Assembly (NCBI GenBank): GCA_000004985.1
Contig: GG738890.1
DNA: 64,000 bases
Reading direction: 5' to 3' (one strand)
Origin: Naegleria gruberi
Taxonomy: Eukaryota
A model generated the notes under the pieces. The model had not been told where the DNA came from. It ran no database searches and worked only from the letters and a program-made list of their open reading frames with translations. A program made the position numbers and the translations under genes. Positions 1 to 64,000 of this stretch are shown piece by piece (positions within the stretch are counted from its first letter, which is position 1; the number at the start of each line of letters is the position of its first letter).

Positions 1-2
1 GA

Positions 3-1993
3 ATGTTCAGTAACTCACCCAACTTCAATCACCACCCACATCCTCCTGAAAATGAGGTTGGTGACCACCAACAAGAAATTCCGAACAATGACTTTGATGA
101 TATTGATATAGAGGCTAAAAAAGAGCCAATTAAAGTTTGTATAAGGATACGACCCCTAAATGCAAAAGAAAAAAAGAGAGGAGATGAACTTGTTGTTGAT
201 TTTGATGATTTTTCAATTGGAGTAAGTAATTCATCACAATGATTGGAGGTTTGGAACTATGTTTAAAGTTTAATCCTAAAATTTATAAATCAAAAGGGAG
301 TGGTGTTCGAGAAAAAGCATTCACCTTTGATTGTTGTTTTGGACCAAACAGTACTCAGGATGATGTATTCTCGGAAAGTGGTTTGACAACCTTATTAAAA
401 TATGCAATTGATGGTTATTCATCAACAATTTTTGCATACGGTCAGGTAAGTAAAGGATTGACAACCAATCAACAATTATAATAGACTGGCTCTGGAAAAA
501 CATATACAATTATTGGAAATGAGGAAGATTCTCCTGGAATATTACAGAGAGCATCAATGTTTATTTTTGACTATATTGCTCATATTACAGCAAAGCAAGA
601 GGAAGCACAAATTAGTATTAAAACTAGAGCATCTTGTTTGGAAATATATCAGGAGACTGTAAATGATTTACTGAATACCAGCTCTAAAAATTTACCAGTA
701 CGATGGAGCAATAGAGATGGTTTTTTTGTTGAAAACTTGTGTGTTGTAGAAGTGGACAATTTGCAGGAATTAATGACAGTTCTTAATGAAGGAATTTCAA
801 ATAGAAAAGTAGCTTCACACGAATTGAATAAGGATTCTTCAAGAAGCCATTCAATTTTCACAATACAATTTGAAGTTACAACTTCAGATGTAAACGATGG
901 ATTTGAATCAAAAAAATATGGATCTATTAGATTTGTGGATTTGGCTGGTTCAGAAAAGTTGAAAGTGTCAAAATCAAAATCAGTCTATGAGACTTCGAGT
1001 ATCAACAAGTCTTTATTAACCCTCGGAAAAGTAATTAGTGCACTAAGTTCCCCAAAAAAAGAAACCCCTTACGTTCCTTTTAGAGATAGTAAACTCACGA
1101 AATTGTTGATGGATTCCCTAGGTGGGGAGGCAAAAACAATGATGATTGGTTGCATTACACCATCTTCTCACTATGCAGAAGAAACTCATAGAACATTGAC
1201 TTATGCTAGCCGAGTTAAAAAAATCAAAAACATTCCTGTCACAAAAATTGACCCAAAGGAGAAATACATAATGAAATTGAAAGAAGAAATTAAGAGTCTA
1301 AGAGATGAACTAGCAGTTTACAAGACCAAATCTGTTTCATCTACTCCTTCAACCAAAGTGAGAACAATAGTCTCTCGATCCGACTATAGAGCAGCAGTAA
1401 TAGAATTTCCAAGAGTTGAAAGAAGAAGGGTTTCAACAAAGCATCCAGAAGCAGATCAAGTTTTATTCGAACCAAAACTTCCATTTATTGAAAAGAAAAG
1501 AAAGGATGATAGAGCAGCTACGGGTTTTACTAAAATAATTGAAAGTAATGAATCTGGAAGAGATGAAGAAGAAGAGCATGAAAAAAGAAAGGAAATCAAT
1601 CAGTCGATTCAAAGTCTTAAAGGTCTTTTGGAAGAAGAAAGGCAAATCAATCTTGAAAAGATACCTCAATTAAAAGCCAAAATTCGTCTCTTGGCAGAAG
1701 ACAATAAGAGGTGGAAGAGAATTGTTAGGAGAAATATGGACTTTGACTCTGAGGAATACGATAAGATTAAATTGGAAAATAAGATTTTAAAAAAGTTTTT
1801 GGAAGAGAGTGGAATTCCAAACCCTTTACAAGATTTGAAAAATTATTTACCACCTTCATTGGAAGAAGATCATGAACTAGATAGTTTATCTGATAAGGAT
1901 GGAAAGGAAAGCAGAATTAGCGATATTTCTGATGTTTATTCAGATCCTTCTGAAATGAATTTGGTTTCCTGCAAGGATGAAGAAGACTATTAA
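3..1993 (+). CDS. kinesin-like motor protein (N-terminal motor domain, C-terminal coiled coil), 3 exons
   Basis: Kinesin motor motifs are present: IRIRPLN, FAYGQ|TGSGKTYT split by an intron, SSRSHS, VDLAGSE and HVPFRDSKLT-like PYVPFRDSKLTKLL. Exons are approximately join(3..221,269..445,485..1993). Introns 222..268 and 446..484 begin GTAAGT and end AG. Frames agree with track ORFs 3..242, 239..481 and 557..1993. Confidence 0.85.
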
Positions 1994-2685
1994 GCTGTTT
2001 TTTTAGTGTATCCACTTTTCACACATTTGGATTGATACTCTACAGTAGATTCTACTCCTTCATTTGAGTGGAAACACAAATGATTGGATACGAATGACAA
2101 ACTATCCAGTATTGGTATCACTTTTGGAACTAGAATCAAAGAGGTAACATAACTCCAAATTGTTCCTGTAATCAATCCTACAGATACACCCACGAGTACT
2201 TGAGGAATAGTATGATAATGCATTGCAATTCGTGAGTAGGCCACTAGACCTGCCACTGAAAAGAGTGAAATCCTTGCAATATTTCTCCAAAAACTAGTTC
2301 TTACTTTAAACCAGCATAAACAAGTGCATGCAAAGAAAAACATAAATTGACTATGAGATGATGGCATTCCAAAATGTTCCACTAACTCTGGTGTATCCAC
2401 AGAAACATTCCTAAATTTAGCAACATAGATATTGGCTGGTCTATCCTGTGCAAATGTATGTTTCAGAAAATCATTCATCAATTCATTGACAAGTAATCCG
2501 ATCATCAAGAACAATGACTGATATTCTCTATTCACAAAAACTACTACAACAATTGCTGCTACAATAAATATTGGTAACAAGGCACACAATGCATAAATTA
2601 AAGATAATAAATTTCCCTTCTCATACACAACAAAAGTGAAACTAAATGCCTTGATGATGGCTTCTGCTTCCGAAACTGACGACAT
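1990..2685 (-). CDS. dolichyldiphosphatase (DOLPP1/CWH8-like PAP2 family lipid phosphatase)
   Basis: The 231-aa multi-pass membrane protein carries the three PAP2 motifs KHTFAQDRP, GMPSSHSQFMFFF and SRIAMHYH. GMPSSHSQFM and SYSR..YH closely match DOLPP1. Its stop overlaps the kinesin stop region, so the two 3' ends converge. Confidence 0.8.
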   Translation of the reverse strand: MSSVSEAEAIIKAFSFTFVVYEKGNLLSLIYALCALLPIFIVAAIVVVVFVNREYQSLFLMIGLLVNELMNDFLKHTFAQDRPANIYVAKFRNVSVDTPELVEHFGMPSSHSQFMFFFACTCLCWFKVRTSFWRNIARISLFSVAGLVAYSRIAMHYHTIPQVLVGVSVGLITGTIWSYVTSLILVPKVIPILDSLSFVSNHLCFHSNEGVESTVEYQSKCVKSGYTKKTA

Positions 2686-2983
2686 TTTTTAATAATATTA
2701 AATTATAGATAATATCTATCTAATGTTCTCCTCTATCACAAGACATCATTCATCTGATTGTTTATTTCAATACAACTCATCATCCAATCGAAGTAGTTTT
2801 ATCTATAAATCAGCAACATCAAGTACGATAAGCATTCTGCTGTGCTTTTCAATCAACAAAAAATAAAGCCTCAATAGAAAGTGATACTACAACATCAAAC
2901 CTTTAATATTTCTGATCCGAATAATACAAGATTTTCAACCAAAGAAACAGATAATTAATAGATCATTATTGTAAATAATAATT

Positions 2984-4242
2984 ATGGATACAAAAGGAAC
3001 TCCATTAGTGATAGATAATGTAGGTTTTCAAAAAGAAAAATATAATAAGGAAAATTTAAATCAATTAATAGGGATCTGGTCTTATTAAAGCAGGATTAGC
3101 TGGTGATGAAATTCCAAATTATGTATTTAATAATTAGTAAGTTTATTTGAGGAAACAAACGGGGTATTTACAATGATAGTGTTGGATCGACGAAACATGT
3201 CCGAGTTATGCCAGTGGCTGGACCCAAATATGATTTTTGTGTTGGAAAAGTAGCAGAGGAGAAGAGAGGAATTTTAAAACTGAAATATCCAATGGAACAC
3301 GGAGTTGTTACTGATTGGAGTGCTATGGAACGAGTTTGGGATTATTTATATGCTTGTTTAATGGATAAAGATACAGGTCTAGGTGAAACATTTAAAAGAG
3401 AAGACAGTCCTGTTCTTTTAACAGAAGCACCTCTCAATCCTAGAAAGAATAGAGAAAAGGCAGCTGACATTTTCTTTGAATCTTATAATGTTCCTAAATT
3501 ATTTATTTCTCTTCAAGCAGTTTTATCATTGTATGCTTCGGGATCAATGACAGGTGTTGTATTGGATAGTGGTGATGGTGTGACTCATTGTGTTCCAATT
3601 TATGATGGTTTTGCTATTCCCAATGCAATCACCAGAATTGACGTTGCAGGAAGAGATATTACCAATTACTTGCAATTGTTGCTGAGGAAATCAGGATATA
3701 ATTTCCATACCTCTAGTGAAATTGAAGTTGTAAAAAGTATTAAGGAGAGTGATTTAATGTATGTAGCAGCAGTGTACGAAAAGGAAATGATCATGGATGA
3801 GGAGAAGGGAATGCTTGACCCTAAACCTTACAAGTTGCCTGATGGTTCAATAATTCAACTTGGATCTGAAAGATATATGGCTCCAGAAATATTATTCAAA
3901 CCATACTTGATTGGATTGGAATATATGGGTGTTCATGAATGCGTACTTCGTTCTATTCAAACATCTGATTTGGATATTAGAAAAGATTTGTACTCTAACA
4001 TATTCTTTGCTGGTGGATCAACACTGTTTGATGGATTTTGTTCAAGAATGCTTAGTGAATTGAAGAAATCAGCTCCAAAAGACGTTCCCTCTCTCAGAAT
4101 CTCAGCTCCTAACGAAAGGGCCTATACAACATGGCTTGGTGGTTCCATTTTAGCTTCACTTCCTTCCTTTAGCGATATGTGGATTACCAAAAATGATTAT
4201 GAAGAACATGGCTCTTCAATAGTTCACAAAAAAACATTTTAA
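2984..4242 (+). CDS. actin-related protein Arp1 (centractin, dynactin subunit)-like, 3 exons
   Basis: The N-terminus [12 protein letters not shown]|[21 protein letters not shown]|YVGSTKH is split by introns at about 3020..3071 and 3137..3179. The actin-fold motifs [15 protein letters not shown] and LGGSILASL are present. The C-terminus [30 protein letters not shown]...[21 protein letters not shown] matches centractin much better than conventional actin. Exons are about join(2984..3019,3072..3136,3180..4242). Confidence 0.8.
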
Positions 4243-4335
4243 AATTGTACAAATGTAAAAATACAATATTGTTTATTATTCAAATTTAATAATAACAATT
4301 AATTGAAATAATTTTCAATTTATCGTTACAGTAAT

Positions 4336-5105
4336 TTACAAAATTAAGCAACCCTTCTTCTTCTTTTCTGAAGGAGCCTTCTTTGTTTTGTTTGTGGCTT
4401 CAGCAGTCTTGCTACCCTTTTCCTTTCTAATTTCTCTGACCAATTCAAAGAAGGAGTTTTCAACATTAGTTCTAGTCTTGGCAGAACCTTCAAAGAAAGG
4501 AATGCCCCATTCATCAGCCTTATTCTTTCCTTCAGCAGTTGATACTTGTCTTTCGCTTTCCAAATCGCACTTGTTACCTATCATACACATTGGAACTCTA
4601 TCCTTATCCTTAACTCTCAAAATTTGATCTCTGAAAGTGTTCAATTCTTCTAAGGATCTCTTTTCTACAATGCTGAAAACGAGCAAAAATCCTTGCCCAG
4701 ATCTCATGTATTGGTCTCTGAGAGCAGCATATTCTATTATAATAATAATTAAAATTATTTGCTATTATTTTTGAAAATATTTACCTTCCTATGAAACGGG
4801 TTAGAATTTCAATTTTTAAAACACTTACTTGACCAGCAGTATCGAGAATATCCAAGAAACAAGTTTCAGTATCAACAGTAACTTGCTTACGATAGCTGTC
4901 TTCAATAGTTGGGTCGTATTCTTCAAGGAAATGGCCTTGAATTAATTGGATTGTAAGAGCAGATTTACCGACACCACCTGTTTTAATAATGTATTATAAT
5001 TCGTTATTTGTTATTTATAAATAATATATTGGTATTAAGGTTAATGTTTTTTCAATGTCTTAACTACGTACCACCACCAACAACAACAAGCTTGTATTCA
5101 GTCAT
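4336..5105 (-). CDS. Ras-family small GTPase (Dictyostelium RasG/RasD-like), 4 exons including a 4-nt microexon
   Basis: Spliced product [84 protein letters not shown]...[26 protein letters not shown]...[21 protein letters not shown]...KKKKGCLIL carries a CaaX box. Exons are about complement(join(4336..4733,4785..4788,4829..4977,5072..5105)). All introns have GT..AG ends. Total CDS is 585 nt and in frame with track ORF 4336..4707. Confidence 0.85.
4785..4788 (-). other. 4-nt microexon (GAAG) of the Ras gene
   Basis: The only way to obtain the conserved ...[17 protein letters not shown] junction in frame is CAA|GTAAGTG...CATAG|GAAG|GTAAAT...TAATAG|AATATGCT. Both flanking introns (about 40 and 51 nt) have canonical GT..AG ends. 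Confidence 0.6.
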
Positions 5106-5365
5106 TTTATTCTGTTATGTATTAATGTTATTTTTTTTATGTTTTCCAACAGCCTTAATTACTTCTGCTTTTAAGGGTGCCGGTTGTAAACGTTTGTAAG
5201 TCTCCAAAGACGCGGGCGTTTGTTGTGAAAGACAAGCACACAACGTTGCTCGTTAGTATGTCTTAGAAGTTCTGTGGAATTTCCTAGTAACATTGTGTGT
5301 TGTTCTCTCTGTAGCAGTAATAAAATTTGAGGCTATGAGTGTACCTCATGTTCGTTCATCTCCTC

Positions 5366-8300
5366 TTATATTTGTTCGGTGGTAAATGTATGCCTTTTTA
5401 GAATGGTGTTCAAGGCATGTGATTCGGTATCCAATTCTAATAAATCAAATGCTGCAATAATCTTTTTGATGGTATCTTGATAGCATTCCTCCCACTCACA
5501 TTCTGAGAATGCAGTAACAACTACTTCACCAGTTTCAATGAAATATTCTTGGACATTGACTCCACTTCTAAGAAATGCTTCAAGATTAATATTTTCTACA
5601 AAGATAGATAGTGTGCTTAATATTTGCTTCTTGAGTGTCTTGATATACTTGTACTCTGAGAATTGAGCAGGTGGATTGTCTGACGAAAGTTCGTTGATGG
5701 AATCAATCAAGCAACGCCATACTCTAAAATTGTTCATTGAACTACCGTAATCTTTTGTTAAAAGAGAAAGTGCTAGAACTGCTTGAATCCTCACTTTGAA
5801 GTTTTCATCTGAAGAAATCCTTTCACACAACATGTTTACAATTTCATCGATTGTTTGAATGGCTATGTTTGTGTTGCCAATCAAATTGCCCAAAGCATAG
5901 CAAGTATTCCACCTTGACTTAACAGAAGATCCGCTGGAAATAAGAGCGCTTGAGAGTGTTTGAAGTAACACTTGTTCTACAGTAGTTAGGTTTGTTGAAG
6001 TCTCTCCTTTTCCTTCCTTGGAAGTACGAACAAAATAAGATACCCCTTCTTGTTGTACGTGGTTGTTCAAAAGCTCTCGGTCAGCAAAGCTGGCAATATT
6101 ACCTAACGCTCTTACAGCATTACAAAGAACCTTATCATTGTCGTGACATGAGCTTAAACTAGAAATTAGAACAGGAATGACAAGCTCTAAATTGCTTCTC
6201 AAATCAGAGGATCTCAATGCATCACATAGGTTTGCAAAGGACCACGAAGCTCTAATTCTTACATTAAGAGATGAATCGCTTAACATATCCTGGAAATATT
6301 TGAGAGACTTGCTCATGAATTGTAAATTGTTTTGAAGTTTTCCAAACAATACAAACACTCCAACGGTACGACATGCAGATGATTTAACATTTGCATTTTC
6401 GTCATTCATACTTGAAAATACTAAGGAAATAATTTTTTCTGACAATTGTTCTCCGAAAGAGTCAAAGGTAGATGGAACAATATTAGAAAATATTGAAACA
6501 GCAGCAGACCTGATGGACTGATTAGAATCTTGAAGTGCATGAGCAAGAACCATATCAGTTATGCTCTCCCATACACTTTCATCAATTTTGAGTGTGTTAA
6601 ATCCTTCTACTGGTTTCTTGAAAGAAACAGCAGGTATCTTTGATTCACTGAACGGTGAGGTAAAATTGTTGACAATTTGAATAACTGTAAGACGAAGAGC
6701 TGTTGAAAGAAATTGTAAATAAAAATAAATCTTTCAACTTACTTTGGTCATTGTGATTCAAACCAATCCTAATCTTTCTCAAAATAATCCTCCAATTATC
6801 CCACAGTAGATCTGGATAGTTTTTGGCAATATTGGCCAAAACTTGTGCAGCTTCTGTTCTTATGACATAGACATACTCTTCGGATAAATATTCTATCAAG
6901 AGTGGAATAATACTCAACTTGGAGTTCCTTAGAATTGCACCAACCTCACTTAGAGGTTCCTTGGTTCCAAATAATGTAGCCAAACATAAAAATGATTGAT
7001 TTTGAACTGTCTTGTCTACTTGTGAAGAATTGATAAGACCAACCAGAATTTCTGAAATGTTTGTAAGGATAATATCACAATTCATCTTATTGTAAGGAGT
7101 ATTTTCGATTAGTAAAGAAAGTGTCTATAATTTTTGCAATGAGAATTGATATGAATGTAATGTCATACTTACTCTGATAGAAACTGGAAGAATAGGAAGA
7201 GACTCTTTTTTGATTGATAATATTAATGTGTAGTGTAATTCTTTGATTATCGATGCAAGAGTTTGAGAAAATGATGTAAATGCAGACTTTGTCTTCATTT
7301 CACTTGCTTGAGCAAGGTAAAGTTCACTATTCTCCAGCATTGAAGCTAACGCTTGAGCTGCTGCTAATCTAACCTTTGAGGATGGATCAAAGAGTAAAAC
7401 TGTAGATAAAGTCTGCTTAGATTTTGGATTTTGATTTGTACTATCATTGTCTGAGAATAAAATCTTCCACTGAGCGAATAACGACTTGAAATCCTTCTTA
7501 GCCAATGTGTTGATAAGTTGGAGTGCTGCTATTCTAATCTTTACAGCATCTCTATTTATATGTGGAGAATCTGAATCTGAATAATCTGAATCTGATGCAA
7601 ATCCTGAGTCTATTGATACTAAATTCAATAACATGATCAAAATAAAAACATACCCTTCTTTGGATTTGTAGAAGATTGAGCAGGGAAAAATATTGTTCCA
7701 AAAAGCATTAGTTTCGAAATGTGAGAAACTATCTTTTCAATATCTGGCAAATGAATCTTGTCACCAGTTTGAATAACACCAGAAAGCAATTTAAGAGAAG
7801 AGTAAAGGACTTTTTGGGCATTTTCTACTGCTATTCCTTTTGTAAGCATTTCCAAATTTTGCAATGTAGAAGAGTAAATTGTCTTGCAATATGGTGATAA
7901 CACTTCTGGGTTTGGTTTTGAGAATAAATTCACAAGGCAATTGATAGATTGTTTCCTTACTTCCAAGTCCGATACAGAAACCTTCATTTGTGGTATTACA
8001 ACTGTTAAAATCGACTTGTAGGTTTCAGAAGAGCATTTGGAGGCCATATCATAAAGAATAAAACTCAATGTCCTCAAACAATCAGCTAATAACCATGTAG
8101 ATGATGATGAAATAAATTGTGTAAACACAGATATTAAATCCTCTCCCCTCTTTTCTGAAAATTGAAACTATCCAAAGGTCAACCATTATAATATGATTAA
8201 TTCAACATACTTCTTGTTTGATTGTCAATGTAGAAATCAATTGGCATAATTTCGAAATTAGCAAATCTTGTGATTCAGCCGATTGTAAATATTGAGCAAT

Positions 8301-8614
8301 TCTCACAACGACATCCAAACAAAACTAATTATTGATTTTTCTAATTTTCAATTAAAACTAAAACATACTTCAGTGTCAATTCCTCTAACAGGATAAGAAA
8401 TTGAGTTTAAAGACTCCAAAATATCCTCAACAGATTTTGTTGTATTAACATTTGTTGTATCAAGTGATTGCAATAATTCTTTTGCTTCCGACCACTGTTT
8501 TGGAATAATTGTTTTATCCGATTGTATTGATGATGAAAATTTAGCACTATTATAACTTCTTCTAGTTGATGAAGAAGAATTTGGCTTATTATTCTTCTTT
8601 GGTGAATGTAGCAT
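5366..8614 (-). CDS. large HEAT/ARM-repeat protein, multi-exon (tentatively HEATR6-like)
   Basis: Collinear minus-strand ORFs 5366..6553, 6645..7085, 7125..7640, 7637..8128 and 8348..8614 are separated by short gaps consistent with introns. They contain repetitive amphipathic helical repeats (..VRIRASWSFANLCDAL.., ..SRWNTCYALGNLIGN.., ..NFKVRIQAVLALSLL..) reminiscent of HEATR6. Exact splice sites were not resolved. Confidence 0.55.
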
Positions 8615-8870
8615 ATTGTTTTGTAGGAATAGAACACACCAACAGAAGACAAAGATAATAAATTATTTTACTGGTAATGATGTACTAGTATTTTTTCGCG
8701 CCTTCTGTTGTAAGACAAAGCCACTGTTAGCCATTAAAGAGCATCTAAAAAAAGACCAAGGCAAACTCGCAAAAAAAATATCTGGTCATCGGTTGTTTTT
8801 CTTCTCTTCTCTTTTAAACTTGGACGCGGATAGTTTTTTTTCATCATCACAATAATCAATTGATACAAAG

Positions 8871-9958
8871 ATGACCTCACCCTCTGATTTGGATAGACAA
8901 ATTGAAAAATTAAAACGTTGCGAGCTTATAAAAGAATCTGAAGTCAAGGCTCTCTGTCAAAAGGCTAAAGAAATTCTTATTGAAGAAGCTAACGTACAAC
9001 GTGTTTTTGCCCCAGTTACCGTAAGTATTATAGTCATCATGATTATTAAAAGTCATCATAGGTATGCGGTGATATTCATGGTCAATTCTATGATCTGAAA
9101 GAACTTTTTAAAGTAGGAGGTGATATTCCTGATACAAATTATTTATTTATGGGTGATTTTGTAGATAGAGGATTTTATAGTGTAGAGACCTTCTTGCTTT
9201 TGCTTGCATTGAAGGTAAGATATCCTGACCGTATAACACTCATCAGAGGTTTGTATTATTCTTGTAAATTGAAAAATTCCTAACCAACAATATTATTTTA
9301 GGTAATCACGAAAGTAGACAAATTACACAAGTTTATGGTTTCTATGATGAATGTCTTAGAAAATATGGTAGTGTTAACGTTTGGAGATATTGTACTGAAA
9401 TATTTGACTACTTGAGTTTGTCAGCTTTAATTGAAGATAAAGTATTCTGTGTCCATGGAGGTCTTTCGCCTTCTGTTACTTCATTAGATCAAATTCGTAA
9501 AATTGATAGAAAACAAGAAGTCCCACATGATGGTCCAATGTGCGACTTGCTTTGGTCTGATCCAGATGGTACGTTTTATTGATATTATTTCAAAATTTCT
9601 TAATCATTTATTGTTGTTGTGATTTTAATACTATTTAGATATTGATGGGTGGGGATTGAGTCCAAGAGGTGCTGGTTATTTATTCGGTGGAGACGTCGTT
9701 ACTCAATTTAACCAAACTAACGGTATTGAACTCATTTGTCGTGCTCACCAATTGGTCATGGAAGGATACAAACACATGTTTAATGAAAGCTTAGTTACTG
9801 TTTGGTCAGCTCCAAACTATTGCTATAGATGCGGTAACGTTGCTGCCATTCTTGAATTGGATGAAAACCTGAAGAGGAATTTCAAAGTTTTCGAATCTGC
9901 TCCTCAAGAATCTAGAGGTATCCCAGGAAAGAAGCCAGCTCCTGATTACTTTTTGTAA
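8871..9958 (+). CDS. ppp4c: serine/threonine protein phosphatase 4 catalytic subunit (PP4c), 4 exons
   Basis: Exons are about join(8871..9020,9062..9248,9302..9568,9639..9958). Total is 924 nt, giving 307 aa, the canonical PP4c length. Motifs are [98 protein letters not shown] and the C-terminal PDYFL. The sequence matches PP4 better than PP2A. Introns begin GTAAGT/GTTTGT/GTACGT and end AG. Confidence 0.9.
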
Positions 9959-10204
9959 ACAATATAACCTAGTATTAATATATAATTTTATGATGTATTT
10001 TAAAATTTGAATGTTTAACATTAAATAATATCTTTTCATTTAATACATTCTGTAACGAATCTTATGCCTTAAACGAACGGCTTAAGGAGGAGTAAACTAA
10101 ATGTTAAAAGCTGTAAGTGATTTGGCGCCTTCAAAAACCGTTAAATAATTGTTAACTTTGCATTTAAAACATAAAAAAAATACCCAAACGACCTTCTCCA
10201 AATC

Positions 10205-11530
10205 ATGATGTACCAAAGATCCCACTCTTTGGTGCTTGATGAAAATACCAATCCTATCACCATTGCCGACAAGGACCCTATCAAACCAATTTCCATCCAT
10301 CCAACTAAAGCCCCTATTAAAAAATCCATTAAAGATGACAATTCATCAGTTAGGACTGCTCTTTCTACCATCATGGCTCGTGTTAAGAATTTGAGAAAAC
10401 GACCTGGTGATGAGAAGAGAGTTGAACTCAAGAGACAAACTAGTGACTATATTACCACTTCCACTCATTATAATACTGTAAATAATCAAGAGAATAGAGA
10501 TCCACAACAACAAGAACAATCACTCAATACATCCACCACCTCCTCAACAGCAATAATTGAACAGGAACAACAACCACCATCCATTTCCAAATCATTGTCC
10601 ACATCATCCCTTCCAACAAGTACTTTATCTACTACTAGTAGTGTGAGTGAGGAATCCAAACCTACCACACCTCAAAAGAAGACTACAGACGAATTGACTT
10701 CTCCTGGTATTGATAAAGCAGATTCTGAAGATCCTCAGTCTTGTATCGAATATGTTAAAGATATTCATTCACATTATAAGAAGATTGAAAACAAATATAG
10801 AGCAGATCCAGCTTACTTGTCGAGACAACCTTTCATGAGACACAAGCATAGATTCACCATTGTGAATTGGATGATTGAAGTTCATCAAAAGTTTAGACTC
10901 AGTACTCCAACAATGTATTTGGCTGTAGATCTTTTAGATCGTTTCCTTTCGAAGAATGACATTAATTTGAATCATCTTCAATTATTGGGAGCTACCTGTA
11001 TATTTGTTGCTTCAAAGTATGAAGATCTTCAATATCCACTTTCTTCAGAATTGGTTAAGATTTCAATGAATTTATTTACTAAGGAAGATGTTCTGAAAAT
11101 GGAAAGACTCTTGCTGAGAGATTTGGATTTCAATATCACAGTTGCTACAGTATATCCATTCCTTAAGAGATATCTCAAATGTGCTAGATGTGACTTTAAT
11201 CAATTAGCTCTTGCCTATTACTTATCAGAATTGTCATTGTTAGAAGAGGCCTCTCTTTACTATCCTCCATCTCAAATTGCTAGTGCATGCATTTACGTTG
11301 CAGGAAGACTTTGTAATAAGAAGGATAGTTGGGATAGTGTTTTACAATACTATACTGGTTATTCTGAACAAGATATTGAGGCATGTGCTAGTGTAATTGT
11401 TAAAATTGCCAAAAAGTACAATACTAATGAGATTAAGACTTGTACAAGATCAAAATACTCTCAAGAAGAAAAGGCCAAGGTTGCTTGGATAGTAATGTCA
11501 TACTTTAACAATAGATCCAAAAAGGATTAG
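10205..11530 (+). CDS. B-type mitotic cyclin
   Basis: A single 441-aa ORF has a destruction box RTALSTIMA near the N-terminus and a cyclin box MRHKHRFTIVNWMIEVHQKFRLSTPTMYLAVDLLDRFLS...LQLLGATCIFVASKYEDLQYP followed by a second cyclin fold. The ATG at 10205 was verified in the sequence. Confidence 0.8.
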   Translation: MMYQRSHSLVLDENTNPITIADKDPIKPISIHPTKAPIKKSIKDDNSSVRTALSTIMARVKNLRKRPGDEKRVELKRQTSDYITTSTHYNTVNNQENRDPQQQEQSLNTSTTSSTAIIEQEQQPPSISKSLSTSSLPTSTLSTTSSVSEESKPTTPQKKTTDELTSPGIDKADSEDPQSCIEYVKDIHSHYKKIENKYRADPAYLSRQPFMRHKHRFTIVNWMIEVHQKFRLSTPTMYLAVDLLDRFLSKNDINLNHLQLLGATCIFVASKYEDLQYPLSSELVKISMNLFTKEDVLKMERLLLRDLDFNITVATVYPFLKRYLKCARCDFNQLALAYYLSELSLLEEASLYYPPSQIASACIYVAGRLCNKKDSWDSVLQYYTGYSEQDIEACASVIVKIAKKYNTNEIKTCTRSKYSQEEKAKVAWIVMSYFNNRSKKD

Positions 11531-11730
11531 TCAAACATTCTAACTAGATCGTCACTAAAGGAATACTTTGTGACATAAATCGTAAATAAACAAATTACCT
11601 TGATAAACTTTGCATTGATTGAAATTAGTATTTTCTGAATTTAATGTTCTTAATATCTTCATCAACATGAAAGCTTTTCAACACTGTTCAACCAGGATGA
11701 GAGTAATGTTTCATGATAAAACAGAGAAGT

Positions 11731-13161
11731 TTAATCAACTATAATTCTATCTGTGTCCATAGGAATTTCAAACTCTTCAAGACAACTTGGATTGACGAAT
11801 TGCCTTGCCTTCATAAAATCATCAAACATTAATTCTCTTGGCATAATATTAGCCATAGATGTTTTGGATTTGATTTCTCTGTCAATTAATTCCTTAATAG
11901 GGAAGGATAAAGCTTTCTTACACAATTCTGTCAAGTCACTTCCACTGAAGAATTGAGTAGCATCAGCAAGCTTTTCAAAGCTGACAGTTGGAGAAACTCT
12001 TTCATTCTTGAGGAGCAATTTCAAGATTTGAATTCTGCTATTACGATCAGGGGCATCTATCTTGAATTGTAAAGGCATTCTTCTCAAAGCAGCTGTATCC
12101 AATTGAGATCTCAAATTGGTTGCGCCAATTACCATAACTTGATCACCATCAGATGTAGTTTCAAAACCATCCCATGCTGAAAGAATAATACTAATTCTTG
12201 CCTTTGATACTTCATGCATTTGATAACTGGCTTGTCTTGAAGGTAATAAACTTTCAATTTCATCAATGAAAATAATACATGGCTTGACTTTGGTGGCAAA
12301 ACTGAAGAGAGCTCCAACTAATTTCTCAGTTTCTCCATAAAGGAAATCAGATAAGAATTCTCTTTTAACATTTAAGAAGGCACAATTACATTCCTTTGCA
12401 ATAGCTTTAGCCAAACTTGTTTTACCAGTTCCAGGAGGGCCATAAAACAGAACTGTATAAATTTTGAATTATTAAATAATCAATTGTTAATAAGGATACT
12501 TACCTCCTTTTGGAAGCATTCTGAGTTTAATACTTGTTGAATCAGAGCTATTTCCTTCATAAATGTGTGGATATTTAAGTGGGAAACAAACAGATTCATA
12601 AATCTCCTTCTTTAATTTATCCATTCCTCCAATATCATCAAAATTATTATCCAAATCTTCAGGTAAAACTAAAAAGTCAGCTACAATTTTTTCATACTTA
12701 TTCAAATATCTTTCATATAAAGAAATGTAATAGCTGTCATCATCCTTTCTCGGATTTTCTAAATGTAAACACTTATGAATTAATTCTCCAATTTTTCTCT
12801 TTTTTCTCGGCAGTAAATTTGTACCTGTTTGTTTGTTGTTAGTATTCAGCAAATTTGATAAGAGTGGCATGAACAAATACTTTATCGATAAGAAGGTTAA
12901 TAGTAAAGTCAATCCAGTTTCAGAAAGAGAAAATATCAGCCTCGACAAACCAGAAGAGCCTCCACCACCAGATGAAGAGCTTCCTGTTGCCAATATTAAT
13001 TCCGTATTTCCATTATTATTAAATAAAACTCCAGCTGGTGAACCGCTACTACCAGTCGAATTATTATTTAAAGATGTATCACTTGATGATGACGATGAAG
13101 GTGTTGTTGTCGTTGAAGTCTGCTCACTCAGAGAGGACCATAAATCCCGTAAATAATTCAT
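11731..13161 (-). CDS. ATAD1/Msp1(Thorase)-like membrane-anchored AAA-ATPase, 2 exons
   Basis: Exons are about complement(join(11731..12452,12504..13161)) with a 51-nt intron GTAAGTATCC...TTATACAG. Walker A GVLFYGPPGTGKT is split across the intron, followed by Walker B IIFIDEIESLL and SRH ...GATNLRSQLDTAALRRMP. Strong similarity to ATAD1: ..MSLWDGLDT../SAWDGFETT, ILKLILKNE/ILKLLLKNE and GFSGSDL. A hydrophobic segment LTLLLTFLSIKYLFMPLL sits upstream of the ATPase, preceded by an S/N/G-rich extension. Confidence 0.8.
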
Positions 13162-13436
13162 TATTATTATAATTATTAAAATTAAACGCTATTAGCAAAG
13201 AAGGGGAGCCAAAACAATCAGCAAAATGTGAACGACGAAATATATGAGACCGGAAATTAGAGCTGTCTTTAATGCACAATTCTTGGTGCTTTAATTTTTT
13301 TGTAGTTGAAGTTTTTAAAAATCACGTTAATAATTTTCAATCAATTTTAATTATTATTAAATCGATATGAATTAAATTGAATTTTTATTTAAATTGATAG
13401 GGGGTCAATGAGAAATAAGAACATTGTCTAATAAAA

Positions 13437-14465
13437 ATGCCACCATTCAAATGTTCGATTAATACTGATGACAATGATGATGATCGAATGCTGAAGAAAT
13501 TACAGGCCCTGAATAAGCCAAATCCACCTCCGAAGACTAAATCATCTCATAAGAAAAGAATGGAAGATAAAAATCAATTAAAAATTTCTCCAATTGGAAT
13601 TCCATTTGAGGTAATTTTTGATCATGTGGTGAAATATTTGGATATTGGAACGGCTCATAAGAAATTGAGATTAGTTTCAAGGCAGTGGAATGATATTATT
13701 TTGGGAAATGATGAGGATTATTCAGTGGAGTTTGAGATTGATATTGATTTTTCTAGGCAGCAATTTTTGAGTAAGAAATTTTACTCAACTGCTGAACGTG
13801 GATTTTTCAAAAATGTTACAAAACTTACAATGAAAGCATTGCCTCAAGGGATGAAGAAGACAGAAAATCGTACATTAATTCCAGGTAAAACGATTGTTAC
13901 GAGAGGTTACAAGGAAAATGTTGGTGGAAGTGTTCTCAAATTCTTTCCAAATTTGAAAGTTTTGAATTTGAATGAAAATGAAATTCCAGAAGAAAAATTC
14001 AATTGGCTTTTAGACTTGAAATCCAATCAATTGGAAGAGCTTTATTTGGAGGGTAATGATTTTAAATTGAAAACTTGTGAACACATCAGTTCATGTGAAA
14101 ATCTACAGAGCTTGACAGTTTTAAATTTATCCCACAACCAACTCACTGATGCAGGATGTAAATTACTATCTCAGAGTGTTTGTCTTCAAAATCTCAAAAA
14201 CTTGAACATTTCCTCAACTGATTCCTCTCTTGACGGCTTGATGTATATTTCCAATGCAACATTTTCATGCAATTTAACAATTTTGAGAGCAAACAATAAT
14301 AATCTTTCAGATGCATTTCATCAAAGAATCACAAATGGAGAATTTAAATTCAAATCTCTTCAAACTTTCTCAATTAGAAATTGTGAAATATCACAAGAAA
14401 CTCAAACCCAAATTGCAAAGGACAAGAAATTGATTTCTACTACATTGGATCGAATCCTCCTGTAA
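13437..14465 (+). CDS. F-box-like / leucine-rich-repeat protein
   Basis: This 342-aa ORF has an N-terminal F-box-like segment IPFEVIFDHVVKYLDIGTAHKKLRLVSRQWNDII. It is followed by LRR units such as LKVLNLNENEI, LEELYLEGNDF, LTVLNLSHNQLTDAGCKLL and LKNLNIS. Confidence 0.6.
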   Translation: MPPFKCSINTDDNDDDRMLKKLQALNKPNPPPKTKSSHKKRMEDKNQLKISPIGIPFEVIFDHVVKYLDIGTAHKKLRLVSRQWNDIILGNDEDYSVEFEIDIDFSRQQFLSKKFYSTAERGFFKNVTKLTMKALPQGMKKTENRTLIPGKTIVTRGYKENVGGSVLKFFPNLKVLNLNENEIPEEKFNWLLDLKSNQLEELYLEGNDFKLKTCEHISSCENLQSLTVLNLSHNQLTDAGCKLLSQSVCLQNLKNLNISSTDSSLDGLMYISNATFSCNLTILRANNNNLSDAFHQRITNGEFKFKSLQTFSIRNCEISQETQTQIAKDKKLISTTLDRILL

Positions 14466-14702
14466 TAACATTAAATAATATTCAACATTTTCATCATCAT
14501 CGCCGTGATCTGAAGCTTCCTTTTCATTGTTGCTGATTTTTCGTTAATGTTATCCAAATCGGCCCATCCACCCTTCACTTGTCAACAATAATTTTCTCCT
14601 TTCAATTTGATCTCTCCAATAGAAAAACAGACAATTCATTGTTAATCATTCTATTGTGTGTGGGTGTGTAAACGAAGATCCTCATCTTTAAAAAAAAACG
14701 CC

Positions 14703-15811
14703 ATGTCATCCTCCAGATCATTGTTGTTGACTCAACTCGTCGCAACATGTTGTTTCTTGTTATTCTGTTATTCAACAACAATTACTTTCGCCAATGCCCA
14801 AGATTTAACTGGTTTAACAAAGTGTGCTAGTTATGGAAACCATTTTATTCAATGGACTATTTCTAATAGAGCTGATGGTACTCCATACTTACGTGCTCGT
14901 TATATTAAAAAAGGAGGTTACAAGTAAGTTTTATTTCAATGATTGGTACTGAGTCAGTTATTATGATTATTGTGTTTCGAATACTACTATTTTATAACTT
15001 TCGAATAATAGTGGTTGGGCTGCTTTCGGATTTAGATATGGTTACGCTTGGTCTCAACCTGTTGCTGATCCAGACAATCAACAACAACCAGACAAGATGG
15101 GTGAAGACACTAATCCATCTACTCTCTACATGGTTTACAGAAATCCACAAACCGATGCTCACAATTTTTATGAATTGATGGCTACTGCGTAAGTTTTATT
15201 ATCATGTGATGATTTTCTCATCATTCTATTATTTCATCATTCTATTATATATTTTCACACATGATCACACCATGAATATATCCATACACATGATAATTTG
15301 TAAACATTATTCGAATAATATTATTCATGAGTTTAGAAGTGACACTCCATCAAATGTTGCTATTGCTGATTATGCTACTTCTAACGTTACAGTTCGTTCC
15401 TCCACCACCACTGGTCATATTCACTTGTATTTTGAACGTGATTTGGTTGTTAAGAAGGGTTCCAAGAATTACTTTAATTTCAATGCTACTAGAACTGATT
15501 GTAATCTCATGTTTGCTACTGCTGATAATGCTGCAATTACTAGTATTAATGATTTTGCCAATTCTCAACACAATTCTGCCAAGATTTTAAAGTATAATTT
15601 CATTTCTGAAACTGGAATTGATGCTGGCTCTGTTTCTCGTAGTTGTGCTGATTCTGTTTATGCAAGTGCTATGCCTGCTTATCGTACTCCAAAGGTTATT
15701 GTTGAACCAAGTTATGGAAATACCAAGAATGAGGCTCCACTTTCTCAATCTATTTTCCTCGTTGCTTATATTTTGGGAGCTATGGTTTTGGGCTTGTTTG
15801 CTTACTTTTAA
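14703..15811 (+). CDS. predicted secreted, C-terminally anchored (GPI-like) protein of unknown fold, 3 exons
   Basis: Exons are about join(14703..14923,15012..15188,15337..15811), 873 nt in frame; introns begin GTAAGT and end TAG. An N-terminal signal peptide MSSSRSLLLTQLVATCCFLLFCYSTTITFANAQ is followed by an N-glycosylation-rich ectodomain. A C-terminal hydrophobic tail FLVAYILGAMVLGLFAYF follows a small-residue omega-like region. The alternative upstream start at 14658 cannot be excluded. Confidence 0.5.
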
Positions 15812-15898
15812 TACTCTCCTTGCTATAATGTAAATGATTTATTACATAGACAAATCATCAGTAGTATTTATATATTGAAAATAAAGTATTTTCACAAA

Positions 15899-17254
15899 TT
15901 AAAAGTTGAACTCTTCTAATGTTTGATATTGGAATTGTTCCAACTCTTCTCTTGTCTTTTTCTTTGGTTTGAGAGGTTTGGCAAAGTAAGGAAGTTTCAA
16001 TTCTAGATTTTTCACTAATTTCAAACTTTCTTTCAAGGTTTCTACTTTCGTTTCAGAGAGATTAGTTCTTTCAATATTTAAATATTGCAAATTTTTCATC
16101 AAACACAAATGTTCTATACTGAAATCATCAATTTTTGTGCCATCCAAATCTAAACCTTTCAGCTGTTTCATTTTAGATAGGTAGAGAGCTCCAATATTTC
16201 GAATAGGATTTTCTCCAAGATTAAGCTTTGTCAGATTCTTCATTTTGGAAATAAATTGTACACCTCGTTCATCTATTCTATTGCGGATTAGTTCTAATTG
16301 AGATAGATTCTCTAGTTTTGAAATAAATTGCACTCCATCATTTCCTATATTATTATAACTCAAAGAAAGATATTCGAGTGATTGTAGCAATGATAAATAT
16401 TCAACTCCTTCATCATCTATTTTGTTATATGCAAGACTTAGATATTTCAAATTTGAAAGTTTGACTAAATGACGTAAAGATTCACTTCCAAAATTATTTC
16501 CAAACAATTTCAATTTTGAAAGAGTGGTAATTTGTGAAATGTTTCCCAGACCAATCTCATCAATATTTGATGCTTCCAATTCAAGTGTAATAAGGGGGAG
16601 TTTAGAAATATATTCCATGCACTTTCCTCCAAGATCAACTCCATTCAAATTCAAATGATTGAGATTGGAAATTTCACTCAATTGTTCAATATCATCCATG
16701 GATAGAACATTTTTCGATAAATCCAACTTTTTCAGACCTTTCAATTTCTTTAAATGATATAATCCTCCACTGACCTTATTATATGGGAGGGTGAGCTCCT
16801 CTAATGAGTTCAAATTTGAGAAATATTGTAAACTCTTTGGCCCCAAATTACATGAGCAAGCATTCAACCTCTTTAAACATTTAAACTTTGAAAGATAAAT
16901 TGCATTTTCATCTCCAATATAACTGCCATCAATTATTAACTCTTTCAAATTCTCAAGATATGGAAAATTCTCCAAAATTGCAACTCCCACACTTCGACAA
17001 CTAAATTTAACCATTGAAGATAACATTCCACTATCACAACATTCCCTAAATGATTCCTCCTTCTCAAATTCCATACCAATAGAGAAGCTTCTGGTCATTG
17101 AGAAGGGTGTTCCTTGTATTAGACTCTGCCACTGCTTGCACACATGCTGAAAATAACACAACAATTCAGAGCCATCAATGAATGAAAATATTTGATCTCT
17201 AATGATCTCTGCTGGGAGAATTTGAGAAAAATCTGTGAGTTGTTTTTCTTGCAT
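15899..17254 (-). CDS. F-box / RNI-type leucine-rich-repeat protein
   Basis: The 451-aa protein has an N-terminal F-box ILPAEIIRDQIFSFIDGSELLCYFQHVCKQWQSLI. It is followed by about 14 LRR_RI-like units (LSLAYNKIDDEGVEYLS.., LSLSYNNIGNDGVQFIS.., LELIRNRIDERGVQFIS..). The ATG at 17254 was verified. Confidence 0.65.
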   Translation of the reverse strand: MQEKQLTDFSQILPAEIIRDQIFSFIDGSELLCYFQHVCKQWQSLIQGTPFSMTRSFSIGMEFEKEESFRECCDSGMLSSMVKFSCRSVGVAILENFPYLENLKELIIDGSYIGDENAIYLSKFKCLKRLNACSCNLGPKSLQYFSNLNSLEELTLPYNKVSGGLYHLKKLKGLKKLDLSKNVLSMDDIEQLSEISNLNHLNLNGVDLGGKCMEYISKLPLITLELEASNIDEIGLGNISQITTLSKLKLFGNNFGSESLRHLVKLSNLKYLSLAYNKIDDEGVEYLSLLQSLEYLSLSYNNIGNDGVQFISKLENLSQLELIRNRIDERGVQFISKMKNLTKLNLGENPIRNIGALYLSKMKQLKGLDLDGTKIDDFSIEHLCLMKNLQYLNIERTNLSETKVETLKESLKLVKNLELKLPYFAKPLKPKKKTREELEQFQYQTLEEFNF

Positions 17255-17414
17255 TTTTTTAAACGAGTTTACAAAATAAATGTCATATTTGACGTCATTG
17301 TTGATATTAATAGGAAGCTAGTTCATTAATTTAATGAATTGAATCTTTTAGTGAATAGGTAGTTCATTACCTGCATTACAAAGTTGAACTTGGATTAAAA
17401 CAAACTTTAAAAAA

Positions 17415-18227
17415 ATGTCTCAACAACCTCCTGTACTAATTTCCACTCCCCAACAGTTTCATGATATGGTCTTGAACCCTGAAACAATTCCGAAACAATT
17501 CCGAGTTGAAAATTTAATAGGAAGAATAGTGAAGGGAAGAAGGGATAAACCAGAGGAATTTTTACAATTGACTGATGATGCTACTGATAGAACTGCTTTC
17601 ATGTTTGGAGAGGATGGTGTAGAGAAATTGTTAGAAATTGCAGCAAAATTTGAACATACAGATGGGAAATTATCAAATGGAGCTGCTTTGGAAATGTTTC
17701 ACTTGATTGGATTTGAGGAATCGTATGTGAAGGAAAAAATCAGTCAGAATGTTAGATTTGAGTTGTTAATAATTAGTAAGAGCTCTTTTATGAATGACTC
17801 GGGATCATTTGTAGAGGTTGCTAGTTGGGATGGTATTTGCTCTTTGGTGGAACATGTATTTCCAAGAATTCACCCAATTTGTTGTAAATATTTGGATCAA
17901 CTCAAGACTACTACATTCGAAGAGATTAAGAAAATGGCAGATTTTGATTTTGGAGAAATTAGAAGATTCGGTTCAAGCCATCCTCTTTATTTTAATGAAG
18001 AAAAATTCTTTGAATATTGTAAAGAAAAGAAATTAACTAAGAATGAGGAACCATCTCTATTGGATATTAGAACTTTTTTCTATTATGCATGTGGAATGAG
18101 AGAATTATATTCAGGTGATGGATGGACTTACACTGAAAAAGGCGTAAAAGGTCTGAAGGAATATTTAGGACAAAATATTAAGAGATCACAACTTGTGGAT
18201 CATACCTGTATGCATCTTGATGTTTAG
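17415..18227 (+). CDS. hypothetical protein (270 aa), no confident family assignment
   Basis: A clean single ORF with a verified ATG has non-repetitive, globular-looking composition. I recognise no motif. Confidence 0.4.
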   Translation: MSQQPPVLISTPQQFHDMVLNPETIPKQFRVENLIGRIVKGRRDKPEEFLQLTDDATDRTAFMFGEDGVEKLLEIAAKFEHTDGKLSNGAALEMFHLIGFEESYVKEKISQNVRFELLIISKSSFMNDSGSFVEVASWDGICSLVEHVFPRIHPICCKYLDQLKTTTFEEIKKMADFDFGEIRRFGSSHPLYFNEEKFFEYCKEKKLTKNEEPSLLDIRTFFYYACGMRELYSGDGWTYTEKGVKGLKEYLGQNIKRSQLVDHTCMHLDV

Positions 18228-18329
18228 AATAACTGTGAATGATGTCTAAATATTATCAGGCATTGAATTTCAAAGAAGGAACAAGATCTTGGTTTGAAAT
18301 AAAGTTAGACGATTCCCTTTGGATTTTAC

Positions 18330-20303
18330 TTATTGCTTTGCAAATCGGCTTGGTAGCTTGTCTGGTATGGATAATAGGGATGGACATGAGAGAGCTTGTT
18401 TAATTTGTGTATCTTTCCTCAAGTGTTTAGGAGCATACAAGTATACAACTGATGAGTACCTTTCCATGCATTCCAATAGGAGATCCTTGTCAGATCTAAC
18501 TCTTTCTGAAGCATAATTGAAAATCTCGCCACCTGAATTTTCAATCACTGTCTTATCATCCCTCATCTTGTAGGTCAATAAACGAGGATCTATATTGCTC
18601 AAATCTGAAGGATATTTTTCTCTCAAGATGTCAATTGGTACCACTCCATACTTCAACAAATCTTGATTCGATTCAAAGGCCATACTCCAGAAAGTTTTAT
18701 CCTTACGAAGCTTACTACTCATGAGAACGTTTGTAAATGCTGAAATTTCAAGCAAATGCAACATAAACTCATCATCTTTCAAGTATTCTGCTGGAATGAA
18801 ATTTTTAACTGCATTGTAATTCATAGCATAGTCGATATCATCATTTTCCATATTTCTCAGTATTTCCAAGATTTGATTCATTGTCAATTGTAGTCCACTG
18901 ACATATGTCAAAGCTGTAGGATTTGCTAATATTTTGACATCATTCTTGAGAGAATCACCAATGAAAAGAGCACTTTTTTCATTGATTTCAATACATTCTA
19001 ACATGAATTCCCTATTATTTCTCAATTCAGGAGAAGCAATACTTAAGAAAATTACATTTCTATTTGAGATTTCCTCAAGGATTACATCTCTATCTTCCAA
19101 ATATTCATTAGTCTTGTAATTTCTATGGAAATGTTGATTGATAACTTCAACCATGAGTGTTAAATTGTTCAACAATTCTGGCTCTACTGATTCAACATCC
19201 AATGTTACCTGCAAGAACCTTAAAATGTCCTCCTTTGTCTTGATTTTGAATGCACTTTCTTTCAAATCAATAGTATAGACCCAGTGTTTAGCCACTTCTG
19301 GATCATTGACAAATTCTGTTTGAACACGATTTGGATCTACTGAATAAGGGTACTGTTTCATTAATCTGATTGTAAAATCCTTATCCTTTCTTAAGCTATG
19401 ATGCAAGAAAATGTGAGAACTATTGATATTGAACAAGTCAAAGTAAGCATCCTTATCCTTTCTAATCTCAGAAGGAAAAAACGCTGGAATATTTTGAAAA
19501 TAACAATCTGGATCAGTTTCAAACATTTTCTTGACTGCTCCCAATATTTCTGGATCTCTTCTCAATTCAATACTGAGATATGGATAGAAATTAGCATTGG
19601 CTTTCAAAAACTCGACCAGATCCTTCTTATCTCCTTCTTGCATAATTTTCACATACTTTGTCATATTTCCTATCATTTCCTCATCTGGATAAAGTTCATT
19701 ACCAAACAATGAAATTGGTTTGATTACATGAATTGGAATACTTTCAATCCAATCTTTGATATGCCCAATGCATTTCAATGATGGGAACATTGAAGTACCT
19801 GTAAATATGAAAAATAAGCCATTTCTCTTATCTAAAAGTGTCAATACTGAAGTGAAATGTCCTTTGTGTACCATAATCAAATTCTCTTGCCATTGATTTT
19901 CACCAAATTCACTATTCAATATCAAGGGAAAGGTTGAGTGTTCAGAGATTGGTGTTTCTGCAATAAATTCCCAATCATCAACTGGGGCAATAGAAATTAA
20001 ATTAGAGAAGTGATATCTGCCACTTGCACAATTAGTCAACCAAACCTTCAAGTGAAATTGCATATTGGTAAAACCAAATTGATTAATTAAATTGGTTAAT
20101 TGTTCATTGCTGAGTACAGGAGAATCATAATCATGGGCAAGTTCTTGGCAATATTTATGCCACTTGTCAATCAAGTCATTCTTCTCTTCTGTTTGATAAA
20201 TTGCATCAAAGGTTGAATTTATCAATCTGTTGTGTGCTCTGTCTTCTGTTGAAAGGAATGGGAAAATCCTAACCACAACCTCTGGGATGTTGAAGATATT
20301 CAT
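18330..20303 (-). CDS. F-box-like N-terminus + DUF4116-type repeat protein
   Basis: This 657-aa ORF has a verified ATG. The N-terminus IPEVVVRIFPFLSTEDRAHNRLINSTFDAI is F-box-like. The C-terminal half contains repeated ~35-aa units of the form ..EL/LR(K/R)DKxF(M/T)L..I.....AL.. (LSIELRRDPEILGAVKK, SLRKDKDFTIRLMKQ, SPELRNNREFMLECIEIN, SKLRKDKTFWSMAF, SERVRSDKDLLLECMER, PKHLRKDTQIKQAL). These are typical of DUF4116 repeats. Confidence 0.5.
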   Translation of the reverse strand: MNIFNIPEVVVRIFPFLSTEDRAHNRLINSTFDAIYQTEEKNDLIDKWHKYCQELAHDYDSPVLSNEQLTNLINQFGFTNMQFHLKVWLTNCASGRYHFSNLISIAPVDDWEFIAETPISEHSTFPLILNSEFGENQWQENLIMVHKGHFTSVLTLLDKRNGLFFIFTGTSMFPSLKCIGHIKDWIESIPIHVIKPISLFGNELYPDEEMIGNMTKYVKIMQEGDKKDLVEFLKANANFYPYLSIELRRDPEILGAVKKMFETDPDCYFQNIPAFFPSEIRKDKDAYFDLFNINSSHIFLHHSLRKDKDFTIRLMKQYPYSVDPNRVQTEFVNDPEVAKHWVYTIDLKESAFKIKTKEDILRFLQVTLDVESVEPELLNNLTLMVEVINQHFHRNYKTNEYLEDRDVILEEISNRNVIFLSIASPELRNNREFMLECIEINEKSALFIGDSLKNDVKILANPTALTYVSGLQLTMNQILEILRNMENDDIDYAMNYNAVKNFIPAEYLKDDEFMLHLLEISAFTNVLMSSKLRKDKTFWSMAFESNQDLLKYGVVPIDILREKYPSDLSNIDPRLLTYKMRDDKTVIENSGGEIFNYASERVRSDKDLLLECMERYSSVVYLYAPKHLRKDTQIKQALSCPSLLSIPDKLPSRFAKQ

Positions 20304-20707
20304 TTTTTTTAATGCTTATCTCACAGGGAGTTATGTGTCCATTATTTAAAGGTTACACCAGTCTATTCAAGGTTTCATATCTGTTTATAATTTCTTCCAA
20401 ATTTACTGCCATGGATGGTAACATCTTATCAAATGCAAGTGTAAAAAAGCAGTCTTCAATCATAATAAATGTGAATAGAATAAAAATCTCAATTTCCAAA
20501 AATAAATTCATCTTCACAACCATCCAAACAGAATTGGATTGCCAAGTCAAACCCCCAAGGAATATTATTGATGATAAAGCAGATGAAGGAGCTAAATATT
20601 AACTATTCTTTATATTGGTGACAACTCAATAAATCTTTTTTCCCTTTTTCCATTACATTAATTTACTAAACTTTTAAAAATAAAAATCACAGTTTACTAA
20701 GGCTTTC

Positions 20708-21685
20708 ATGATGAAAAAATCAACTAATCAATACAACAAGAATAATTATCATCAAAATATGAATAATTCAAGAAGGCAAATACCTCAATCACAACAACAT
20801 CAATCGGTAGTTTCTTCTAATAATAATAATCAAACAATGAATAGGATAAACAATATAAATAATATGAACACCAATAGTGCAACAATTGGATCAAATTCTC
20901 AAAAGCCTTCAATTATTGTTCATCAAAGACTAAGATATCCTCCTGCTAGAAATGAGTTGAGTAAATATTATTCAATCCGAAACGCTGTTGATGATGAGCA
21001 GATGGCTGATGTTATATTTCCAACAATGAGATTAGCCTTCATTATTGTTAGCATTGATCATATTCACTTCCCTAATGAAAATAACAAGGAACACGGAGTT
21101 GCATCAAATACTGTAAATAATCAGAGAAAGGCTACAATAGAAGAGCTTGTCTCCATTGGATCATTCTTTGAAAGACCATTTGTAATATGTATGATTTCAA
21201 ATCCAACAATGCTTGGAAGATTTACCGAATTGCAAAATATATTCACTTCAAAAGTAGTGGAGAGACAAACTGTGAGAGAAATCTATGTTGAAAACTCAAA
21301 GAAAGAGAATAAGAAAGTGGTTGTTAAGGATGATACTTTTCCACCAACTCTATTCAGACCTCCTCAACTTCTTCTTTGTAGCTCTGTGAGTGGTATGATG
21401 AATTGTATTCAAGAGTTGACCAAAATAGAAAGCAGAAAGAGCAGGGTAAAGCAAACTGAACAAGAAATGTTAGAAGCTCCTCAATTTGCTCAACAAGTTG
21501 CAGAGCAGATCTTTACCAATTCTGAGATTGGACATGGGTTGTCCTCTTACGAAACTAGCATCCTCTTGCAGGGAATGGGATCTGTCTCCAATGTCATTCT
21601 TTCACAAAACTACCAAGAGATTATCAACAAAACTCCACTTGAAACAAGGAAGGCCAAACTTGTTTTTGAGTATTTCAACCAATAA
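20708..21685 (+). CDS. N/Q-rich hypothetical protein (325 aa)
   Basis: The ORF has a verified ATG. Its N-terminal third is poly-N/Q low complexity, typical of dictyostelid proteins. The C-terminal two-thirds are non-repetitive. No family recognised. Confidence 0.35.
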   Translation: MMKKSTNQYNKNNYHQNMNNSRRQIPQSQQHQSVVSSNNNNQTMNRINNINNMNTNSATIGSNSQKPSIIVHQRLRYPPARNELSKYYSIRNAVDDEQMADVIFPTMRLAFIIVSIDHIHFPNENNKEHGVASNTVNNQRKATIEELVSIGSFFERPFVICMISNPTMLGRFTELQNIFTSKVVERQTVREIYVENSKKENKKVVVKDDTFPPTLFRPPQLLLCSSVSGMMNCIQELTKIESRKSRVKQTEQEMLEAPQFAQQVAEQIFTNSEIGHGLSSYETSILLQGMGSVSNVILSQNYQEIINKTPLETRKAKLVFEYFNQ

Positions 21686-21689
21686 AGCG

Positions 21690-23405
21690 TTACAGTTTAT
21701 TCATTCTTCTTCCTTTAGCAGCTTGGCCGCTCTCTTTCATCCAAGCAATTGCCTTAGAGTTGAGAAGCACACTATTTCCCTTTATCCAAAGGCCATTATT
21801 AGGTCCAATGATAACTCCCTGCAATTGTTCATATCCTCTTGGTTTGTAGGTTGGAATGGAATCTTGCGAAATGGATTGAATAATTTGTGGAAGAGCTTGA
21901 TAAACGGTTTTTGCATGTTTGTGAGCACAAGTAGCAAGTTTAGTTTCCTTAACATTGGTGGCATCTCCAATTGCAAAGATATGATTGTAAGGTTTACCAT
22001 TTTCATCGAGTACTTGCATGCTTGGATTGACTTTCACGAATCCCTTCTCATCCAAACATTTGGAAAAGGTTGACTCCATAAAATCTGTTTGAGGTTTCAT
22101 ACCTGTACAGATAAAGCACACTGAGAAGCTTAAATTTGATTCCGTCTCCTCACCACTCTCACTCTTTGTGCGTACAGTGAAGGTGTATGGATCTTTCTGA
22201 GCTACAACTTGGCTCTTGAGTAGCACCTTAACATTACCCATTGTTTTGTAAATTTCAGAGACTGATTTGTGAGCTTCAGTGGATGGACGCATCAAAATGT
22301 CAGATCTCTGTATCAGAGTGACATTTTTCTTTTGATATTTTTCAGCTAGGAATCCAGCAACTTCTACACCAACATAACCTCCACCAATTACACATATTTC
22401 ATCTGCATGTTCTTTAGCATTTGAAATGAATTCATGAGATTCTACCAAGCTATCAGCACAATATGTATTTACAAATTTGATTTGGGAATCATTACTAATT
22501 GGTAACTCATTCCAACAAGTACATCCAGGTCCAACTACCAGATAATCATATCTGATAAAGTAGGTATTCTCTCGCTTACTTATTTTTCTAACATCCTCAT
22601 TCTCATTGATTATTTCCTTAGTTTCAAAAAAAACTCCAAACTTTGTGACATTGGTTGCAATTCCCTTAATACAAGTCACTGTTTCTGGGAGAGTTTTTTT
22701 GTGATCTACTGAAATATGATTAACATTATTCTTATCAGAAATAATTGTTGGATAAATTGGAACCAAATCAAGAGTTCCCTCCTTATCAATAACTGTTAAA
22801 TCGAATATTTCATTCAGAATACTCTTACAAATCTTATAACCGCTCATTCCTCCTCCAATTAAAACCAATTTGGGTTTTTGTAAAATCTTGAAAATATCAC
22901 TCTTTGATATCGTTGTACTATTTGATGATTGTGCATGTCCAATCCATCCCAAAACATTCATAATATTTACAAAAATCATTGAATCCTTCTCATTGAGATG
23001 CAACTGTGTACCAATCCAATCAATTAAATCACTCACTAAAAAGCAATGATAGGTCGTACTTCCAAACCATTGAAATCTCTTCTCTGACATTTTAACTCCA
23101 CTGTATGGCTTTTGAAATTCCTTAAAAACAATCATTTTGAGAGCTTTTACAAATTTTCCATCGAATAATTGTTCAAAAAATTCCTTTTTCATTTCTATTG
23201 ATGATGATTTTTCAATAATCATCTTTTCTATAATTTCCTTATCAATTAATTGTTTATATTCCGAAATTATTTGATCATTTAAAAATTCATCATCTTTTTG
23301 CATTCCGTGACTCTGATTTTCACTCATTTTCAATTCATTTTCATCAACATCTTGTAATTGTTCGGAAAAATCCAACACTTCTGTGGCAGCAGATTCAGTG
23401 GCCAT
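21690..23405 (-). CDS. DEP domain + AIF/AIFM2(FSP1)-like FAD/NAD(P)H pyridine-nucleotide-disulfide oxidoreductase
   Basis: The track ORF starts at a GTG; the first ATG (MATESAATE...) is at about 23405. The N-terminal DEP-like segment is KMSEKRFQWFGSTTYHCFLVSDLIDWIGTQLHLNEKDSMIFVNIMNVLGWIGH. Two Rossmann GxGxxG sites follow: KLVLIGGGMSGYK and ICVIGGGYVGVEVAGFLAEKYQKKNVTLIQRS, then FICTGMKP and IFAIGDATNV. These align well with AIFM2/AMID. Confidence 0.65.
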   Translation of the reverse strand: MATESAATEVLDFSEQLQDVDENELKMSENQSHGMQKDDEFLNDQIISEYKQLIDKEIIEKMIIEKSSSIEMKKEFFEQLFDGKFVKALKMIVFKEFQKPYSGVKMSEKRFQWFGSTTYHCFLVSDLIDWIGTQLHLNEKDSMIFVNIMNVLGWIGHAQSSNSTTISKSDIFKILQKPKLVLIGGGMSGYKICKSILNEIFDLTVIDKEGTLDLVPIYPTIISDKNNVNHISVDHKKTLPETVTCIKGIATNVTKFGVFFETKEIINENEDVRKISKRENTYFIRYDYLVVGPGCTCWNELPISNDSQIKFVNTYCADSLVESHEFISNAKEHADEICVIGGGYVGVEVAGFLAEKYQKKNVTLIQRSDILMRPSTEAHKSVSEIYKTMGNVKVLLKSQVVAQKDPYTFTVRTKSESGEETESNLSFSVCFICTGMKPQTDFMESTFSKCLDEKGFVKVNPSMQVLDENGKPYNHIFAIGDATNVKETKLATCAHKHAKTVYQALPQIIQSISQDSIPTYKPRGYEQLQGVIIGPNNGLWIKGNSVLLNSKAIAWMKESGQAAKGRRMNKL

Positions 23406-24022
23406 GGTTGTTGTATTTTTTTGTGTTGTTGTAATGTTCTGTTGCAATGCATCCCAATATTTCAAGAGAATTAAATTTGTGCGCACGAAGAGGAGTTTTT
23501 AACGAATATTTTGCCATCCGATTTAATAAGTGGACATTTGGCATGGATTGAGATTGGTTTTGGAAGAGGAATTGGAATTGCTGATGACATCCGCTTTCCA
23601 ATAGCCATGGGATTCATCTATTGAGTCTGTGCAAACACTTCTCAACACATTTCCCGCGCTTATTTACTGTTAGCTTTTCAATCATGAAGCTGTGGTAAAG
23701 TATCACCAAACATATGTGTCACAGTAGAAATCTTAATAATAACGATTCAGCAGCATAAATGAACATCTTATTCCCAGAATGTCAATCTTGGTCTATCTTT
23801 GGATCTCTCCAAATTTCTTAATAAATAACAAAATATCTAAGGGAACCATCTCCCTTTTTAGTAATTGTACAATGTGAACTATTTACTGTGAATGAACTTG
23901 TTGAGAGATACAGATGTGATGAACCTGCACAACACACAGTTTTGTAAACTCATACAATGTAGTGAGATGTAGTGAGTGTTGTGGTTCTGATTCAAAATAT
24001 CATTATCTGATTATATTCTTCT

Positions 24023-24943
24023 TTAACATTGACAGTAAGAACTCCAACTCTGATCTGCTCCTGCTTCCTCACTTGCTGAATTTTCTGGCGTTTTTGTCAC
24101 TCCTGGTATTATTATTGATTCCTTAGCTTTTGGCTTTAAATCATTATTCTCTACTTTGGTCAAAATTAGTTTTGTCAATTTGTTAAAAACATCAGAAACT
24201 CCATCTGAATTTTTTTACAATATTTTTTCAATATTTCAATATCCAAGATTACAACATTTCAAATAATTGAATTAATATTGAATTAATTGAACTTGGAAAC
24301 ATACCTCCTGTCACTGCAGAAGCTTCAAAAAATGCAGCATCCATATCATGTGCCAATTGAGATCCTCTCATGAAATTAACCTTTCTTTCATCTTCTTTAT
24401 CTTTTTTATTTCCAACTATAATGCAAGTAACATTATCATCACTCAATTCACGTGCATCCTCAATCCATCGTTTCACATTTTTAAATGATTCTTCATTGGT
24501 TATATCATAAACAACAATGGCACCAATTGCATCTCTATAATAACTTCTCACAACACTTCTATATCTTTCTTGACCTGCACTGTTTAATGTTTCAATGTAT
24601 AATTTGTAAAAATTGTGATTTTTTTGTAAATTTTCAAATAATTTCATTTACGTACGTATCCCAAATTTGAAGTTTAATTCGTTTTCCTCCGCAAATCACA
24701 TTTTTTGATCCAAATTCAACTCCGATGGTGTGTGTTTGGTCTTCATAGACTAGAAAATTGTCATGTTAGTTAAATAATAATGGAAAACTTACAATTTGCT
24801 TCTAAATATCTTCGCATGACACATGACTTTCCTATAGTTTGATAATGTTAATAAAATTGATGATGGAAAATAAATTTACCTGCACCAGAGTCTCCGATAA
24901 CAATTAATTTAAAGCAATAATCCAAAGCGTTGGCTGTTGTCAT
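24023..24943 (-). CDS. Rab-family small GTPase, 5 exons, C-terminal CQC prenylation motif
   Basis: Exons are about complement(join(24023..24204,24305..24579,24656..24749,24793..24831,24880..24943)). Total is 654 nt, giving 217 aa. The product is [74 protein letters not shown]....VGNKKDKE...[15 protein letters not shown]...SYCQC. P-loop, DTAGQ, NKxD, SAx and CXC motifs are all present. All introns have GT..AG ends. Confidence 0.8.
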
Positions 24944-25592
24944 TTTTTTGAATTTTGGTTATTAAAATCAAACTGGCACCTGACAGTTAAAAATAGGAGG
25001 GATGACGTAAGAGCAGATTTTTGTTGACCTGCCACAATAACCATTATTTTTGCTATTTCACATCAAACATTCTCGATTCATCCAATATTCAACAATCCCA
25101 AAAAGTTTTCTAACATGTTAATTAACATTAAAAGCTAATCATGCCTTAATAAATGCAACATAAGCGATTCTCCGAAACGGTAAAGATTCAAATACCCTTT
25201 TTTACCTTTAACAAACTCAGTAAATAAAACCAAAGAGAGAAACCATATCAAAATCCCATTAGGGCATTCACACATTCCTCCATAGTGGAATGGACTCTCT
25301 TCTAAATCACTTGAGGTTTTTGTCTCTGCGCGCAAGGTTGATATCCTGGAAGGATTCAATTGACAATGAATTGTTGTTGTTGAGGCCGATAACAACAGAG
25401 TAAGGACCTCATCAGTAATGATAACCTTGATTCAGAGTCAAAATCTAAAGGCTTCCTCTAGCGGATAGAGTTGCGCTGATGATGGTTGCGTGATGGTCCA
25501 CTTTATATTGAGGTTCAAATGGCCGGATTATCAGCAACGCTCTTGGATGCTTAAAAAAAACATCAGCAATACATTGCTTTTCTCACTTGAAA

Positions 25593-25904
25593 ATGGGTGT
25601 TTCATGTTCAACAAACCTGCAACCATCAGTATCATCAGGATCAGATTTATCTAGCTATAAAAATCATAATAGACACACTTCTCCTGTTAAACTTAAAAAA
25701 TCAAATTCTACAGGAAATTATAATTCTAGTTCTTCTTCAAGGAGAAGTTCTTCGAGTAAACACAGATCCTCATCAAGAGGGGGAACAGCCTCTATGTCTG
25801 ATAAGGAGAGAAGAAGAAGAAGGAAAGAAGAGGAAAACAGTGCACCAGATAACTTCTCTCTTCGGGAAACAATGAGAAGAAGCTCGTCAGCTTACCTTGA
25901 ATAG
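25593..25904 (+). CDS. small S/R-rich protein, possible N-myristoylated/palmitoylated (MGVSCS...)
   Basis: A 103-aa ORF starts at the second ATG with MGVSCST (Gly2, Cys5, Ser6 acylation context). The remainder is Ser/Arg-rich low complexity ending ..RRRRKEEENS... Evidence of coding is weak. Confidence 0.3.
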   Translation: MGVSCSTNLQPSVSSGSDLSSYKNHNRHTSPVKLKKSNSTGNYNSSSSSRRSSSSKHRSSSRGGTASMSDKERRRRRKEEENSAPDNFSLRETMRRSSSAYLE

Positions 25905-26012
25905 TTTTTCATTCAAACCGTTTTTTCTTACCCTTACTTCCTTAATTTATTCCTTCTGTAAATATATCTTCACTAGTATTATTATCAATATGATACATTT
26001 ATAAATCGTTTA

Positions 26013-28643
26013 TTATAATAGTAGAGCTTCCCTTTTATCCTGATCAGACAGTTCTATAGAGTTGTACATGAAAGAGACATAGTTTTCACCAAATAAACCA
26101 TTATCTTCAGAGAATACAAGATGGTCGTATTCTTCAGAGTTTTGCCTCTTCATTTTGGCAACCATATCCACTGATCTCCATCCAAAGCTCTTCCACCAAT
26201 TGAAATAGTTATCAGCATGGAAATTTTGAATGTTATCACGAATCTTTTTCATTTCTGTAAGGTATTCTGATTGAGAGATTTGAATTGTTGCATTCAATGA
26301 TTGAATCCAACTTGTATCTGTTAGGGTTGGTCTCACATGGAAATAAATATTGTTAACAACCAACATATTTGTTGTCTTCCATTTAAGTGGTAGTTGAGGA
26401 AGACAGTTTTTCAATATTTTACAAGAGTATTTACAAAGTGCTTCTATATCTTCAACTTGAAGTACCTTTTTGAGAGTTCTCTGTTGTAAAATGTGAAATT
26501 AGAAATTAAATTTTGAAAGAATGATACTTACATGCATTTTGTGTTTTCTGATTAACTTTGACATTAAATATTGATCATCTTTTGTCATTTGATGAATAAT
26601 TCTTAAGGCTACTGTTAAAACATAAACATTTCTCCAATTTGGTTTAGGGAAATTACTACTATTACTACTACTGGTGCTAGATTGGGTGCTCCTTTGATCG
26701 CCTCTCATAAAACTTTGAATAATTTGATTCAAAATTTCAAATAAATTCAAGACTTACCTTACGTCAGCATTACATTCATCTTGTACAATGTAGGACTTAA
26801 CCTCCAAATCCAAAAGTCTAAATAAGAGCACTTGAGTATCTGCCTCTTCCAATAGGTGAATAAAGTATTTGGCTTGCATTTGGCAACTCTTTCTCCAATT
26901 CTTAATCATCAATAAAACCACTGATAGAATAGATTTCAATAAAATATTGCAATATCTTCTCTTTTGTTCAGTTCCAACAAATCCTGTTCCTAATTCACCT
27001 TTTGTGGTCTTGTCAAGCAATGTAAGAATTGTTAGAACAAAATCTGGTAAATCCTCAATCATTAATCTCTATATTCAAGTTAGATGTCAAAGGTTAAAAT
27101 CAATTAATGCCAACTTACGTATAACGTCTCAGTTGTACTTGGAGATTCTATCAAAGCTCTTGGAAGAGTTACGTTGGTCTTATTATTTTCCTTCTTTTCA
27201 GGAGCTCTGTTATAGATATCGATGGCTTCTTCAACCAGTTTTGAAGAAATATTATCTTGATTTTGCTTAATATAGGCAGCTTTGGTTTCTGTGCTCACCT
27301 TCAATTTGAGAGACTTGGCTCTTTCTTTTTCTAAAACCTTGGTTAGTTTTGTGTATCCCTTCTTCTTTTGAATATTGTCAACGTCACAAAGGAAGAGAAT
27401 ATGAAGAGTTTTGTGCATTAGCATACACAATTTTTTCAAACTATGAATATTGTAAATATCACTAACTTCATGGAAAAGAGTTTTCTTAACAAGTTTCACA
27501 AGAACCAAAAAGAAGTGTTCAGAATCTTGTTTCTGTCCATACTTGGTTCTGTTAACAACTCCTCTCTCAAATAAATCATACTTCAATTCTTCTAGAACAT
27601 CTTGAGATGGATTCCAAGATTGCATAGTAAGGAAAATATAAAGAATGTTAGAGTAAAGGTTGAACCATTTTTCCTTTTCCTTACACTCCTTTTCAAATTT
27701 CTCAGTATCTATGAGTCTTTTGATTTGAATGTCAGCCAATACAAATGCGTGATGTTTAAATGCCATAAGAATTGTTGGCAATGCATTTGATTCGAGTATA
27801 ATATTACAATTTGCTTTTGCAACAGATGTACTTCCTCCAGAACCTTGAGTTCCAACATAACCCATAACAATTGCCAATAAATGATATCCATATTCCCAGT
27901 GAGATCCCTCAATTTTAGAAATAATTTTATCCAATTCCTTGTCAATAGCTGTTGCACCTATACTTTTTAAAAGGTCAGAACCTTTACAAGTGTGAAAAGT
28001 GAGCGCCTCACTCTTATCAAAAAATTCATCACAAGCTTCCAATAATAGAGCATGACCTCTCTCAATATCACTTGTATAATCCTCAATAACTCCCTTTTTC
28101 ATTACTGTAATATTTTTCAACTATTATAAAATGTAAACACCTCAAAATCATCATACATACATTTCCTGAAAACTTGGAAAATGAAAGATTCTTTTTTCTG
28201 GTTTTCAATCTTTTAAAAGCGCTTCCAAGAGCTTCTCCAGTTGATGGTTTTCCTTCTTCTTGTTGTTGGTTACTATTATTTTTAGGACTCGATACATCTT
28301 CCATTATTGGTTTGTTGTTGGTGGGTTTTGTATTCTTTTGTTGATGTTCTATTGGAGGTGAAGATGATCTAGTTGGAGCAAAACTCTCAACATCTCCATC
28401 CACAATTGATGATAAATATTTATCTTGTAATTTTCTGCCATTACTACTTGTTCCGATATTATTTTCAGAGGTAATGACCATATCATCATCATCCATCATT
28501 GATGAGGAATTTTGATCGACACTATTTGGACCAAGGGAAGGTGATTCATCACCTGTATTCATATCGGAAGGATAAGCCAAATAATGTTGATCTGCTTGCT
28601 GTTTGGCTAGCTGTTTAGAGAACGCAGCAGCAAATCTTTTCAT
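26013..28643 (-). CDS. conserved-looking multi-exon hypothetical protein (family unassigned)
   Basis: Collinear minus-strand ORFs 26013..26414, 26499..26750, 26754..27062, 27104..28120 and 28083..28643 are separated by short intron-sized gaps. They are non-repetitive apart from an N-terminal low-complexity exon. Splice sites were not resolved and no motif was recognised with confidence. Confidence 0.4.
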
Positions 28644-28753
28644 TTTTTAATAATTGAAATCTTTCATGTTTGTTCCTTATTCAGAAATCCATTTACTATT
28701 TAGAGTTCTTTAGAGAGTTTCTTAATGAAAATTATTACAACATTGCAAATTAT

Positions 28754-30010
28754 TTATTGTTCTGCTTTATAGGGTCCTGAGTAAGCTATGCCACTAACTA
28801 TCAATACAAAGAATATCGGAACACTCACACATAACAAGAGTACCAAGTTAAGAACACACAACATGTTGAATATTACAACACTGACATGACCTAGAGACCT
28901 AATTCTTGCAACACTTGAATGTCTGTATGGGAATAATAGAAGGAAAGGAAAACAGGAAAGAAATGGTAAACCTATAAAGAATAAGGCTACACTAATAATT
29001 ACTGCATTGGAAAATCTCTTCTCCACTGCTGAAACATAATCTCCATTTTCTTCAGTAATATGTATAGTGATTGTTGGTTGATTTACAGTTCGAAACATTG
29101 AGTTTTCATTGTTTGATGGGGAACCTTGAAGAGTTGGAATGTCTGGTAATGGTTGGTCAAGGGAAGGTCTGTATCTGTTAGCTGATGGAGATGCATGTGG
29201 GTCTGGTTTCGAATATGGGCTGCTTGTTTGCTGAAACGACATTGTGTCTGAAGCAGTGGATCCTCTTGGAAACAATGGATTGGAAAAGAATGGCTGAGTA
29301 GAAATAGAAGGACTTGGTGTTGGGCCTCCCAAATCAATATCATGAAAGTCATCATTATGTGAGACTGGAGAGAAGTGTTTCTGAGGTGTGGTTACGACTC
29401 GACTTGAAATATTGTTTGCATCGTTGAGTGTAACCTGATGATGAGATCCATACTGAACACCAGGTACATCATCTATGATAAGAGGAGGATGTTGATTATT
29501 TGAGCTTATTTCAATTACTGTTGCAGGAGCTTGTGTTGATTGTGAATTAAATTCGTCATCTGGGATATCAATATTATCAGTGCCAAATGGATCTTCTTCA
29601 TCCTGAACAATTTGTTCGGTTTCTCTGTTTCTTGGAGTAGCGTATGGGTTCTCGCAACCTACATATATTCCATTTTGATTACTGAGTACTAGATGATTAA
29701 TAGGCACTCCAACGGGTGGTGGAATGAAGTTTTGTTGATGTGGTTCTCCCACTGATGATGATTGATTTAATGTATCGGATGAGGTTGAAAAGGTAACTCC
29801 CAAAGGATTAAGGATACTCGTTGTTGTAGTCACCGTTGTCAATCCATCAACAGAAGTCGATGAATAAACAATAGGAATATTATTAGCTTGTTGATTAATT
29901 TCCCTACTAAGTGATTCATCATCATCGTTCTCCACTACGAGATTATTTGCTGAAGTCAAAGATGAAGATGACGATGACGAGTGAGAATTATTAAGAGGGT
30001 CAAGTCCCAT
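28754..30010 (-). CDS. S/T/P-rich protein with C-terminal double transmembrane segment
   Basis: This 418-aa ORF has a verified ATG. A long proline/serine/threonine-rich region (PPPVGVP, PSPS, PYSKP...) is followed by two hydrophobic helices (VIISVALFFIGLPFLSCFPFLLLF and VVIFNMLCVLNLVLLLCVSVPIFFVLIVSGIAY). Confidence 0.4.
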   Translation of the reverse strand: MGLDPLNNSHSSSSSSSLTSANNLVVENDDDESLSREINQQANNIPIVYSSTSVDGLTTVTTTTSILNPLGVTFSTSSDTLNQSSSVGEPHQQNFIPPPVGVPINHLVLSNQNGIYVGCENPYATPRNRETEQIVQDEEDPFGTDNIDIPDDEFNSQSTQAPATVIEISSNNQHPPLIIDDVPGVQYGSHHQVTLNDANNISSRVVTTPQKHFSPVSHNDDFHDIDLGGPTPSPSISTQPFFSNPLFPRGSTASDTMSFQQTSSPYSKPDPHASPSANRYRPSLDQPLPDIPTLQGSPSNNENSMFRTVNQPTITIHITEENGDYVSAVEKRFSNAVIISVALFFIGLPFLSCFPFLLLFPYRHSSVARIRSLGHVSVVIFNMLCVLNLVLLLCVSVPIFFVLIVSGIAYSGPYKAEQ

Positions 30011-30855
30011 TGTTTTGTGTATTATTAAAATAAATATGCGTGCGTGAACATGGGTTCTATTGAGCGGCTTAAAAGAAATCTACTTGGTTTGAAAACCCAT
30101 TTAGAAGCTATATCCTTAAAGATCAGAATACATGAAAGATAAAATGGAAAGATTGATTCCCTAAATCACCATTCAAGATTATTAACCAATTCATTTTCTT
30201 TAGAATACTTATAAGCTACATAAGGTTTAACACTGAGAAAATGCATATAAAGAAGCACTATGGATTATTGGTTATTAAACATATTCGTTGTTAACAAGTA
30301 GTAATTTATTGCTATAAATGTTGTCAGTCTAGTATTTGAATAGAAAGTTATCATAGAAATATGTTATGTCATATCTTTTAAATAATTCAAAGAAATATTT
30401 GCGCCAGAATTTTGAAAAAATGTCTATTGATGCATCCCAAGAAATATCACCAAATGATGATGGAATAATCCAACTAACCATTGAACCTCCTCCAACTTTA
30501 ACTTTGGAAGACAGCATCCCATCAAATAATCATCAATCTTCATCACTACTAGGAGAGGAATCTCATGTGAGAAATGAGGAAGGCTTACAAGTTGCAGTGC
30601 AAAATTCCAGTACCTCGGATTTAGGAAGCATTGAAAGGTATCACTTCAAATGATGTACTGCTGGATACCAGTAGCTCCATTCCTGGAAACAATGATGAAG
30701 ACTATTCGAACGTGAAGCAGGAACAAACAATAACGAAAGAAGAAATTTTGGAACCAAAAATAGGAGTTACCTTTGCTGAGCCACTCGAAAAAGGAGATGA
30801 TAAGGTAGAATTAGAGGAATTGAAAAGAAAACTCAGAAAATTACAACTCAAGCAC

Positions 30856-32660
30856 ATGTTTTCACGATTGGTGTTAACTGTTGCTTATTTCATAATCATG
30901 TTTGCATTTGGAGCATCACAATCAATAGTTGGGCCTTGTTTGGCATTCCTTACAGTGAACGTGGGAGCAACCCCAGCAACAATAGGTTTTATTTTCACAC
31001 TTAAAGGTCTTGGTTCAATAACTGGTACTCTTTTTGGTGGAAAAGTTTTGGATATAATTGCTGAACAATTGTCAAACTTTAGAGGATTTCTGTATGAATG
31101 GAAAAAGAAAAGGCTGTTAAAGAATAATCCCTATTCAACAGATGCTCTCGATAGCGAAAAGGAGATTGGGAAAATAAGAGGCCTTACTCCATTCAAACAA
31201 TATATTGCAAGAAATTATGCAATTAATTCTTACTTTGCAACTTGTGTGCTTGTGTTGGTGGGCTCATTGGTGGCAACTCCTTTTGTTAGAAATTATGGGC
31301 TGTTGTTGTTTGTTTATTTCATGTTTGGGTTAGGCTCTGGCCTCACTGTTATGCAAGGAAATGTCTTGTGTGTAAGTACACTGTAAATTGCAGGTTAATA
31401 ATCTCTGTTAAGGCATGGCTTTGGGGACAATACGCTGGTACAGCTCTCTTACTGAACTCAGCCATTATTGGTTTAGGGGCCTTCCTCTGTCCAATTATTT
31501 TGAATGGATTGATCGCATCTGATTCGCCATCGTCCACAATCACTACGAATAGTACTAGTTCATCATTCAGTTTTGCATTTGAACAAACAATTTTAGCAAC
31601 CTTTGAAAATTCCACCTCAAACTCTACCTCAATTAATGTGGATGCAATAGTGAATGGTAATTGGAGATTTACCTATGTAATTATTGGAGGTGTTTTATTT
31701 GCATCTGTAGCTATTCTATTACCTTTATTCCAAGTTATTCTAACCAAATTTGAATTATACAGACTCCATGGAATTATTTCAATTGATGGAATGGAAGAGG
31801 AAAATCTTAAAAAAACAATCGAAGCATACACAAAGAAACCAAAAGAGGAAGAATATGAAATGAAACAATCTCCAAGTATGGTTACGAATGAAATGATTCC
31901 TTCCCAGAGTACAGTAGACTTTTTAGAAAAAGAAGAGGAAATCGAGAAACAAGAAAAAGAAGAGGAAATGAAAGAGGGATTCTCTTTTGGTAAGATTATA
32001 TCCACTCCAATCCACTGGTATAACAAGCTTAGAACCTACAGAGCCTTTGTGTTTTTTGCCTTGGGATTTTTCTTTGCATTTGGCATAGAGACCTCAGTTG
32101 GTGGATTGATTTCAACATACTTGGTTAAATATGTTGGTACTACTGACATTTCACAAGCCTCTCTCATGGTCAGTATCTATTACTTGAGCATGACAATTGC
32201 CAGAATTATATCTGGTATTTTCTCTTACTTCCTTCAAAAGGTTTTCAGATTTACTCAAGTTGTAATCCTGAGTATCTCATTAATTGGACTTTTTTCAGGT
32301 ATAATTGTCATGTTAGCCATCCCTCAAAACAGTATTGTTGGTAGTTGGATTGGTGTAATTTTAATTGGTGCAAGCATAAGTACATTTATTCCAAGTTACA
32401 TTTCCTTCCCTGCAGCAACAGAAATGAAAGATGTTCACTTGTCTGGATTTTTGACATCTTTTCTCTTTGTTTTATCCTCAATTGGTGAAATGACAATTCC
32501 ACTTTTAATTACAAATTCTTGGATTTGGTTTGGCTACAATTCATTCTTCTGGGTCATTTTGATTGTAGCTCTCTTAATGTGTGTCACTACAATATGCTTA
32601 TTCTTCATGTCACTCGAGTTGAGAGCAAGAGTATACTCCCTATTCAATAAGAAGAAATAA
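30856..32660 (+). CDS. major facilitator superfamily (MFS) transporter, at least 2 exons
   Basis: Exons are about join(30856..31371,31413..32660), with a 41-nt intron GTAAGTACACTG...TGTTAAG. The product has about 12 predicted TM helices, a glycine-rich TM1-2 region FAFGASQSIVGPCLAFL.. and a central charged loop. An upstream coding exon (30422..30643, MSIDASQEI...) joined by a very short, 34-nt intron is possible. The 5' end is therefore uncertain. Confidence 0.65.
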
Positions 32661-33106
32661 ATAGTAATGTTATCGTCATAAGGACGAAACCATTCATGAT
32701 TTTCCTTACTATCTCACTTGAGAAATTCTCCACTGCTTATTTTATGAATCGGACAAATTTCAAAAATTGCAAGAAAAAACCAATATTATGTTCGATAATA
32801 ATTTATTTAACTAGCACGATCAGCAGCAGGAAATATTATGAAAAGAAAGACAACACTTTATCCTCTAGAGTCTCCTTCTTCACAGTACTCATAGAGAACG
32901 GAATATCTAGGCCAAGCCTTTTAAACAACTCGAAAACATCTCGAAAATTCCAAGCTTTTGAACCCTCATCAAAAGTATCGCATCGACACCCACACAGTCA
33001 AAGGAATCCTTCCTCAAGAGGACTCTGTGGAAGAATCACCAAAACCTTTTAAAAAAGTTCGAACATCATCTCATCATCAAGGGTGATAAGAGAAAATCAA
33101 AAAAAA

Positions 33107-34207
33107 ATGGAAGAAATATTGAAACAAATTAATGAAGATTGGTCGGAATGTTCAACTGACCAAGAAAAGATTGAAAGTAGTTTTGATAAATTGATAAAGG
33201 AGAAGAGAGCAGATCTTTTCTATTCGGAAAGTGATGTAAAGAAGAAGGCTGAAAAACAAAAAAAAAGACTTCGATCATGTGTAGCCATGATTGAATCTGT
33301 AGAAAAGGCTGGATCATCAAATGAAGAATTAATCAAGGATTTACAAGAAAAGAAACTAAAGATTAAACATTATATCAAGAAACTTGACGTGATCAACAAG
33401 CAAACTTTGAATACAGGAGGTAAATTTGTGGAACTATTTCTTGGTAAAGAGAGTAGTGCAGTTCTTGTCGGAGATGATTCTAAAAAGTTTAATTTCAAGA
33501 AGGAATATGAAAGTTTCAAGTACAAGTGCACTGTTTGGAACATTCCATTCACATTATTGTTATACTTTTTCATTCAATCTCGTGCAATTGATACCCTCTA
33601 TCAATTGTATTTGACCTATTTTTATTTAACACTTGCTCTTAGAGAAAATATTTTGGCAGTGAATGGAAGTAATATCAAGGCCTGGTGGATTAGACATCAC
33701 TACCTCTCTATCTTTTTAGTTATTACAATGTTAACATGGCCAGAAACAGCATTCTATCAAGCATATCGTCCTTACTTTTTACTTTACGCTCTATATGCCT
33801 CAATTGTCCAAGTTCTGCAATACAAATATCAAAAGGAAAGATTGTATGTTAGAACAGCTATTGGAAAGTCCAACATGATGGATGTTGCCAACTCTGATAG
33901 TTCTCAAGTTGTCGTCGAATCATCTCTTGCTCTTGTTTTCCTCTTACCATTCATCTTTATTGGACAAATCTTCCAAGTTTATAATGCTTACAAATTATTT
34001 GATTGGGGATTATTACATCCAGAATCATTTGGTGGTATTACTGTTGAATGGCAAGTTTATGCTAATGGTTTACTTTTCCTTATTTTGGCACTTGGTAATT
34101 TTGTCACCACTACTGAAGTTTTGGTAAAGAAGGTTAAGAGAGTCAAAAAGAGAAAGCAAGAAAAAGCTGCTCTAGCCAAGGCCTCAGAAGAAAAGAAGAT
34201 TGAATAA
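33107..34207 (+). CDS. TMEM120 (TACAN) family membrane protein
   Basis: The track ORF starts at a GTG; the first ATG is at 33107 (MEEILKQ...). An N-terminal coiled coil precedes a 6-TM domain. Signature matches to TMEM120A are WWIRHHYLSIFLVITMLTWP, QVLQYKYQKERLYVRTAIG and LLPFIFIGQIFQVYNAYKLF. Confidence 0.8.
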   Translation: MEEILKQINEDWSECSTDQEKIESSFDKLIKEKRADLFYSESDVKKKAEKQKKRLRSCVAMIESVEKAGSSNEELIKDLQEKKLKIKHYIKKLDVINKQTLNTGGKFVELFLGKESSAVLVGDDSKKFNFKKEYESFKYKCTVWNIPFTLLLYFFIQSRAIDTLYQLYLTYFYLTLALRENILAVNGSNIKAWWIRHHYLSIFLVITMLTWPETAFYQAYRPYFLLYALYASIVQVLQYKYQKERLYVRTAIGKSNMMDVANSDSSQVVVESSLALVFLLPFIFIGQIFQVYNAYKLFDWGLLHPESFGGITVEWQVYANGLLFLILALGNFVTTTEVLVKKVKRVKKRKQEKAALAKASEEKKIE

Positions 34208-34287
34208 ATTGTAACTTTTCATGGACTCACAAATTTATTTCTCTAAGCATAACAAAATTGATGCAAAATTATTGGAGAATTGGCAAT

Positions 34288-34689
34288 CTATTTACGCTTA
34301 TAGATGTCAACCTTCTTATTTCTCTTTCCACCTCTTCTTCTAATCTTTCTATTCTTCTTTCTGTAAGTATCAATTCTTCTCTTCTTATTCAATCTTCTCT
34401 TCTTTCCATATACATCAATCTTCTTTCTGATAATTCTCTTCTTACCATATCTCTTCCATCCTCTTCTCTTTCTTCCATAGGTGTCAATGTACTTGTGGAG
34501 CTTTCTATTGTTCTTTCTCTTCTTGAGTCTGAATCTCTTGAGATTTCTCTTCTTGTTATTGCTCTTTCTAATGTACAAGGAGAGAGTTGAAGCTTGTTCT
34601 TCATTGGTAGCACTAACTCCAGTAGTGAACGAAAGAGCAAGAACTGCCAAAGTCAAGGCAATCAATAGAATTGAAACGATTCTTTTCAT
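34288..34689 (-). CDS. secreted polycationic tandem-repeat protein (signal peptide + K/R-rich repeats)
   Basis: The ATG was verified (RC of cat 34687..34689). The product is MKRIVSILLIALTLAVLALSFTTGVSA|TNEEQASTLSLYIRKSNNKKRNLKRFRLKKRKNNRKLHKYIDTYGRKRRGWKRYGKKRIIRKKIDVYGKKRRLNKKRRIDTYRKKNRKIRRRGGKRNKKVDIYKRK. It has a classic signal peptide. The mature part is about 45% Lys/Arg with a repeated (I/V)D(T/V/I)Y(G)(K/R)KRR unit. Confidence 0.5.
   Translation of the reverse strand: MKRIVSILLIALTLAVLALSFTTGVSATNEEQASTLSLYIRKSNNKKRNLKRFRLKKRKNNRKLHKYIDTYGRKRRGWKRYGKKRIIRKKIDVYGKKRRLNKKRRIDTYRKKNRKIRRRGGKRNKKVDIYKRK
34320..34600. repeat. imperfect tandem repeat / low-complexity tract (TCTTCT-rich on +, AAGAAG-rich on -) encoding the basic repeats
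   Basis: A periodic tcttctcttc...ccata motif recurs every roughly 40 nt. Three overlapping ORFs (34258..34590 +, 34288..34689 -, 34389..34640 -) arise from it. Only the signal-peptide-bearing minus-strand frame looks protein-like. Confidence 0.5.
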
Positions 34690-35052
34690 TTTTGTTTGTT
34701 GAATTCAAATCAATGGAATAAATGTTCCTCAATTTAAAGATTTTAGAACCTGGTATATTGATCGATATATTGATCATTTTGGTAAGAAAGTTGATGATTC
34801 CTTTGCCAAAAAAAGAGTTGTTTTGGATTTTAGACATTGTTCATTTGGTCTTTCTTAAAACTCACAATTGTTAAAGAACAGAATCAAAGAACTTCAAGGT
34901 TTGGATTGACCATAAAGAAAAAAGTTTCCAATATCTATTTAACGATGATTGTATTATAATTATCAAGAAACTTACTGTAGTGTTTCCTTGATGGTTGTAA
35001 CTTTTCTTCCAAAACAGTAGCCTTATAATTCACCTTAACCTTAGTATTGTTA

Positions 35053-36686
35053 TTAGTAATCTTTTATAATAATATCTGCCAATGATTTTCTTCCTTCTTC
35101 CACATATTCATATAAATGTTTCCTCAAGTTATTCTGTAAAACAGATTCAGTATGGCAAGACTGAATATAGCACAAAAGAGCTGCACCTTTGACACTAACT
35201 TCTGAACCAACCAATACTACTCTCTCACTTGAATTCAAGAGACTTCCACCATTCTCGATTAGAAGGGATTGTGCTGTTTTGGATTCAGCAACTTCTTCAT
35301 CACTAAAAGCGTAATCGTATTGAGATTCAAATATTTGAATTAATAAATCATTCCCCTGTCCAACACAACATAAGAAGGATGAATTATTTGCTCCAATATT
35401 CAACACCCTACCAAATGTTCGTTCTTGTAAATCAAGAGTGTCTATTTTGAGAGGTCCATTACCAGTTGTGTAAACCTTACCACTCTTTGTAAGTACAATT
35501 ACACCGTAGTAACGACATGAAATATCAATGGCAGGATCTGACACCAAGTACTTGTTAAGCTCTGTAGATGGTTGGAAAGCATCTATAGAATCACAAATCT
35601 TTCCAATAGCCAACTCTCCATAGTAATTATAACCAGTACAATGAATTAGACCACTCCTATCGAGTGCAACAATAGTGTGGTCTCCACAAGCAACCTTACA
35701 AATAAACAAATCAGGATTACTTTCAAAATATGGACATAATGAAATGCTTGAAACATCTTGATATCGTGGAAATCCACATTCACCAAAACCATTCGAACCT
35801 GTGTTATTGTAATATCCATAATTTGAATTTCAGAAATATTCCAATAAAACTATTTCAGAAAATATTTAAACAAACCTAGTACAAATATTCTTCCATAATT
35901 GGTTAGAAAAACAGATGAAGAAGAAGCACATGTCATGTATGTTATAAACTCATTTTCTTTAAATGAACTATTAAATGGCAACAGATACGCATGTAGCACC
36001 TCTTCAGTTTTGTTGATTTTCAATTGAATTGCATCATTTCCCAATAGAACACTACTCCAAAATTCAATCCGAATGCAATAAGTGATGATCGCTTTGGCAC
36101 TTGAATTGTCTGACCATTTGGCAACTTATTAATATACATTTCATTCTATAATTCCAGTAATATTATAATATTAAAACATCATCATTAAATTATCTAAAAA
36201 ACCTACGCATTCCTTGACTTGGTATTTTAATTCCGAAATATCTTGATCATCATCATTACGATCAATAATTTCATCCACCAATATCATACAATGAGTATAC
36301 GACGCAGCCACATAATAAACCCTCTTCACTCCAATACTCTGATCCAATCCAGAACTTGTTAATAAATCAAATCCTTCATTCTGATCACTCGACAACTTGC
36401 TAATATGCAAACGATAATCATTGGTGATGGCAAATATACAATCCCTTCGCAATAGGCACTGTACAAGTGAATTGTACCCTCTTTGATTGCAATATTGTTG
36501 TATGTGAGTGAGAAAATTGTTAATTTTTGATGGTTGTGCACTGCAGGCAATGAACGGAGGTGATTTCAGTGCTTGCATTTTTTTTTGTAATGTTTTAATA
36601 GATTTTTGTAATAGTAATCCAACTTGGAAAGTTTGTAAAGGAGGTTCAGTTAGAATCTCAACATTGAATTGAAATTCCAAAAACAA
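35053..36686 (-). CDS. RCC1-repeat (regulator of chromosome condensation-like beta-propeller) protein, multi-exon, 5' end uncertain
   Basis: Collinear ORFs 35053..35709, 35850..36044 and 36171..36686 are present. The C-terminal exon carries RCC1-type blades (CGDHTIVALDRSGLIHCTGYNYYGELAIG, RYYGVIVLTKSGKVYTTGNG, SFLCCVGQGNDLL). The track ORF 36171..36686 starts at a TTG. The first in-frame ATG lies 36 codons in, so the true start may be an upstream exon. Confidence 0.55.
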
Positions 36687-36756
36687 ACAACCTTAAGGCT
36701 CACTTTACAAAAAGTCAACTTGAACCTGAAGTAAATTTAAAAAAAAATACGCAAAC

Positions 36757-37962
36757 ATGTCGTCAGCAGCATCATTGGATGAGGAATTTATTTCAATTGT
36801 GAAGGGAACTGTGATATGCTTGAACGTTCCCGAATTATTTGAATTCGGAATTAATAATTATTCATATAAATTAGGAAGGGAATTTAGAGGAATTAATCAA
36901 ATACCACTCCATACACCACACTTTATTTATTACAATAGAATTGATCATGAAAAGTTTGGTAATGGACAAGGTCCGAGAATTAGTTTTTTCCACATCTTTA
37001 CCGAGGAAATTCCCTTGTTGATTTTAGAATTTGATGAAGAGGAAGATGATTTTAAATTTACTTCATTGAATGATGAAAAATTTGCACAGATAGCTTATCA
37101 GTATAGGAATGGTGTGTTTTTGAAACAGATTGCTCCCTATAATGAGGATATGAGTAAGAATTGGAACGAATTGGTTTCATATGTTGATTATTCTTTCTTG
37201 GAGAGGATTGAACCGATTAATAAGAAGATTAATTCAACATTGTTGCAGGAGGAACAAGAAGGTGATGAGAAGAAACCGAATATATTGCACTATACCAATG
37301 TACCACAAAAATTAACATCTAAGGGACTCACTCCTGAACAAATTACGAGATTGAATTTTGACAAGTCACAATTACTGGATAGGATTATCAAATCGAAAAA
37401 GATGAGTGAGGAGAAAGCGTTTAGGGATTTATTTGCAGAGATTCAATTTTCATTTATTTGCCTTTTACATGGACAATGCTTGCACGGATTGAATCAGTGG
37501 AAGAAACTAGTTCACTTATTTTGCAATTGTGAGGATGCTCTGTTGGACTATAATGAGCAATTCATACTTTTTGTACAACTGTTGAGAAACCAATTTGAAA
37601 TGTTACCACGTGATTTCATTCAGGATATGGTAGAGCACGATTTTGATTTGGATGAAGAACAATTGCTCGATGTAACAAAGAATAGAACCAATCTGGGAGA
37701 TGAAAATCCACAAGAAACACAACCAAGAAGAAAACCACAAGCCCCTTCAAAACGGGATCACTTTCTTCAAAAGACCCTTCTTCAACTCTTCCTTACCACT
37801 CAATCTATTGAGGAAGACGGTGATTATTATGAGTGTGCAACTTGGAAGAATTTCAGCAAAACCTTAAAACAATTCAGATTATTTATGGAGAAGGAATTTG
37901 AAGGGTGTAAGGATATGTTTTGTGAAGACGATGAAGATATTCCAACCTACGTTTACAAATAG
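36757..37962 (+). CDS. AAR2 splicing factor homolog (U5 snRNP assembly)
   Basis: This 401-aa ORF has a verified ATG. The N-terminal block GTVICLNVPELFEFGINNYSYKLGREFRGINQIPLHTPHFIYY..GPRISFFHI aligns with human AAR2 [53 protein letters not shown]. The C-terminal block LFAEIQFSFICLLHGQCLHGLNQWKKLVHLFCNCEDALL...LPRDFIQDMV aligns with [38 protein letters not shown]...IPADFFVDIV. Confidence 0.8.
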   Translation: MSSAASLDEEFISIVKGTVICLNVPELFEFGINNYSYKLGREFRGINQIPLHTPHFIYYNRIDHEKFGNGQGPRISFFHIFTEEIPLLILEFDEEEDDFKFTSLNDEKFAQIAYQYRNGVFLKQIAPYNEDMSKNWNELVSYVDYSFLERIEPINKKINSTLLQEEQEGDEKKPNILHYTNVPQKLTSKGLTPEQITRLNFDKSQLLDRIIKSKKMSEEKAFRDLFAEIQFSFICLLHGQCLHGLNQWKKLVHLFCNCEDALLDYNEQFILFVQLLRNQFEMLPRDFIQDMVEHDFDLDEEQLLDVTKNRTNLGDENPQETQPRRKPQAPSKRDHFLQKTLLQLFLTTQSIEEDGDYYECATWKNFSKTLKQFRLFMEKEFEGCKDMFCEDDEDIPTYVYK

Positions 37963-38031
37963 AAGAAATGAACATTGGTTTACATTAAAATATGTTAACT
38001 TTTACAAGAAATATTTACAAAAAGCATCCAC

Positions 38032-41000
38032 TTATTCAAACAATAGAGCAAGGTGAGAGTATTGACATGGGTGAATTTGGTGTGGATGTTGATGCTTGGT
38101 CAATTCTAGAATAAATTTAGCTTCAATGTCATTTGGTAGAGCTTTGCTTAGTTCTTCAATCAGCTCTGTCTTGGCTTTCTTAAGAGACTCTTCTTTATAC
38201 TTTGGTTCTGAAATATGAAGAGCATCTTTCAACTTGGAAAGTTGTTTGATCATCATCTTTACAAGACTATAACCCTTGATGAATGGATTGTGGTCACGAT
38301 CTTGTTGTGCAGCATCTGAACTGCCCATTTGAGGATCATCCATAAAGTATGATTCTTCGTTCAATGATTCACATCTTTCATTACCAACTTCATTGAACAA
38401 CATGGACAATAAATTGCCATTGTTTGGATTGAAAGGATCCATGAGTGGAGAGAATGAAATTGAATCATCAAATTGTTGCATTGCATCGTGTTCATGATCA
38501 TTAACCATAACTTGTTGTTGTGGTGGCTGTGGCTGGGTTGGCATTTGTTGTTGTACATTTTGGAAAGCATCTGGTAAATTGGCACCAAATAATCTTGATG
38601 AATTTGTTTCGTTCATACTTTGCAAAAGTGTTGCATTCTCAATTTGATTTATCAAATCTCCATAAAGCTTTTGAACAACACCATAACGTGTTGACAAAAC
38701 TTTAAGAGCTCTCAAGTCATCCTTAAAGTCCACAGATGTGTCACCTGTTTGTCTCCAATATTCTAAACGAACAGCAACGGCTTTGGCAATACCATTTGCA
38801 ATGACAAATGGAGCAAAAATGTACTTTTCTGTTTTGGTATATGAAATTATTTCATTTGCATAAGAAACCAAAACTGCTGCAGGAATATTCTCCACCTTAC
38901 TGTATAAATCTAAATAAAATTCTCTAATAAAAACATTTGAGAATAAACAGAACAAATCACCTTGTGCTTGATACATGGTTTCGAATAATAAACTATAATA
39001 TGTGTGTGCAATTCTAACCACATTTTCAATAAGAGGCAAATATTGACTACTGATTTGACCCTTTTCAGCCTTATCAAAGAAACTGGTATCGAGCTTGATT
39101 CTGGAGGCAAAAATACCGAATAATTTAGTAGCACTACTTGGTTTACCAGTAACTTTTGACATGTAATCAGATAAAAATGTTTCCTTATACCTAACTAAAA
39201 TACGTAACAAAAATTTAGGAAGTGAAGGACTGTCTTGTGCTGAATAGCTTGCTTGAGTTGCTCCAACTTGTTGATCTGTTGGTCCTCCATAGCCATGAAG
39301 TCCAATCATTTGTTTAACCATGGCCAAGTAGAGAGAAGTCTTTCTCATGTCTCCTTCACCACAAACATAGTCAGTCAAATAGTGCAAAGCTACAGCAATA
39401 TAAATATTATCCATATTATCAAAATATTTAGAAATCTTTTCCTTAGCAAGATTGTGCATGTACTCCATAAGTTTTTGTCTATAGTCACCCTTAAGAACAT
39501 AGTCACCACTTTGTTGAAGTGCTAATGCTTGAATCGAATATAAAATTGAAATCAAACCATCTTGTGTTGTTGAATCCAATTGCATATGGTTAAGTATCAT
39601 TGATGCATTAGAATTACCATCATTTCCCATTAATTGTTCTATTAATCCTTCCATCAAGCTCTTGTCAACCAAGGCGAAACCTGCGCACAATTCTTTATAA
39701 TACAAATCTAGGAGTTTGTGCGCAGTATATCTGAAATTGATTGAGTGTACAAAAGATGACAACATAACTGAAATTGAGTTTGGATCTTTAAAATCTCTTT
39801 CAGAATATGCCATTGGATTAAATTGATGTGTTAAAAGTGGGGAAGAGCCATGAAGGGATGATGGCAGAGGTGACATTTCATTGTGATTCGAAGATCCAGA
39901 AGATGAGGATTGTACAACACTATGAGGAGTATGAGTAACTGGATTCGAAAAGTTTGACGACGTGTTCATAGAAATTGAAGGAACTGCTGGAGAAGCTGTT
40001 GGTATTGTAGTTGGAGGAATAGCAACATTTACATTAGTAGTAGAGGGTGGTGGACAAATTGTTTGTGGTACCTCAGTGGTAATTGGATTTGTTGGTGGTA
40101 CACTTTCCTTATCCTTTTTCTTCTTCTTTTTCTTTCTATTTTGTTGGTCTTGTCCTTTTCTACTTTTCAAATAAACACAATCCTTTCCCATCTTTTTACA
40201 ATAATTACAAACTGGTAATTCTCTACTACATTTCTTGTGTCTTGATCTACAATTGGTACAAGCAATTTGAGCAAGTTGGAAATTACCTCCTTGCTCATCA
40301 ATAGCAGTCTCTGTGAAAGTAGTATTCGTTGGTGAATAAGGAGCAGTAGTTGAAGCAGCATCATATGATTCAGCTATCTTTTTCTTGGACTTTTGCTTCT
40401 TCTTGCTTGGAGGTGGTTGAATACTTTCATCACTTGAGGATTCACTAGATGTTGAGGAACCACTCGATTTGTTTCCATTACCTCCATCAGTATTACTAAC
40501 ATCTTGTTGTTGTTGAGTTGCTGCTAACATTGCCTGAGTAGCATCGGTAGAATGTTGTGGTTGATAGGAATGACTCATATATTGATGAGAAAGATCTGCC
40601 CGAGGAGGTGGAGGTTGAAAGTATCCTTGATGATGAGGAGGTTGATAAAAACCTCCATTTGTAGTCTGGTTTGGATGATGATAATAGAGAGGATAGTGAG
40701 GTGGCAAAACTGGTTGTTGTTGTTGTTGTGGATGCATCATTGAATGTTGTTGCTGATGATGCTGGTGATTTGGAGGTGGTGGATAGGAATGAGCAGTTTG
40801 TTGAGTGTACATGGATGGTGGCAATGTAGATTTACTTCCATCATGAAGTTTAGCCCAGTCTGCCATGCTATGTAATCCTCCTGCTCCTCCCAGTGTTGTA
40901 CTATTATTGGTAGGAATGTTTGGAAAATGATGTTGTGGATAATGATTATTACTTGTTGGGGGTAGTGAATGAGAAGTTTCATTCATTTTCGGATCTAAAT

Positions 41001-41358
41001 TACTACTACTAGTATTGCTATTATTTGAAAAAAGGTGATTGGAAGGGGAGGTAAAGGATGAAATACTATTACAATCCAATAAATTTAGGGAGGATGTTGT
41101 GGACAAGGGAGATTGAACAATAGATGACGACAAGGGTGTGGTTGTAGACGGAAGTAATGTACAAGAACTCTCACAATCTAACTGTGTTGGAGTTAGCACT
41201 GTTGGTTGCTGTTGATAATATTGTTGTACATGTTGATGATGATGCGGAGAAGTTATTGTTGTTGGAAAATTATCATGATAATTGTTAGTGGTCAACATTG
41301 TGAATTCAATTTCGCTACCAACCTTTGAATCAACTACAGAGGAGGAGTTTTTGCTCAT
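38032..41358 (-). CDS. Zn(II)2Cys6 (Gal4-type) binuclear-cluster transcription factor, Q-rich, 1108 aa
   Basis: The ATG was verified. A canonical CX2CX6CX6CX2CX6C cluster CTNCRSRHKKCSRELPVCNYCKKMGKDCVY is preceded by long poly-Q/H/P tracts and a lysine-rich NLS-like stretch. A large C-terminal helical region is arranged like a fungal-type transcription factor middle homology domain. Confidence 0.75.
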   Translation of the reverse strand: MSKNSSSVVDSKVGSEIEFTMLTTNNYHDNFPTTITSPHHHQHVQQYYQQQPTVLTPTQLDCESSCTLLPSTTTPLSSSIVQSPLSTTSSLNLLDCNSISSFTSPSNHLFSNNSNTSSSNLDPKMNETSHSLPPTSNNHYPQHHFPNIPTNNSTTLGGAGGLHSMADWAKLHDGSKSTLPPSMYTQQTAHSYPPPPNHQHHQQQHSMMHPQQQQQPVLPPHYPLYYHHPNQTTNGGFYQPPHHQGYFQPPPPRADLSHQYMSHSYQPQHSTDATQAMLAATQQQQDVSNTDGGNGNKSSGSSTSSESSSDESIQPPPSKKKQKSKKKIAESYDAASTTAPYSPTNTTFTETAIDEQGGNFQLAQIACTNCRSRHKKCSRELPVCNYCKKMGKDCVYLKSRKGQDQQNRKKKKKKKDKESVPPTNPITTEVPQTICPPPSTTNVNVAIPPTTIPTASPAVPSISMNTSSNFSNPVTHTPHSVVQSSSSGSSNHNEMSPLPSSLHGSSPLLTHQFNPMAYSERDFKDPNSISVMLSSFVHSINFRYTAHKLLDLYYKELCAGFALVDKSLMEGLIEQLMGNDGNSNASMILNHMQLDSTTQDGLISILYSIQALALQQSGDYVLKGDYRQKLMEYMHNLAKEKISKYFDNMDNIYIAVALHYLTDYVCGEGDMRKTSLYLAMVKQMIGLHGYGGPTDQQVGATQASYSAQDSPSLPKFLLRILVRYKETFLSDYMSKVTGKPSSATKLFGIFASRIKLDTSFFDKAEKGQISSQYLPLIENVVRIAHTYYSLLFETMYQAQGDLFCLFSNVFIREFYLDLYSKVENIPAAVLVSYANEIISYTKTEKYIFAPFVIANGIAKAVAVRLEYWRQTGDTSVDFKDDLRALKVLSTRYGVVQKLYGDLINQIENATLLQSMNETNSSRLFGANLPDAFQNVQQQMPTQPQPPQQQVMVNDHEHDAMQQFDDSISFSPLMDPFNPNNGNLLSMLFNEVGNERCESLNEESYFMDDPQMGSSDAAQQDRDHNPFIKGYSLVKMMIKQLSKLKDALHISEPKYKEESLKKAKTELIEELSKALPNDIEAKFILELTKHQHPHQIHPCQYSHLALLFE

Positions 41359-42241
41359 TTTTAAAAAGGTAGTTAAATATGAAGAAAGGGCAGCAAACGT
41401 TATTTGGGCAAGTGACGGCTTGTGAACAGTTAAATGTTAATAAACTGTAGGATTTTGTCGTTGTTGTTGATGACAATCTAGCACTACCAACATGCAAGGT
41501 GCTGTAGGGTTTATCGTAGTATGAATATTCTGTTGGACAATAACTTCAAGCTTGAAGAGGATTGGCACTAGTTACTGTATTGATGAGGGACTTTCCAAAC
41601 GGAAGTTTTAAATATTATAAAGACCTTCTTGATGTTCAAAAAAGGAATTAAATCTTGGCTGTAGTGGTTGTAAGAATAATTGACTAGAACAATGAATGTG
41701 TATCAAGTATTGCATGCAAAATCAAATGATGATAATTCTTTTGACAACTGTCCTTAAAATGGGAATATTCTGTTTTGTAAAACGCGAATCTTTCTTAGGT
41801 GTCCAATATTGATTTTATGTGCGAGATTTTAATAGTGAAGATTGTCAAAGGTTCTTTGATATCTTGACAATTAAACAACACAATGATACAACAACAAAAC
41901 AATCAAACGAATAGCAGGGGTGATAGGGTTTCCTCCTTTTTTTCTTGCTGAATAAATTGTTCGTCCTTGATGATTCTTCGGAGACCGATCCTAAACGCAA
42001 TTCTCATCACTTTGGTGGACTTTAGCACTTTGATTCATGCTCCACAGGCTGTGTTGATTGTTTGTGAATTGTAATTGCATATTAAATAGAAGATGTTTGG
42101 AAATGAAAAGTCCTTTGATGATTTCCTCAAATCACCTTAAAGGTTTTAAATCAATTGATTTTCTCTGAATTCTTATTGAAACCATTTTTGAAAGAGCTTG
42201 AGTTGGTTTCTAAAATTGGAAAACCAAGTCAGCCTTTTAAT

Positions 42242-43504
42242 TTATTGTAACCTATTTTTCAAATCAGAAATGACAATGGATAAAAGTTCAGTTCTCAATG
42301 AAGTAATTCTTTCTGTTGGAATCAATTTGAATCGATTGGAAATAAAAATTTTACAATAACTAAATAAACTTTCAATATTTGCAGTTTCTGCCAAATCGAA
42401 TAGTTCACAAACATTATCAGTTGTAATGTTTGGAATAATAAAACGAGTGGCAAGATCTTCCATTTCTGTGAGCATTAATTGATTTCCCACTTGAGTTAAT
42501 TTCAATAGAGTTTCCATTGGAATACATTCACCATCCTTAGTCTTGATTGTTCCAGTATAGATATATTCGAGAATGTACTTCATAATTAGATATTCAAACT
42601 CAACTTTCATAACAAATGGATTTTGTGAAGTGTATTCCTTTGAATTATTCCATTGAGTTGACAATAAAGTCTTGAAATATAGAGATCTAGCAACTAGTAT
42701 TGCATGATTAGCATACAGAATTTGATCACTATCTGAGCAAGCAATATGTACATTGGCAAATTCTTTCATTTCTAATAATTGTACCAAATCTCTTCTCAGA
42801 AAACTATCTGATTTTGATTCTAATGCTTTTTCAAGTCTTGTGCTCATTGAGATTGGAAAATCACTCTTCATATCTTCCAAAATATCAACATCACACAGAG
42901 CCATATTATACATTCTGAAATTTTTGATCTGTGCATTGGCTCTATCATAACCATAACCACTTTCGAATAGATGAAAATTTTGATTATCATTTCTCTTCAA
43001 ATATTGCCCAAACTTTTCATATTTATCCAACTTTCCATCGATAAACAAGAATTGATAAGGTCCATAATACACTAAACCAACATGAGTCCACCTATTCAAA
43101 TCAATCTCTTGCCTACTATCAAATCCTGCATTATCTGCAACAGACGAATCACATCTACAATGCAACAAATTACTTCCCGGACACAACCAACAAGCAGGTT
43201 GTCTAACAGTGTTGGCATTTCCATGATGAAATAAAACTCTCCATTGTCCATGTCCATTTCCTAGTAAATTAATTTGAAAAGTAATGGAATATTCACGTAG
43301 GAGGCTCTGTTCAGAATGAATATCCTCACCTGTGATGGTTGTATTCTCAGGTGTGGTGAGAAATTGTGAAATGATTGGATTTTCATGTTTGATGGATGGA
43401 ATAAATGATGGTTTTACATTGAGCTGCTTTGGGGAAATAACTTGGGAGTGAGTTTGTGTGTTGATCGGAGTGGTGTCTACGAATTCTTGGCTATGAATTT
43501 GCAT
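42242..43504 (-). CDS. BTB/POZ + BACK domain protein with N-terminal beta-sandwich (ConA/LamG-like?) domain
   Basis: This 420-aa ORF has a verified ATG. The C-terminal half NVHIACSDSDQILYANHAILVARSLYFKTLLST....FVMKVEFEYLIMKYILEYIYTG matches a BTB domain, followed by a BACK-like helical region. The N-terminal ~200 aa, WRVLFHHGN...CWLCPGSN.LHCRCD...LNRWTHVGLVYYGPYQFLFIDG, has lectin/LamG-like spacing. That assignment is tentative. Confidence 0.6.
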   Translation of the reverse strand: MQIHSQEFVDTTPINTQTHSQVISPKQLNVKPSFIPSIKHENPIISQFLTTPENTTITGEDIHSEQSLLREYSITFQINLLGNGHGQWRVLFHHGNANTVRQPACWLCPGSNLLHCRCDSSVADNAGFDSRQEIDLNRWTHVGLVYYGPYQFLFIDGKLDKYEKFGQYLKRNDNQNFHLFESGYGYDRANAQIKNFRMYNMALCDVDILEDMKSDFPISMSTRLEKALESKSDSFLRRDLVQLLEMKEFANVHIACSDSDQILYANHAILVARSLYFKTLLSTQWNNSKEYTSQNPFVMKVEFEYLIMKYILEYIYTGTIKTKDGECIPMETLLKLTQVGNQLMLTEMEDLATRFIIPNITTDNVCELFDLAETANIESLFSYCKIFISNRFKLIPTERITSLRTELLSIVISDLKNRLQ

Positions 43505-43662
43505 TTTTTTTGACTAGTTTATTTATAAATTTGTGAACTTGATATTTTGTAATGGATGAACTAGTTCATACTGGTTTTCATAGTTCATTATTGAAAATTT
43601 GTTTGGGTCATATCATGTAATGAGTTAATTATTGAATTATTGCTTGAAAACAACTGAGCAAT

Positions 43663-45384
43663 TTATTTGTGTATTCTTGTTTGAATCATTTCACTGAAAA
43701 GATCACTCACACTGAATCTTATGAACATGTCTTGAAGTACGGAAGCAGTCATTTCATTCAGTACTTCATCAAATAGTAATGGTGCTTGTGAAAGGAAGAA
43801 ATCTTCCTCAACTTTATCAGAGAATATTTCAGATATTTTGAATTTCACATCTTGCCTTAATTTGTCTCTTGTGTTTACGTACATTATCGAAGATTCATCA
43901 AAAAGGAAGTACTTTCCAATTGACTCTGCAACAATTTTTGCCTTACTGAAATTATTAAACTTGGAAGTAAGGGGTTTGTACTTTAAATTAATATCCTCCC
44001 AAAATATGATATTTTCAGAGTTATATTCCTTTGAGCTCATTATCTTAAAGTATTTTCTAAAGTGATCTGTTTGGAGAATCATATTTACATCAATAGTTTT
44101 TGGATCAATATTTTGATAGAATTCAATATCTGCTGCAAAACATGATCTAGATTTGGGTATATTTCTTTCTTTTGATTTACAAATATTGAGTGAATCTTGT
44201 TCCAAAGATTGTTTCATTTCTGTGCTTAGTGATTGTAAATCTGATGTTCCTGGAATCATCTTATATCTTGGTACAGTTGAGAAGAATGATTCAATGCTCT
44301 TCATTATTCCTCCCATATTTGCAAAAGTCGTATTAACCGTAGTGACCTGATCAGTGGTAATTGGCTGTGCTGACTGCTGACTGGCCCCTTCAATTTCAAT
44401 CATTACTTCTCTTTCTGAACTTGAATGGTTATTTGAATGACTATTTTCCTTATCAGTTGCATTTGCAAGAAGACTATCAATGATCAAATCTGAAATTGGG
44501 GATGCAATTGTTTTATCCATGTGAAGAACCAAATCTTTGATTATATTTGGACATGCATCTGCATAGTTGTGTCTCCATGACTTGGCAACCTTTCCATTTC
44601 TAATGAGAAACATACATGGTTTGATTCTAAATGAATTGTTAAAATACTTGCTGTCCATTCTTACACTTTGTTCGAACCCCTCCATATGAACCTTAGCCAG
44701 TTGAGGCATCAGATGGGATATATATGTACTAATAGGTGGTAAATTATAGAAAATATTGAATTTTGATGCAAATTGCTGTTCTGGATCATTTATCCTCACC
44801 AAGTTTTGAATTTCTGGTACTTTCCACTAATTTAGTTTTGATTCGCCACAATTTTTTGAATAAACTATTCATGTGATTCAGTAATTGCTTACCTTTGCAA
44901 AGAAACTCTCTCCCTCCTCAACATCTTCAGGATAAACAACAACAGGAATAATATTGTATTGCTTGAGAGTTCTATAAAATTCCATCAATTGATTCATTCT
45001 TCTATTGCAGAATCCACATCCTTGAAATTTAACATATCTTCTGAAAATTAACAAGATATTCGATCTACAAGACATGTCATGAATATTCTCACCATAATTT
45101 GTTATCATTTGTTGTGTTACTTGTGCAATGTCGAGTGAAAGATCTTCTGCTTCCATCTCTTTACATCGTTTTGCGTTAGGGAAGGGCGTTTTGTTCGGCA
45201 CTGGATTGTAACTCTTCATGATGGTGATGCAATTACTTTGATATGTGGAATAGTATTTTTTTTTGATGCAACAAATTGAAACTGTTGGCCAACACTTGTC
45301 ATGTTGGGAAAATAGTTCATTGTTGTATGATGTTTGAAAGCATGAACTGCATGTTGGTTCATCAGCATGTTGTTGGGATAACAA
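43663..45384 (-). CDS. thioredoxin-fold CxxC domain (DCC/DUF393- or PRXL2-like) fused to an RGS domain, 2 exons
   Basis: Exons are about complement(join(43663..44826,44893..45384)) with a 66-nt intron GTAAGCAATTACTG...CTAAATTAG. The junction reads ...ESFFAK|WKVPEIQNLVRINDPEQQF. The upstream exon carries ILLIFRRYVKFQGCGFCNRRMNQLMEFYR, a CxxC redox-type motif. The downstream exon carries an RGS domain FRKYFKIMSSKEYNSENIIFWEDINLKYK....AKIVAESIGKYFLFDESSIMYVNT. The track ORF start at 44802 is a TTG inside the exon. Confidence 0.6.
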
Positions 45385-45530
45385 TTTAAAGCATTCACAC
45401 AGATGACTTTTGTAAATAAATTGAAAAATGGGAACTGTCTTTGTAAAAACAGTCTCAGTATACTCTTTATCTGTTTAAAATTCGAAAATCAAATGAAATT
45501 CTTTCAAATAATTCCAAATTTCAGTAAAAT

Positions 45531-45962
45531 CTATTTAAAAAGTTTAAATTTCTTTACAAATTTAGCCACCAGAGAACGAGGATAAGGTTTCAAAGCAATT
45601 GAAGTTGGAATATTTTCTGGTTGTTCCACCCACAATTTATATTTCATTTGATTCTTATCCAAATCATCACGAAGGGAAAGTAATTGTTTCTCCGAAGGAC
45701 ATTCCAAAACAATTGTATGCATTTGATGGATAGCATTAGCATCTACATAATTCAAAGTAATTGGATCCTTGTCAATAAGTAAACTTTCGGAAATGATGGA
45801 AACACTGGCATGACTTCCCTGAGAGACAATTGAACCAATAGCATAGGAATAAGGTGGTTGCATTAAATCTCTTCTAATGACAATGTATTGAACAATGGTA
45901 TCGATGGTGGCATTGGCTTGTGGTGGAAGTTGAGGTTCCGATGTTGATTGATTTTCGCTCAT
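45531..45962 (-). CDS. peptidyl-tRNA hydrolase domain-containing protein 1 (PTRHD1) homolog
   Basis: This 143-aa ORF has a verified ATG. [31 protein letters not shown] aligns with human [95 protein letters not shown] aligns with [61 protein letters not shown]. Confidence 0.8.
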   Translation of the reverse strand: [143 protein letters not shown]

Positions 45963-46055
45963 TTTTTTATTATTAATTTTAATATTTAATATTCTATATT
46001 ATTAAATAATATTTAAATATTTAATGTTCTTTAAAAAATTTGAAATTATTAAAAA

Positions 46056-47876
46056 ATGAAAAGAAGTAGAGAGGGAGGAAATTCATCATCCTCTGCTAAA
46101 AAAACAAATGATTTTTCATCTCCGAAGTCACTTGTTGATGTTTCAGCCTCATCCTCATCAACAAACACAAATTCATCAAATAGAGAAAAATTCTCTCAAC
46201 AATTAACTCAAGGAAAGGACCAAAAACGAAGAGGAACATCATCAAGTTACAGTTCTAAACAAACAAGTGGAAATTCATATGGTGATTCTAAATCTATGGT
46301 TGATAAAAAGAAGAGAAGTGAATTAATTAAACATTTCCAAGCAAATTATAATAAGAGATATGCACTTATTCAATATAGACATATTGATATTAAAGTGGAT
46401 AAGAGTTTGACTAAGAAATCAAAGGATGAATCTGAAAAGGAGTCTGCTGATGAAAGAAAAGCTACTTGTGATAATTTATATTCCCTTTGGAAGAGGAATT
46501 CTTTTATTTGGGAAATGATTGAGGATTTTACAAAGTATTCAAAATCTGGAGGAGGTGGTTTTGATTTGTTTAATTTCCCTAATTTATCTATTGAATTGAC
46601 CCATTATTTGCTTTGTTTAATTGACAGCAAAAAGAAGCCACAAGATTTGAAATCTTTGGATTATAAGGACGTTGTTACAAACAATGTTCAATTACCATCA
46701 ATTTATCACAGAGGTGCTGAAGATCAAGCAACTCATAGATTCCAATTGAGTTTTGTCAATTCGATGAGATCTGGTAAAGAGATGGTTCTCTTGAGAATGA
46801 GAGCTTACAATAGTACAGATGAGGAAATTAGTGAAGATTTGAGAAAGTTGGCAACTCATTCATCATTTGCCATTGCTAGAGCAGTATCTGTTTATCAGCT
46901 CTTTAATGATGCCAAAGTTTTACCTCACTCCTTTGAAGAGTATGGTAATTATACATGTCTATTCTCCTCTCCTTCCTTTAAAAAGACCAGTCCAGCAACT
47001 TCCTATGTTAAACATAAGGCAGAAGCTTTCAGCTTACTGAACTCTATTGCTCAATCTAACAAGGTCATTTCAAAGAATGAAGATTCCAACAAGAAGAAGA
47101 ATAAGAAACCATCCACAATCTCCAAGGATTCATCCACTACTGCTACTGACCCACAAGAAAACTCCCAACAACGTCCACTGCTCAAAATCAAAGAACGACT
47201 TCGAAGAAAGAATGCAAACCATTTCTCTCACCAACATTCAAACAAAAATAACAAGAAGAATACTTCTTCAACAATTGCAACTCCAACCAAAAAGAAGAGA
47301 AAGATGGATACCAGTGATGATACAACGATAGTAGTAGAAGCAACAGCAACAACAAGTGATGTAAATAATACAGCAACAACAACAACAATAGAAAATCAAC
47401 AATCATCATCATCGGAAGAAAAGAAGAAACAAGAAAAGACCAAACGAAAATATGAAGAATATTTACCACTGAATGAAATGTGGAAGGAATATATGAAAAC
47501 AACACTGGGACCTTCCTCTCTAGTGAATAATGAAACTTTACTCAAAGTTGATTATCATGGCTGTATATTTAAAGTTGTAAAGAGTAAATGTGGTTCCTAT
47601 GTTGGAAAGGAAGGAATCATGATTAAAGAAAGCGAGAATACATTCCAAATATTATCTAGAGAGAATAAGACTTTTACCATCCCTAAGAATGGATCAATCT
47701 TTCAATTTACATTTGAGAAGGAAGTCATTAACAAATCACCCAAAGTGAAAGACACTCCAAAACAACAACCACAATACAAGCACTTCCAAGTAGAAATAAT
47801 CGGAACACAATTTTGCTTTAGAACCTATGATAGAGCTTCAAAGAGATTCAAACGAAGAGACATTATTGATTTATAA
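46056..47876 (+). CDS. RNase P/MRP protein subunit Rpp29 (POP4) domain protein with long N-terminal extension
   Basis: This 606-aa single ORF has a verified ATG. The C-terminal ~110 aa VDYHGCIFKVVKSKCGSYVGKEGIMIKESENTFQILSRENKTFTIPKNGSIFQFTF....GTQFCFRTYDRASKRFKRRD fits the Rpp29 Sm-like fold pattern (hG..v.Vv.S.....vGi.Givv.ET.ntF.i......k.ipK....F.f........G..l..Rp.eR..KKfK). The N-terminal ~450 aa is S/K-rich with no recognised domain. Confidence 0.6.
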   Translation: MKRSREGGNSSSSAKKTNDFSSPKSLVDVSASSSSTNTNSSNREKFSQQLTQGKDQKRRGTSSSYSSKQTSGNSYGDSKSMVDKKKRSELIKHFQANYNKRYALIQYRHIDIKVDKSLTKKSKDESEKESADERKATCDNLYSLWKRNSFIWEMIEDFTKYSKSGGGGFDLFNFPNLSIELTHYLLCLIDSKKKPQDLKSLDYKDVVTNNVQLPSIYHRGAEDQATHRFQLSFVNSMRSGKEMVLLRMRAYNSTDEEISEDLRKLATHSSFAIARAVSVYQLFNDAKVLPHSFEEYGNYTCLFSSPSFKKTSPATSYVKHKAEAFSLLNSIAQSNKVISKNEDSNKKKNKKPSTISKDSSTTATDPQENSQQRPLLKIKERLRRKNANHFSHQHSNKNNKKNTSSTIATPTKKKRKMDTSDDTTIVVEATATTSDVNNTATTTTIENQQSSSSEEKKKQEKTKRKYEEYLPLNEMWKEYMKTTLGPSSLVNNETLLKVDYHGCIFKVVKSKCGSYVGKEGIMIKESENTFQILSRENKTFTIPKNGSIFQFTFEKEVINKSPKVKDTPKQQPQYKHFQVEIIGTQFCFRTYDRASKRFKRRDIIDL

Positions 47877-48013
47877 ATTTATTCAAGTCATTTAATTTAT
47901 ATAATCTCTCCTTCATCATTTCATTCACATATATTAATAGAGTCAACAATTTGGATCATTATTATGAAATTCATCATTAATATTCACATATTATTATCAA
48001 ATTAATTAATTTA

Positions 48014-51000
48014 ATGAAAATTCGTCGTTCAAAAAAAATGATGCAACAACAAGGTTTGCCAACTCTTGAACAAATCAAGACGGTGCTTTTGAATACCTTT
48101 AGTAACAATCGGGCTCAACAATTAGAAGCTGAAAATTTTCTTTCTCAATTGAGACATGTTAATGGGTTCTGTAGTTCAATTTTACAATTAGTTTTGCAAT
48201 CACAACAAGAAAATAGTCAACAAGCACTTTATATTCAACAGGCAGGTGTAATTTTCTTGAAGAATTTTATTACTAAAAACTATGACGAAAGAGGAAATTT
48301 CTTTGGAGAGGAAGATAGCGAACCAACTGAAAAGTTAATTCCTATCAGTGCTGAAGATAGACAATTTTTGAGAGAAAATATCTTGAAGGCTTTGGTAATG
48401 TCCTCAACTGTTATTCAAAGTCAATTGTGTGTTGTTTTACACACAATGATTTGTACTGATTATCCAGTTAATTGGGTTAATTTGGTTGATGAAATTGTTA
48501 ATTTGTTAAAATCTAATGATGTTAGATGTGTTTATGCTGCATTGTTGGCTTTGGATTCTTTGTTAAAGAGATACAAGACTGCCCTTGAAGATCATTATAG
48601 AATTGTTGTCAATGATATTGTTTCTAGAACCTTTGATATTGTCACTGGTTTGTTCCAATACTTGTTGAGTCAAAATACTGATGAATTTGCTGTTATGAGA
48701 AAGTTGATCGTTAAGGTTATTTGGTCTGCTTTCCAAAATGGTGTTCCTCAATATTATACTTTGGAAGTTAAAGAAGGAAAATTAGATAGATTTACCAAAC
48801 TTATGGAAATGTTATTGGAATCATACAAGATTCAAGTTCCACCTCTTAATATTGATAGTGTTGAAAATCCACATTGGAAAGTTAAAAAGTGGATTGGTCA
48901 CTTTGGTTATAGATTACTTTTAACATTCTCTGCTTTGGAAGTTAGACCAAATACTTCTGCTGAAGAAGCTAAAATTGCTGAATATTTCATTTCACAACAT
49001 GCTCAAAAATTCTTACAAATCTTCCTTCAATTAGTTCAATATAATATTAAGGGATCATATGTACCATATCGTATCATTACACTCGTATTTAGATACTTGG
49101 ATGGTTGTATCTCAAATCCTGATTTATACAAGTCAACTATTATTTCTAATTTGAAGGCTCTCATTGTAGAAACAATTTTCCCATATCTCTATTTCTCATC
49201 TGGTGATAAGGAACTCTGGGAATTTGATCCTCAAGAATGGATTAGAATTGGTTATGATCTTTCTGAAGATTTGTGGAACACTAGAATTAATGCCATGGGT
49301 ACCCTCACTACTCTCTTGACAACCAGAAGAAAGGATTCATTCGGTATCTATCTTCAATATATTACTGAAGTTTTGACCAATTATGCAAATGGTACTCACG
49401 TTAATCCATCTCTCAAGGACGCTGTTCTCTATACTATTGGTAACATGTCAAAACTCTTCTCAAAGAGTGCTATGACTAAGGATAAGATTGAAGATTTATT
49501 GTTAATGTTTGTTTTCCCAGAATTCACAAACACTCAACAACCATACCTTAGAGCTAGAGCTTGTTGGGCTCTTGGTAGATTTTCCGAAATTTCATACAAG
49601 AATCCATCTACTATGAATGACGGTATGAAGCACGTCTTGAACTGTCTCCAAGATAAGCAAATTCCAGTTAGAATTCAAGCTGGTTTGACTTTGAGTTGTT
49701 TGTTGAATTTAGAGAATTCTATCCAACAAATTAGACCAATTCTTCCACAACTTTTGGATGTCTACATGAGCATTATGAACGAAATGGAACATTCAACAGT
49801 CGTTAGAAGTATTGAACTTTTGGTTGGAGCATTTGCTGAAGAAATGGAACCATTCGCTGTTTCTATCTGTTCTAGAATGAGTGCTACCTACATTAGACTT
49901 TTGGATGAAGATGATAACGATTTGGACAATGCTGAATCTGATATTCTTATGGAAAACTGTATCCAAACTATTCTCACACTCATGCAATCCTTCACCTCCA
50001 AGCCAGGTGTTTATAGACAATTGGAACCTGTCATTTTACCACTCATTTTGAAGATTTTGGAAAATCAAGAATATGGTTACGATTTTGTTGAAAATGCCAT
50101 GGATATGCTCACATATTTGACTTATTATTGTGAAAATGGAATGGTTTCTGAAAATTGTTGGTCAATCTTACCTGCTATTTATGAAGCATTCAATGGATGG
50201 GCTTATGATTTTATTGGATATTTGGTTGCTTCATTAGATAACTTTATTTCCAAGAATCCTCAAAGATTCTTACAAAACCCAGATCATGTCACTATGGTTT
50301 ATCACTTGTGTGCTAAACACTTGGGTAAGGATGCTGAAACTGTTGAAAAGGAAGCTCAAGGCGCTTGTAAGATTTTGTCGAGCATGATGCAAAATTGTAA
50401 AGGTGCTATTGATAGTGAAATTCCAAAGTATCTTGAAATGGTTATGTGTCAAATTGATTTGGCTGAATCACCTGCTTTCACTGTTTTACTTTTGGAAGTT
50501 GTTGCTGATGCCATCATTTACAATATGGAGCTTGCTCTCAGTTTTATCGAATCCAAACAATTCACTGTTAAATTATTCTCCAAATGGTTCCAAACTTTAC
50601 CTAAATTCATGAGAGTTTATGATAAGAAGATTGCAGTTATTGCATTCTCTAACATTATTGGATATCCAAACTTTTCATCTCTTCCACAAGCTCTTCAAGC
50701 TAATGTTGAATATTTGGTTAATGCCTCTATTAGACTTTTGAAAGAAATTTCTGAACTCAAGAAGAAGCTTGCCGAAGAAAAGGATAAGGAAGAAGACGAT
50801 GGCGATTTTGAGGATGATTATGATAGTGAAGAAGAAGAATATAACAATGGTGGATCAACAACTGATAAGCAAATGACATTGACTGTTGACTCTTTGAAGC
50901 ATAATCCTCATCTTCAAAAGCTTGTTGAAACTCTTACCAGCTCATCATATGATGTTCAAGCTGATGAAGAAATTGATGAAATGGAAATCTTTGATTCCTT

Positions 51001-51148
51001 ACTCGACAAGTTTGACGAAAATGTTTACTTTGGTAAAGCAATGGTTTCCTTCTCCTCCTCTCCTTCATTCCAAGCTATTGTTGCTAAATTGAGCAATGAA
51101 GATAGCAACTCATTACAACAACTCATGCAAGCTTCGATGCAACAATAA
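48014..51148 (+). CDS. importin-7/8 (RanBP7/8) family nuclear transport receptor
   Basis: This 1044-aa single ORF has a verified ATG. The N-terminal importin-beta N-terminal motif is AENFLSQLRHVNGFCSSILQLVL. HEAT-repeat composition continues throughout, with an acidic insert near the C-terminus EEDDGDFEDDYDSEEEEY typical of importin 7. Length matches IPO7 at about 1040 aa. Confidence 0.8.
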   Translation: MKIRRSKKMMQQQGLPTLEQIKTVLLNTFSNNRAQQLEAENFLSQLRHVNGFCSSILQLVLQSQQENSQQALYIQQAGVIFLKNFITKNYDERGNFFGEEDSEPTEKLIPISAEDRQFLRENILKALVMSSTVIQSQLCVVLHTMICTDYPVNWVNLVDEIVNLLKSNDVRCVYAALLALDSLLKRYKTALEDHYRIVVNDIVSRTFDIVTGLFQYLLSQNTDEFAVMRKLIVKVIWSAFQNGVPQYYTLEVKEGKLDRFTKLMEMLLESYKIQVPPLNIDSVENPHWKVKKWIGHFGYRLLLTFSALEVRPNTSAEEAKIAEYFISQHAQKFLQIFLQLVQYNIKGSYVPYRIITLVFRYLDGCISNPDLYKSTIISNLKALIVETIFPYLYFSSGDKELWEFDPQEWIRIGYDLSEDLWNTRINAMGTLTTLLTTRRKDSFGIYLQYITEVLTNYANGTHVNPSLKDAVLYTIGNMSKLFSKSAMTKDKIEDLLLMFVFPEFTNTQQPYLRARACWALGRFSEISYKNPSTMNDGMKHVLNCLQDKQIPVRIQAGLTLSCLLNLENSIQQIRPILPQLLDVYMSIMNEMEHSTVVRSIELLVGAFAEEMEPFAVSICSRMSATYIRLLDEDDNDLDNAESDILMENCIQTILTLMQSFTSKPGVYRQLEPVILPLILKILENQEYGYDFVENAMDMLTYLTYYCENGMVSENCWSILPAIYEAFNGWAYDFIGYLVASLDNFISKNPQRFLQNPDHVTMVYHLCAKHLGKDAETVEKEAQGACKILSSMMQNCKGAIDSEIPKYLEMVMCQIDLAESPAFTVLLLEVVADAIIYNMELALSFIESKQFTVKLFSKWFQTLPKFMRVYDKKIAVIAFSNIIGYPNFSSLPQALQANVEYLVNASIRLLKEISELKKKLAEEKDKEEDDGDFEDDYDSEEEEYNNGGSTTDKQMTLTVDSLKHNPHLQKLVETLTSSSYDVQADEEIDEMEIFDSLLDKFDENVYFGKAMVSFSSSPSFQAIVAKLSNEDSNSLQQLMQASMQQ

Positions 51149-51259
51149 ATGTAAATATTAATTTATGTAACACAAATTGTGAATTTTCTAAAAATTTAAT
51201 TCCCTAGTTCAATTAAAAAATGATTTTTTGTTAAATAAATTGTTTAGATTGAATTTTAT

Positions 51260-52216
51260 TTAGGCCATGTTGACAGTGACACCGAATTTGAATTCAGATT
51301 TAGCTGGATTAGCTTCAATTGTAGTGTTAATATTTGTTGCCATGGATGGAGCAACATCGAAACTGGCAGCAATGACGAATTGTTGATTGGCAGTAACACG
51401 GAGCTTAGCAGTTTGGAAATTTTGTTGGAAACCATAAACAAAGTTAAGAGCACGTTCGGAAATATCATAAGTAGCTTCTGTGCACAAGTAAGTATCAATA
51501 GCAACTTGTTGGAAGTAAGAAGCCTTCAAGTTATAGGTGTTAATTTGAGAGAGAGCACCAGTCACCTTAGCTTCACCAGTAATAACAGTTTGCTTTGAAG
51601 GTTGATAACGACAACAATAACCCAATCCACTAACTCTATCAGTGGTTCTAAAGAAACCAGAACAACCAAGTTGAAGGAATGGTAAAACACTTTGCATGTA
51701 GGAAACTTGTATTTTACCCTTTTCAAGATCATATTGAGCATCAATAATATAATCCTTGTCGGTAAAATCACCCTTGATGTAGAGAGCATTATTAGCACTC
51801 ACATAAGTAATTTCACTGTAAAGCATTTCCTTGAAGAATTTATGTCTCAACGACACATAGTGAAGAAAGTGTGGGAAACCAATTTGGGAGAAAAATTGTG
51901 TCTTCTTATTGGAAAATGAAAGTGTTGTGTTATAATCAGGAGCTCTCATTCCGTTACCTCCAACGAAAATACTGTGTCCCATGGAAAACTCATGTTGAGC
52001 TGAATGATTAATATTCTTGTTTAATTGAACAGTGAATCCTTCTCCAACATCCGATACAAATAATTCTTTGGCTTCCTTGTTATAATCTTCATATTTACGA
52101 GGTTCCTTCAAACCCTTTGCTTTACGAACATTCTTGAGGTAATTATTTAAATTATCGACCAAGCTTGATGATGTATTGGATGATGTTGTTGATGCTGCTT
52201 GCTGTCTATTGTTCAT
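51260..52216 (-). CDS. mitochondrial outer-membrane translocase channel TOM40-like beta-barrel protein
   Basis: The 318-aa protein has a verified ATG. The N-terminal conserved block YEDYNKEAKELFVSDVGEGFTVQLNKNINHSAQHEFSMGHS resembles Tom40 FEECHRKCKELFP..EGVKLTVNKGLSNHFQVNHTV. The remainder shows alternating hydrophobic beta-strand periodicity of a 19-strand porin-type barrel. A VDAC-type porin is the alternative reading. Confidence 0.65.
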   Translation of the reverse strand: MNNRQQAASTTSSNTSSSLVDNLNNYLKNVRKAKGLKEPRKYEDYNKEAKELFVSDVGEGFTVQLNKNINHSAQHEFSMGHSIFVGGNGMRAPDYNTTLSFSNKKTQFFSQIGFPHFLHYVSLRHKFFKEMLYSEITYVSANNALYIKGDFTDKDYIIDAQYDLEKGKIQVSYMQSVLPFLQLGCSGFFRTTDRVSGLGYCCRYQPSKQTVITGEAKVTGALSQINTYNLKASYFQQVAIDTYLCTEATYDISERALNFVYGFQQNFQTAKLRVTANQQFVIAASFDVAPSMATNINTTIEANPAKSEFKFGVTVNMA

Positions 52217-52632
52217 TCTCTTTTTAATATGATGATGAAAAGGTTAAAAGGCAACAAATACGACGACGATGAAAAATTCTTGTTGTGTATTTGCAATATT
52301 TTTTTGTCGGCACTTGTTTTGAGTCAAAGCAAGAATTAACGCTGAACCCAATCAACTTTTTCAAATATTACAAACCAAAAGCACAGTAAAAAGCTTGCCA
52401 AGAAAATTCTAAAGAAAAACAATCAATAATAATTTAAATTGAGACAAAATGATCATGAAGCACCCCAAAGTGAAGAGATGGTAAAAATCGATTGATTACA
52501 TTTTGATAGAATTAAAAAACAATGAATTCCGAACATGATGAATTTGATTGATAAGTGGTGTGGAAAATTCTCATGTATTTATTTGAATACGAATCAAAAG
52601 TTTACAGTAATAGTACAGGCAAAATTGTTAAC

Positions 52633-54917
52633 TTAATAACCTTGTTGCTGTTCAAAAGATGAGTTTTCTCCATCTTGGCGTTCTTCAGAGGATTGAGACA
52701 GTGAAAGGGCATTAGCTGTTTGTTTCATTAATTGAGTTACGGTAGCAACTTGTTTCTTAACTTGCTTGGCTTGCTCTTCCATATCTTGTGTTTCAAACAC
52801 TCCAAGACTCTTATAGATCGAATTCATGTAAGGAATCATTTTAACTTCAATAATCTTACGAAGGGCTTGTTTTTCCTTCTCCTTAGTTCCTAGCCCCGCA
52901 TCAGAAACTCTTTGTAAATGAATGAGAGCAGCTGTCTTTCTGTCAAGAGCATCTTCCAACATTTTTTGATGGTGATCATAGGCATCCAATTCCTCTTGAA
53001 GGGAAAGGATTGTTTCATCTCTTTCGTTTAATCTAGCTGTTAATGCAATCATGATATCTCGTTGTTTTAACAATAGTTGCTTATATCTGTCAACTTGTGC
53101 CTTATCTTCCTCTATGGATTGCCTTTCTCTCTCCAATTCTTGTAATTTTTTCTCATATTGTTTGTGAACTCGTTCATATTCTTGTTTAATCAACTTTCTA
53201 AAAGCTGGGGTTTCTTCAATTTTCTCACCACCAACTAGTAATTGGGATTGTAAGTGAGCAATCTTTTCTTCCAATTTTCTCTTCAAAGTCTTTTCGTGAA
53301 GGAACTCTCTTGATCTGGATTCCAATGCTTCAATGGCTGCCAATTTATCTTCTTCTGCTCTTCTTCTTTGTTCTTCTAATTCTAAAATTCTTTGTTTTCC
53401 AACAACAGTTTTACTCTTCTTTGAGAGCTCTATTCTGAGCTTCTTCAATTCTTTTTCGTATTTTCTAAGCAAAGCCCTTTGATCTAAATCCTCATTGACA
53501 GTTACAATATTCTTGATACATTTAGCTCTCTTGGCAAAGTGGAGAGTGGAGAGAGATTCACCGTGGAATTCCATAGCCGGAGAAACCATGGCCAACATGG
53601 TAGTCCTGCAATTACCTCCCAAACTGTCAGCCAATAAACTTGTAAGCTTTGAGTTTCTGTATGGAACATAGTTGTCTTTCTTTGTGAGAGCGGAAATAAC
53701 CATACCCAAACAAGTCAGAGACAAGTTGATCTTTTTAGTTTCTTCTAAAAGTTCTCCAGAGGCACCACTTACTGACACTCTTTCACTTCCAGCCAAGTCA
53801 ACAAGATTAAGCTTACCAATACGATAAGATTCTTTAACTTCCTGCACAACCTCTTTTCCAGTGATGGCGTCTGCATTGGCACAATCGATATCTTCCTCAT
53901 TTGAAATTGTTCTTTCCAAATGTTCTGCAACAATGATAAACACTGCGTGAGATCTACTACTTCCTTCGTTGAGTTTTGTAGGGGCTTTAGCTCTTCCCTT
54001 TCTTCCTTTGTCAATCAATTGATAAATTTCTTTAGGTGTTCTTACAACTTCTTCAGTCAACCCTTCAACGCAGGTTCCTTTCTTTTTATATTCTCTTATT
54101 GTTAAATTTGTTTTTGTTGGATCCAACAGATCATAAATTACTTCCTTATAAATTTGTAAGTAAGATGCTCTGATTAAAAAATTAACATTTGAAGATCCTT
54201 TTGTTTCAATATCTGATTCTATTTAAGAATATCGGAATCAATAAAACTTACATTCAAAAATGTCCTCTGTTGCTCTTGGAATAACACCTCTTAATTCCCT
54301 CTTATTTTCGAACCCTTCCATAGTATAGGTCTTGCCTGTACCAGTTTGACCGTATGCAAATAAGGTTGCCTGATTGAAAGTAAGATAAAATCAATCCCTT
54401 AACAACTTACATTGTATCCTTTAAGTACTGATAATACAGCTCCTCTGGCATGATTTTCATAAATTTCGTCTTGTCTACTATCCTCGCCATAGATATGATC
54501 AAATGTAAATGAATGTCCTACAGAGTAGTTTGCATCAGGTGAATCCGAAATCACCATGCTCTTCCTTGAATCACTAATCCTAATTGTACTGATAAGAGGT
54601 TCACCTCTATCTTGACATCCCTTTAATTCTCTTGGAAGGAATGGTCTAACACGAATAACAACGGTAATGTTTTCCTTTGGTGAATCATCATATTCAGCCT
54701 CGGCAACTGTGAGTTCTTCATGGTATTCTTCGTTTTCATCCTGAGCCAGATTATTTGTACTTTGACTTCTGTTGCCACTTGGCACAGCTCCTGAAGGCAA
54801 AGCAGTAATACTTCTTCTCAAACTTCCACTCGACTGACTTCTATTCATATTTTTTTTTAAAAAATGTTTTTTGTTTGAGATTGGCGGGAAAGTTTTTACA
54901 GTTGGTGTATGATTCAT
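52633..54917 (-). CDS. kinesin motor protein (N-terminal motor, kinesin-2/KIF3-like neck and stalk), 3 exons
   Basis: Exons are about complement(join(52633..54212,54252..54369,54411..54917)), 2205 nt giving 734 aa. Introns are 41 and 39 nt, starting GTAAGT. Motor motifs are [28 protein letters not shown] (exon 2), [19 protein letters not shown] and [12 protein letters not shown]. The neck [12 protein letters not shown] resembles KIF3 LRQFQKEIEELKK. A long coiled coil follows. An alternative start at the second ATG (about 54848) is possible. Confidence 0.85.
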
Positions 54918-55047
54918 TATTGGATCTAGATTTTGGCGGCCTATTTTTAAAATGGCATAATTGTTGTTGAATTATTCCTTTGATTTTACATAATTTTTTT
55001 TGGTTTTTTATTTTAAAATACATACAGAAATAATTGTCGATTATAAA

Positions 55048-55923
55048 TTATTTGGTCTTGATCTTCTTGGCACCAACCTTTGGGAAACTGGATTCATCAG
55101 CTGACTTTCCTTCTTCCTTTTGATTCCAAGTTGCAGAACTGCTTGAAGATGTTGTTGTACTAACGAAAACCTTGGCAGTTGAGGCTGACTTTTCAGTACC
55201 CTTCTTTGGTTTAGTTTCAACAACTTCAACAGGTACTTCCTTAGTGTTTGAATTCCAGAAATCATCTTCATTAGCATATGGATCTCTGACAACAGTACGT
55301 CTCTTTTCCTTATTAACTGTTGGTTGAGCAGTTGCTACTTCTTGTTCGGAATCAGATCCTTCACTGTTACTGTCGGCTTGTTTAGCTTCAACCTTCTTCT
55401 TGGTTTCTTGTTCTTCATCGGATTCATCCTTCTTGGTATCAACAAACTTTTTAAAGATGGACTTGTTTTCATCCTTCTTTTGTTTCTTTTGTTCAACCTT
55501 TGGTTCAGCCTTCTTTTCATCCTTCTTACGACCAGTTGATTCAGGTCTCTTGACAACTTGGAAGGTTGGATCTTCTTCCTTTTGCTTCTTGGATGACTTT
55601 TGTTCAGTAGTGGCCTTCTTGGAAGTAGTAGCCTTCTTCTTTGATTCAGTTTGTTCAACAACAACTTCCTTCTTCTTGTTCAATCCATAGAGTTCAGCAA
55701 CATCAATGGAATCAAGTTCAGAAGCATCTTCATTTTCTGAGGCAGAGGAAGCAGCAGTAACAGTAGCCTTCTTTTCTGACTTATTCTTCTTCTTCTTACC
55801 AGCAGTGGTTGGCTTCAACAATTCACTCTTGTTGACACTAGCAGTTCCGGAACCACTTTTAGTATTAAAGAAGAGGAAAGCAGCAGCAACCAAAACCAAA
55901 GGAATGATCAAATAGAGCAGCAT
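55048..55923 (-). CDS. N-terminal signal-anchor + K/E-rich low-complexity protein
   Basis: The true ATG is at about 55923; the track ORF starts at an upstream TTG. The product starts MLLYLIIPLVLVAAAFLFF and continues about 270 aa that is roughly 35% K/E with S/T runs. The antisense strand is covered by spurious ORFs (55324..55915) that arise from the low-complexity coding. Confidence 0.4.
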   Translation of the reverse strand: MLLYLIIPLVLVAAAFLFFNTKSGSGTASVNKSELLKPTTAGKKKKNKSEKKATVTAASSASENEDASELDSIDVAELYGLNKKKEVVVEQTESKKKATTSKKATTEQKSSKKQKEEDPTFQVVKRPESTGRKKDEKKAEPKVEQKKQKKDENKSIFKKFVDTKKDESDEEQETKKKVEAKQADSNSEGSDSEQEVATAQPTVNKEKRRTVVRDPYANEDDFWNSNTKEVPVEVVETKPKKGTEKSASTAKVFVSTTTSSSSSATWNQKEEGKSADESSFPKVGAKKIKTK

Positions 55924-56560
55924 TTTCAATAAATTAAGAATATTACTATAGAGTATAATGATGTGAGGGAGAACAAATTAATCCACAATATATTATTGTT
56001 AATATCTTGTTGATGATGCTGTTAATGGTAATCAAAAAAATCCAAAAGAAGCTTGCTCCACGTGAGGTTTTCTCTCTTTTTTTTATTCTCTGCTGGCTTG
56101 AAAAGATTTTGTTTTCCTTGTGCTGAATAAATGTTAGCTGGCATTTTTGCGATTACGTGGGCAGAGTTTGTTGCTGGCAAGAACAATTTCAAGATTATTG
56201 TAATCCATCATTGTTACCCTATGATGATGAAGAAGAGGAGAATTTGGTGTTAGGGATGATGAGAAGGTTTTTAAAAGAGTCTTCCGATGATGAAAAAAGA
56301 AAGAAAGGCTATTGTTGGATGATGATCTACAAGTACAATTAGGGAAATGTAGTTGATGAGTAGACTTGGAATAGATTGAACAATATTCAATTAATTATTA
56401 TTTATCTAAATAATATTTCCTTCAAATTAATATTAAATTTATCAAGTGATTAATATATTATTTACCCTATGTAACACACATTAGAAATGTATATTCATTA
56501 AGGTTGATTTCTTCCTTGAGTTTTATCAAACAACAAACGAAAAAAAAATACAGCAAACGA

Positions 56561-57736
56561 ATGTCTCTGCAACCATTCCACAATTTCACAACTGTAGCCA
56601 ACACGCTCACACAAGATTCATCATTCGCATTCAATTTGAATGTAACCATCGTGAGACATGTTAAATGGATTTCAGATTCATTGTTGACTTTCTTTGTAGA
56701 GAATACCTATGCTTCGGATTGTGTTAAAATCTATAGAACTTGTCCATTGCAATCTGGTGGTATGAAAAATTGTGAATTGATCGAGAGTGTGAAATTGGTA
56801 ACTGATGAAGATTGTGCTGCAAATGTCAAGACATCAATTGGCTGGTTGGAAGTTGCATCATTTCCAACAACTGGATCAATTTATTTGATGACAGTCATTA
56901 AGAAAGTTAACGGAGAGGAAGTGAAATATGTGGAAAGAATATTTAAATTGCAAAATATTGGCAGTGGCAGCTCGTTGGAACAATTATGTCATTCTAATGA
57001 GTTGACTGTGAGAATGGCCTGTTCAATAATTGCAGATGAGGAAAGAGAATGTGTCTATATGATTGGAGGACTGAATATTAGAAAAGATGCAGAATTATAT
57101 AGAGATGACATTTCACAATTCAATGTGAAAACAATTGAATGGTCACTTTTAACAAATGTTGAAACAGTAGCTCTCTATTCTCATTCATCTCTAATGTGGA
57201 AAAACAAGTTCATTGTAATATTTGGAGGTTATATCTCATCATGTTCAGTATCTAGTAATATCACTCTTTACAATCTTGAAACAAAACAATGGCTCACTGC
57301 TTTCCATCTTTTGGAAGATAGTCCATCAAAATCTAAAGCAAATGGTAGAACCAATTCAGGAATTGCACTACTTCCCAATGAATGGGCGTGTAAATTCAAT
57401 CGCTCCATTCCGAATAATTCAGAATGTGATACTTTAATTATTTATGGAGGCAGAATTTCAAAACTGGTTTCAAAGAGACTTGTGTATGTAGAATCGAGTG
57501 ATATATTGCTCTTCCATTTGAACGAATCAGAATTGAAAGTGAGACAGAGAAGAGAGGAATATAGTGTGGAGTTTCCATTCGAGTTGAAACATTTCATTTT
57601 GGCAATGCCAAAGAATGAATTTAGTTCATTGTTTGTTTTTGGAGAGGAAACCAGCAAAATGTCATTGATTTTTTGTGGTTGTAATAATATTAGCAAGGCT
57701 GACTTGTTTTCTTCTCCAAATGTTAAGAAGAATTAA
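56561..57736 (+). CDS. Kelch-type beta-propeller repeat protein (tentative)
   Basis: The track ORF starts at a TTG (56504); the first ATG is at 56561. Repeated ~50-aa units with a GG doublet and hydrophobic beta strands occur: YMIGGLNIRKD..LYRDDISQFNVKTIEW, FIVIFGGYISS...ITLYNLETKQW and LIIYGGRISK... Confidence 0.45.
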   Translation: MSLQPFHNFTTVANTLTQDSSFAFNLNVTIVRHVKWISDSLLTFFVENTYASDCVKIYRTCPLQSGGMKNCELIESVKLVTDEDCAANVKTSIGWLEVASFPTTGSIYLMTVIKKVNGEEVKYVERIFKLQNIGSGSSLEQLCHSNELTVRMACSIIADEERECVYMIGGLNIRKDAELYRDDISQFNVKTIEWSLLTNVETVALYSHSSLMWKNKFIVIFGGYISSCSVSSNITLYNLETKQWLTAFHLLEDSPSKSKANGRTNSGIALLPNEWACKFNRSIPNNSECDTLIIYGGRISKLVSKRLVYVESSDILLFHLNESELKVRQRREEYSVEFPFELKHFILAMPKNEFSSLFVFGEETSKMSLIFCGCNNISKADLFSSPNVKKN

Positions 57737-57796
57737 GATTGTAAATTAGTTTACAATACTATTATTGGAATATTTTAGAAAAAAACTTTAAAAAAA

Positions 57797-58866
57797 ATGA
57801 AAGAACATTCTCTGTTAAATTTACCCACGGAAATCCTACAATTAATTATTTCCTTCCTAATCTATGAATCTACATCAGAAAATTGGAAAGAATTACTTTC
57901 GAATGATTCGTGTTTCTATCGGCCAATTTCTATTCCACTTGAGAGAATGAAACAAATTGTCTTGAGTTTGCAATCTGTTTGTTCATATTTTCTAAAAGAT
58001 TATTTACCTATTGGAAAGAAATTAAACGAATTTTGGTTGCTTGTGATGCAAAGAGAATTTTACTATACGAAACAAGTGATCGAAAGTGAAAGGGAAAAGA
58101 TGAGATGGAAATCTAAACGATGTTATGGATTATTGAAAAGAATGGTGGAAATTAAATTTAATGATGCTTGTTATCCTATTGGAAACATTCAAAAGAATAA
58201 TCAAGATTCGTATAGATTCAAAGCATGTGTTATTGGAGAAAATGCTGGAGAAGAAAAGTTAACTAAAAGATACACGAACGATGACAATAATCAAAATTTT
58301 GACATTGAATTTATGTATCTCAATGATCGTGGTAAGTTTATTTGAGAATTATTGAGATTAATTTAAAGTTAGATAAAATAATTCGAAACTGTGAAGTTTC
58401 CATAATTGTCTTCCCATCGATTCATGAGTCGGATGATGCACTTGAGGATAGTTTAGCTCATTTAAGTTCTATAATACGTCAAGTGTTGAGAATTAGAGAT
58501 TTTGATGATGCTCCATGTGTGATTGCATTCTCAAAAAGTGATTCATTAGACGAATCTTCTTATTCTCAATTCGAAACAAGAACGAAAGAACAGTTTATTA
58601 GGAGAATAATGGCACAACAAGACATGCTTAATTGTGGAATTGTTCATAGGAGTGCTGAAAATGGAGATGGAATTGATGAGATTGTTAAAGAAGTTATCAA
58701 TAGATATTTAACTTTGGTTTCGTCCAAAAGTAGAACAACTACTAACAAAATTTACCAAAATTGGCATACAGGAACAATTTTGCAAAAAATTATTTCTTCA
58801 GAAAAAGAAATTTACTCAATTGTATCCAACGAAACAGGTGGAAGTTCAAGATGTGAATTGATGTAA
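57797..58866 (+). CDS. F-box-like N-terminus + degenerate Ras/Rab-like pseudoGTPase domain, 2 exons
   Basis: Exons are about join(57797..58331,58397..58866) with a 64-nt intron GTAAGTTTATT...CTGTGAAG, 1005 nt giving 334 aa. The N-terminus LLNLPTEILQLIISFL is F-box-like. The GTPase-like part is KACVIGENAGEEKLTKRY (degenerate P-loop, GKS/T lost), YLNDR in place of DTAGQ, DAPCVIAFSKSDSLDE (NKxD replaced by SKSD) and NCGIVHRSAENGDGIDEIVKEVI (SAK-like). Confidence 0.55.
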
Positions 58867-59199
58867 TATTTGGTCAACCAAAATACTTCTTAATTTAAAT
58901 ATTTATTTGGAAAGTTTCAAATCTGCAAAGTAAGGATCATTGAGGAGATCGATTGTTTGTGGTCTAACATCTGGATCCTTTTCTATCATTCTAATAACTA
59001 ATTGAAAAACCAAAACCAGCCAAAACAGTTGAAATATTCTCTTCACCTAAATCTCTAATAAAGATATTCGAAGGTTTAACATATTGGGAAAATAAACGAA
59101 TGTTGTTGAACATGATAAAAAAGACTTTACAATTAGTTAATACTGAAGAGAATTATAGACAACCGATTCAATATTGAATAATTAAACTTTACAAAAAAA

Positions 59200-60162
59200 A
59201 TGCATCAAGATTGTTGGGCTGAAATTATTCCATTTTTGCAACCGATTGATGTTTTAGCTTCCCTCCTCACAATCAATCATAGCCTTCACAATTTAATTAA
59301 AAAATTGTGTATTGTTACTTTTGATAGAATTTCCCAATTTACAGCTGGTTGTTGTTCTGAGTTGAAAATTTCATTTAATTGTCATGATGATTTTGAAAAT
59401 ATTGAAAAGATTAATCATGATGTTCCAATATATGGGAATGTAAAATATTTCATCCGATTATACTTGTTAAAATTATCCTTAAAATTAGGAAATCAGGATC
59501 CTGAGAACGGAGATCTCAATGTAATTTCAGACATTTTGAATAGTTCAGAATTGAAATTGTTGAATTTCTATCGATCTGTCTTTACTGAATTTAAATTTCC
59601 ACAACAGAAAAATCCATCAACAATTGCTTATTGTGTGGTGGGAGAGGCTGGAGTTGGAACGTGCTACTTTTGTGAATTTGTTCGGTTTGGAAAAAAGTCA
59701 TATAGTTTGCGATATGGATTTGAATCCTTTTACAAAAAATTTACAATTCCAAACGAGATAGAATGGCAACAGCAAATTTGGATACCAGATGGATCTGAAA
59801 GGTTCTATTCGAAACAAGATGTTATCCAAAGATACAAAAAATATGATAAGAGCATGTATATTCTTCCATGTTTTTCAATGAATTATGAAACGTCATTTCA
59901 AACAGTAGGAGATTGGGTTTCAATTATTAGAGATACTCTTGGAATAATTGTTGGACTCAGTACTACAGATTTCTCACTAGATCCTCTTGAAGAAAAGAAA
60001 GTTAGTTTGAACGATGCTGTGAGGAAGGCATTCGAACTTGGATTTTCAGTATTTGTGGAATCTGATGACAATCACATATTTACTCCATTTTGGTTCATTC
60101 AATTGCAATCCACCTATTTCACTTTTAATAAGAATGATAATTGGGATTGTTCTCTAATGTAA
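59200..60162 (+). CDS. F-box-like N-terminus + degenerate Ras/Rab-like pseudoGTPase domain (paralog of 57797..58866)
   Basis: This 320-aa single ORF has an F-box-like N-terminus WAEIIPFLQPIDVLASLLTINHSLHNLI. The GTPase-like part is AYCVVGEAGVGTCYFCEFVRF (P-loop lysine lost), IWIPDGSERFYS (DTAGQE-like), IIVGLSTTDFSLD (NKxD lost) and GFSVFVESDDNHIFTPF (SAK-like). Confidence 0.5.
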   Translation: MHQDCWAEIIPFLQPIDVLASLLTINHSLHNLIKKLCIVTFDRISQFTAGCCSELKISFNCHDDFENIEKINHDVPIYGNVKYFIRLYLLKLSLKLGNQDPENGDLNVISDILNSSELKLLNFYRSVFTEFKFPQQKNPSTIAYCVVGEAGVGTCYFCEFVRFGKKSYSLRYGFESFYKKFTIPNEIEWQQQIWIPDGSERFYSKQDVIQRYKKYDKSMYILPCFSMNYETSFQTVGDWVSIIRDTLGIIVGLSTTDFSLDPLEEKKVSLNDAVRKAFELGFSVFVESDDNHIFTPFWFIQLQSTYFTFNKNDNWDCSLM

Positions 60163-60854
60163 AAGTAATAAATAGTAGATTAAATACGCAGTTTAGGAAC
60201 TTGTTTGATATTCCAAACCTAATTAGAGCAAAAGACTACAGCACCACAGGTTCCCAAGTTGTCTCCAACCTCAGTACTGATGTGGCTCGACGATGCTTAA
60301 CTTCTCAAATCGGACGGGATGAGGTGCATTCATCGTGATATGGCCGTAGCCATTCAATTCATTATCGCTATGAATATAAAGAATATGGAACTTCTTTTGC
60401 ATAACTTAATGCAACTTAGTAATACTTAAGGTGGTTAACCTATTAAGCTCTGTAAAAAGTTATCCTTGATCAATCGATTCTCACGACCAACTCAATACAA
60501 ACTTTTAGTAATTAAGTTATAACAATTTAGTAACATTATTTTTGGATATTCTTTTTAGTTTCATTGGACGGGAAGCCTGCCAGGAATATGACTGTGCATA
60601 CAGTTGTATGAACAGTGAAGGCAACGAAGACAGAATCTTGTTGGTTCAGGTTTTGTTTGAAGAAATTGATTAGGTTGATCACCCTTCTATAAATTGAATA
60701 TTTGACTGGTAAATTGATGGATGCAAGTTTTGGTTTCTCATTTTCTGATCAAATCGAAATTGAAACTTCAAACAGTAGCTGCCTTAATTTAACCATTCTT
60801 AGCTTAAAATAAAATTTACAAACCAAGAAAGATGAAATTCTAAATTGATATGCT

Positions 60855-60894
60855 CGATTTTTAAAAAAACAACCACTAGTTTTTTTAAAAATCG
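60855..60894. repeat. perfect 15-bp inverted repeat (hairpin) cgatttttaaaaaaa-[caaccactag]-tttttttaaaaatcg
   Basis: It was read directly: a 15/15 complementary stem with a 10-nt loop in the noncoding tract between the last host gene and the retroelement gag ORF. The stem is A/T-only apart from the terminal CG, so the chance of random occurrence is non-negligible. Confidence 0.4.
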
Positions 60895-61200
60895 CATGTA
60901 CTAAATAATTGTTCTGTACCATTACATTTTGTAGTTGAACATTTGCATTAATCACTTGATTATCATGGTTTTTGTTGTCTATTAAATTATGATATTTAAA
61001 AAATTCATAAACATAAATATTTTCAATATTAATGGCTAGTTGCGAGGAACGATGCAACGTTAGTATTTCGACAAATTGTAAACAATAAAATTGAGTTGAT
61101 AAATAATTTTTATGCTCAAAAAAATTAAGAAACATGGTAAACACACCAAGCAAAATCATTGCTGACACCCCTGGCAAAACAGTGACTGCTATCAGAAAAA

Positions 61201-62202
61201 TTATTTCTGCTAGTAAGTCAGCTGACAGCGTTTCAACTTACAAGTCTGGATATCCCAGCAATTGATGAAGGTAGTTCAGTGTCATCACAGACTAAACCTT
61301 TAGATAATAATCAAAGTGGTTCTGGAAATAACCCAGTTTCATCGCAAACTAAACCCTTGGATAACAACCAAGGTGGTTCTGAAAAGAACCTAGATGCTAT
61401 TCTTCACGCCATCACTTTATTGGGTGAGAGAATTAAACATCTTGAAGCAGTTCCACCCATCCTTCAAGAAGCTGATCAACTTGATGACAACTCTGATGAG
61501 GATTCTGCTGAAGATTCCACTGGTAAACATTGGGGTATGTCAACAATCAAGGAGATTAGAAGACACTACGAAGTTGGCGACAGATTAGCCGATGGAGATG
61601 TCTTAAGTTTTGTTTCAGCCAAAACTCTTCGTCGTTATCAAACCAATGATGCTCTTTTGAATAGAGTTCAATCATTAATGGCTAGATTTGAATCCGTTAT
61701 TCATAATCATCGTACTTATCCCCGTTTGCAAGAAATCCAATCAAAGGGCTTGCAAAAGATGATGGAAATGTTGCATTTGAAATCTAGACTACTCCATTTC
61801 GCTTTAAGTCACCCAATGAACGTTGCTAACATCATTGAAATCACAGAATTAGTTTATCTTCTCTGTGAGGTCGAGAAAATTTTCTTGGAAGAAGGTTTGT
61901 TTGATAGTAATTTTGAGGTTGCCACCAATTTCATTCAACCATTCGTACAGAGCAATACGTTCGCTGACATAACCGAAAAAGCACGTAGTAAGAAGAGAGA
62001 GAAAGCTGTTATCAAGACTGCTTTTGTTGGAAAGATTCAAAAACCCAACAAAATGAAAGAGAAGTTGAACAAACCCTACACTTCTCAACACAACAGCTAC
62101 TCTAAGTCTTACAAGAGTAACTCCAATTTTCAAAAATCAGGAGACTCAAAACCAAAGTACAACAACAACAACAGTGGAGGATCCTTCAGCAAGGACCTCT
62201 GA
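61201..62202 (+). CDS. retroelement ORF1 (gag-like), start codon unclear
   Basis: The frame is open from 61186 to the TGA at 62200..62202. The track ORF starts at a GTG (61279) and the first in-frame ATG lies about 110 codons in. An N-terminal 18-aa direct repeat VSSQTKPLDNNQ(S/G)GS occurs twice. The body is helical and K-rich with no zinc knuckle; the C-terminus is K/S/N-rich. Confidence 0.55.
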   Translation, partial: LFLLVSQLTAFQLTSLDIPAIDEGSSVSSQTKPLDNNQSGSGNNPVSSQTKPLDNNQGGSEKNLDAILHAITLLGERIKHLEAVPPILQEADQLDDNSDEDSAEDSTGKHWGMSTIKEIRRHYEVGDRLADGDVLSFVSAKTLRRYQTNDALLNRVQSLMARFESVIHNHRTYPRLQEIQSKGLQKMMEMLHLKSRLLHFALSHPMNVANIIEITELVYLLCEVEKIFLEEGLFDSNFEVATNFIQPFVQSNTFADITEKARSKKREKAVIKTAFVGKIQKPNKMKEKLNKPYTSQHNSYSKSYKSNSNFQKSGDSKPKYNNNNSGGSFSKDL

Positions 62203-64000
62203 CTTGGTGGGTTGTCGTCTTGGCAAGTTTGTAACTCAGTGGGAGAGTTACAACTTCAACCCATTCATAGTGGATTGGATTCGGAATGGAGTTCCAATCT
62301 ACTCAAATCCCACCCTTTGGAAAGAATTCAAGCAAAGGAAGAATTTCTCTCCAAAGGAGACCTCTTGGATGGATCAAGAAATCCAAGAGATGTTGAGTTC
62401 CAATGTCATCGAACTTGGAAACAAATCTACGGTACTCAATCCAATAAACATTGTCCCCAAGAAGGGCTCAGATCAGTTTCGTTTTATTCTGGATCTCAGG
62501 AAAGTAAACTTGGGGATCAAGGATACTTCGTTCAAGATGGACAACATTCAAAAATGTTTGAAGTTTGTTCAGAAAGGAATGTGGGCAACAAAGATAGACC
62601 TGAAGAAAGGCTATTTTCATGTTCCCATCAGAGAGAGTCATCGACACCTTCTGGGATTCAAGTACAAGAGCCTTGTATACCAATTCAAATGCCTTCCATT
62701 TGGTCTAAGTCAAGCTCCCAGAAACTTCACCAAGATAATGAAGGAACTAATGACCAAGTGGAGAAAGCAGGGCATCTTGGTATTCATTTACATCGACGAT
62801 ATATTGATTCTAAGCAACCACAAGGAAACTACCCAACAACACACAGACATAATCTTGAAAGACCTAGAAACATTAGGATGGATTATACAGAAGGAGAAAA
62901 GTGTGTTGACACCTTGTCAATGCATAGAATTTCTGGGTCTGGAATTGGATTTAATATCAGGTTTGGTAAAAATTCCACTCAACAAACAAGCCACTGCGAT
63001 AAAACTGATCCAAGACTTCTTGTCAGCGAACCAACTGAACAGATATGTAGCTTGCAAGAAAGTGGCTCAGTTTCTTGGGAAGATGGAATTTCTAACCCTA
63101 TCAAACCATTATTTTGCACCATTTCTGGCTCGTCTTCGAAAGGATATGGTGAAAGTAGTAAACGACAAATCCTGGCACGCATCGATGAGAATATTCAGAG
63201 GTGCAACCAAAGACCTCAAGATATTGAAAACTCTGATTCAGGAAAACAGTGGAGTTCCATTCGAACTGAACTCAATGAACCCGATTCGAGTGAATTCAGA
63301 TGCTTGCCCAACAGGTTATGGAATTCACGCAGAATCAACCATTACAATTGGAAGATTCAATTCCTCAGAGCACATCAATGTCAAAGAGTTAAAAACACTC
63401 CTCATTTTCTTCACACAAGCAGATCAATTAAACCTTTATGGTCCTGGTCAGGCATTCGAGATAAGAGGCGACAATGTAACAGCAATATCTTATATAAGGA
63501 GAGGTTACGGAGTCATCGAAGAACTCTCACAAATAGCCAGAGATCTCTACAAAATTCTAATGAGAAGAAAATGGTGGATTTCCAAAGTGATTTATATTCC
63601 CTCAAAGGAAAACATTTTGGCGGACAGACTGAGTCGTCTAACAGAATGGAAATCCTCTCAAGAACTATTGAATCTAGTTCAGACAGAATTTGGAGAACAC
63701 CACGTGGACAGATTCGCAACATTGGAATCAACCACAACAATTCAATTCAATTCATGGATAGAGAACGACACATTTCTGAACCCATGGGAACAAAATCTGA
63801 TGAGCTATTGTGCTCCTCCTCTGGGTCTGATATCTCAAGCTCTAGTTCACTGCATCAAGTCAGGAGCCAAAGCGACATTTGTGGTTCCAGATTGGCCCTC
63901 TTCGATATGGTTTCCAGTCTTGCTAAAGATATCAGAAAGAATGATAACTGTTTCGAGAAAGATGCTTATAATAACGCCCTTATCAGAGTTGCAAGACAAG
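62069..64000 (+). CDS. retroelement pol ORF (RT / RNase H / MT-like domain), +1 frame relative to gag, 3' partial
   Basis: The frame opens after the TGA at 62066..62068. It overlaps the gag frame by about 134 nt and runs without a stop to the end of the window. It is not listed in the ORF track because it has no stop inside the window. The first in-frame ATG is near 62360 (SWMDQEIQEM). The RT box C YIDD is at about 62789..62800. Confidence 0.8.

Follow-up and report, generated by a model that had tools for sequence, protein, structure and literature searches.

The window analysed in the present study, a stretch of 64,000 nucleotides from Naegleria gruberi (contig GG738890.1, assembly GCA_000004985.1), carries on its minus strand a single-exon gene for a 571-aa protein in which a divergent DEP domain stands directly ahead of an FSP1/AIFM2-like flavoprotein oxidoreductase (Table 1). 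Translation from the ATG at 23405 to the stop codon at 21690-21692 encountered no internal stop in the 571 codons, and the frame is closed by a stop 33 codons upstream of this ATG, no other ATG occurring in the intervening sequence. The boundaries proposed earlier from the letters alone (21690-23405; below, the sequence-only reading) were recovered exactly when the start, the stop and the frame were derived again. The gene is surrounded by sequences for a DUF4116 protein and LRR proteins, a Rab fragment and an unannotated convergent ORF; these neighbours are unrelated to it, as is expected for a eukaryote. From the genes called at the N. lovaniensis locus, synteny with this region was not apparent.

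Table 1 Features of the gene for the DEP-reductase fusion, in the order of the protein (coordinates are those of the window)
Feature	Residues	Coordinates	Strand	Basis or remark
Complete coding sequence		21690..23405	minus	571 codons + stop, single exon
Acidic, helix-prone N-terminal extension	1-83	23157..23405	minus	Net charge -14, composition
Divergent DEP domain	84-175	22881..23156	minus	Pfam, ortholog profile, hhalign, AF2
Junction QKP	176-178	22872..22880	minus	Between the last DEP strand and Rossmann strand beta-1
FSP1/AIFM2-like FAD- and NAD(P)H-dependent oxidoreductase	179-571	21693..22871	minus	FAD domain, NAD(P)H domain, short C-terminal domain
FAD-binding GxGxxG (GGGMSG)	184-189	22839..22856	minus	Translation, alignment
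NAD(P)H-binding GxGxxG and catalytic Glu348 (GGGYVGVE)	341-348	22362..22385	minus	Alignment to FSP1
GD of FAIGDAT, second FAD-binding motif	480-481	21963..21968	minus	Alignment, conservation
C-terminal domain	~525-571 (boundary approximate)	21693..21833	minus	Predicted beta-strands, then one long helix

Integrity of the fused reading frame

The DEP-like segment and the reductase of N. gruberi share one continuous ORF and thus do not derive from separate exons or genes. The same continuity is found in the ortholog from N. lovaniensis, which likewise occupies one exon (1902 nt), and on a metagenomic contig sharing 97.4% identity with the N. gruberi DNA across 4.4 kb. The uninterrupted DEP-reductase ORF is conserved in three species. 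Comparison with this contig gave a pN/pS of ~0.32, a value that is based on only 23 differences, too few for separate estimates for the two domains. The possibility, raised in the sequence-only reading, that the N-terminal part belongs to a separate upstream gene is excluded by this continuity and by the length of the junction between the DEP domain and the first Rossmann fold, which is fixed across 42 relatives (see below).

The reductase portion

The assignment of residues 179-571 to a complete, two-Rossmann flavoprotein of the FSP1/AIFM2 (AMID) type, as originally proposed, is unambiguous. Pfam models Pyr_redox_2 and Pyr_redox were matched with E-values of 2e-32 and 1e-9, respectively, the best sequence match in the PDB was FSP1 (E 6e-19), and a Foldseek search with the whole predicted model returned, as its top matches, nearly exclusively membrane quinone reductases (Ndi1/NDH-2, FSP1 and SQR); FSP1 is the closest solved relative in sequence and structure alike. 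The two proteins have in common the FAD domain, the NAD(P)H domain, two GxGxxG motifs, the GD motif and the catalytic Glu, Glu348 being aligned to human E156, the role of which has been described (PMC10516921). A short C-terminal domain of strands and one helix is predicted in the N. gruberi protein and would resemble the C-terminal domain (CTD) of FSP1, whose two strands and single helix mediate dimerisation and form the quinone pocket. In contrast, the identity between the two proteins is only 18-21%, and the N. gruberi protein possesses 178 additional N-terminal residues, including the DEP domain.

Likeness to the NDH-2 enzymes of known structure (yeast Ndi1 and those of Staphylococcus aureus and Caldalkalibacillus) is much weaker at the sequence level (E ~5e-6), and these differ in being anchored via a larger C-terminal domain and, when mitochondrial, in having targeting peptides. 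AIFM1 is a member of this flavoprotein superfamily as well, and "apoptosis-inducing factor" is the name under which relatives appear in databases; however, the AIFM1 combination of an AIF-type C-terminal domain and a mitochondrial presequence, with AIF as the closest structure, is not found in the N. gruberi protein.

Conservation of the cofactor-binding and catalytic positions is nearly complete. G184 and G186 are invariant in the 41 DEP-bearing relatives compared, where G189 is Gly in 40; E348 is retained in all 133 relatives with a residue at this column, 40 of them DEP-bearing and 93 not; D481 is kept in 39 of 40 DEP-bearing relatives, and K489 is also conserved in this clade. Since both GxGxxG motifs, E348, D481 and K489 are conserved there, the DEP-bearing proteins are probably working enzymes, not dead scaffolds. 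A preference for NADPH might be indicated by the R367/S368 pair that follows the second Rossmann strand, but this pair is not retained throughout the clade. As far as we know, sequence does not disclose the quinone specificity of an FSP1-like enzyme.

A divergent DEP domain ahead of the reductase

Pfam DEP (PF00610) was matched by residues 103-163 of the 571-aa protein (model positions 1-60 of 72) with 16.2 bits and an E-value of 0.01, which does not reach the gathering threshold of 32.7 bits, and a phmmer search of the PDB with residues 84-177 ranked a non-DEP protein, a photosystem I subunit, first, with DVL2/Dvl1 at a non-significant E of ~0.3. The resemblance to the Dishevelled DEP domain, from which the DEP call had originally been made, is thus not significant for this protein taken singly, but it becomes significant at the profile level. 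On the same Pfam model, 25.5 bits (E 1.2e-5) are reached by P0003, one of the orthologs, and 36.9-87.4 bits by relatives at the homologous position. A profile of three orthologs found DEP domains in 16 of its 17 PDB matches, with DEPTOR at 3e-6, DEPDC5 at 7e-5 and Dvl1 (1fsh) at 8.8e-5, the last alignment spanning the whole domain. Comparison by hhalign with the canonical DEP segments of relatives, i.e., those that pass the Pfam threshold, gave 97.6% probability (E 3e-12), and these canonical segments in turn match 43 of 43 DEP structures with a best E-value of 2.7e-38.

The AF2 model of the 571-aa protein, built from an alignment of 134 sequences, has a pLDDT of 93.8 and a pTM of 0.92. Fold searches with the whole model are dominated by the reductase; within the DEP region, the model presents the element order of the DEP fold, namely a helix (84-97), a beta-hairpin arm (~112-117), a strand (121-123), two helices (124-135 and 139-151) and two further strands (155-157 and 171-174), with a pLDDT of ~86-95, falling to ~71 in the hairpin. 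The predicted arrangement of three helices, a hairpin arm and a small C-terminal sheet would be that of the studied DEP domains of DEPTOR, P-Rex1/2, Epac, Dishevelled, DEPDC5/Iml1 and RGS7/9, which are related to the present one by profile homology and by the conserved core (C/x)F-x-(G/A/V)-S-(D/E)-x-(V/I)-D-W. Unlike in those domains, the usual ...HV...F.D...YRF tail is replaced in the N. gruberi copy by ...IGHAQ...IFKI.

The low single-sequence scores would agree with a chance match to a generic helical or winged-helix region, or with a fusion created by an erroneous gene model; yet the nearly exclusive retrieval of DEP structures by the ortholog profile, the hhalign result, the scores of up to 87 bits obtained by relatives at the same position, the agreement of the predicted AF2 topology and the persistence of the ORF in three species all oppose this explanation, which we consider very improbable and effectively refuted. 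Residues ~84-175 are confirmed by these profile comparisons, well above chance, as a real but divergent DEP domain, and the DEP-FSP1-like fusion in the N. gruberi gene is likewise confirmed as real. Because this copy lies below the Pfam threshold and departs from the consensus, it may not share the binding properties of the DEP domains studied so far.

N-terminal extension and the DEP-reductase junction

Residues 1-83 are lineage-specific, being missing or shorter in the orthologs P0002 and P0003, and a Pfam scan of the 571-aa protein yielded no match in this region at E<=10, RGS (PF00615) included; the idea of a degenerate RGS or other domain there was accordingly dropped. In its acidic character, this N-terminus is unlike a mitochondrial presequence. 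Animal FSP1 is bound to membranes via an N-terminal myristate. In contrast, the N. gruberi protein begins with MATES and therefore has no Gly2, and the myristoylation motif (MG...) is absent both from it and from all relatives compared, none of the 42 starting with MG. For a clade without the myristoyl anchor, another membrane-targeting element would be expected.

The DEP domain and the flavoprotein are separated by three residues. Measured from the aromatic residue conserved in the last DEP strand up to the Gly that opens GxGxxG, the spacing is 12 residues in the N. gruberi protein. Among 42 relatives, 27 show this spacing and 38 a spacing of 12-14, and most have a basic KKK/KKR cluster at the junction. 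Such a fixed, rigid connection, together with the high pTM of the model, would be as compatible with regulation or structural support within the molecule as with mere tethering.

It is conceivable, although in our estimation rather unlikely, that the DEP domain serves as an intramolecular regulatory or oligomerisation element, autoinhibiting the enzyme or shaping a dimer, with membrane contact made via the C-terminal domain alone. The DEP domains closest to those of the family are DEPTOR and P-Rex, and DEP1 of P-Rex1 autoinhibits its protein or shapes the active dimer. The short junction of invariant length and the prediction of one compact unit are in line with such a role, as is the requirement of CTD-mediated dimerisation for FSP1 function (PMC10516921). 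On the other hand, the loss of the myristoyl anchor calls for a different targeting element, and the net charge, +4 in the N. gruberi DEP segment and positive in most family DEP segments, would suit lipid binding.

Distribution of the fusion and additional domains in relatives

In the ortholog survey, for which the sequence-only reading had called, a DEP domain directly ahead of the reductase was found in at least 40 clusters, with carriers that include Naegleria, Willaertia, Acrasis, Balamuthia, Vermistella and Stenamoeba as well as many metagenomic sequences; the fusion is conserved in Heterolobosea and Amoebozoa. In an NJ tree computed from the reductase columns only, which is crude, being distance-based and lacking support values, a single clade of 50 took in 39 of the 40 DEP-bearing sequences, that of N. 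gruberi included, apart from the plain FSP1-like proteins of ~350 aa. From a database of 5.8 billion proteins, the 42-member family alignment retrieved for the most part plain proteins of the NDH-2 and AIF-like kinds. Judged from these sequence comparisons, the fusion appears to be a recurrent, essentially monophyletic protist family and not a peculiarity of N. gruberi. Its members are already present in databases, unannotated or automatically annotated; the sequence-only reading had not recognised the architecture from published work, and the literature searched yielded no paper that describes a fusion of DEP with AIF or FSP1. To our knowledge, no previously studied DEP protein pairs this domain with a flavoenzyme.

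Additional domains occur in a part of the family: an N-terminal RGS domain in 13 of 42 relatives (e.g., Acrasis kona KAL0491564.1 and P0154), a protein kinase domain, likewise N-terminal, in P0342 and P0188, and C-terminal ankyrin repeats in P0165. The combination of RGS and DEP recalls the R7-RGS proteins and yeast Sst2, of which it is a hallmark and in which the DEP domain docks the protein on GPCRs or membrane anchors (PMC5784254). The order of domains differs, however, being RGS-DEP-reductase in the present family and DEP-(DHEX/GGL)-RGS in those regulators, and the N. gruberi protein itself has no RGS domain, RGS occurring only in its paralogous relatives.

Discussion

The 571-aa protein of N. 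gruberi is, on balance, best regarded as a probable quinone reductase anchored at membranes by its DEP domain instead of by myristate, possibly with a link to G-protein signalling; this preference is moderate and draws on the domain content and conservation described above. The suggestion made in the sequence-only reading, a membrane-recruited FSP1-like lipid-quinone reductase, is in this respect a reasonable one, in which we infer the quinone substrate, the docking of the DEP domain to membranes and any connection with G-protein signalling. The gene product would be a cytosolic flavoenzyme of the FSP1/AIFM2 (AMID) type, and the DEP domain, situated at the N-terminal point where animal FSP1 carries its myristate, would have taken over the anchoring across the whole clade. 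It would most probably dock the enzyme on a membrane, with either acidic phospholipids or a protein such as the tail of a GPCR as its partner, and docking of this kind would turn the quinone site and the C-terminal domain toward the bilayer. The membrane-facing parts of FSP1 are its myristoylated N-terminus and its CTD (PMC10516921), and DEP is presented as a membrane- or receptor-docking module in PMC5784254, which refers to Consonni et al. 2014. The positive net charge of the DEP segment, shared by most of the family, and the basic cluster at the junction would be indirect hints of such docking.

The RGS- and kinase-bearing relatives suggest signalling more than plain antioxidant or quinone metabolism, and they favour a signalling role at least as much as that of a lipid-quinone reductase. 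A tentative alternative, possible although we give it the lesser part of our credence, is that the cassette is mainly a redox-sensing signalling module, in which the flavoprotein would report on NAD(P)H, quinone or oxygen and the DEP domain would couple it to GPCR and heterotrimeric G-protein pathways. The output domains would then be those of the larger family members, and the 571-aa protein would be the minimal form. AIF alters its state upon NADH binding, and, besides the RGS, kinase and ankyrin-bearing relatives, the rigid junction and the compactness of the predicted model would suit allosteric coupling. Against this, Pfam detects no RGS, kinase or other output domain in the 571-aa protein, a precedent for such a module was not found in the literature searched, and the catalytic residues are fully conserved, as in a working enzyme, although a sensor could retain them as well.

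A further proposal, more speculative and in our opinion unlikely as it stands, would unite both functions: amoeboid protists may possess, in this cassette, a class of redox effectors not described before and coupled to receptors or G proteins, in which the DEP domain recruits the quinone reductase to activated GPCRs or specific lipid domains and, in the members with RGS or kinase domains, the flavin/NAD(P)H state directly gates G-protein or kinase signalling. If this were true, membrane redox state and defence against lipid peroxidation would be wired to chemosensory signalling, and the N. gruberi gene would be the minimal member of the class.

Returning to the favoured membrane-anchored quinone reductase, the anti-ferroptotic function of FSP1 needs membrane recruitment, which is provided in animals by N-myristoylation. 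The advance made here is the discovery of a domain architecture and not of a new mechanism, the functional points being predictions. The family would constitute a natural, evolutionarily conserved alternative to myristate, with a DEP domain, a module for contacts with proteins and lipids, at the same N-terminal position, and thereby offers a testable model for the targeting of FSP1-type enzymes without lipidation. At the same time, the flavoprotein adds a new class of partner for DEP domains, and in protists, the pathogens Naegleria and Balamuthia among them, the fusion may connect signalling by heterotrimeric G proteins directly with the redox chemistry of membrane quinones.

Gene model and locus

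The DEP-reductase gene was read as one uninterrupted frame on the minus strand (table). An in-frame stop precedes its ATG by 33 codons, and the interval holds no other ATG; the coordinates proposed in the sequence-only reading thus proved exact. Both the DEP-like segment and the reductase lie in this frame, so the N-terminal part does not stem from an exon of a separate upstream gene. The N. lovaniensis ortholog gene likewise consists of a single exon. The window itself is AT-rich (GC ~33%), and its closely spaced ORFs are mostly uninterrupted.

A metagenomic contig (ENA ERZ929261; run ERR1078381, project PRJEB11402) carries the DEP-reductase ORF as well, with 98% amino-acid identity, and matches window positions 19436-23823 with 97.4% identity over 4.4 kb, genes and spacers alike; an organism very closely related to the source was therefore present in that environmental sample. 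The convergent neighbour ends only 4 nt before the DEP-reductase stop codon, so each 3' UTR must overlap the opposite gene, and this tail-to-tail spacing is kept on the metagenomic contig (positions 2157-2160). Just upstream of the DEP-reductase gene, the Ras/Rab-family ORF lacks the G1/P-loop part and is thus probably a single exon of an intron-containing gene. A full-length 5S rRNA gene lies among the protein-coding genes, and no tRNA gene was found in the whole window.

Features of the window and of the DEP-reductase protein
Feature	Position	Strand	Details
Leucine-rich-repeat protein	13437-14465	+	
Leucine-rich-repeat protein	15899-17254	-	
DUF4116 (PF13475) ORF	18330-20303	-	657 aa; 82.7 bits total; best single match residues 588-629, near C-terminus
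Convergent neighbour ORF	20708-21685	+	325 aa; Asn/Gln-rich N-terminus; no Pfam match
DEP-reductase ORF	21690-23405	-	571 aa; ATG at 23405, stop codon at 21690-21692
Ras/Rab-family GTPase ORF	24249-24647	-	132 aa; Pfam Ras positions 47-152 only
1108-aa ORF	38032-41358	-	contains 40001-42000: GC locally raised (0.367), GC skew strongly positive (+0.26)
5S rRNA gene	60233-60351	-	Rfam RF00001; 105 bits, E 4e-22
N-terminal extension	residues 1-83		acidic, net charge -14; lineage-specific
Pfam DEP match	residues 103-163		model positions 1-60 of 72; E 0.01
Reductase part	residues 179-571		Pyr_redox_2 (E 2e-32) and Pyr_redox
GGGMSG	residues 184-189		conserved through DEP-bearing clade
GGGYVG	residues 341-346		conserved through DEP-bearing clade
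Glu348	residue 348		equivalent of human FSP1 E156; kept in 40/40 DEP-bearing relatives
GD pair	residues 480-481		Asp481 kept in 39/40 DEP-bearing relatives
Lys489	residue 489		conserved through DEP-bearing clade

The reductase part

The assignment of the C-terminal part to a two-Rossmann-fold, AIFM2/AMID-like reductase was upheld by the Pfam matches, by the intact motifs, and by the closest solved proteins in sequence, which are FSP1/AIFM2 (E 6e-19 to 2e-15), with CoA-disulfide reductases (~4e-8) and NDH-2 (~5e-6) far behind. The best Foldseek matches were nearly all membrane quinone reductases, namely Ndi1/NDH-2, FSP1, and SQR. Human FSP1 E156, the counterpart of Glu348, is essential, and the FSP1 C-terminal domain, which the strands and one long helix at the C-terminus of our model resemble, builds the dimer and the quinone pocket (PMC10516921). 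Of the testable features of the FSP1/AMID family, the two-Rossmann core with its motifs, the catalytic glutamate, and FSP1 as the closest solved relative were found, but the N-myristoylation motif was not: the window protein starts with MATES, and an MG start occurs in none of the 42 relatives.

The DEP domain

Taken alone, the sequence of the window protein hints only weakly at a DEP domain. The Pfam scan matched the DEP model, but the score of 16.2 bits falls short of the 32.7-bit gathering score, and a phmmer search of the PDB with residues 84-177 returned DVL2, Dvl1, and RGS9 at E ~0.3, with an unrelated protein ranked first. At the homologous position, P0003, an ortholog from another metagenome (43% identical), reached 25.5 bits (E 1.2e-5), and more distant relatives carry threshold-passing DEP domains (36.9 to 87.4 bits) at exactly the same position. 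The N-terminal profile of three orthologs gave 17 matches among all PDB sequences, 16 of them DEP domains, including DEPTOR (3e-6), DEPDC5 (7e-5), RGS9, DVL2, P-Rex, and Dishevelled-1 (1fsh, 8.8e-5), the last aligned across essentially the whole domain. In hhalign, this profile matched nine Pfam-passing DEP segments of relatives with 97.6% probability (E 3e-12), and the same nine segments found only DEP domains in the PDB (43/43, down to E 2.7e-38).

AlphaFold2 modelled residues 75-571 with confidence from an alignment of 134 sequences (mean pLDDT 93.8, pTM 0.92); residues 84-175 appear there as a helix, a beta-hairpin arm, a strand, two helices, and two short strands, the DEP order, and it is through this topology that the model points to a DEP fold. 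The DEP homology of the N-terminal segment, claimed from the sequence at the outset, is thus taken as established from the ortholog profile, hhalign, the relatives' Pfam scores, and the modelled topology. The window's copy, homologous to classical DEP domains yet under the Pfam threshold, is regarded as a divergent DEP.

A family with variable partners

When 1.84 billion representative proteins were searched with a profile, many matches spanned both the DEP and the reductase regions; Pfam DEP was found at E<=0.01 in 21 of 42 such candidates, and 13 of the 42 also carry an RGS domain. The architecture is that of a family rather than a one-off. A family-specific DEP HMM detected the domain in 45 of 334 fetched proteins, a partly circular count, as 40 of the 45 helped to build the HMM. 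The closest named homolog is from Naegleria lovaniensis (P0002; 45% identity across 94% of the length), and at least two paralogous types exist in Naegleria, N. gruberi P0098 being ~30% identical to the window protein. Members occur in N. gruberi (XP_002670838), Willaertia magna (KAL9650941), Acrasis kona (KAL0491564, RGS-DEP-reductase, annotated "apoptosis-inducing factor"), and Balamuthia mandrillaris (KAL6073310), and among transcripts of Vermistella antarctica and Stenamoeba stenopodia; the others are mostly metagenomic. Together with the N. lovaniensis homolog, the N. gruberi, Willaertia, and Acrasis members make a heterolobosean amoeba the probable source of the window.

Besides DEP-reductase and RGS-DEP-reductase, the architectures include protein kinase-DEP-reductase (relatives P0342 and P0188) and DEP-reductase-ankyrin (P0165), and relative P0223 apparently has two DEP copies. 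Such RGS and kinase domains would fit an alternative reading, of a cassette acting chiefly as a redox sensor that feeds G-protein or kinase signalling, although the window protein itself lacks an output domain. In a neighbour-joining tree restricted to reductase columns, crude and without support values, 39 of 40 DEP-bearing sequences fell into one clade of 50, whose 11 DEP-less members are mostly short and probably truncated proteins. This pattern suggests that the fusion arose once, long ago, and that signalling domains were added to it later. The window protein belongs to this separate clade and is therefore not called an FSP1 ortholog.

The length of the junction is strikingly constant: measured from the conserved aromatic in the final DEP strand to the initial Gly of GxGxxG, it comes to 12 residues in 27 of the 42 members and to 12-14 in 38, and a basic KKK/KKR cluster is usually found in this stretch.

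Proposed working and significance

Judged by its sequence, the protein is an intact FSP1-type flavoenzyme whose DEP domain occupies the N-terminus without a flexible linker, at the very point where animal FSP1 carries myristate. FSP1 turns its N-terminal anchor and its C-terminal domain toward the membrane, which is also the side of quinone entry (PMC10516921); DEP domains dock on phospholipids and membrane receptors, including GPCR tails, as summarized in PMC5784254 citing Consonni et al. 2014. We lean slightly toward a reading in which DEP would take over from myristoylation and dock a peripheral NAD(P)H:quinone reductase, predicted to work like FSP1 or NDH-2, on the membrane. The rigid junction and the high pTM are also compatible with a DEP domain acting within the molecule, in regulation or in shaping the dimer.

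A full-text literature search covering part of the journals returned no description of a DEP-AIF or DEP-FSP1 fusion, and database entries of the relatives bear automatic names only; the fusion is thus a conserved, seemingly undescribed pairing of a familiar type of enzyme with a familiar targeting domain. Domain shuffling is common in protists and the function of the fusion is a prediction, which tempers its significance. With DEP as the docking device, the family would give a clean and testable case of FSP1-type enzymes being targeted without a lipid anchor, and it may link G-protein signalling with membrane redox chemistry in amoebae, pathogens included.

What the first reader, a model, noticed from the sequence alone, without database searches (positions are those of the whole stretch)
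34288..34689. Secreted, extremely basic tandem-repeat protein (candidate antimicrobial/polyanion-binding factor)
The ORF has a textbook signal peptide MKRIVSILLIALTLAVLALSFTTGVSA. The ~105-aa mature region is about 45% Lys/Arg and built from about six copies of an (I/V)D(T/V/I)Y(G)(K/R)KRR(x)N(K)KR unit. Signal peptide plus polycationic repeats is the architecture of secreted antimicrobial or nucleic-acid/polyanion-binding peptides. I do not recognise this repeat from any described family. A bacterivorous amoeba would plausibly deploy such peptides. The underlying DNA is a degenerate ~40-nt tandem repeat, which suggests rapid expansion and contraction.
Basis: partly seen in the sequence, partly recalled or inferred. 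Interest (0 to 1): 0.6.

Follow-up and report, generated by a model that had tools for sequence, protein, structure and literature searches.

The report
Secreted polybasic orphan protein of Naegleria
This is a real but uncharacterised gene of the soil amoeboflagellate Naegleria gruberi that encodes a small, probably secreted protein that is nearly half lysine and arginine; it belongs to a gene family found only in Naegleria, and its function (polyanion or bacteria binder, or precursor of tiny peptides) is still open.

Summary
The ORF at 34288-34689 (-) is real. It is 100% identical to the annotated Naegleria gruberi "predicted protein" NAEGRDRAFT_71365.

- **Anatomy.** The N-terminus fits a cleavable signal peptide by rule-based inspection. 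The 106-aa mature part is 47% K+R, net +44, pI 11.9, with no Cys.
- **Repeat.** It is weaker than described: four, not six, [IV]D[TVI]Y motifs at irregular spacing. TRF finds no ~40-nt tandem DNA repeat.
- **Family.** N. gruberi has five paralogues, and three environmental relatives turned up. A profile search of 1.84 billion proteins found nothing else. No Pfam or PDB relative exists.
- **Conserved traits.** All members with a credible N-terminus keep the signal peptide. All members keep the charge (+32 to +44). Every Asp of the basic region lies in a ΦDΦY motif.
- **Translation.** Lys codon bias (26 AAG : 2 AAA) and a frame-specific dN/dS of about 0.4 support translation of the minus strand.

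Function is inferred only. My leading reading (about 0.4) is a secretory-pathway polycation that binds polyanions such as bacterial surfaces. The main rival (about 0.25) is a Kex2-type multi-copy precursor of ΦDΦY(G) peptides. It lacks the amphipathic periodicity of classical antimicrobial peptides. Interest is moderate to low: an orphan family that nobody has tested.

The parts
34288..34689 (-). Complete single-exon CDS, 133 codons plus TAG stop. It equals N. gruberi NAEGRDRAFT_71365 / XP_002673524.1.
   Evidence: ORF list. 100% identity to P0001. The only frame without stops and with the lowest dN/dS against environmental relatives.
34609..34689 (-). Predicted signal peptide, aa 1-27: MKR, an 18-residue hydrophobic core, then TTGVSA, with predicted cleavage after Ala27.
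   Evidence: Hydropathy 2.8 over aa 4-21. SILLIALTL is invariant, and Val at -3 with a small residue at -1 is kept in all members that have this N-terminus. Rule-based only; SignalP was not available.
34573..34608 (-). Short acidic/neutral N-terminal piece of the mature protein, TNEEQASTLSLY (aa 28-39). The EE..STLS[LT][YF] motif is conserved.
   Evidence: Alignments A1 to A3. S34, T35, L36 and S37 are invariant in A3.
34291..34572 (-). Polybasic region, aa 40-133. K and R make up 47% of the mature protein, encoded almost entirely by AAG and AGA.
   Evidence: Composition. Codon counts AAG 26, AAA 2, AGA 23, CGT 1, and a longest A-run of 4.
34477..34488 (-). Motif 1, IDTY (aa 68-71), in the context HKY-IDTY-GRKRR.
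   Evidence: Coordinates checked.
34408..34419 (-). Motif 2, IDVY (aa 91-94), in the context RKK-IDVY-GKKRR.
34363..34374 (-). Motif 3, IDTY (aa 106-109), in the context KRR-IDTY-RKKN. D, T and Y are invariant in all seven aligned members.
34300..34311 (-). Motif 4, VDIY (aa 127-130), followed by the conserved C-terminus KRK and the stop.
   Evidence: The C-terminus [VF]D[ILF]YK[RK]K-stop is kept in six of the seven aligned members.
34234..34239 (-). AATAAA hexamer 49-54 nt downstream of the stop, a possible poly(A) signal (inferred).
   Evidence: Sequence. In the relatives L002 and L003 an AATAAA lies 16-20 nt before the shared contig end.

Best explanation
The ORF is a genuine, translated, taxonomically restricted gene. 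It is one of five N. gruberi paralogues. It encodes a small intrinsically disordered protein that is inserted into the ER by a cleavable N-terminal signal peptide and delivered to the cell exterior or to the endo-/phagolysosomal lumen.

The mature product of about 13 kDa is a polycation (net +44). I infer that it works mainly by charge: it binds and condenses or permeabilises polyanionic targets such as bacterial envelopes, nucleic acids, polyphosphate or acidic glycans. This would be protamine- or polylysine-like action rather than an amphipathic pore-former. It would most plausibly serve the handling of bacterial prey or competitors.

The four ΦDΦY islands would be short hydrophobic/aromatic contact points set in the basic matrix.

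**Shown:** gene reality, family, signal-peptide-like N-terminus, conserved charge and motif.
**Inferred:** secretion, target and biological role.
For: **Gene reality**
- Identical to an annotated N. gruberi protein, with four further paralogues on other scaffolds.
- An intact, near-identical allele lies on an independent metagenome contig with the same neighbours.
- More distant relatives have an intact ORF of the same length and the same C-terminus.
- Lys codons are 26 AAG: 2 AAA, against 50% AAG in 27 long ORFs of the window (p = 1.4e-6). The longest A-run is 4.
- The annotated frame has the lowest dN/dS (0.41-0.48) and is the only frame of six without stops.

**Secretory entry**
- Positively charged n-region, 18-residue hydrophobic core, conserved Val(-3) and small residue at -1, then an acidic flank. 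All are kept in every member with a credible N-terminus.

**Charge is the selected trait**
- K+R is 42-47% and net charge +32 to +44 in all six full members, although spacer length, spacer sequence and the K:R ratio change. Motif number varies from 2 to 5.
- Spacers of up to about 40 aa stay K/N/G/R-rich with no acidic residue. A mere cleavage-site spacer would not need that.

**Fast-evolving effector pattern**
- Between N. gruberi and the L002/L003 lineage, the signal peptide has diverged less than the rest of the protein (dN 0.26 against 0.44).
- Two close environmental alleles differ by 14 nonsynonymous and 1 synonymous change.
- From general knowledge, this pattern resembles amphibian antimicrobial peptide and conotoxin genes.
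Against: - There are no expression, localisation or activity data. No paper mentions the locus tags.
- No significant helical or beta hydrophobic moment against shuffles, and the AF2 model is uninformative (pLDDT 64, pTM 0.25). The classical antimicrobial peptide mechanism is therefore unsupported.
- The invariant Asp and Tyr in each motif, flanked by dibasic sites, suggest specific recognition or processing. A pure charge model does not explain that.
- The 18-residue hydrophobic core is long for a signal peptide, so an uncleaved signal anchor is not excluded.
- The 14:1 ratio rests on few changes, and several are clustered.
- dS against N. gruberi is near saturation, and the codon alignment was built on the annotated frame.
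Confidence: 0.4

Rival explanations
1. **Multi-copy pro-peptide, like a Kex2-processed repeat protein.** After signal-peptide removal, a dibasic-specific endoprotease and a carboxypeptidase chew the basic spacers away. This releases four tiny peptides, (KY)IDTY(G), IDVY(G), IDTY and VDIY, which act as secreted signals, for example density, encystment or mating cues. The polybasic matrix is only a dense array of cleavage sites.
For: - In silico cleavage at runs of two or more basic residues leaves the ΦDΦY(G) units and the N-terminal propiece as the only fragments of 4 aa or more.
- Every motif is flanked on both sides by K/R pairs, except the N-terminal side of motif 1 (HKY-IDTY). In the paralogue P0007, units are separated only by KKK or KRKR.
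- Every Asp of the basic region lies in a motif, in all members.
- It formally passes the three published KEP criteria of signal peptide, at least 3 repeats, and KR/RR/KK sites between the repeats (PMC6339444).
- Copy number varies from 2 to 5, as in peptide precursors.
Against: - The spacers are almost purely basic and long, giving net +44. Known multi-copy precursors need only dibasic pairs and, from general knowledge, usually have neutral or acidic spacers.
- The environmental relatives have only two motifs yet keep full charge.
- Two of the four N-terminal flanks are KK, which from general knowledge is a poor Kex2 site.
- Gly follows Tyr in only two of four units. Excavates are reported to lack the amidating enzyme PAM (PMC6529398), so the Gly is unlikely to be an amidation signal.
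- Spacer blocks such as GKKRIIRKK are as well conserved among paralogues as the motifs.
- No processing or modifying enzyme is encoded within about 10 kb.
- The presence of a kexin-type convertase in Naegleria was not established.
Confidence: 0.25
2. **Structural or adhesive polycation.** The protein is secreted into the cyst wall, the pore plugs or the substrate-adhesion layer. There it binds acidic polysaccharides electrostatically and is hardened through its regularly spaced tyrosines (dityrosine or DOPA-type cross-links). Analogues are the basic K/G/Y-rich cement proteins of sandcastle worms and the Tyr-rich oocyst-wall peptides of Eimeria.
For: - Seven Tyr and six Gly sit in a Cys-free, K/R-rich, signal-peptide-bearing protein.
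- The Tyr of each motif is invariant.
- The analogy to basic K/G/Y cement proteins and to Tyr cross-linked walls rests on general knowledge.
Against: - There is no evidence of cyst-specific expression.
- Tyr content (about 7%) is modest.
- No peroxidase or tyrosinase gene is nearby.
- The invariant Asp is unexplained.
- Rapid sequence turnover is less typical of structural wall proteins.
Confidence: 0.1
3. **Not secreted.** In this reading the hydrophobic N-terminus is an uncleaved signal anchor. The protein would then be a type II membrane protein with a luminal polybasic tail. Alternatively the protein acts inside the cell as a nucleic-acid or ribosome binder.
For: - The hydrophobic core is 18 residues long with very high hydropathy, which is borderline for a transmembrane helix.
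- Another Lys-rich ORF in the window (55048-55923) also starts with a hydrophobic anchor.
- Polybasic stretches resemble nuclear or nucleolar localisation signals (general knowledge).
Against: - A canonical c-region with Val(-3) and a small residue at -1 is conserved while neighbouring residues change.
- The acidic flank after the core, together with the basic n-region, favours translocation of the C-terminal part (charge-difference rule, general knowledge).
- No member lacks the hydrophobic N-terminus, apart from one dubious gene model, P0004.
Confidence: 0.1
4. **Young orphan ORF with little or no function.** A purine-rich, low-complexity sequence happens to stay open and was duplicated. The gene models are ab initio predictions.
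For: - Low-complexity AAG/AGA DNA keeps several frames open. Overlapping ORFs of 83 aa, 110 aa and 73 aa exist.
- The family is confined to the N. gruberi lineage.
- dN/dS is fairly high (0.4), and close alleles differ almost only by nonsynonymous changes.
- Two of the five gene models are clearly imperfect.
Against: - The signal peptide, its cleavage site, the ΦDΦY motifs and the C-terminus are conserved at a synonymous divergence (dS) of about 1.
- All indels between the window ORF and the L002/L003 lineage, and between L002 and L003, keep the frame and an intact ORF. The upstream flank between L002 and L003, in contrast, carries 11-nt and 6-nt indels.
- There is a strong AAG-over-AAA bias and avoidance of A-runs.
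- The motif enrichment is not reached in 200,000 shuffles.
- Two independent assemblies of a relative give contigs that look like complete mRNAs ending 16-20 nt after an AATAAA.
Confidence: 0.1

Closest known systems
KEX2-processed repeat proteins (KEPs) of fungi, including the yeast alpha-factor precursor and the ustiloxin/phomopsin-type RiPP precursors (PMC6339444, PMC7329392)
   Same: Signal peptide, a short pro-piece, then several copies of a short conserved core that contains Tyr, as the ustiloxin YAIG core does. Each core is flanked by KR/RR/KK sites, and copy number varies between paralogues.
   Different: - No sequence homology, and a non-fungal host.
- The spacers are long and almost entirely basic rather than minimal.
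- Some family members have only two cores.
- No clustered modifying enzymes (DUF3328, tyrosinase, protease) nearby.
- No convertase has been shown for Naegleria.
Polycationic antimicrobial proteins that act by charge: protamines, poly-lysine, and the dibasic-repeat molluscidins of molluscs (molluscidin is named as a conserved mollusc AMP in bioRxiv 10.64898/2026.08.23.746575; its properties are from my own knowledge)
   Same: Very high K/R content arranged as dibasic pairs, no Cys, no stable fold, and no amphipathic periodicity. Binding to polyanions is expected.
   Different: - No homology.
- This protein carries a classical signal peptide and conserved ΦDΦY islands.
- It is larger (106 aa) and more highly charged than most host-defence peptides.
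- Its activity is untested.
Classical cationic amphipathic host-defence peptides with a conserved prepro-region, such as amphibian dermaseptins and Hydra arminin (general knowledge)
   Same: Conserved signal peptide, a short anionic piece, then a fast-evolving cationic C-terminal part, in a small lineage-specific multigene family.
   Different: - No amphipathic helix or beta pattern above shuffled controls.
- Hydrophobic content is far below the usual 30-50%.
- Net charge is several-fold higher.
Amidated neuropeptide-type precursors, such as FMRFamide- or NPY-type 'x-Y-G-K-R' sites and the Chlamydomonas amidated peptides (PMC6919629, PMC6313938)
   Same: IDTYG-RKRR, IDVYG-KKRR and RYG-KKR match the peptide-Gly-dibasic signature.
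   Different: - Only some units carry the Gly.
- Excavates are reported to lack PAM (PMC6529398).
- The peptides would be only 4 residues long.

Membership tests
KEX2-processed repeat proteins (criteria of Le Marquer et al. 2019, PMC6339444) | N-terminal signal peptide and no other transmembrane segment | tested here: met
   Rule-based check: n-region, 18-residue hydrophobic core and a V-x-A cleavage site, conserved across the family. No other hydrophobic stretch. SignalP and TMHMM were not available.
KEX2-processed repeat proteins (criteria of Le Marquer et al. 2019, PMC6339444) | At least three near-identical repeated fragments after in-silico cleavage | tested here: inconclusive
   There are 4 ΦDΦY units in the window protein and 4-5 in the paralogues, but only 2 in the environmental relatives P0006 and P0008. 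The repeat is only 4-5 residues long.
KEX2-processed repeat proteins (criteria of Le Marquer et al. 2019, PMC6339444) | KR, RR or KK cleavage sites between the repeats | tested here: met
   There are 31 dibasic positions in the mature part, and K/R pairs lie between all four motifs.
KEX2-processed repeat proteins (criteria of Le Marquer et al. 2019, PMC6339444) | A Kex2/kexin-type convertase in the organism, and released peptides detectable | not testable with these tools
   The N. gruberi proteome could not be searched. The literature searches gave nothing specific for Naegleria.
Fungal dikaritin-type RiPP precursors (ustiloxin, phomopsin) | Precursor gene clustered with DUF3328 (UstYa) oxidases, a tyrosinase or a protease | tested here: not met
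   Genes within about 10 kb are MFS, TMEM120, RCC1-like, AAR2, Zn2Cys6 and BTB.
Classical amphipathic cationic antimicrobial peptides | Net positive charge and a secretory precursor | tested here: met
   Net +44 and a signal-peptide-like N-terminus.
Classical amphipathic cationic antimicrobial peptides | Amphipathic helix or beta-structure with a substantial hydrophobic face | tested here: not met
   The mean and maximum hydrophobic moment at 100, 160 and 180 degrees are not above 2000 shuffles (P = 0.24-0.86).
Classical amphipathic cationic antimicrobial peptides | Demonstrated microbicidal activity | not testable with these tools
   This needs an experiment.
Amidated peptide precursors (PAM-dependent) | Peptide-Gly followed by a dibasic site at each unit | tested here: inconclusive
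   Present at IDTYG-RK, RYG-KK and IDVYG-KK. Absent at IDTY-RKK and VDIY-KRK.
Amidated peptide precursors (PAM-dependent) | PHM/PAL (PAM) enzyme encoded by the organism | not tested
   Not searched in the genome. A review states that excavates completely lack PAM but does not name Naegleria (PMC6529398).
Any curated protein family (Pfam-A) or solved structure | Significant sequence match | tested here: not met
   There are 0 Pfam hits at E <= 1. The best PDB hit has E = 0.028 and is compositional. The only homologues among 1.84 billion representatives are Naegleria or Naegleria-like.

The most novel reading that the evidence does not exclude
The family is a heterolobosean counterpart of fungal Kex2-processed repeat proteins. 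It would be a polyprotein cut at its polybasic spacers to release ΦDΦY(G) tetra- or pentapeptides, possibly with modified Tyr, that serve as secreted cell-cell signals (density, encystment or mating cues). That would be the first peptidergic signalling precursor described in Discoba, and it would have arisen independently of the animal, plant, algal and fungal systems.
Probability: 0.2. Interest if true: 0.7.

Novelty: new variant of a known kind. Interest (0 to 1): 0.35.

Why it matters
**If the protein is secreted as an intact polycation.** It would be a candidate charge-based antibacterial or prey-handling factor in a free-living phagotroph. To my knowledge, the known antimicrobial effectors in this lineage are pore-forming saposin-like proteins and hydrolases. 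It would add a data point on how early, and how often, cationic host-defence-type molecules arose.

**If it is a multi-copy peptide precursor.** It would point to peptide signalling in Heterolobosea, which to my knowledge is undescribed.

**Either way.** It is a clean example of a fast-evolving, taxonomically restricted secreted gene family. A conserved signal peptide, a conserved charge and a minimal four-residue motif make easy experimental handles.

**As things stand.** It is an uncharacterised orphan with no functional data, so its present value is as a hypothesis generator.

Tried and rejected
- **Tandem DNA repeat.** TRF on 34100-34900 finds no ~40-nt array. The tandem-DNA-repeat description was dropped in favour of a short protein motif.
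- **Paralogue DNA.** The look-up of encoding contigs for P0001 to P0004 and P0007 returned nothing. Paralogue dN/dS and synteny could therefore not be done.
- **Near-identical allele.** L001 is 98.9% identical to the window, with only three differences in the ORF. That is too close for a selection test.
- **Second copy in the window.** tblastn of the family against the window finds none.
- **More relatives.** A second, profile-based homology search and a JGI metagenome scan found no further relatives. The first attempt at that scan failed for lack of a conserved block.
- **Structure.** The AlphaFold2 model is one long helix with pLDDT 64 and pTM 0.25. I judged it an artefact of charged low-complexity sequence and ran no fold search.
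- **PDB.** The phmmer search gave only compositional hits.
- **Amphipathicity.** The analysis was negative, so an amphipathic-helix antimicrobial mechanism was rejected.
- **Amidation.** This idea was down-weighted after a review stated that excavates lack PAM.
- **Literature.** Searches for the locus tags, for Naegleria secretome or cationic peptides, and for Naegleria kexin found nothing relevant.
- **Plus-strand ORF.** The Ser/Leu-rich ORF at 34258-34590 is the antisense shadow of AAG/AGA codons. That strand has higher dN/dS, and stops in the relatives.
- **RiPP gene cluster.** Rejected, because no modifying enzymes lie nearby.
Full report
**1. The observation**

The minus-strand ORF at 34288-34689 exists as described: 133 codons, ATG start, TAG stop. 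Its N-terminus is MKRIVSILLIALTLAVLALSFTTGVSA. It has a basic n-region and an 18-residue hydrophobic core with a Kyte-Doolittle mean of 2.8 over aa 4-21. The c-region has Val at -3 and Ala at -1, and it is followed by the acidic NEEQ. SignalP was not available, so the signal peptide is a rule-based call.

The remaining 106 residues hold 27 Lys and 23 Arg (47%), 6 acidic residues and no Cys. Net charge is +44, pI 11.85 and mass about 13.4 kDa.

The repeat description needs correcting.
- There are exactly four [ILVF]D[TVIL]Y motifs: IDTY at 68, IDVY at 91, IDTY at 106 and VDIY at 127.
- They are spaced 23, 15 and 21 residues apart, and residues 40-66 carry none.
- The motif is still highly non-random. 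None of 200,000 composition-preserving shuffles reached four copies, and the maximum was two.
- At the DNA level, TRF reports no array with a period near 40 nt, only a 15-nt x3.3 array of score 42.
- The repeat finder reports only short pairs offset by 30, 39 or 45 nt at 71-94% identity.
- The DNA periodicity is therefore just the shadow of a short protein motif.

**2. Whose gene it is**

The protein is 100% identical to an annotated "predicted protein" of Naegleria gruberi: NAEGRDRAFT_71365, XP_002673524.1, UniProt D2VQW0. The host is indeed a bacterivorous amoeba, but by established taxonomy it is a heterolobosean (Discoba), not an amoebozoan. The window's 33% GC fits that host.

The immediate neighbours are unrelated genes.
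- A TMEM120-family gene (33083-34207, plus strand, Pfam 7.7e-105) converges on the ORF's 3' end with only 80 nt between the stop codons.
- An RCC1-repeat gene lies upstream on the same strand.
- Within about 10 kb there are also an MFS transporter, AAR2, a Zn2Cys6 protein and a BTB protein.
- None of these is a protease, oxidase or peptide-modifying enzyme.

**3. The family**

Word-indexed searches and one exhaustive HMM search of 1.84 billion representative proteins found relatives only in Naegleria.

N. gruberi has five paralogues on different scaffolds.
- The window gene.
- NAEGRDRAFT_71069 (133 aa, 71% identity).
- NAEGRDRAFT_68008 (114 aa, 70% identity).
- NAEGRDRAFT_68479 (110 aa). Its model has an unrelated N-terminus and is probably mis-predicted.
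- NAEGRDRAFT_50395. This is a 565-aa model whose first 132 residues belong to the family. The rest carries a NOT2/3/5 C-terminal domain (Pfam 4e-35 at residues 436-557). It is almost certainly two genes merged by the predictor, because it breaks off exactly where the family's conserved C-terminus should follow.

Three environmental sequences also belong.
- P0005 lies on a 2.3-kb ENA metagenome contig that is 98.9% identical to window 33578-35868 and carries the same neighbours.
- P0006 and P0008 lie on 616-bp and 636-bp ENA contigs (L002, L003). Read with the standard genetic code, they encode 139 and 140 aa ending in VDFYKKK-stop and VDLYKKK-stop. The database entries had read through the stop.

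A JGI metagenome scan found nothing more. Pfam has no match. The PDB has nothing credible, with a best E of 0.028 that is compositional. No paper in the library mentions any of the locus tags.

**4. What is conserved**

Across members that are only about 45-55% identical overall, the following are kept.
- The signal peptide, with SILLIALTL invariant.
- Val at -3 and a small residue (A, G or C) at -1 of the predicted cleavage site.
- An acidic EE followed by STLS[LT][YF] immediately after the site.
- An HKYI motif.
- An RR-IDTY-[GR]-KK unit in which D, T and Y are invariant.
- The C-terminus KK-[VF]D[ILF]Y-K[RK]K-stop, in six of the seven aligned members.

Between these anchors, spacer length and sequence change freely, through in-frame indels of 4 to 19 residues. 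The K:R ratio also shifts, from 27:23 in the window protein to 37:11 in P0006. Yet K+R stays at 42-47% and net charge at +32 to +44.

Every Asp in the basic region of every member lies inside a ΦDΦY motif, counting VDFY in P0006. Motif number varies from 2 (environmental relatives) through 4 to 5 (NAEGRDRAFT_50395).

**5. Is it translated?**

Several independent signs say yes.
- **Codon bias.** Lys is encoded 26 times by AAG and twice by AAA. In 27 long ORFs of the same window the split is 50:50 (binomial p = 1.4e-6). Arg is AGA 23 of 24 times. The longest A-run in a 43%-A coding strand is four.
- **A parallel case.** The only other window ORF with a comparable bias (89% AAG) is another Lys-rich protein, at 55048-55923. 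From general knowledge, this fits selection against poly(A) tracts in poly-Lys-coding mRNAs, which stall ribosomes.
- **Frame test.** Against the L002/L003 lineage, the annotated frame has the lowest dN/dS of all six frames (0.41-0.48, against 0.58-1.63). It is also the only frame without stops. Two caveats apply: the alignment was built on that frame, and dS of about 1 is near saturation.
- **Indels.** Between L002 and L003, the upstream flank carries 11-nt and 6-nt indels, while the only coding indel is 3 nt.
- **mRNA-like contigs.** L002 and L003 come from two different assemblies. They begin at the same position (L003 still carries an Illumina adapter remnant) and end at the same nucleotide, 16-20 nt after an AATAAA on the sense strand. 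That looks like complete mRNAs of about 0.6 kb. An assembly-graph break at paralogue boundaries cannot be excluded, and I could not check the sample type. The window has an AATAAA at 34234-34239 (minus strand), 49-54 nt after the stop.

Evolution is fast. dN/dS is about 0.4 against the distant relative. The two close environmental alleles differ by 14 nonsynonymous changes and 1 synonymous change. That count is small, and several changes are clustered.

**6. What the protein is not**

- AlphaFold2 with the four-sequence alignment gives one long helix at pLDDT 64 and pTM 0.25. I regard this as the usual artefact for charged low-complexity sequence, and the protein is best treated as intrinsically disordered.
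- Hydrophobic-moment profiles at 100, 160 and 180 degrees are indistinguishable from shuffles (P = 0.24-0.86). It lacks the amphipathic design of classical membrane-lytic cationic peptides.
- The plus-strand Ser/Leu-rich ORF (34258-34590) is simply the antisense of the AAG/AGA codons.

**7. How it most likely works**

Two readings fit the anatomy.

*(a) Polycation.* After signal-peptide removal, the protein is delivered outside the cell or into the phagolysosomal lumen. There it acts through charge on polyanions: bacterial envelopes, nucleic acids, polyphosphate or acidic glycans. The ΦDΦY islands would be short hydrophobic/aromatic contacts.
- In favour: charge density is the one property held constant while spacers turn over. 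Spacers of up to about 40 residues stay basic without a single acidic residue. Members with only two motifs keep full charge.
- Also in favour: the signal peptide has diverged less than the mature part, a pattern that from general knowledge is typical of defence or offence effectors.

*(b) Precursor.* The protein is cut at its 31 dibasic positions.
- In silico, the only non-basic fragments of 4 residues or more are the N-terminal propiece and (LHKY)IDTYG, IDVYG, IDTY and VDIY.
- In NAEGRDRAFT_50395, units are separated only by KKK or KRKR.
- This formally satisfies the published criteria for fungal KEX2-processed repeat proteins: a signal peptide, at least three repeats, and KR/RR/KK sites between them (PMC6339444).
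- It would also explain the invariant Asp and Tyr.
- Against it: the uniformly basic, long spacers; conserved spacer blocks such as GKKRIIRKK; KK rather than KR/RR on the N-terminal side of two motifs; only two motifs in the environmental relatives; and no evidence yet for a kexin-type convertase in Naegleria.
- The tempting reading of Tyr-Gly-dibasic as an amidation signal is weakened. Gly is present in only some units, and a review states that excavates completely lack PAM (PMC6529398). That review does not name Naegleria.

*Weights.* I put about 0.4 on (a) and about 0.25 on (b). The remainder is split between a structural or adhesive, Tyr-cross-linked wall protein; a non-cleaved signal anchor or intracellular role; and a nearly functionless young orphan.

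The two main models are not mutually exclusive. Partial processing of a polycation into smaller cationic fragments is common among host-defence precursors (general knowledge).

**8. Comparison with known systems and novelty**

There is no homology to any described family. By architecture, the nearest relatives are these.
- Fungal KEPs and alpha-factor- or ustiloxin-type precursors. These share the layout but differ in spacer chemistry, in lineage and in clustering with modifying enzymes.
- Charge-only polycationic antimicrobials such as protamine, polylysine and the dibasic-repeat molluscidins. These share the composition, but here there is a signal peptide plus a conserved motif.
- Prepro-conserved cationic host-defence peptide families. 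These share the gene-family behaviour, but the amphipathicity test is failed here.

I classify it as a new variant of a known kind: a lineage-restricted secreted polybasic family with a minimal ΦDΦY motif. It is already present in the databases as an unnamed predicted protein. It has never been characterised in the literature I could search.

**9. Verdict**

A protistologist would find a signal-peptide-bearing protein with net +44 unusual but not astonishing. Nothing here yet opens a long-standing question. Interest is 0.35. It would rise to about 0.7 if the peptide-precursor reading were confirmed by peptidomics.

Noticed in passing
window 55048-55923 (-): A 291-aa ORF with an N-terminal hydrophobic anchor (MLLYLIIPLVLVAAAFLFF) and a very Lys-rich, Ser/Glu-rich body holding 56 Lys. 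It has no Pfam match. Its Lys codons are 89% AAG, the only other ORF in the window with a bias like the finding's ORF. This suggests a general avoidance of AAA runs in poly-Lys-coding genes of this genome.
   Followed up: partly
window 62369-64000 (+), running off the window end: An ORF with a reverse-transcriptase domain (RVT_1, 5e-26) and a weak, sub-threshold Dam-like N6-adenine methyltransferase match (8e-5). It is possibly a DIRS-like retroelement. GC rises to 0.40 in the last 2 kb, against about 0.33 elsewhere.
   Followed up: partly
P0007 = NAEGRDRAFT_50395 (another N. gruberi scaffold): This 565-aa gene model joins a member of the polybasic family (signal peptide plus five ΦDΦY motifs, residues 1-132) to a NOT2/3/5 C-terminal domain (residues 436-557). 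It is very likely two adjacent genes merged by the predictor. The model of P0004 (NAEGRDRAFT_68479) likewise has an implausible N-terminus.
   Followed up: partly
L002 1-616 and L003 1-636 (ENA assemblies ERZ4903137 and ERZ27254754): Two independent environmental contigs of a related species start and end at the same nucleotides. L003 keeps an Illumina adapter remnant at its 5' end. Both stop 16-20 nt after an AATAAA. They may be assembled mRNAs. The database gene caller read through the TAG stop and added 24 spurious residues.
   Followed up: partly
window 34208-34287: The TMEM120-family gene (plus strand, stop at 34207) and the polybasic gene (minus strand, stop at 34288) converge with only 80 nt between their stop codons. 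Their 3' UTRs probably overlap. The minus-strand AATAAA at 34234-34239 lies inside this gap.
   Followed up: no
window 38032-41358 (-): A 1108-aa ORF with a 'fungal' Zn(2)-Cys(6) binuclear cluster domain (4.8e-08) in a heterolobosean genome. The 40-42 kb interval also has the strongest GC skew of the window (+0.26).
   Followed up: no

What the first reader, a model, noticed from the sequence alone, without database searches (positions are those of the whole stretch)
43663..45384. Fusion of a thioredoxin-fold CxxC redox domain to an RGS domain
Splicing a 66-nt GTAAGC...TTAG intron joins an N-terminal exon to the RGS-domain exon. The N-terminal exon encodes a thioredoxin-like domain with a CGFC active-site-like motif (FRRYVKFQGCGFCNRRMNQLMEF; DCC/DUF393- or PRXL2-like). 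The junction is in frame and leaves no stop. A thiol-disulfide module covalently attached to a G-alpha GAP domain suggests redox control of heterotrimeric G-protein signalling. I am not aware of this domain combination having been described.
Basis: partly seen in the sequence, partly recalled or inferred. Interest (0 to 1): 0.55.

Follow-up and report, generated by a model that had tools for sequence, protein, structure and literature searches.

The report
Peroxiredoxin-like CxxC domain fused to RGS
A two-exon Naegleria gruberi gene really does encode one protein joining a peroxiredoxin-like CxxC redox domain to a G-protein-inactivating RGS domain, and it belongs to a sizeable, apparently undescribed family in heterolobosean amoebae that may link redox state to G-protein signalling.

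Summary
On the minus strand, ATG 45219..44893, a 66-nt GTAAGC…TTAG intron (44892..44827) and 44826..43663 give a 496-aa product. The organism is Naegleria gruberi (Heterolobosea, not Amoebozoa).

The intron lies at exactly the same phase-0 codon boundary in the N. fowleri and N. lovaniensis homologues. Related genes in Acrasis kona and in metagenome contigs encode both domains in one uninterrupted ORF.

The C-terminal RGS domain falls below Pfam's threshold in this protein but is clear at family level. It keeps the RGS4 Gα-contact residues E87, N88, N128, D163 and R167.

About 50 clusters at 50% identity carry the same fusion, and 42 of 47 keep both cysteines. The public N. gruberi model is truncated (348 aa) and hides the fusion. 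No paper describing the combination was found.

Redox control of GAP activity is plausible but untested. I rate it a new variant of a known kind, of moderate interest.

The parts
44893..45219 (-). Exon 1 of the coding sequence (aa 1-109), from the first ATG (45219-45217) to the 5' splice site. Encodes a poorly conserved N-terminal tail plus beta1, the CxxC loop, alpha1, beta2 and alpha2 of the peroxiredoxin-like domain.
   Evidence: P0006 is the same ORF called from MKSYNP and reading into the intron.
45007..45018 (-). Codons for C68-G-F-C71, the CxxC motif at the N-terminus of helix alpha1.
   Evidence: Sequence read directly. These are invariant columns in the homologue alignment. Both Cys are kept in 42 of 47 RGS-fused representatives. 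In the model, C25 and C28 sit at the start of helix 26-37.
44827..44892 (-). 66-nt phase-0 spliceosomal intron, GTAAGC...TTAG, with three in-frame stops if retained.
   Evidence: Intron position is conserved in N. fowleri (85 nt) and N. lovaniensis (53 nt). No tblastx similarity inside it.
43663..44826 (-). Exon 2 (aa 110-496 plus stop): the rest of the peroxiredoxin-like domain, the linker and the RGS domain.
   Evidence: 100% identical to the deposited N. gruberi protein P0001 from aa 149 onward.
44515..45090 (-). PRX-like2 / AhpC-TSA_2-type thioredoxin-fold domain (aa 44-213), interrupted by the intron. Includes the conserved proline loop IKP179CMF (44625..44608).
44083..44514 (-). Linker (aa 214-357), mostly low-complexity and low-confidence. 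It contains a conserved predicted helical segment, FFSTVPRYK...SDLQSLSTEMKQSLEQ (aa 290-319; 44286..44197).
   Evidence: Alignment A1 (invariant S310, M313, E318, K326). Full-length AF2 gives pLDDT below 50 over 213-313 and a helix at 306-329.
43690..44082 (-). RGS domain (aa 358-488) with NSENIIFW (44022..43999), YVNTRD (43881..43864) and DMFIRF (43731..43714). These carry the equivalents of RGS4 E87/N88, N128 and D163/R167.
   Evidence: Pfam RGS E 0.0016, 19.2 bits, below the 23.9 cutoff. Homologues are above the cutoff. The family profile hits RGS12, RGS14, RGS9 and RGS10 structures, best E 1.1e-6.

Best explanation
**Shown.** Window 45219..43663 (minus strand) is a single two-exon Naegleria gruberi gene for a soluble protein of about 496 aa.
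- Its N-terminal 170-residue domain is a thioredoxin/peroxiredoxin-fold module of the PRX-like2 (Pfam AhpC-TSA_2, PRXL2A/B/C) family with an intact CxxC (C68, C71).
- A largely disordered linker of about 145 residues follows.
- The C-terminal domain is an RGS domain that retains the residues by which RGS4 contacts the G-alpha switch regions.
- It is one member of a heterolobosean family in which this pairing is maintained across at least about 50 sequence clusters.

**Inferred.**
- The RGS domain binds activated G-alpha-GTP and accelerates GTP hydrolysis.
- The CxxC domain cycles between dithiol and disulfide. It would be oxidised by H2O2 or an organic/lipid peroxide, as in PRXL2B and peroxiredoxins, and re-reduced by the thioredoxin system.
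- Through the linker, this cycling changes the GAP's activity, partner binding or localisation, so that G-protein signal duration is tuned to cellular redox or peroxide state.

Confidence in gene structure and domain identities is about 0.95. Confidence in the redox-gated-GAP mechanism is about 0.35. The overall figure given for this explanation (0.5) is a compromise between the two.
For: **Gene structure**
- The splice is in frame, and the unspliced read-through contains stops.
- Intron position and phase are identical in N. fowleri and N. lovaniensis, while intron length and sequence differ.
- Similarity to those loci stops at the intron borders.
- The fold is complete only after splicing: strands 76-79, 137-142 and 145-151 and helices 98-114 and 159-169 of the model come from exon 2.
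- Both domains lie in one uninterrupted ORF in Acrasis kona P0019 and in metagenome proteins P0008, P0038 and P0117.

**N-terminal domain**
- AF2 gives pLDDT 79.9 and pTM 0.78.
- The Foldseek top hit is PRXL2B, followed by Prx6, BCP and Prx5.
- hhalign of 20 fused N-domains against 29 stand-alone proteins gives probability 100% and E 1.5e-38, with the CxxC and the proline loop aligned. 28 of those 29 hit PF13911.
- The CxxC is kept in 42 of 47 fused representatives, which indicates selection on the thiols.

**RGS domain**
- Pfam RGS scores are above threshold in homologues.
- The family profile hits solved RGS domains.
- The equivalents of E87, N88, N128, D163 and R167 are present in the query. 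Among 52 family members they occur in 51, 41, 49, 38 and 43 respectively.

**Other**
- No transmembrane segment.
- PRXL2B uses its CxxC to reduce a peroxide and is stabilised differently in its reduced and oxidised states (PMC12938796).
Against: - There is no transcript, proteomic or biochemical evidence for the N. gruberi gene itself. The deposited gene model (348 aa) omits the CxxC part.
- The query's own Pfam matches are below threshold: RGS 19.2 bits against 23.9, AhpC-TSA E 0.042, and no PF13911 hit.
- The full-length AF2 model is poor (pLDDT 50) and shows no confident interdomain contact. There is therefore no structural basis yet for allosteric coupling across a disordered linker of about 145 residues.
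- Five of 47 fused relatives have lost one cysteine, so the thiol pair is not obligatory for every member.
- Naegleria has a huge RGS expansion (229 RGS proteins in N. gruberi, PMC3971589) with many lineage-specific domain shufflings, so co-occurrence alone is weak evidence for functional coupling.
Confidence: 0.5

Rival explanations
1. Effector or targeting model. The N-terminal domain is the working enzyme, a thiol-dependent peroxide or endoperoxide (oxylipin) reductase like PRXL2B. The RGS domain mainly serves to dock it onto activated G-alpha at the membrane. The protein would then be a G-alpha-recruited redox enzyme rather than a redox-regulated GAP. This is analogous to RGS-RhoGEFs and GRK2, where the RGS-type domain recruits another activity.
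For: - The closest solved structure by Foldseek is an enzyme, human prostamide/PGF synthase, with the same CxxC placement.
- The CxxC is as well conserved in fused members (42/47) as in stand-alone ones (94/97).
- N. fowleri has an RGS-RhoGEF G-alpha effector (PMC9283941).
Against: - The RGS domain keeps the GAP-type contact residues, including the Asn128 equivalent (49/52). RGS-homology domains that act only as docking modules often lose these (own knowledge).
- No substrate-binding features were examined.
- Naegleria prostanoid-like lipid chemistry is not established here.
Confidence: 0.2
2. Redox-inert scaffold. The peroxiredoxin-like domain is used only as a protein-binding module, as the thioredoxin-fold domain of phosducin binds G-beta-gamma. 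The cysteines would be structural or vestigial.
For: - Thioredoxin-fold domains without redox function already exist in G-protein signalling, for example phosducin and phosducin-like proteins (own knowledge; phosducin is discussed in PMC3971589).
- Five of 47 fused relatives lack one Cys.
- The Naegleria subgroup has a 3-residue insertion in the loop before the CxxC.
Against: - In an alignment of 20 fused N-domains, the only invariant columns are the two cysteines. Those 20 were picked from members with an intact motif.
- 42 of 47 across all fused representatives keep both, at sequence identities down to about 15-20%.
- The conserved proline loop is kept.
Confidence: 0.12
3. There is no fusion. 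45384..44878 and 44802..43663 are two adjacent genes, or a pseudogene fragment plus an RGS gene, and the GT..AG pair is fortuitous.
For: The deposited N. gruberi protein model starts at an internal Met in exon 2 (348 aa). No transcript data were available here.
Against: - Exon 1 alone encodes only half a thioredoxin fold.
- The deposited model starts in the middle of that fold.
- Intron position is conserved in two other species.
- Intronless relatives encode both domains in one ORF.
- The alignment across the junction has no gap.
Confidence: 0.02

Closest known systems
PRXL2 / PRX-like2 family (Pfam PF13911 AhpC-TSA_2; human PRXL2A/PAMM, PRXL2B prostamide/PGF synthase, PRXL2C)
   Same: - Thioredoxin/peroxiredoxin fold.
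- A CxxC at the N-terminus of the first helix, preceded by a basic F-x-R(R) strand.
- A conserved proline loop before the penultimate strand.
- Profile-profile E 1.5e-38 to PF13911-matching proteins.
- Best Foldseek hit is PRXL2B.
   Different: - The query itself does not reach any Pfam PF13911 score.
- The Naegleria subgroup has a 3-residue insertion before the CxxC, and 'CPNI/CPDI' replaces the family's 'RPDY' motif near the C-terminus.
- It is fused to a linker and an RGS domain, whereas the characterised PRXL2 proteins are single-domain.
Canonical peroxiredoxins (Prx6, BCP/PrxQ, Prx5; Pfam PF00578)
   Different: The PxxxT/SxxC active-site signature is absent: Cys68 occupies the Thr position and there is no Pro at -7 (read from the sequence). 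The motif is a thioredoxin-like CxxC.
Multidomain RGS proteins (R7, R12, RGS-RhoGEF, SNX13/14/25, GRKs, plant and Naegleria 7TM-RGS)
   Same: The C-terminal RGS domain has conserved G-alpha-contact residues. The general design is an RGS domain coupled to an accessory regulatory or catalytic module. Naegleria is known for a large RGS repertoire: 79 non-7TM RGS proteins in N. fowleri (PMC9283941) and 229 in N. gruberi (PMC3971589).
   Different: The accessory module here is a thiol-redox domain. No paper in the searchable library pairs 'RGS domain' with 'peroxiredoxin-like', and the four that pair it with 'thioredoxin-like' are unrelated.
Known redox inputs to RGS proteins (own knowledge): Cys2 oxidation and arginylation of RGS4/5/16 in the N-degron pathway; thiol-reactive allosteric inhibition of RGS4 and RGS14
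   Same: Cysteine chemistry modulates RGS abundance or activity. RGS14 thiol sensitivity is mentioned in PMC12495443.
   Different: Those act on single cysteines within or next to the RGS domain. Here a dedicated, separately folded CxxC domain is covalently attached.
Phosducin / phosducin-like proteins
   Same: A thioredoxin-fold domain used in heterotrimeric G-protein signalling (own knowledge).
   Different: Phosducin lacks a CxxC, binds G-beta-gamma and has no RGS domain. It was not among the top fold hits.

Membership tests
RGS domain (Pfam PF00615) | Significant match to the RGS sequence profile | tested here: met
   The query alone is sub-threshold (E 0.0016, 19.2 bits against 23.9). Homologues P0002-P0005 carry precomputed PF00615. 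Seven relatives score 42-64 bits. A profile of five family RGS domains hits RGS12 (E 1.1e-6), RGS14, RGS9, RGS10, EhRGS-RhoGEF and Axin structures.
RGS domain (Pfam PF00615) | G-alpha switch-contact residues of GAP-competent RGS domains (RGS4 E87, N88, N128, D163, R167) | tested here: met
   A MAFFT alignment of 52 family RGS domains with RGS4 shows the query has E, N, N, D and R at these positions. Family counts are 51, 41, 49, 38 and 43 of 52.
RGS domain (Pfam PF00615) | All-helical nine-helix bundle fold | tested here: inconclusive
   The full-length AF2 model predicts only helices over aa 356-494, but at pLDDT about 45-64. This was too low for a fold search.
RGS domain (Pfam PF00615) | GTPase-accelerating activity on G-alpha | not testable with these tools
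   Needs single-turnover GTPase assays with Naegleria G-alpha subunits.
PRX-like2 / AhpC-TSA_2 (Pfam PF13911; PRXL2) | Direct match of the protein to the PF13911 profile | tested here: not met
   No PF13911 hit at E<=1 for the query. The only related match is AhpC-TSA, E 0.042.
PRX-like2 / AhpC-TSA_2 (Pfam PF13911; PRXL2) | Homology to bona fide PF13911 proteins by profile-profile comparison | tested here: met
   hhalign A4 (20 fused N-domains) against A5 (29 stand-alone proteins, 28 matching PF13911): probability 100%, E 1.5e-38, 152 columns. The HMM of the domain finds 159 representatives at E<=1e-3, many with the FLRHFGCxFCR signature.
PRX-like2 / AhpC-TSA_2 (Pfam PF13911; PRXL2) | Thioredoxin/peroxiredoxin fold | tested here: met
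PRX-like2 / AhpC-TSA_2 (Pfam PF13911; PRXL2) | CxxC motif at the N-terminus of helix alpha1, plus the conserved proline loop | tested here: met
   C68xxC71 is invariant among close homologues and aligns with the family's GCxFC. It sits at the start of helix 26-37 of the model. P179 aligns with the family's near-invariant MPG proline.
PRX-like2 / AhpC-TSA_2 (Pfam PF13911; PRXL2) | Thiol-dependent reductase or peroxidase activity | not testable with these tools
   Needs enzymology.
Canonical peroxiredoxin (PF00578) | PxxxT/SxxC active-site signature with a peroxidatic Cys | tested here: not met
   The sequence FRRYVKFQGCGFCNRR has Cys, not Thr/Ser, three residues before C71, and no Pro seven residues before either Cys (read).

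The most novel reading that the evidence does not exclude
The peroxiredoxin-like domain is a built-in peroxide sensor. Oxidation of C68/C71 by H2O2 or lipid hydroperoxides switches the attached RGS GAP on or off, or relocates it. This would give heterolobosean amoebae a direct, single-polypeptide link from oxidant level to heterotrimeric G-protein signal duration. With dozens of paralogues, it would amount to a whole redox-tuned layer of G-protein regulation that has no described counterpart in animals, fungi or plants.
Probability: 0.25. Interest if true: 0.7.

Novelty: new variant of a known kind. Interest (0 to 1): 0.45.

Why it matters
RGS proteins set how long G-alpha stays active, and their accessory domains show what inputs control that timing. 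A dedicated CxxC peroxiredoxin-like domain attached to an RGS domain, kept over about 50 sequence clusters, suggests that redox or peroxide state is such an input in Naegleria and Acrasis. These organisms switch between amoeboid, flagellate and cyst forms and meet oxidative stress.

- It gives a directly testable system: recombinant protein, Naegleria G-alpha subunits already purified by others, and Cys-to-Ser mutants. This could show how thiol chemistry is wired into G-protein signalling.
- N. fowleri has homologues, including paralogues of about 1000 aa, so the family is also relevant to G-protein-directed drug ideas for that pathogen.
- On the practical side, the deposited N. gruberi gene model is truncated and should be corrected.

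Tried and rejected
- **Single-sequence searches are nearly blind here.** Pfam gives only sub-threshold RGS and AhpC-TSA matches. phmmer against PDB gives only a BCP peroxiredoxin at E 0.65.
- **hmmsearch of PDB with N-domain profiles failed.** The 5-sequence profile found nothing. The 20-sequence profile found only E>0.1 hits to 1-Cys Prx and tryparedoxin. Fold and profile-profile methods were needed.
- **Word-indexed homologue searches with N-domain alignments returned few proteins**. The exhaustive HMMER scan was what revealed the family.
- **The full-length AF2 model was too poor** (pLDDT 50) to say anything about interdomain contacts or to fold-search the RGS part.
- **The afdb50 fold library was unavailable**, so the taxonomic spread could not be read from AlphaFold DB.
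- **DCC/DUF393 rejected.** No profile or fold support.
- **Canonical peroxiredoxin rejected.** The active-site signature is absent.
- **Two separate genes rejected.** See the rival explanations.
- **Microsynteny is not conserved.** The N. fowleri and N. lovaniensis homologues are flanked by NADAR and MCM genes, which are absent from this window. Strict orthology of P0002/P0003 is therefore not proven.
- **Literature gap.** Anantharaman et al. 2011 (Gene 475:63, PMC3396428), the most likely place for an earlier mention of this architecture, is not held in the library. Prior description there cannot be excluded.
- **Locus tags found nothing.** Searches for the N. fowleri and N. lovaniensis locus tags returned no papers.
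Full report
**1. What is in the sequence**

The feature lies on the minus strand.
- An ORF runs from 45384 down to 44878. Its first ATG is at 45219 (MKSYNPVPNK...).
- The 66 nt at 44892..44827 read GTAAGC...TTAG, have 27% GC, and contain three in-frame stops if retained.
- Removing them joins ...EEGESFFAK (aa 109) in phase 0 to WKVPEIQNLVRINDP.... The frame then continues to the stop at 43663.
- The product is 496 aa, with C68-G-F-C71 encoded at 45018..45007.

The top 165 nt of its range have no start codon and are probably 5' UTR.

**2. Organism and existing annotation**

The exon-2 part is 100% identical to a deposited 'predicted protein [Naegleria gruberi]' of 348 aa (P0001). That model begins at the internal Met149 (window 44709), in the middle of the N-terminal fold. 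The public model is therefore truncated and hides the fusion.

Naegleria belongs to Discoba/Heterolobosea, not Amoebozoa.

**3. Is the splice real?**

Annotated homologues all have the same N-terminal LLIFRRF..GCxxCNRR domain and a C-terminal RGS domain. They are N. lovaniensis P0002 (549 aa) and P0004 (626 aa), N. fowleri P0003 (550 aa) and an ENA protein P0005 (435 aa). All align across the junction without a gap.

Further evidence:
- I recovered the N. fowleri and N. lovaniensis loci and reconstructed their gene structures. Each has one GTAAGT...AG intron (85 and 53 nt), in phase 0, at exactly the homologous codon boundary: EEFFNS|FDIPEIK against ESFFAK|WKVPEIQ.
- tblastx of those loci against the window shows similarity ending at 44881/44908 and resuming at 44829/44820.
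- Prokaryote-style ORF calls from other Naegleria-like DNA (P0006, P0007, P0014) terminate just after reading into an intron at this site. P0013 starts just after it.
- More distant relatives encode both domains in one uninterrupted ORF. These are Acrasis kona P0019 (1167 nt for 388 aa plus stop), metagenome P0008 (1263 nt for 420 aa plus stop), P0038 and P0117.
- The thioredoxin-like fold is complete only after splicing (section 4).

The 'two genes' alternative is effectively excluded, although no N. gruberi transcript was examined.

**4. The N-terminal domain**

Single-sequence searches are almost silent: AhpC-TSA at E 0.042, and a BCP peroxiredoxin at E 0.65.

*Fold.* An AlphaFold2 model of aa 44-213, built with the five-sequence alignment, is confident (pLDDT 79.9, pTM 0.78).
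- Its order of elements is beta-alpha-beta-alpha-beta...beta-beta-alpha, and the CxxC sits at the N-terminus of the first long helix.
- Exon 1 ends inside the second helix region (model residue 66). Three of the five strands come from exon 2.
- The Foldseek best PDB hit is human prostamide/prostaglandin F synthase (PRXL2B, 9usa; E 8e-7, TM 0.64). Prx6, BCP and Prx5 follow.

*Family.* An exhaustive HMMER scan of 1.84 billion representatives with the domain profile found 159 proteins at E<=1e-3. Many are proteins of about 180 aa with the signature FLRHFGCxFCRE. Of 29 such proteins, 28 match Pfam PF13911 (AhpC-TSA_2). hhalign between 20 RGS-fused N-domains and these 29 proteins gives probability 100% and E 1.5e-38 over 152 columns. 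The CxxC and the conserved proline loop (IKP179CMF against QMPGVF) are aligned.

*Conclusion.* The domain is a divergent member of the PRX-like2/PRXL2 family.
- It is not a canonical peroxiredoxin, because it has no PxxxT/SxxC signature.
- Nothing supports DCC/DUF393.
- The Naegleria subgroup has a three-residue insertion in the loop before the CxxC.
- In PRXL2B the CxxC (C44/C47) reduces the endoperoxide of PGH2 and cycles through a disulfide (PMC12938796).

**5. The RGS domain**

The query alone scores 19.2 bits, below Pfam's 23.9 cutoff. At family level the assignment is clear.
- Homologues carry PF00615, and seven relatives score 42-64 bits.
- A profile of five family RGS domains hits solved RGS12 (E 1.1e-6), RGS14, RGS9, RGS10, EhRGS-RhoGEF, RGS1, RGS8 and Axin.

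The query has the RGS4 residue at each of the G-alpha-contact positions E87, N88, N128, D163 and R167.

| RGS4 residue | Query residue | Family members with that residue (of 52) |
|---|---|---|
| E87 | E | 51 |
| N88 | N | 41 |
| N128 | N | 49 |
| D163 | D | 38 |
| R167 | R | 43 |

From the established RGS4-Gi-alpha1 structure (own knowledge), this pattern is expected of a GAP-competent RGS domain rather than an Axin- or SNX-like scaffold. GAP activity itself is inferred.

**6. The rest of the protein**

- Residues 214-357 are low-complexity and modelled at pLDDT below 50. The exception is a conserved segment (FFS.VPRYK...LQ..S.EMK, aa 290-325) predicted as a helix.
- No 19-residue window exceeds a Kyte-Doolittle mean of 1.0, so the protein is predicted to be soluble.
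- The full-length model (pLDDT 50, pTM 0.38) gives no usable information on interdomain contacts.

**7. How widespread is the fusion?**

Of the 150 best representatives matched by the N-domain profile, plus the earlier homologues, 54 also match an RGS profile built from this family at E<1e-5.
- Every representative that carries an organism name is heterolobosean. They come from N. fowleri and N. lovaniensis (several paralogues, including proteins of about 1000 aa, P0009/P0012) and from Acrasis kona (P0019, P0025, P0035).
- The others come from EukProt, JGI metagenomes and Logan assemblies. They sit on intron-poor eukaryotic contigs that often carry further RGS genes.
- Both cysteines are kept in 42 of 47 fused representatives, and in 94 of 97 non-fused ones.

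**8. Literature**

- N. fowleri encodes 79 RGS-domain proteins besides the 7TM-RGS class (PMC9283941).
- N. gruberi has 229 RGS proteins. Lineage-specific RGS architectures are the rule (PMC3971589).
- Neither paper mentions thioredoxin, peroxiredoxin or redox.
- No paper in the library contains both 'RGS domain' and 'peroxiredoxin-like'. The four that contain both 'RGS domain' and 'thioredoxin-like' are unrelated.
- The Aravind-group survey of 2011 could not be read, so an earlier listing of the architecture cannot be ruled out.

**9. Interpretation**

*Shown:* one gene, one polypeptide, a PRX-like2 CxxC domain plus an RGS domain, conserved as a family.

*Inferred (about 0.35):* the RGS domain is a G-alpha GAP, and the dithiol/disulfide state of the CxxC domain modulates its activity, partners or location. 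This would be by analogy with peroxiredoxin- and GPx-based redox relays and with the redox-dependent stability change of PRXL2B.

*Alternatives:*
- The N-domain is the catalytic business end, recruited to active G-alpha by the RGS domain (about 0.2).
- The N-domain is a redox-inert binding module like phosducin's thioredoxin domain (about 0.12).

**10. Verdict**

It is a new variant of a known kind: a multidomain RGS protein with a previously undiscussed thiol-redox accessory domain. Against the background of Naegleria's very large and architecturally promiscuous RGS repertoire, and without functional data, I rate interest at 0.45.

Noticed in passing
window 43663..44709 (-): The deposited N. 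gruberi protein model (P0001, 348 aa) starts at internal Met149 (MPQLAKVHMEGF...), in the middle of the peroxiredoxin-like fold. The public gene model is truncated and lacks exon 1 and the CxxC.
   Followed up: yes
window 44197..44286 (-), aa 290-319: A conserved linker segment, FFS(T/K)xPRY(K/R)...LQxxSxEMK, predicted helical, lies between the two domains. It is conserved across Naegleria paralogues and its function is unknown. It could be a membrane- or partner-binding helix.
   Followed up: partly
window 42242..43504 (-): The downstream neighbour is a 420-aa protein with a Laminin_G_3 (concanavalin A-like) domain followed by a BTB/POZ domain (Pfam E 1.3e-7 and 5.6e-13).
   Followed up: partly
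window 45531..45962 (-) and 46056..47876 (+): The upstream neighbours are a 143-aa PTH2-type peptidyl-tRNA hydrolase and a 606-aa protein. In the latter, only the last ~100 residues match RNase P/MRP subunit p29, after a long Ser/Lys-rich N-terminal extension.
   Followed up: partly
L001 (N. fowleri) and L002 (N. lovaniensis) against the window: The homologous genes in N. fowleri and N. lovaniensis sit between a NADAR gene and an MCM gene. Neither has any match in the 64-kb window. Local gene order is therefore not conserved, or these are co-orthologues or paralogues rather than strict orthologues.
   Followed up: partly
L007 2504..4947 (-): On a metagenome protist contig, a 115-aa ORF matching PF13911 (4600-4947) lies just upstream, on the same strand, of a 561-aa ORF with a weak RGS match (2504-4189). 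This may be a second, intron-split copy of the same fusion. Two more RGS genes are on the same 11-kb contig.
   Followed up: no
proteins P0009 and P0012 (N. fowleri, N. lovaniensis; ~1000 aa): These long paralogues carry the PRX-like2 domain at aa ~200-420 and the RGS domain at the extreme C-terminus. About 450 residues between them have no Pfam match.
   Followed up: no
proteins P0042, P0070, P0074, P0083, P0104 etc. (~310-320 aa): A separate group of hits has the PRX-like2 domain at the C-terminus (aa ~155-305), after an N-terminal region with a faint MASE2-like match. This is a different, probably membrane-associated architecture of the same redox domain.
   Followed up: no

What the first reader, a model, noticed from the sequence alone, without database searches (positions are those of the whole stretch)
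57797..60162. Tandem pair of F-box-like proteins carrying degenerate Ras/Rab-like pseudoGTPase domains
Two adjacent same-strand genes share the same architecture. An N-terminal F-box-like helix pair is followed by a small-GTPase fold. Every catalytic motif in that fold is recognisably positioned but degenerate. The P-loop reads GENAGEEKLT or GEAGVGTC instead of GxxxxGK[ST]. The DTAGQE position reads YLNDR or PDGSERF. The NKxD position reads SKSD or LSTTD. The SAK position is retained only as a hydrophobic pattern. This looks like a small family of GTPase-derived, nucleotide-binding-dead adaptor modules that could be recruited to SCF ubiquitin ligases through the F-box. It may be a substrate receptor recognising GTPase effectors or regulators. 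The two copies have diverged considerably, so the duplication is old and probably maintained.
Basis: partly seen in the sequence, partly recalled or inferred. Interest (0 to 1): 0.6.

Follow-up and report, generated by a model that had tools for sequence, protein, structure and literature searches.

The report
Two degenerate Naegleria F-box-like GTPases
Two neighbouring Naegleria gruberi genes encode a Ras-derived and a Rab-derived protein that have lost their GTP-binding residues yet still look maintained. Their families were described in 2021, so this is a modest addition, not a new kind of system.

Summary
The window is Naegleria gruberi, not a dictyostelid. Gene 2 (59200-60162) is XP_002673455.1. 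Gene 1 is XP_002673454.1, whose NCBI model is truncated and mis-spliced. My model is 57797-58331 + 58373-58866 (342 aa, 41-nt intron).

The motif readings hold. Gene 1 has GE-NAGEE in place of GxxxxGKS, in-frame deletions of switch I/beta2 and part of switch II, then SKSD and SAE. Gene 2 has GEAGVGTC, IPDGSE, GLSTTD and ESDDN. Both end in CaaX.

They are not tandem duplicates. Gene 1 belongs to a Ras-type clade and gene 2 to a Rab-like clade. Each has closer paralogs elsewhere that keep an intact P-loop.

Herman et al. 2021 (PMC8296547) already list both genes. They also describe Naegleria GTPase expansions with N-terminal extensions (F-box in some), CaaX, and birth-and-death turnover.

F-box homology is sub-threshold for both genes. 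It is better supported for gene 1's clade (hhalign P about 1e-6 over the LPxEIL helix).

Gene 1 is under purifying selection between two strains (6 synonymous, 2 nonsynonymous, pN/pS 0.08). Gene 2 keeps 37 of 40 family-invariant positions.

Best reading: maintained, probably farnesylated pseudoGTPase adaptors. SCF recruitment is plausible but unproven.

The parts
57797..58331 (+). Gene 1, exon 1 (residues 1-178 plus the first base of codon 179). It holds the N-terminal extension, beta1, the degenerate P-loop, alpha1 and beta3.
   Evidence: ORF and sequence. The N-terminal 50 residues are missing from NCBI model XP_002673454.1. They are present and conserved in paralogs re-annotated by Herman et al. 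and in a second strain (P0003).
58332..58372 (+). Gene 1 intron: 41 nt, phase 1, GTAAGT...TTAG.
   Evidence: Splicing here restores the frame and gives DKIIRNCEV, which matches paralog RDMSVRNCQV. The paralogous locus L002 has a 41-nt GTAAGT...ATAG intron at the same codon position. The NCBI model uses a 65-nt intron that removes the conserved RNCEV.
58373..58866 (+). Gene 1, exon 2 (residues 179-342 plus stop). It holds alpha2 to alpha5 of the Ras-like domain, a C-terminal helix and the CaaX box.
   Evidence: profile match over residues 178-290; pLDDT 70-83, Ras fold.
57812..57859 (+). Gene 1 LLNLPTEILQLIISFL (residues 6-21): F-box-like helix 1 with the LPxEIL motif.
   Evidence: Pfam F-box-like E 0.024-0.19 and F-box E 0.66-2.3, all sub-threshold. 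hhalign of the clade's N-extension against a Pfam-validated F-box alignment gives prob 91.5%, P 8.5e-7 over 22 columns. With the variable insert excised it gives 92.8% over 31 columns.
57947..58051 (+). Gene 1 conserved second block of the N-extension (MKQIVLSLQSVCSYF ... LNEFWLLVMQ). This may be F-box helices 2-3 plus the trailing W.
   Evidence: S60, N77, F79 and W80 are invariant or nearly invariant across the Ras-type clade. On its own this block does not match the F-box significantly (E 0.23).
58235..58264 (+). Gene 1 degenerate G1/P-loop GENAGEEKLT. It is one residue shorter than GxxxxGKS, with Lys->Glu and Ser->Glu.
   Evidence: Alignment to 12 clade members and canonical Ras. Gene 1 is the only member without the P-loop Lys.
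58277..58389 (+). Gene 1 region of the in-frame deletions. About 20 aa (switch I + beta2) are missing between NDD and NNQNFDIEF. About 7 aa are missing in switch II/alpha2 (MYLNDR|DKIIRN, spanning the intron).
   Evidence: Comparison with paralog ACER01000421.1/XP_002668758.1: NDDFFEVFDMGTVEEIFRKQISVNNQKFDIEFEEPSIYDEFEALRDMSVRN.
58531..58542 (+). Gene 1 G4 position SKSD (clade consensus [NT]KxD). Lys and Asp are retained.
   Evidence: K233 and D235 are invariant in alignment A2.
58651..58659 (+). Gene 1 G5 position SAE (SAK in paralogs).
58852..58863 (+). Gene 1 C-terminal CaaX-type box CELM.
   Evidence: Sequence. Clade members end in CNMM, CSMM, CICM, CSLM, CILC and similar.
59200..60162 (+). 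Gene 2, single exon, 320 aa = XP_002673455.1 / NAEGRDRAFT_71378. It is a Rab-like pseudoGTPase with a conserved N-extension.
   Evidence: 100% identity. Pfam Ras above threshold. Listed as 'Rab' in Herman 2021 Table S8.
59209..59310 (+). Gene 2 residues 4-37 (DCWAEIIPFLQPIDVLASLLTINHSLHNLIKKLC): candidate F-box without the Leu-Pro (Met1-His2 sit at that position).
   Evidence: No Pfam hit for gene 2 itself. The same residues in paralogs match PF00646 positions 7-40: XP_002681067 E 7.6e-4, 19.7 bits (GA 20.5); XP_002669889 E 0.067. hhalign against the F-box alignment finds the same register but is not significant (P 0.011).
59434..59583 (+). Gene 2 further conserved blocks of the N-extension (GNVKYFIRLYLLKL ... 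LKLLNFYRSVF).
   Evidence: Invariant or near-invariant among five clade members.
59641..59664 (+). Gene 2 degenerate P-loop GEAGVGTC (paralogs: GDTGIGKT, GEHSIGKS, GDLGIGKS).
59779..59805 (+). Gene 2 switch II position WIPDGSERF (paralogs: FDTAGQERF, WDTSGEERF).
59953..59970 (+). Gene 2 G4 position GLSTTD. The whole clade lacks NKxD (GLHP.., NLNP..).
60058..60072 (+). Gene 2 G5 position ESDDN (no SAK).
60148..60159 (+). Gene 2 CaaX box CSLM.
   Evidence: Sequence. Paralogs end in CSIY, CLLQ, CGLM. Herman et al. note a CaaX-bearing Rab-like clade.

Best explanation
These are two independently derived, lineage-specific members of the expanded Ras superfamily of Naegleria gruberi that happen to lie side by side. 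Gene 1 comes from a Ras-type clade and gene 2 from a Rab-like clade.

Both clades share one layout. A conserved helical N-terminal extension of about 140 residues starts with an F-box-like helix. A small-GTPase domain follows, then a C-terminal CaaX box.

In both genes the residues that bind phosphate and Mg2+ (P-loop Lys and Ser/Thr, the DxxG Asp) are gone. In gene 1 the switch I/beta2 excursion has also been cleanly excised. They therefore cannot work as GTP/GDP switches.

Both are nevertheless kept as intact genes, so they are pseudoGTPases.

Most likely mechanism (inferred): the CaaX box is farnesylated (X = Met), which anchors the protein on a membrane. The dead G domain then serves as a constitutive, nucleotide-independent binding surface. 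The N-terminal extension binds the clade's usual partner. If the extension is a true F-box, that partner is Skp1/Cul1. In that case the protein would be an always-on SCF receptor, or a competitor of its GTP-regulated paralogs.

Shown here: identity, family membership, loss of motifs, non-duplicate status, and purifying selection on gene 1.

Inferred: selection on gene 2, prenylation, loss of nucleotide binding, and any link to SCF.
For: Organism and identity.

Different families: there is no significant similarity between the two proteins, and their N-extension profiles are unrelated. Gene 1 and its paralogs score 45-51 bits against canonical N. gruberi Ras and 6-19 bits against Rabs. Gene 2's two best-preserved paralogs score 43-52 bits against their best Rab and 12-21 bits against Ras. 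Gene 2 itself scores 17 against -2. A third paralog, P0011, barely discriminates (13 against 6.5).

Paralogs elsewhere keep intact motifs: GEGGAGKS, switch I, TKSD and SAK in ACER01000421/XP_002668758; GDTGIGKT and DTAGQE in XP_002669889.

The losses in gene 1 are specific. It keeps every conserved N-extension residue (L9, P10, I17, F20, S60, N77, F79, W80, E100, L112) and also P226, K233, D235, N265, I268 and R289. Most of what it loses is nucleotide-binding: the P-loop Lys and switch I. Three other conserved positions also differ.

Purifying selection on gene 1: against a 99%-identical second strain (L001, L003) there are 6 synonymous and 2 nonsynonymous differences over 298 codons. pN/pS is 0.08 and the binomial P is 0.001. 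There are no indels in the CDS, against 5 in the 296-bp spacer downstream. The neighbouring Kelch gene has pN/pS 0.47.

Gene 2 is an intact 320-codon ORF in roughly 30% GC DNA. It keeps 37 of 40 columns invariant in its four paralogs, the highest retention in the clade.

Both genes keep CaaX.

Fold: Pfam Ras for gene 2. For gene 1, a profile match and AF2/Foldseek hits to H/KRAS.

F-box-likeness.

Published context for F-box + GTPase + CaaX clades in Naegleria: PMC8296547 supplement.
Against: - The selection test rests on only 8 substitutions, and one of the two strains is a metagenome contig.
- No second-strain or orthologous DNA was found for gene 2, so its maintenance is argued only from conservation pattern and ORF integrity.
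- Herman et al. report pseudogenes and birth-and-death turnover in these clades.
- The F-box assignment fails Pfam's gathering scores for both genes.
- Profiles of the N-extensions find no F-box protein among PDB sequences.
- The AF2 N-terminal regions are low-confidence, and the gene 2 model is unusable.
- Gene 1's first third of the G domain is poorly modelled (pLDDT 53-66) and does not align to the Ras profile, so retention of a complete fold is not shown.
- There is no expression evidence.
Confidence: 0.6

Rival explanations
1. One or both genes are young, still-open pseudogenes: dying copies in a birth-and-death family whose reading frames have not yet been hit by a stop or frameshift.
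For: [quoted passage not shown]
- Gene 1 carries two in-frame deletions and a wrecked P-loop relative to a 54-56% identical paralog.
- Gene 1 has lost its Pfam Ras hit, unlike 12 of 13 sequences in that alignment (clade members plus one canonical Ras).
- No relatives outside N. gruberi-like sequences were found.
- AF2 confidence is low.
Against: - Gene 1 shows pN/pS 0.08 (P 0.001) and no CDS indels between strains, while the adjacent spacer has 5 indels.
- Its splice sites, intron length and intron phase are preserved.
- Both genes keep a CaaX box and all family-invariant non-catalytic residues.
- At about 45-59% protein divergence from the nearest paralog, a neutral sequence of about 30% GC would have acquired stops.
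- Herman et al. did not flag either gene as a putative pseudogene.
Confidence: 0.2
2. The N-terminal extensions are not F-boxes. They are clade-specific helical modules with another role, such as oligomerisation or docking to another partner. There would then be no link to SCF ubiquitin ligases.
For: - All Pfam F-box hits are below gathering scores.
- For gene 1's clade only the first helix aligns. Helices 2-3 alone give E 0.23, and a variable insert of about 10-35 residues follows helix 1.
- Gene 2's clade lacks the Leu-Pro, and hhalign is not significant.
- PDB sequence searches with both profiles return only spurious hits: ApoA-I, ZCCHC8, ERp44.
- Herman's Table S8 gives no F-box label for either gene or for their nearest paralogs.
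Against: - LPxE[IL]xxI[IL]xF is nearly invariant in the Ras-type clade and matches the F-box profile at P about 1e-6.
- Two paralogs of gene 2 match PF00646 in the same register, one within 1 bit of threshold.
- Other Naegleria Rab-like, Rho, Ran and G-alpha proteins carry bona fide F-boxes in the same N-terminal position.
Confidence: 0.35
3. The proteins still bind a nucleotide in a non-canonical way and remain regulated switches. This applies especially to gene 2, which keeps a glycine-rich GEAGVG loop, and to gene 1, which keeps SKSD and SA.
For: - Gene 1 retains the G4 Lys and Asp and the G5 Ser-Ala.
- Gene 2 retains the P-loop glycines and the Gly and Glu of DxxGxE.
- The whole Rab-like clade lacks NKxD, yet most members keep GK[ST]. 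This hints at altered rather than absent nucleotide use in the clade.
Against: - The P-loop Lys and Ser/Thr are replaced in both genes (by Glu-Glu and by Thr-Cys).
- The DxxG Asp is lost in both.
- Gene 1 has no switch I Thr or beta2 at all.
- From established Ras biochemistry, loss of the P-loop Lys and of the Mg2+ ligands abolishes tight nucleotide binding (own knowledge).
Confidence: 0.1

Closest known systems
[quoted passage not shown] 2021, BMC Biol, PMC8296547, Additional files 4 and 10)
   Same: - Same organism.
- Gene 2 (XP_002673455.1) and its paralogs XP_002669889.1, XP_002681067.1 and ACER01000495.1 sit together in the 'Rab' block of Table S8.
- They share the conserved N-extension and the CaaX end.
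- The paper notes a birth-and-death pattern for these clades.
   Different: - The paper does not single out this gene and does not discuss its loss of G1, G3, G4 and G5.
- It gives no F-box label to this sub-clade.
- Its list of F-box partners does not include the Ras family, to which gene 1 belongs.
N. gruberi Ras-family expansion with N-terminal extension and CaaX (e.g. XP_002675968.1, XP_002681395.1, XP_002680941.1, ACER01000421.1; Table S8 of PMC8296547)
   Same: - Gene 1 (XP_002673454.1) aligns end to end with these proteins.
- It shares LPxEIL, the NFQS...FNEFW block, the Ras domain, the C-terminal 'LLKxV' helix and the CaaX box.
- It is 54-56% identical to ACER01000421.1/XP_002668758.1.
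   Different: - Gene 1 is the only aligned member without the P-loop Lys.
- It is the only aligned member lacking switch I/beta2.
- It alone has no Pfam Ras hit.
TbFRP, the FYVE + F-box + Rab18-like GTPase of Euglenozoa (PMC3593210)
   Same: An F-box placed N-terminal to a Rab-like GTPase domain, in the sister lineage of Heterolobosea within Discoba. The role of its F-box is likewise unknown.
   Different: - TbFRP has a FYVE domain and apparently an intact GTPase.
- Its authors found no Naegleria ortholog.
Rab40 (SOCS box, Cullin-5) and RhoBTB (BTB, Cullin-3): small-GTPase domains fused to cullin-adaptor modules (own knowledge; RhoBTB in Naegleria is mentioned)
   Same: A GTPase-fold domain in the same polypeptide as a cullin-RING ligase adaptor motif. 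The RhoBTB GTPase domain is also atypical.
   Different: - The adaptor module differs: F-box-like here, which would imply Cullin-1.
- It is N-terminal here.
- Ligase binding is unproven here.
Class I pseudoGTPases (p190RhoGAP pG1/pG2, PMC5593906; AAGAB, PMC12490416)
   Same: A GTPase fold with degenerate G motifs, used as a protein-protein interaction module rather than as a switch (abstracts).
   Different: - Those are ancient, conserved domains with solved structures and shown absence of nucleotide binding.
- The two genes here are young, species-level derivatives of active paralogs.
- Nucleotide binding is untested here.

Membership tests
Ras-superfamily small GTPase fold (Pfam PF00071) | Significant match to the family profile at or above the gathering score | tested here: met
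   Gene 2: 28.1 bits against GA 21.6, E 1.8e-6, residues 145-287. Gene 1 fails PF00071 itself. It is joined to the family through a 54-56% identical paralog that does hit Ras, a clade profile match of 31.8 bits over residues 178-290, and Foldseek hits to H/KRAS at E 2e-9.
Functional GTPase switch | G1 P-loop GxxxxGK[ST] | tested here: not met
   Gene 1 has GE-NAGEE (Lys->Glu, Ser->Glu, one residue shorter). Gene 2 has GEAGVGTC (Lys->Thr, Thr->Cys).
Functional GTPase switch | G2 switch I Thr and G3 DxxG(Q/E) | tested here: not met
   In gene 1, switch I + beta2 are deleted and DTAGQ is replaced by MYLNDR. Gene 2 has IPDGSE, with the Asp lost, the Gly kept and Gln->Ser.
Functional GTPase switch | G4 [NT]KxD and G5 SAK (guanine recognition) | tested here: inconclusive
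   Gene 1 has SKSD (Lys and Asp kept) and SAE (Ser-Ala kept). Gene 2 has GLSTTD and ESDDN, so neither motif is kept. Gene 2's whole clade lacks NKxD.
F-box proteins (PF00646 / PF12937) | Profile match at or above the gathering score, covering the three-helix F-box | tested here: not met
   Gene 1: F-box-like 11.9-14.8 bits (GA 24.3). Gene 2: no hit. The best paralog of gene 2 reaches 19.7 bits (GA 20.5).
F-box proteins (PF00646 / PF12937) | Profile-profile similarity to validated F-boxes | tested here: inconclusive
   Gene 1's clade: prob 91.5-92.8%, P 4e-7 to 8.5e-7, driven by helix 1 (22-31 columns). Gene 2's clade: P 0.011, right register, not significant.
F-box proteins (PF00646 / PF12937) | Binding to Skp1 | not testable with these tools
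   AF2 monomer models of the N-extensions are below pLDDT 50. No multimer prediction or experiment is available.
Naegleria Rab-like clade with N-extension and CaaX (Herman et al. 2021) | Conserved N-terminal extension, Rab-like G domain, C-terminal CaaX, Naegleria-restricted | tested here: met
   Gene 2 is 38-55% identical in the N-extension to four clade members. It is closer to Rab than to Ras. It ends in CSLM. It is listed in Table S8. Only N. gruberi hits were found.
Naegleria Ras-type clade with LPxEIL N-extension and CaaX | LPxEIL...NFQS...FNEFW extension, Ras-type G domain, CaaX | tested here: met
   Gene 1 keeps all conserved extension residues. It is closer to Ras than to Rab. It ends in CELM. 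It is listed as 'Ras' in Table S8.
PseudoGTPase (class I) | GTPase fold with G motifs incompatible with nucleotide binding | tested here: met
   Met at the sequence level only. The fold is supported for gene 1 residues about 140-300 and by Pfam for gene 2.
PseudoGTPase (class I) | Demonstrated absence of nucleotide binding | not testable with these tools
   This needs biochemistry.
PseudoGTPase (class I) | Maintained by selection (not a pseudogene) | tested here: inconclusive
   Gene 1: pN/pS 0.08, P 0.001, based on 8 substitutions. Gene 2: only indirect evidence, 37 of 40 invariant columns kept and an intact ORF.
Tandem duplicate gene pair | The two neighbours are each other's closest relatives, or at least significantly similar | tested here: not met
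   BLASTP best E is 0.017, on a mis-registered segment. The extension profiles are unrelated. The two genes derive from different parent families. The paralogous locus L002 has no gene-2-like neighbour.
Prenylated small GTPases | C-terminal Cys-a-a-X | tested here: met
   CELM (with an atypical acidic a1) and CSLM are the last four residues. The modification itself is not testable.

The most novel reading that the evidence does not exclude
Both proteins are maintained, farnesylated, nucleotide-independent F-box receptors. They would be 'F-box pseudoGTPases' that tether SCF ligase activity constitutively to a membrane, or that antagonise their GTP-gated paralogs.

The graded loss of G motifs seen across the two Naegleria clades would then record the repeated, ongoing conversion of switch-regulated E3 adaptors into constitutive ones.
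Probability: 0.2. Interest if true: 0.55.

Novelty: new member of a known kind. Interest (0 to 1): 0.3.

Why it matters
If these proteins are expressed and bind Skp1, they would be natural examples of a GTPase-gated ubiquitin-ligase adaptor that has lost its gate. Having intact paralogs in the same genome makes them a useful comparison set for asking what the G domain contributes to such adaptors.

In practical terms, the work does four things:
- It corrects the gene model of NAEGRDRAFT_71377.
- It shows that the Ras-type N-extension clade of Naegleria is F-box-like. This is a pairing not listed in the 2021 survey.
- It shows that motif-dead members of these expansions need not be pseudogenes.
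- It does not reveal a new kind of system.

Tried and rejected
- **Dictyostelid origin.** Rejected. The sequences match Naegleria gruberi at 100% identity.
- **tRNA-like stretch at about 60280-60350.** ARAGORN finds no tRNA anywhere in the window.
- **Word-index homolog search with gene 1.** It found nothing. The exhaustive representative search was needed.
- **Third homolog search with a mixed two-clade alignment.** It returned only 5 proteins, so the MSAs for structure prediction stayed shallow.
- **AF2 of gene 2.** Mean pLDDT 34.5, unusable, so no fold search was run on it.
- **AF2 of gene 1.** The N-extension is below pLDDT 50, so there is no structural test of the F-box.
- **PDB sequence searches with both N-extension profiles.** Only spurious weak hits: ApoA-I, ZCCHC8, ERp44.
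- **Helices 2-3 of gene 1's extension alone against the F-box.** Not significant.
- **Exact-protein contig look-ups for XP_002673455.1 and XP_002669889.1.** Nothing on record.
- **Two metagenome scans for gene 2 relatives.** Nothing found, so no dN/dS for gene 2.
- **Pair duplicated as a two-gene unit.** Rejected. The paralogous locus L002 is followed by an unrelated Ser/Lys/Asp-rich ORF.
- **F-box on the upstream Kelch gene.** None seen.
- **N. fowleri orthology in Table S8.** It could not be read from the held text.


Full report
**What is there**

The region 57797-60162 holds two same-strand protein-coding genes in about 30% GC eukaryotic DNA.

Gene 2 (59200-60162, 320 aa) is 100% identical to Naegleria gruberi XP_002673455.1 / NAEGRDRAFT_71378. 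Gene 1 corresponds to XP_002673454.1 / NAEGRDRAFT_71377. The window is therefore N. gruberi, not a dictyostelid.

The NCBI model of gene 1 (284 aa) starts at Met51 and uses a 65-nt intron. My model is 57797-58331 + 58373-58866 (342 aa), with a 41-nt phase-1 GTAAGT...TTAG intron. Three things support it:
- The N-terminal 50 residues and the RNCEV segment are conserved in paralogs that Herman et al. re-annotated.
- A second strain has the same open exon 1 (P0003).
- The paralogous locus L002 has a 41-nt intron at the identical codon position.

**Check of the observation**

Gene 1, compared with its 54-56% identical paralog ACER01000421.1/XP_002668758.1 and ten other clade members:
- GE-NAGEE replaces GEGGAGKS. 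The loop is one residue shorter, with Lys->Glu and Ser->Glu.
- About 20 residues are missing (FFEVFDMGTVEEIFRKQISV, which is switch I plus beta2).
- About 7 residues are missing in switch II/alpha2.
- SKSD replaces TKSD, and SAE replaces SAK.

Gene 2, compared with XP_002669889.1 (41-46% identity):
- GEAGVGTC replaces GDTGIGKT.
- IPDGSE replaces DTAGQE.
- GLSTTD sits where NKxD should be.
- ESDDN sits where SAK should be.

A GTPase origin is well beyond chance:
- Gene 2 passes Pfam Ras (28.1 bits against 21.6).
- Gene 1 fails Pfam Ras, unlike 12 of 13 sequences in alignment A2, which holds clade members plus one canonical Ras.
- Gene 1 does match a profile built only from distant clade members and canonical Ras. 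The score is 31.8 bits (P about 5e-12) over residues 178-290.
- The moderately confident part of gene 1's AF2 model (pLDDT 70-83, residues about 140-300) retrieves H/KRAS as top Foldseek hits (E 2e-9, TM 0.60-0.74). That model was built with intact relatives in the MSA, so it leans on them.

Both proteins end in a CaaX-type box, CELM and CSLM.

**Not a tandem duplicate pair**

- The two proteins have no significant similarity to each other. The best BLASTP E-value is 0.017, on a mis-registered segment.
- Profiles of their N-terminal extensions are unrelated.
- Gene 1 and its paralogs score 45-51 bits against canonical N. gruberi Ras and 6-19 bits against Rabs.
- Gene 2's two best-preserved paralogs score 43-52 bits against their best Rab and 12-21 bits against Ras. 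Gene 2 itself scores 17 against -2. A third paralog, P0011, barely discriminates at 13 against 6.5.
- The switch regions of intact paralogs show the same split directly. YDPTIEDxY / LDTAGxEEYSAMRDQY is Ras-type, and GIDF / DTAGQERF is Rab-type.
- Each gene's nearest relatives lie on other scaffolds.
- The paralogous locus of gene 1 is not followed by a gene-2-like gene.

With more than 350 Ras-superfamily genes in this genome, occasional adjacency of two of them is expected.

**What is already known**

Herman et al. 2021 (PMC8296547, Additional file 4) re-annotated the N. gruberi Ras superfamily. They describe three divergent, Naegleria-restricted Rab-like clades with these features:
- One clade carries a CaaX motif.
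- Some members are disrupted, indicating birth-and-death evolution.

Their Table S8 lists gene 2 as 'Rab' and gene 1 as 'Ras'. Neither is flagged as a pseudogene, and neither has an extra domain noted.

In the sister lineage, Euglenozoa have TbFRP, which is FYVE + F-box + Rab18-like GTPase (PMC3593210).

The architecture is therefore published. What is not in that survey:
- The loss of G motifs in these two members.
- An F-box-like reading of the Ras-type extension.
- The corrected gene 1 model.

**F-box test**

To obtain a test rather than a recollection, I assembled 11 F-box segments. Ten of the 11 hit PF00646 and PF12937 (best E 8.7e-12 and 4.6e-18).

For gene 1's clade:
- The N-extension profile (10 sequences) matches the F-box alignment with probability 91.5% and P 8.5e-7, but only over the 22 columns of helix 1 (LPxEILxxIlsF).
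- After excising the variable insert of 10-35 residues that follows helix 1, the match extends to 31 columns in the expected register (92.8%).
- Helices 2-3 alone are not significant (E 0.23).
- Single-sequence Pfam hits are sub-threshold in 5 of 10 members.

For gene 2's clade:
- The protein starts exactly where the F-box Leu-Pro would be (Met1-His2).
- Gene 2 itself gives no Pfam hit.
- Paralogs XP_002681067 and XP_002669889 match PF00646 positions 7-40 with residues 4-38. The scores are E 7.6e-4 (19.7 bits against GA 20.5) and E 0.067.
- hhalign finds the same register but is not significant.

Other tests gave nothing:
- Profile searches of PDB sequences found no F-box protein.
- AF2 gave no confident N-terminal model.

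Verdict: 'F-box-like' is reasonable, and stronger for gene 1's clade. Membership of the F-box family is not established, and Skp1 binding is untested.

**Pseudogenes or maintained pseudoGTPases?**

An ENA metagenome (ERZ929261) contains contigs from a strain 99% identical to the window. L001 covers 53369-58467 and L003 covers 58600-59162.

Over the 298 covered codons of gene 1:
- There are 6 synonymous and 2 nonsynonymous differences (T26K, V191I).
- pS is 0.035 and pN is 0.0028, so pN/pS is 0.08.
- The binomial P against neutrality is 0.001.
- There are no indels in the coding sequence.

For comparison, the 296-bp spacer downstream has 4 substitutions and 5 indels, and the neighbouring Kelch gene shows pN/pS 0.47. 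The sample is small, but it points clearly to constraint.

Gene 1 keeps every conserved residue of the N-extension and most of the conserved positions in the rest of the G domain. Most of what it lacks is nucleotide-binding: the P-loop Lys and switch I. Three other conserved positions also differ.

The 20-residue deletion removes exactly the switch I-beta2 excursion. By the known Ras topology, this would leave a plain beta1-alpha1-beta3 crossover (inference). The deletion also removes the effector-binding edge, which argues against the idea that gene 1 mimics a GTPase towards Ras effectors.

For gene 2, no second-strain DNA could be found. Indirect evidence:
- It keeps 37 of 40 columns that are invariant in its four paralogs, the highest retention in the clade.
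- It has an intact 320-codon ORF.
- It has a CaaX box.

**Pattern across the clades**

The Rab-like clade shows a graded series:
- XP_002669889 and XP_002681067 keep G1 and G3.
- P0011 keeps only G1.
- Gene 2 and ACER01000495.1 keep neither.
- No member has NKxD.

In the Ras-type clade, most members have a degenerate DTAGQ but keep GK[ST]. Gene 1 is the extreme case.

**Mechanism**

Shown: two GTPase-derived proteins lack the phosphate and Mg2+ ligands, so they are unlikely to cycle.

Inferred:
- They are farnesylated (X = Met) and membrane-anchored.
- They act as constitutive scaffolds.
- Their N-extension engages the clade's partner, which would be Skp1-Cul1 if it is a true F-box.
- They would then be always-on receptors, or competitors of their GTP-gated paralogs.

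Rivals:
- Still-open pseudogenes (about 0.2 overall, more plausible for gene 2).
- An N-extension that is not an F-box (about 0.35, compatible with the pseudoGTPase reading).
- Residual non-canonical nucleotide binding (about 0.1).

**Verdict**

The finding is a new member, or new state, of a published kind. Interest is modest at 0.3. It would rise if expression, Skp1 binding and absence of nucleotide binding were demonstrated.

Noticed in passing
window 57797-58866: The NCBI model of NAEGRDRAFT_71377 (XP_002673454.1, 284 aa) appears truncated and mis-spliced. It starts at Met51 and so drops the LPTEIL helix. It also uses a 65-nt intron that removes the conserved DKIIRNCE. A 342-aa model with a 41-nt intron fits the paralogs and a second strain.
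   Followed up: yes
gene 2 paralogs (P0002, P0011, Table S8 sequences XP_002681067.1 and ACER01000495.1); window 59641-60072: The Rab-like CaaX clade shows a graded loss of G motifs. Two members keep G1 and G3, one keeps only G1, and two (including gene 2) keep neither. No member has NKxD. This suggests a clade drifting away from guanine-nucleotide switching as a whole.
   Followed up: partly
Ras-type clade sequences from PMC8296547 Table S8 (alignment A2): Most members of the Ras-type N-extension clade have a degenerate switch II (for example DTYAMD, EMKGNSE, KLYTHDE in place of DTAGQE) while keeping GK[ST]. Many may be GTPase-deficient but nucleotide-binding. Table S8 does not label their LPxEIL N-extension as an F-box.
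   Followed up: partly
window 61279-64000 (+): A retroelement with higher GC (about 40% against about 30%). It has a gag-like ORF whose N-terminus carries a tandem duplicated 'SSQTKPLDNNQxGS' segment. A second ORF runs off the window end and has reverse transcriptase (PF00078, E 6.5e-26) plus a weak Dam-like methyltransferase hit. That combination is typical of DIRS-like elements.
   Followed up: partly
L001 (= window 53369-58467) and L003 (= window 58600-59162): An ENA metagenome assembly (ERZ929261, PRJEB11402) contains a Naegleria strain about 99% identical to the window. The gene 1-gene 2 spacer (58951-59134) is indel-rich: 5 indels, including a 12-bp one.
   Followed up: yes
window 56561-57736 (+): The upstream neighbour is a Kelch beta-propeller protein (Beta-prop_ATRN-LZTR1 and Kelch hits) with no detectable F-box. 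Between the two strains its pN/pS is 0.47 (9 nonsynonymous, 5 synonymous), much less constrained than gene 1.
   Followed up: partly
window 15899-17254 (-) and 42242-43504 (-): Other putative cullin-adaptor genes lie in the same window. One is an LRR protein with a weak N-terminal F-box-like hit (E 6.6e-4). The other is a BTB + Laminin_G_3 protein.
   Followed up: no
window 38032-41358 (-): A 1108-aa ORF carries a fungal-type Zn(2)-Cys(6) binuclear cluster domain (PF00172, E 4.8e-8). This is an uncommon domain outside fungi.
   Followed up: no
window 55048-55929 (-): A lysine/serine-rich low-complexity 293-aa ORF is completely invariant between the two strains, despite 16 substitutions in the 1653 bp of non-coding sequence in the strain-aligned interval (53369-58467).
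   Followed up: no
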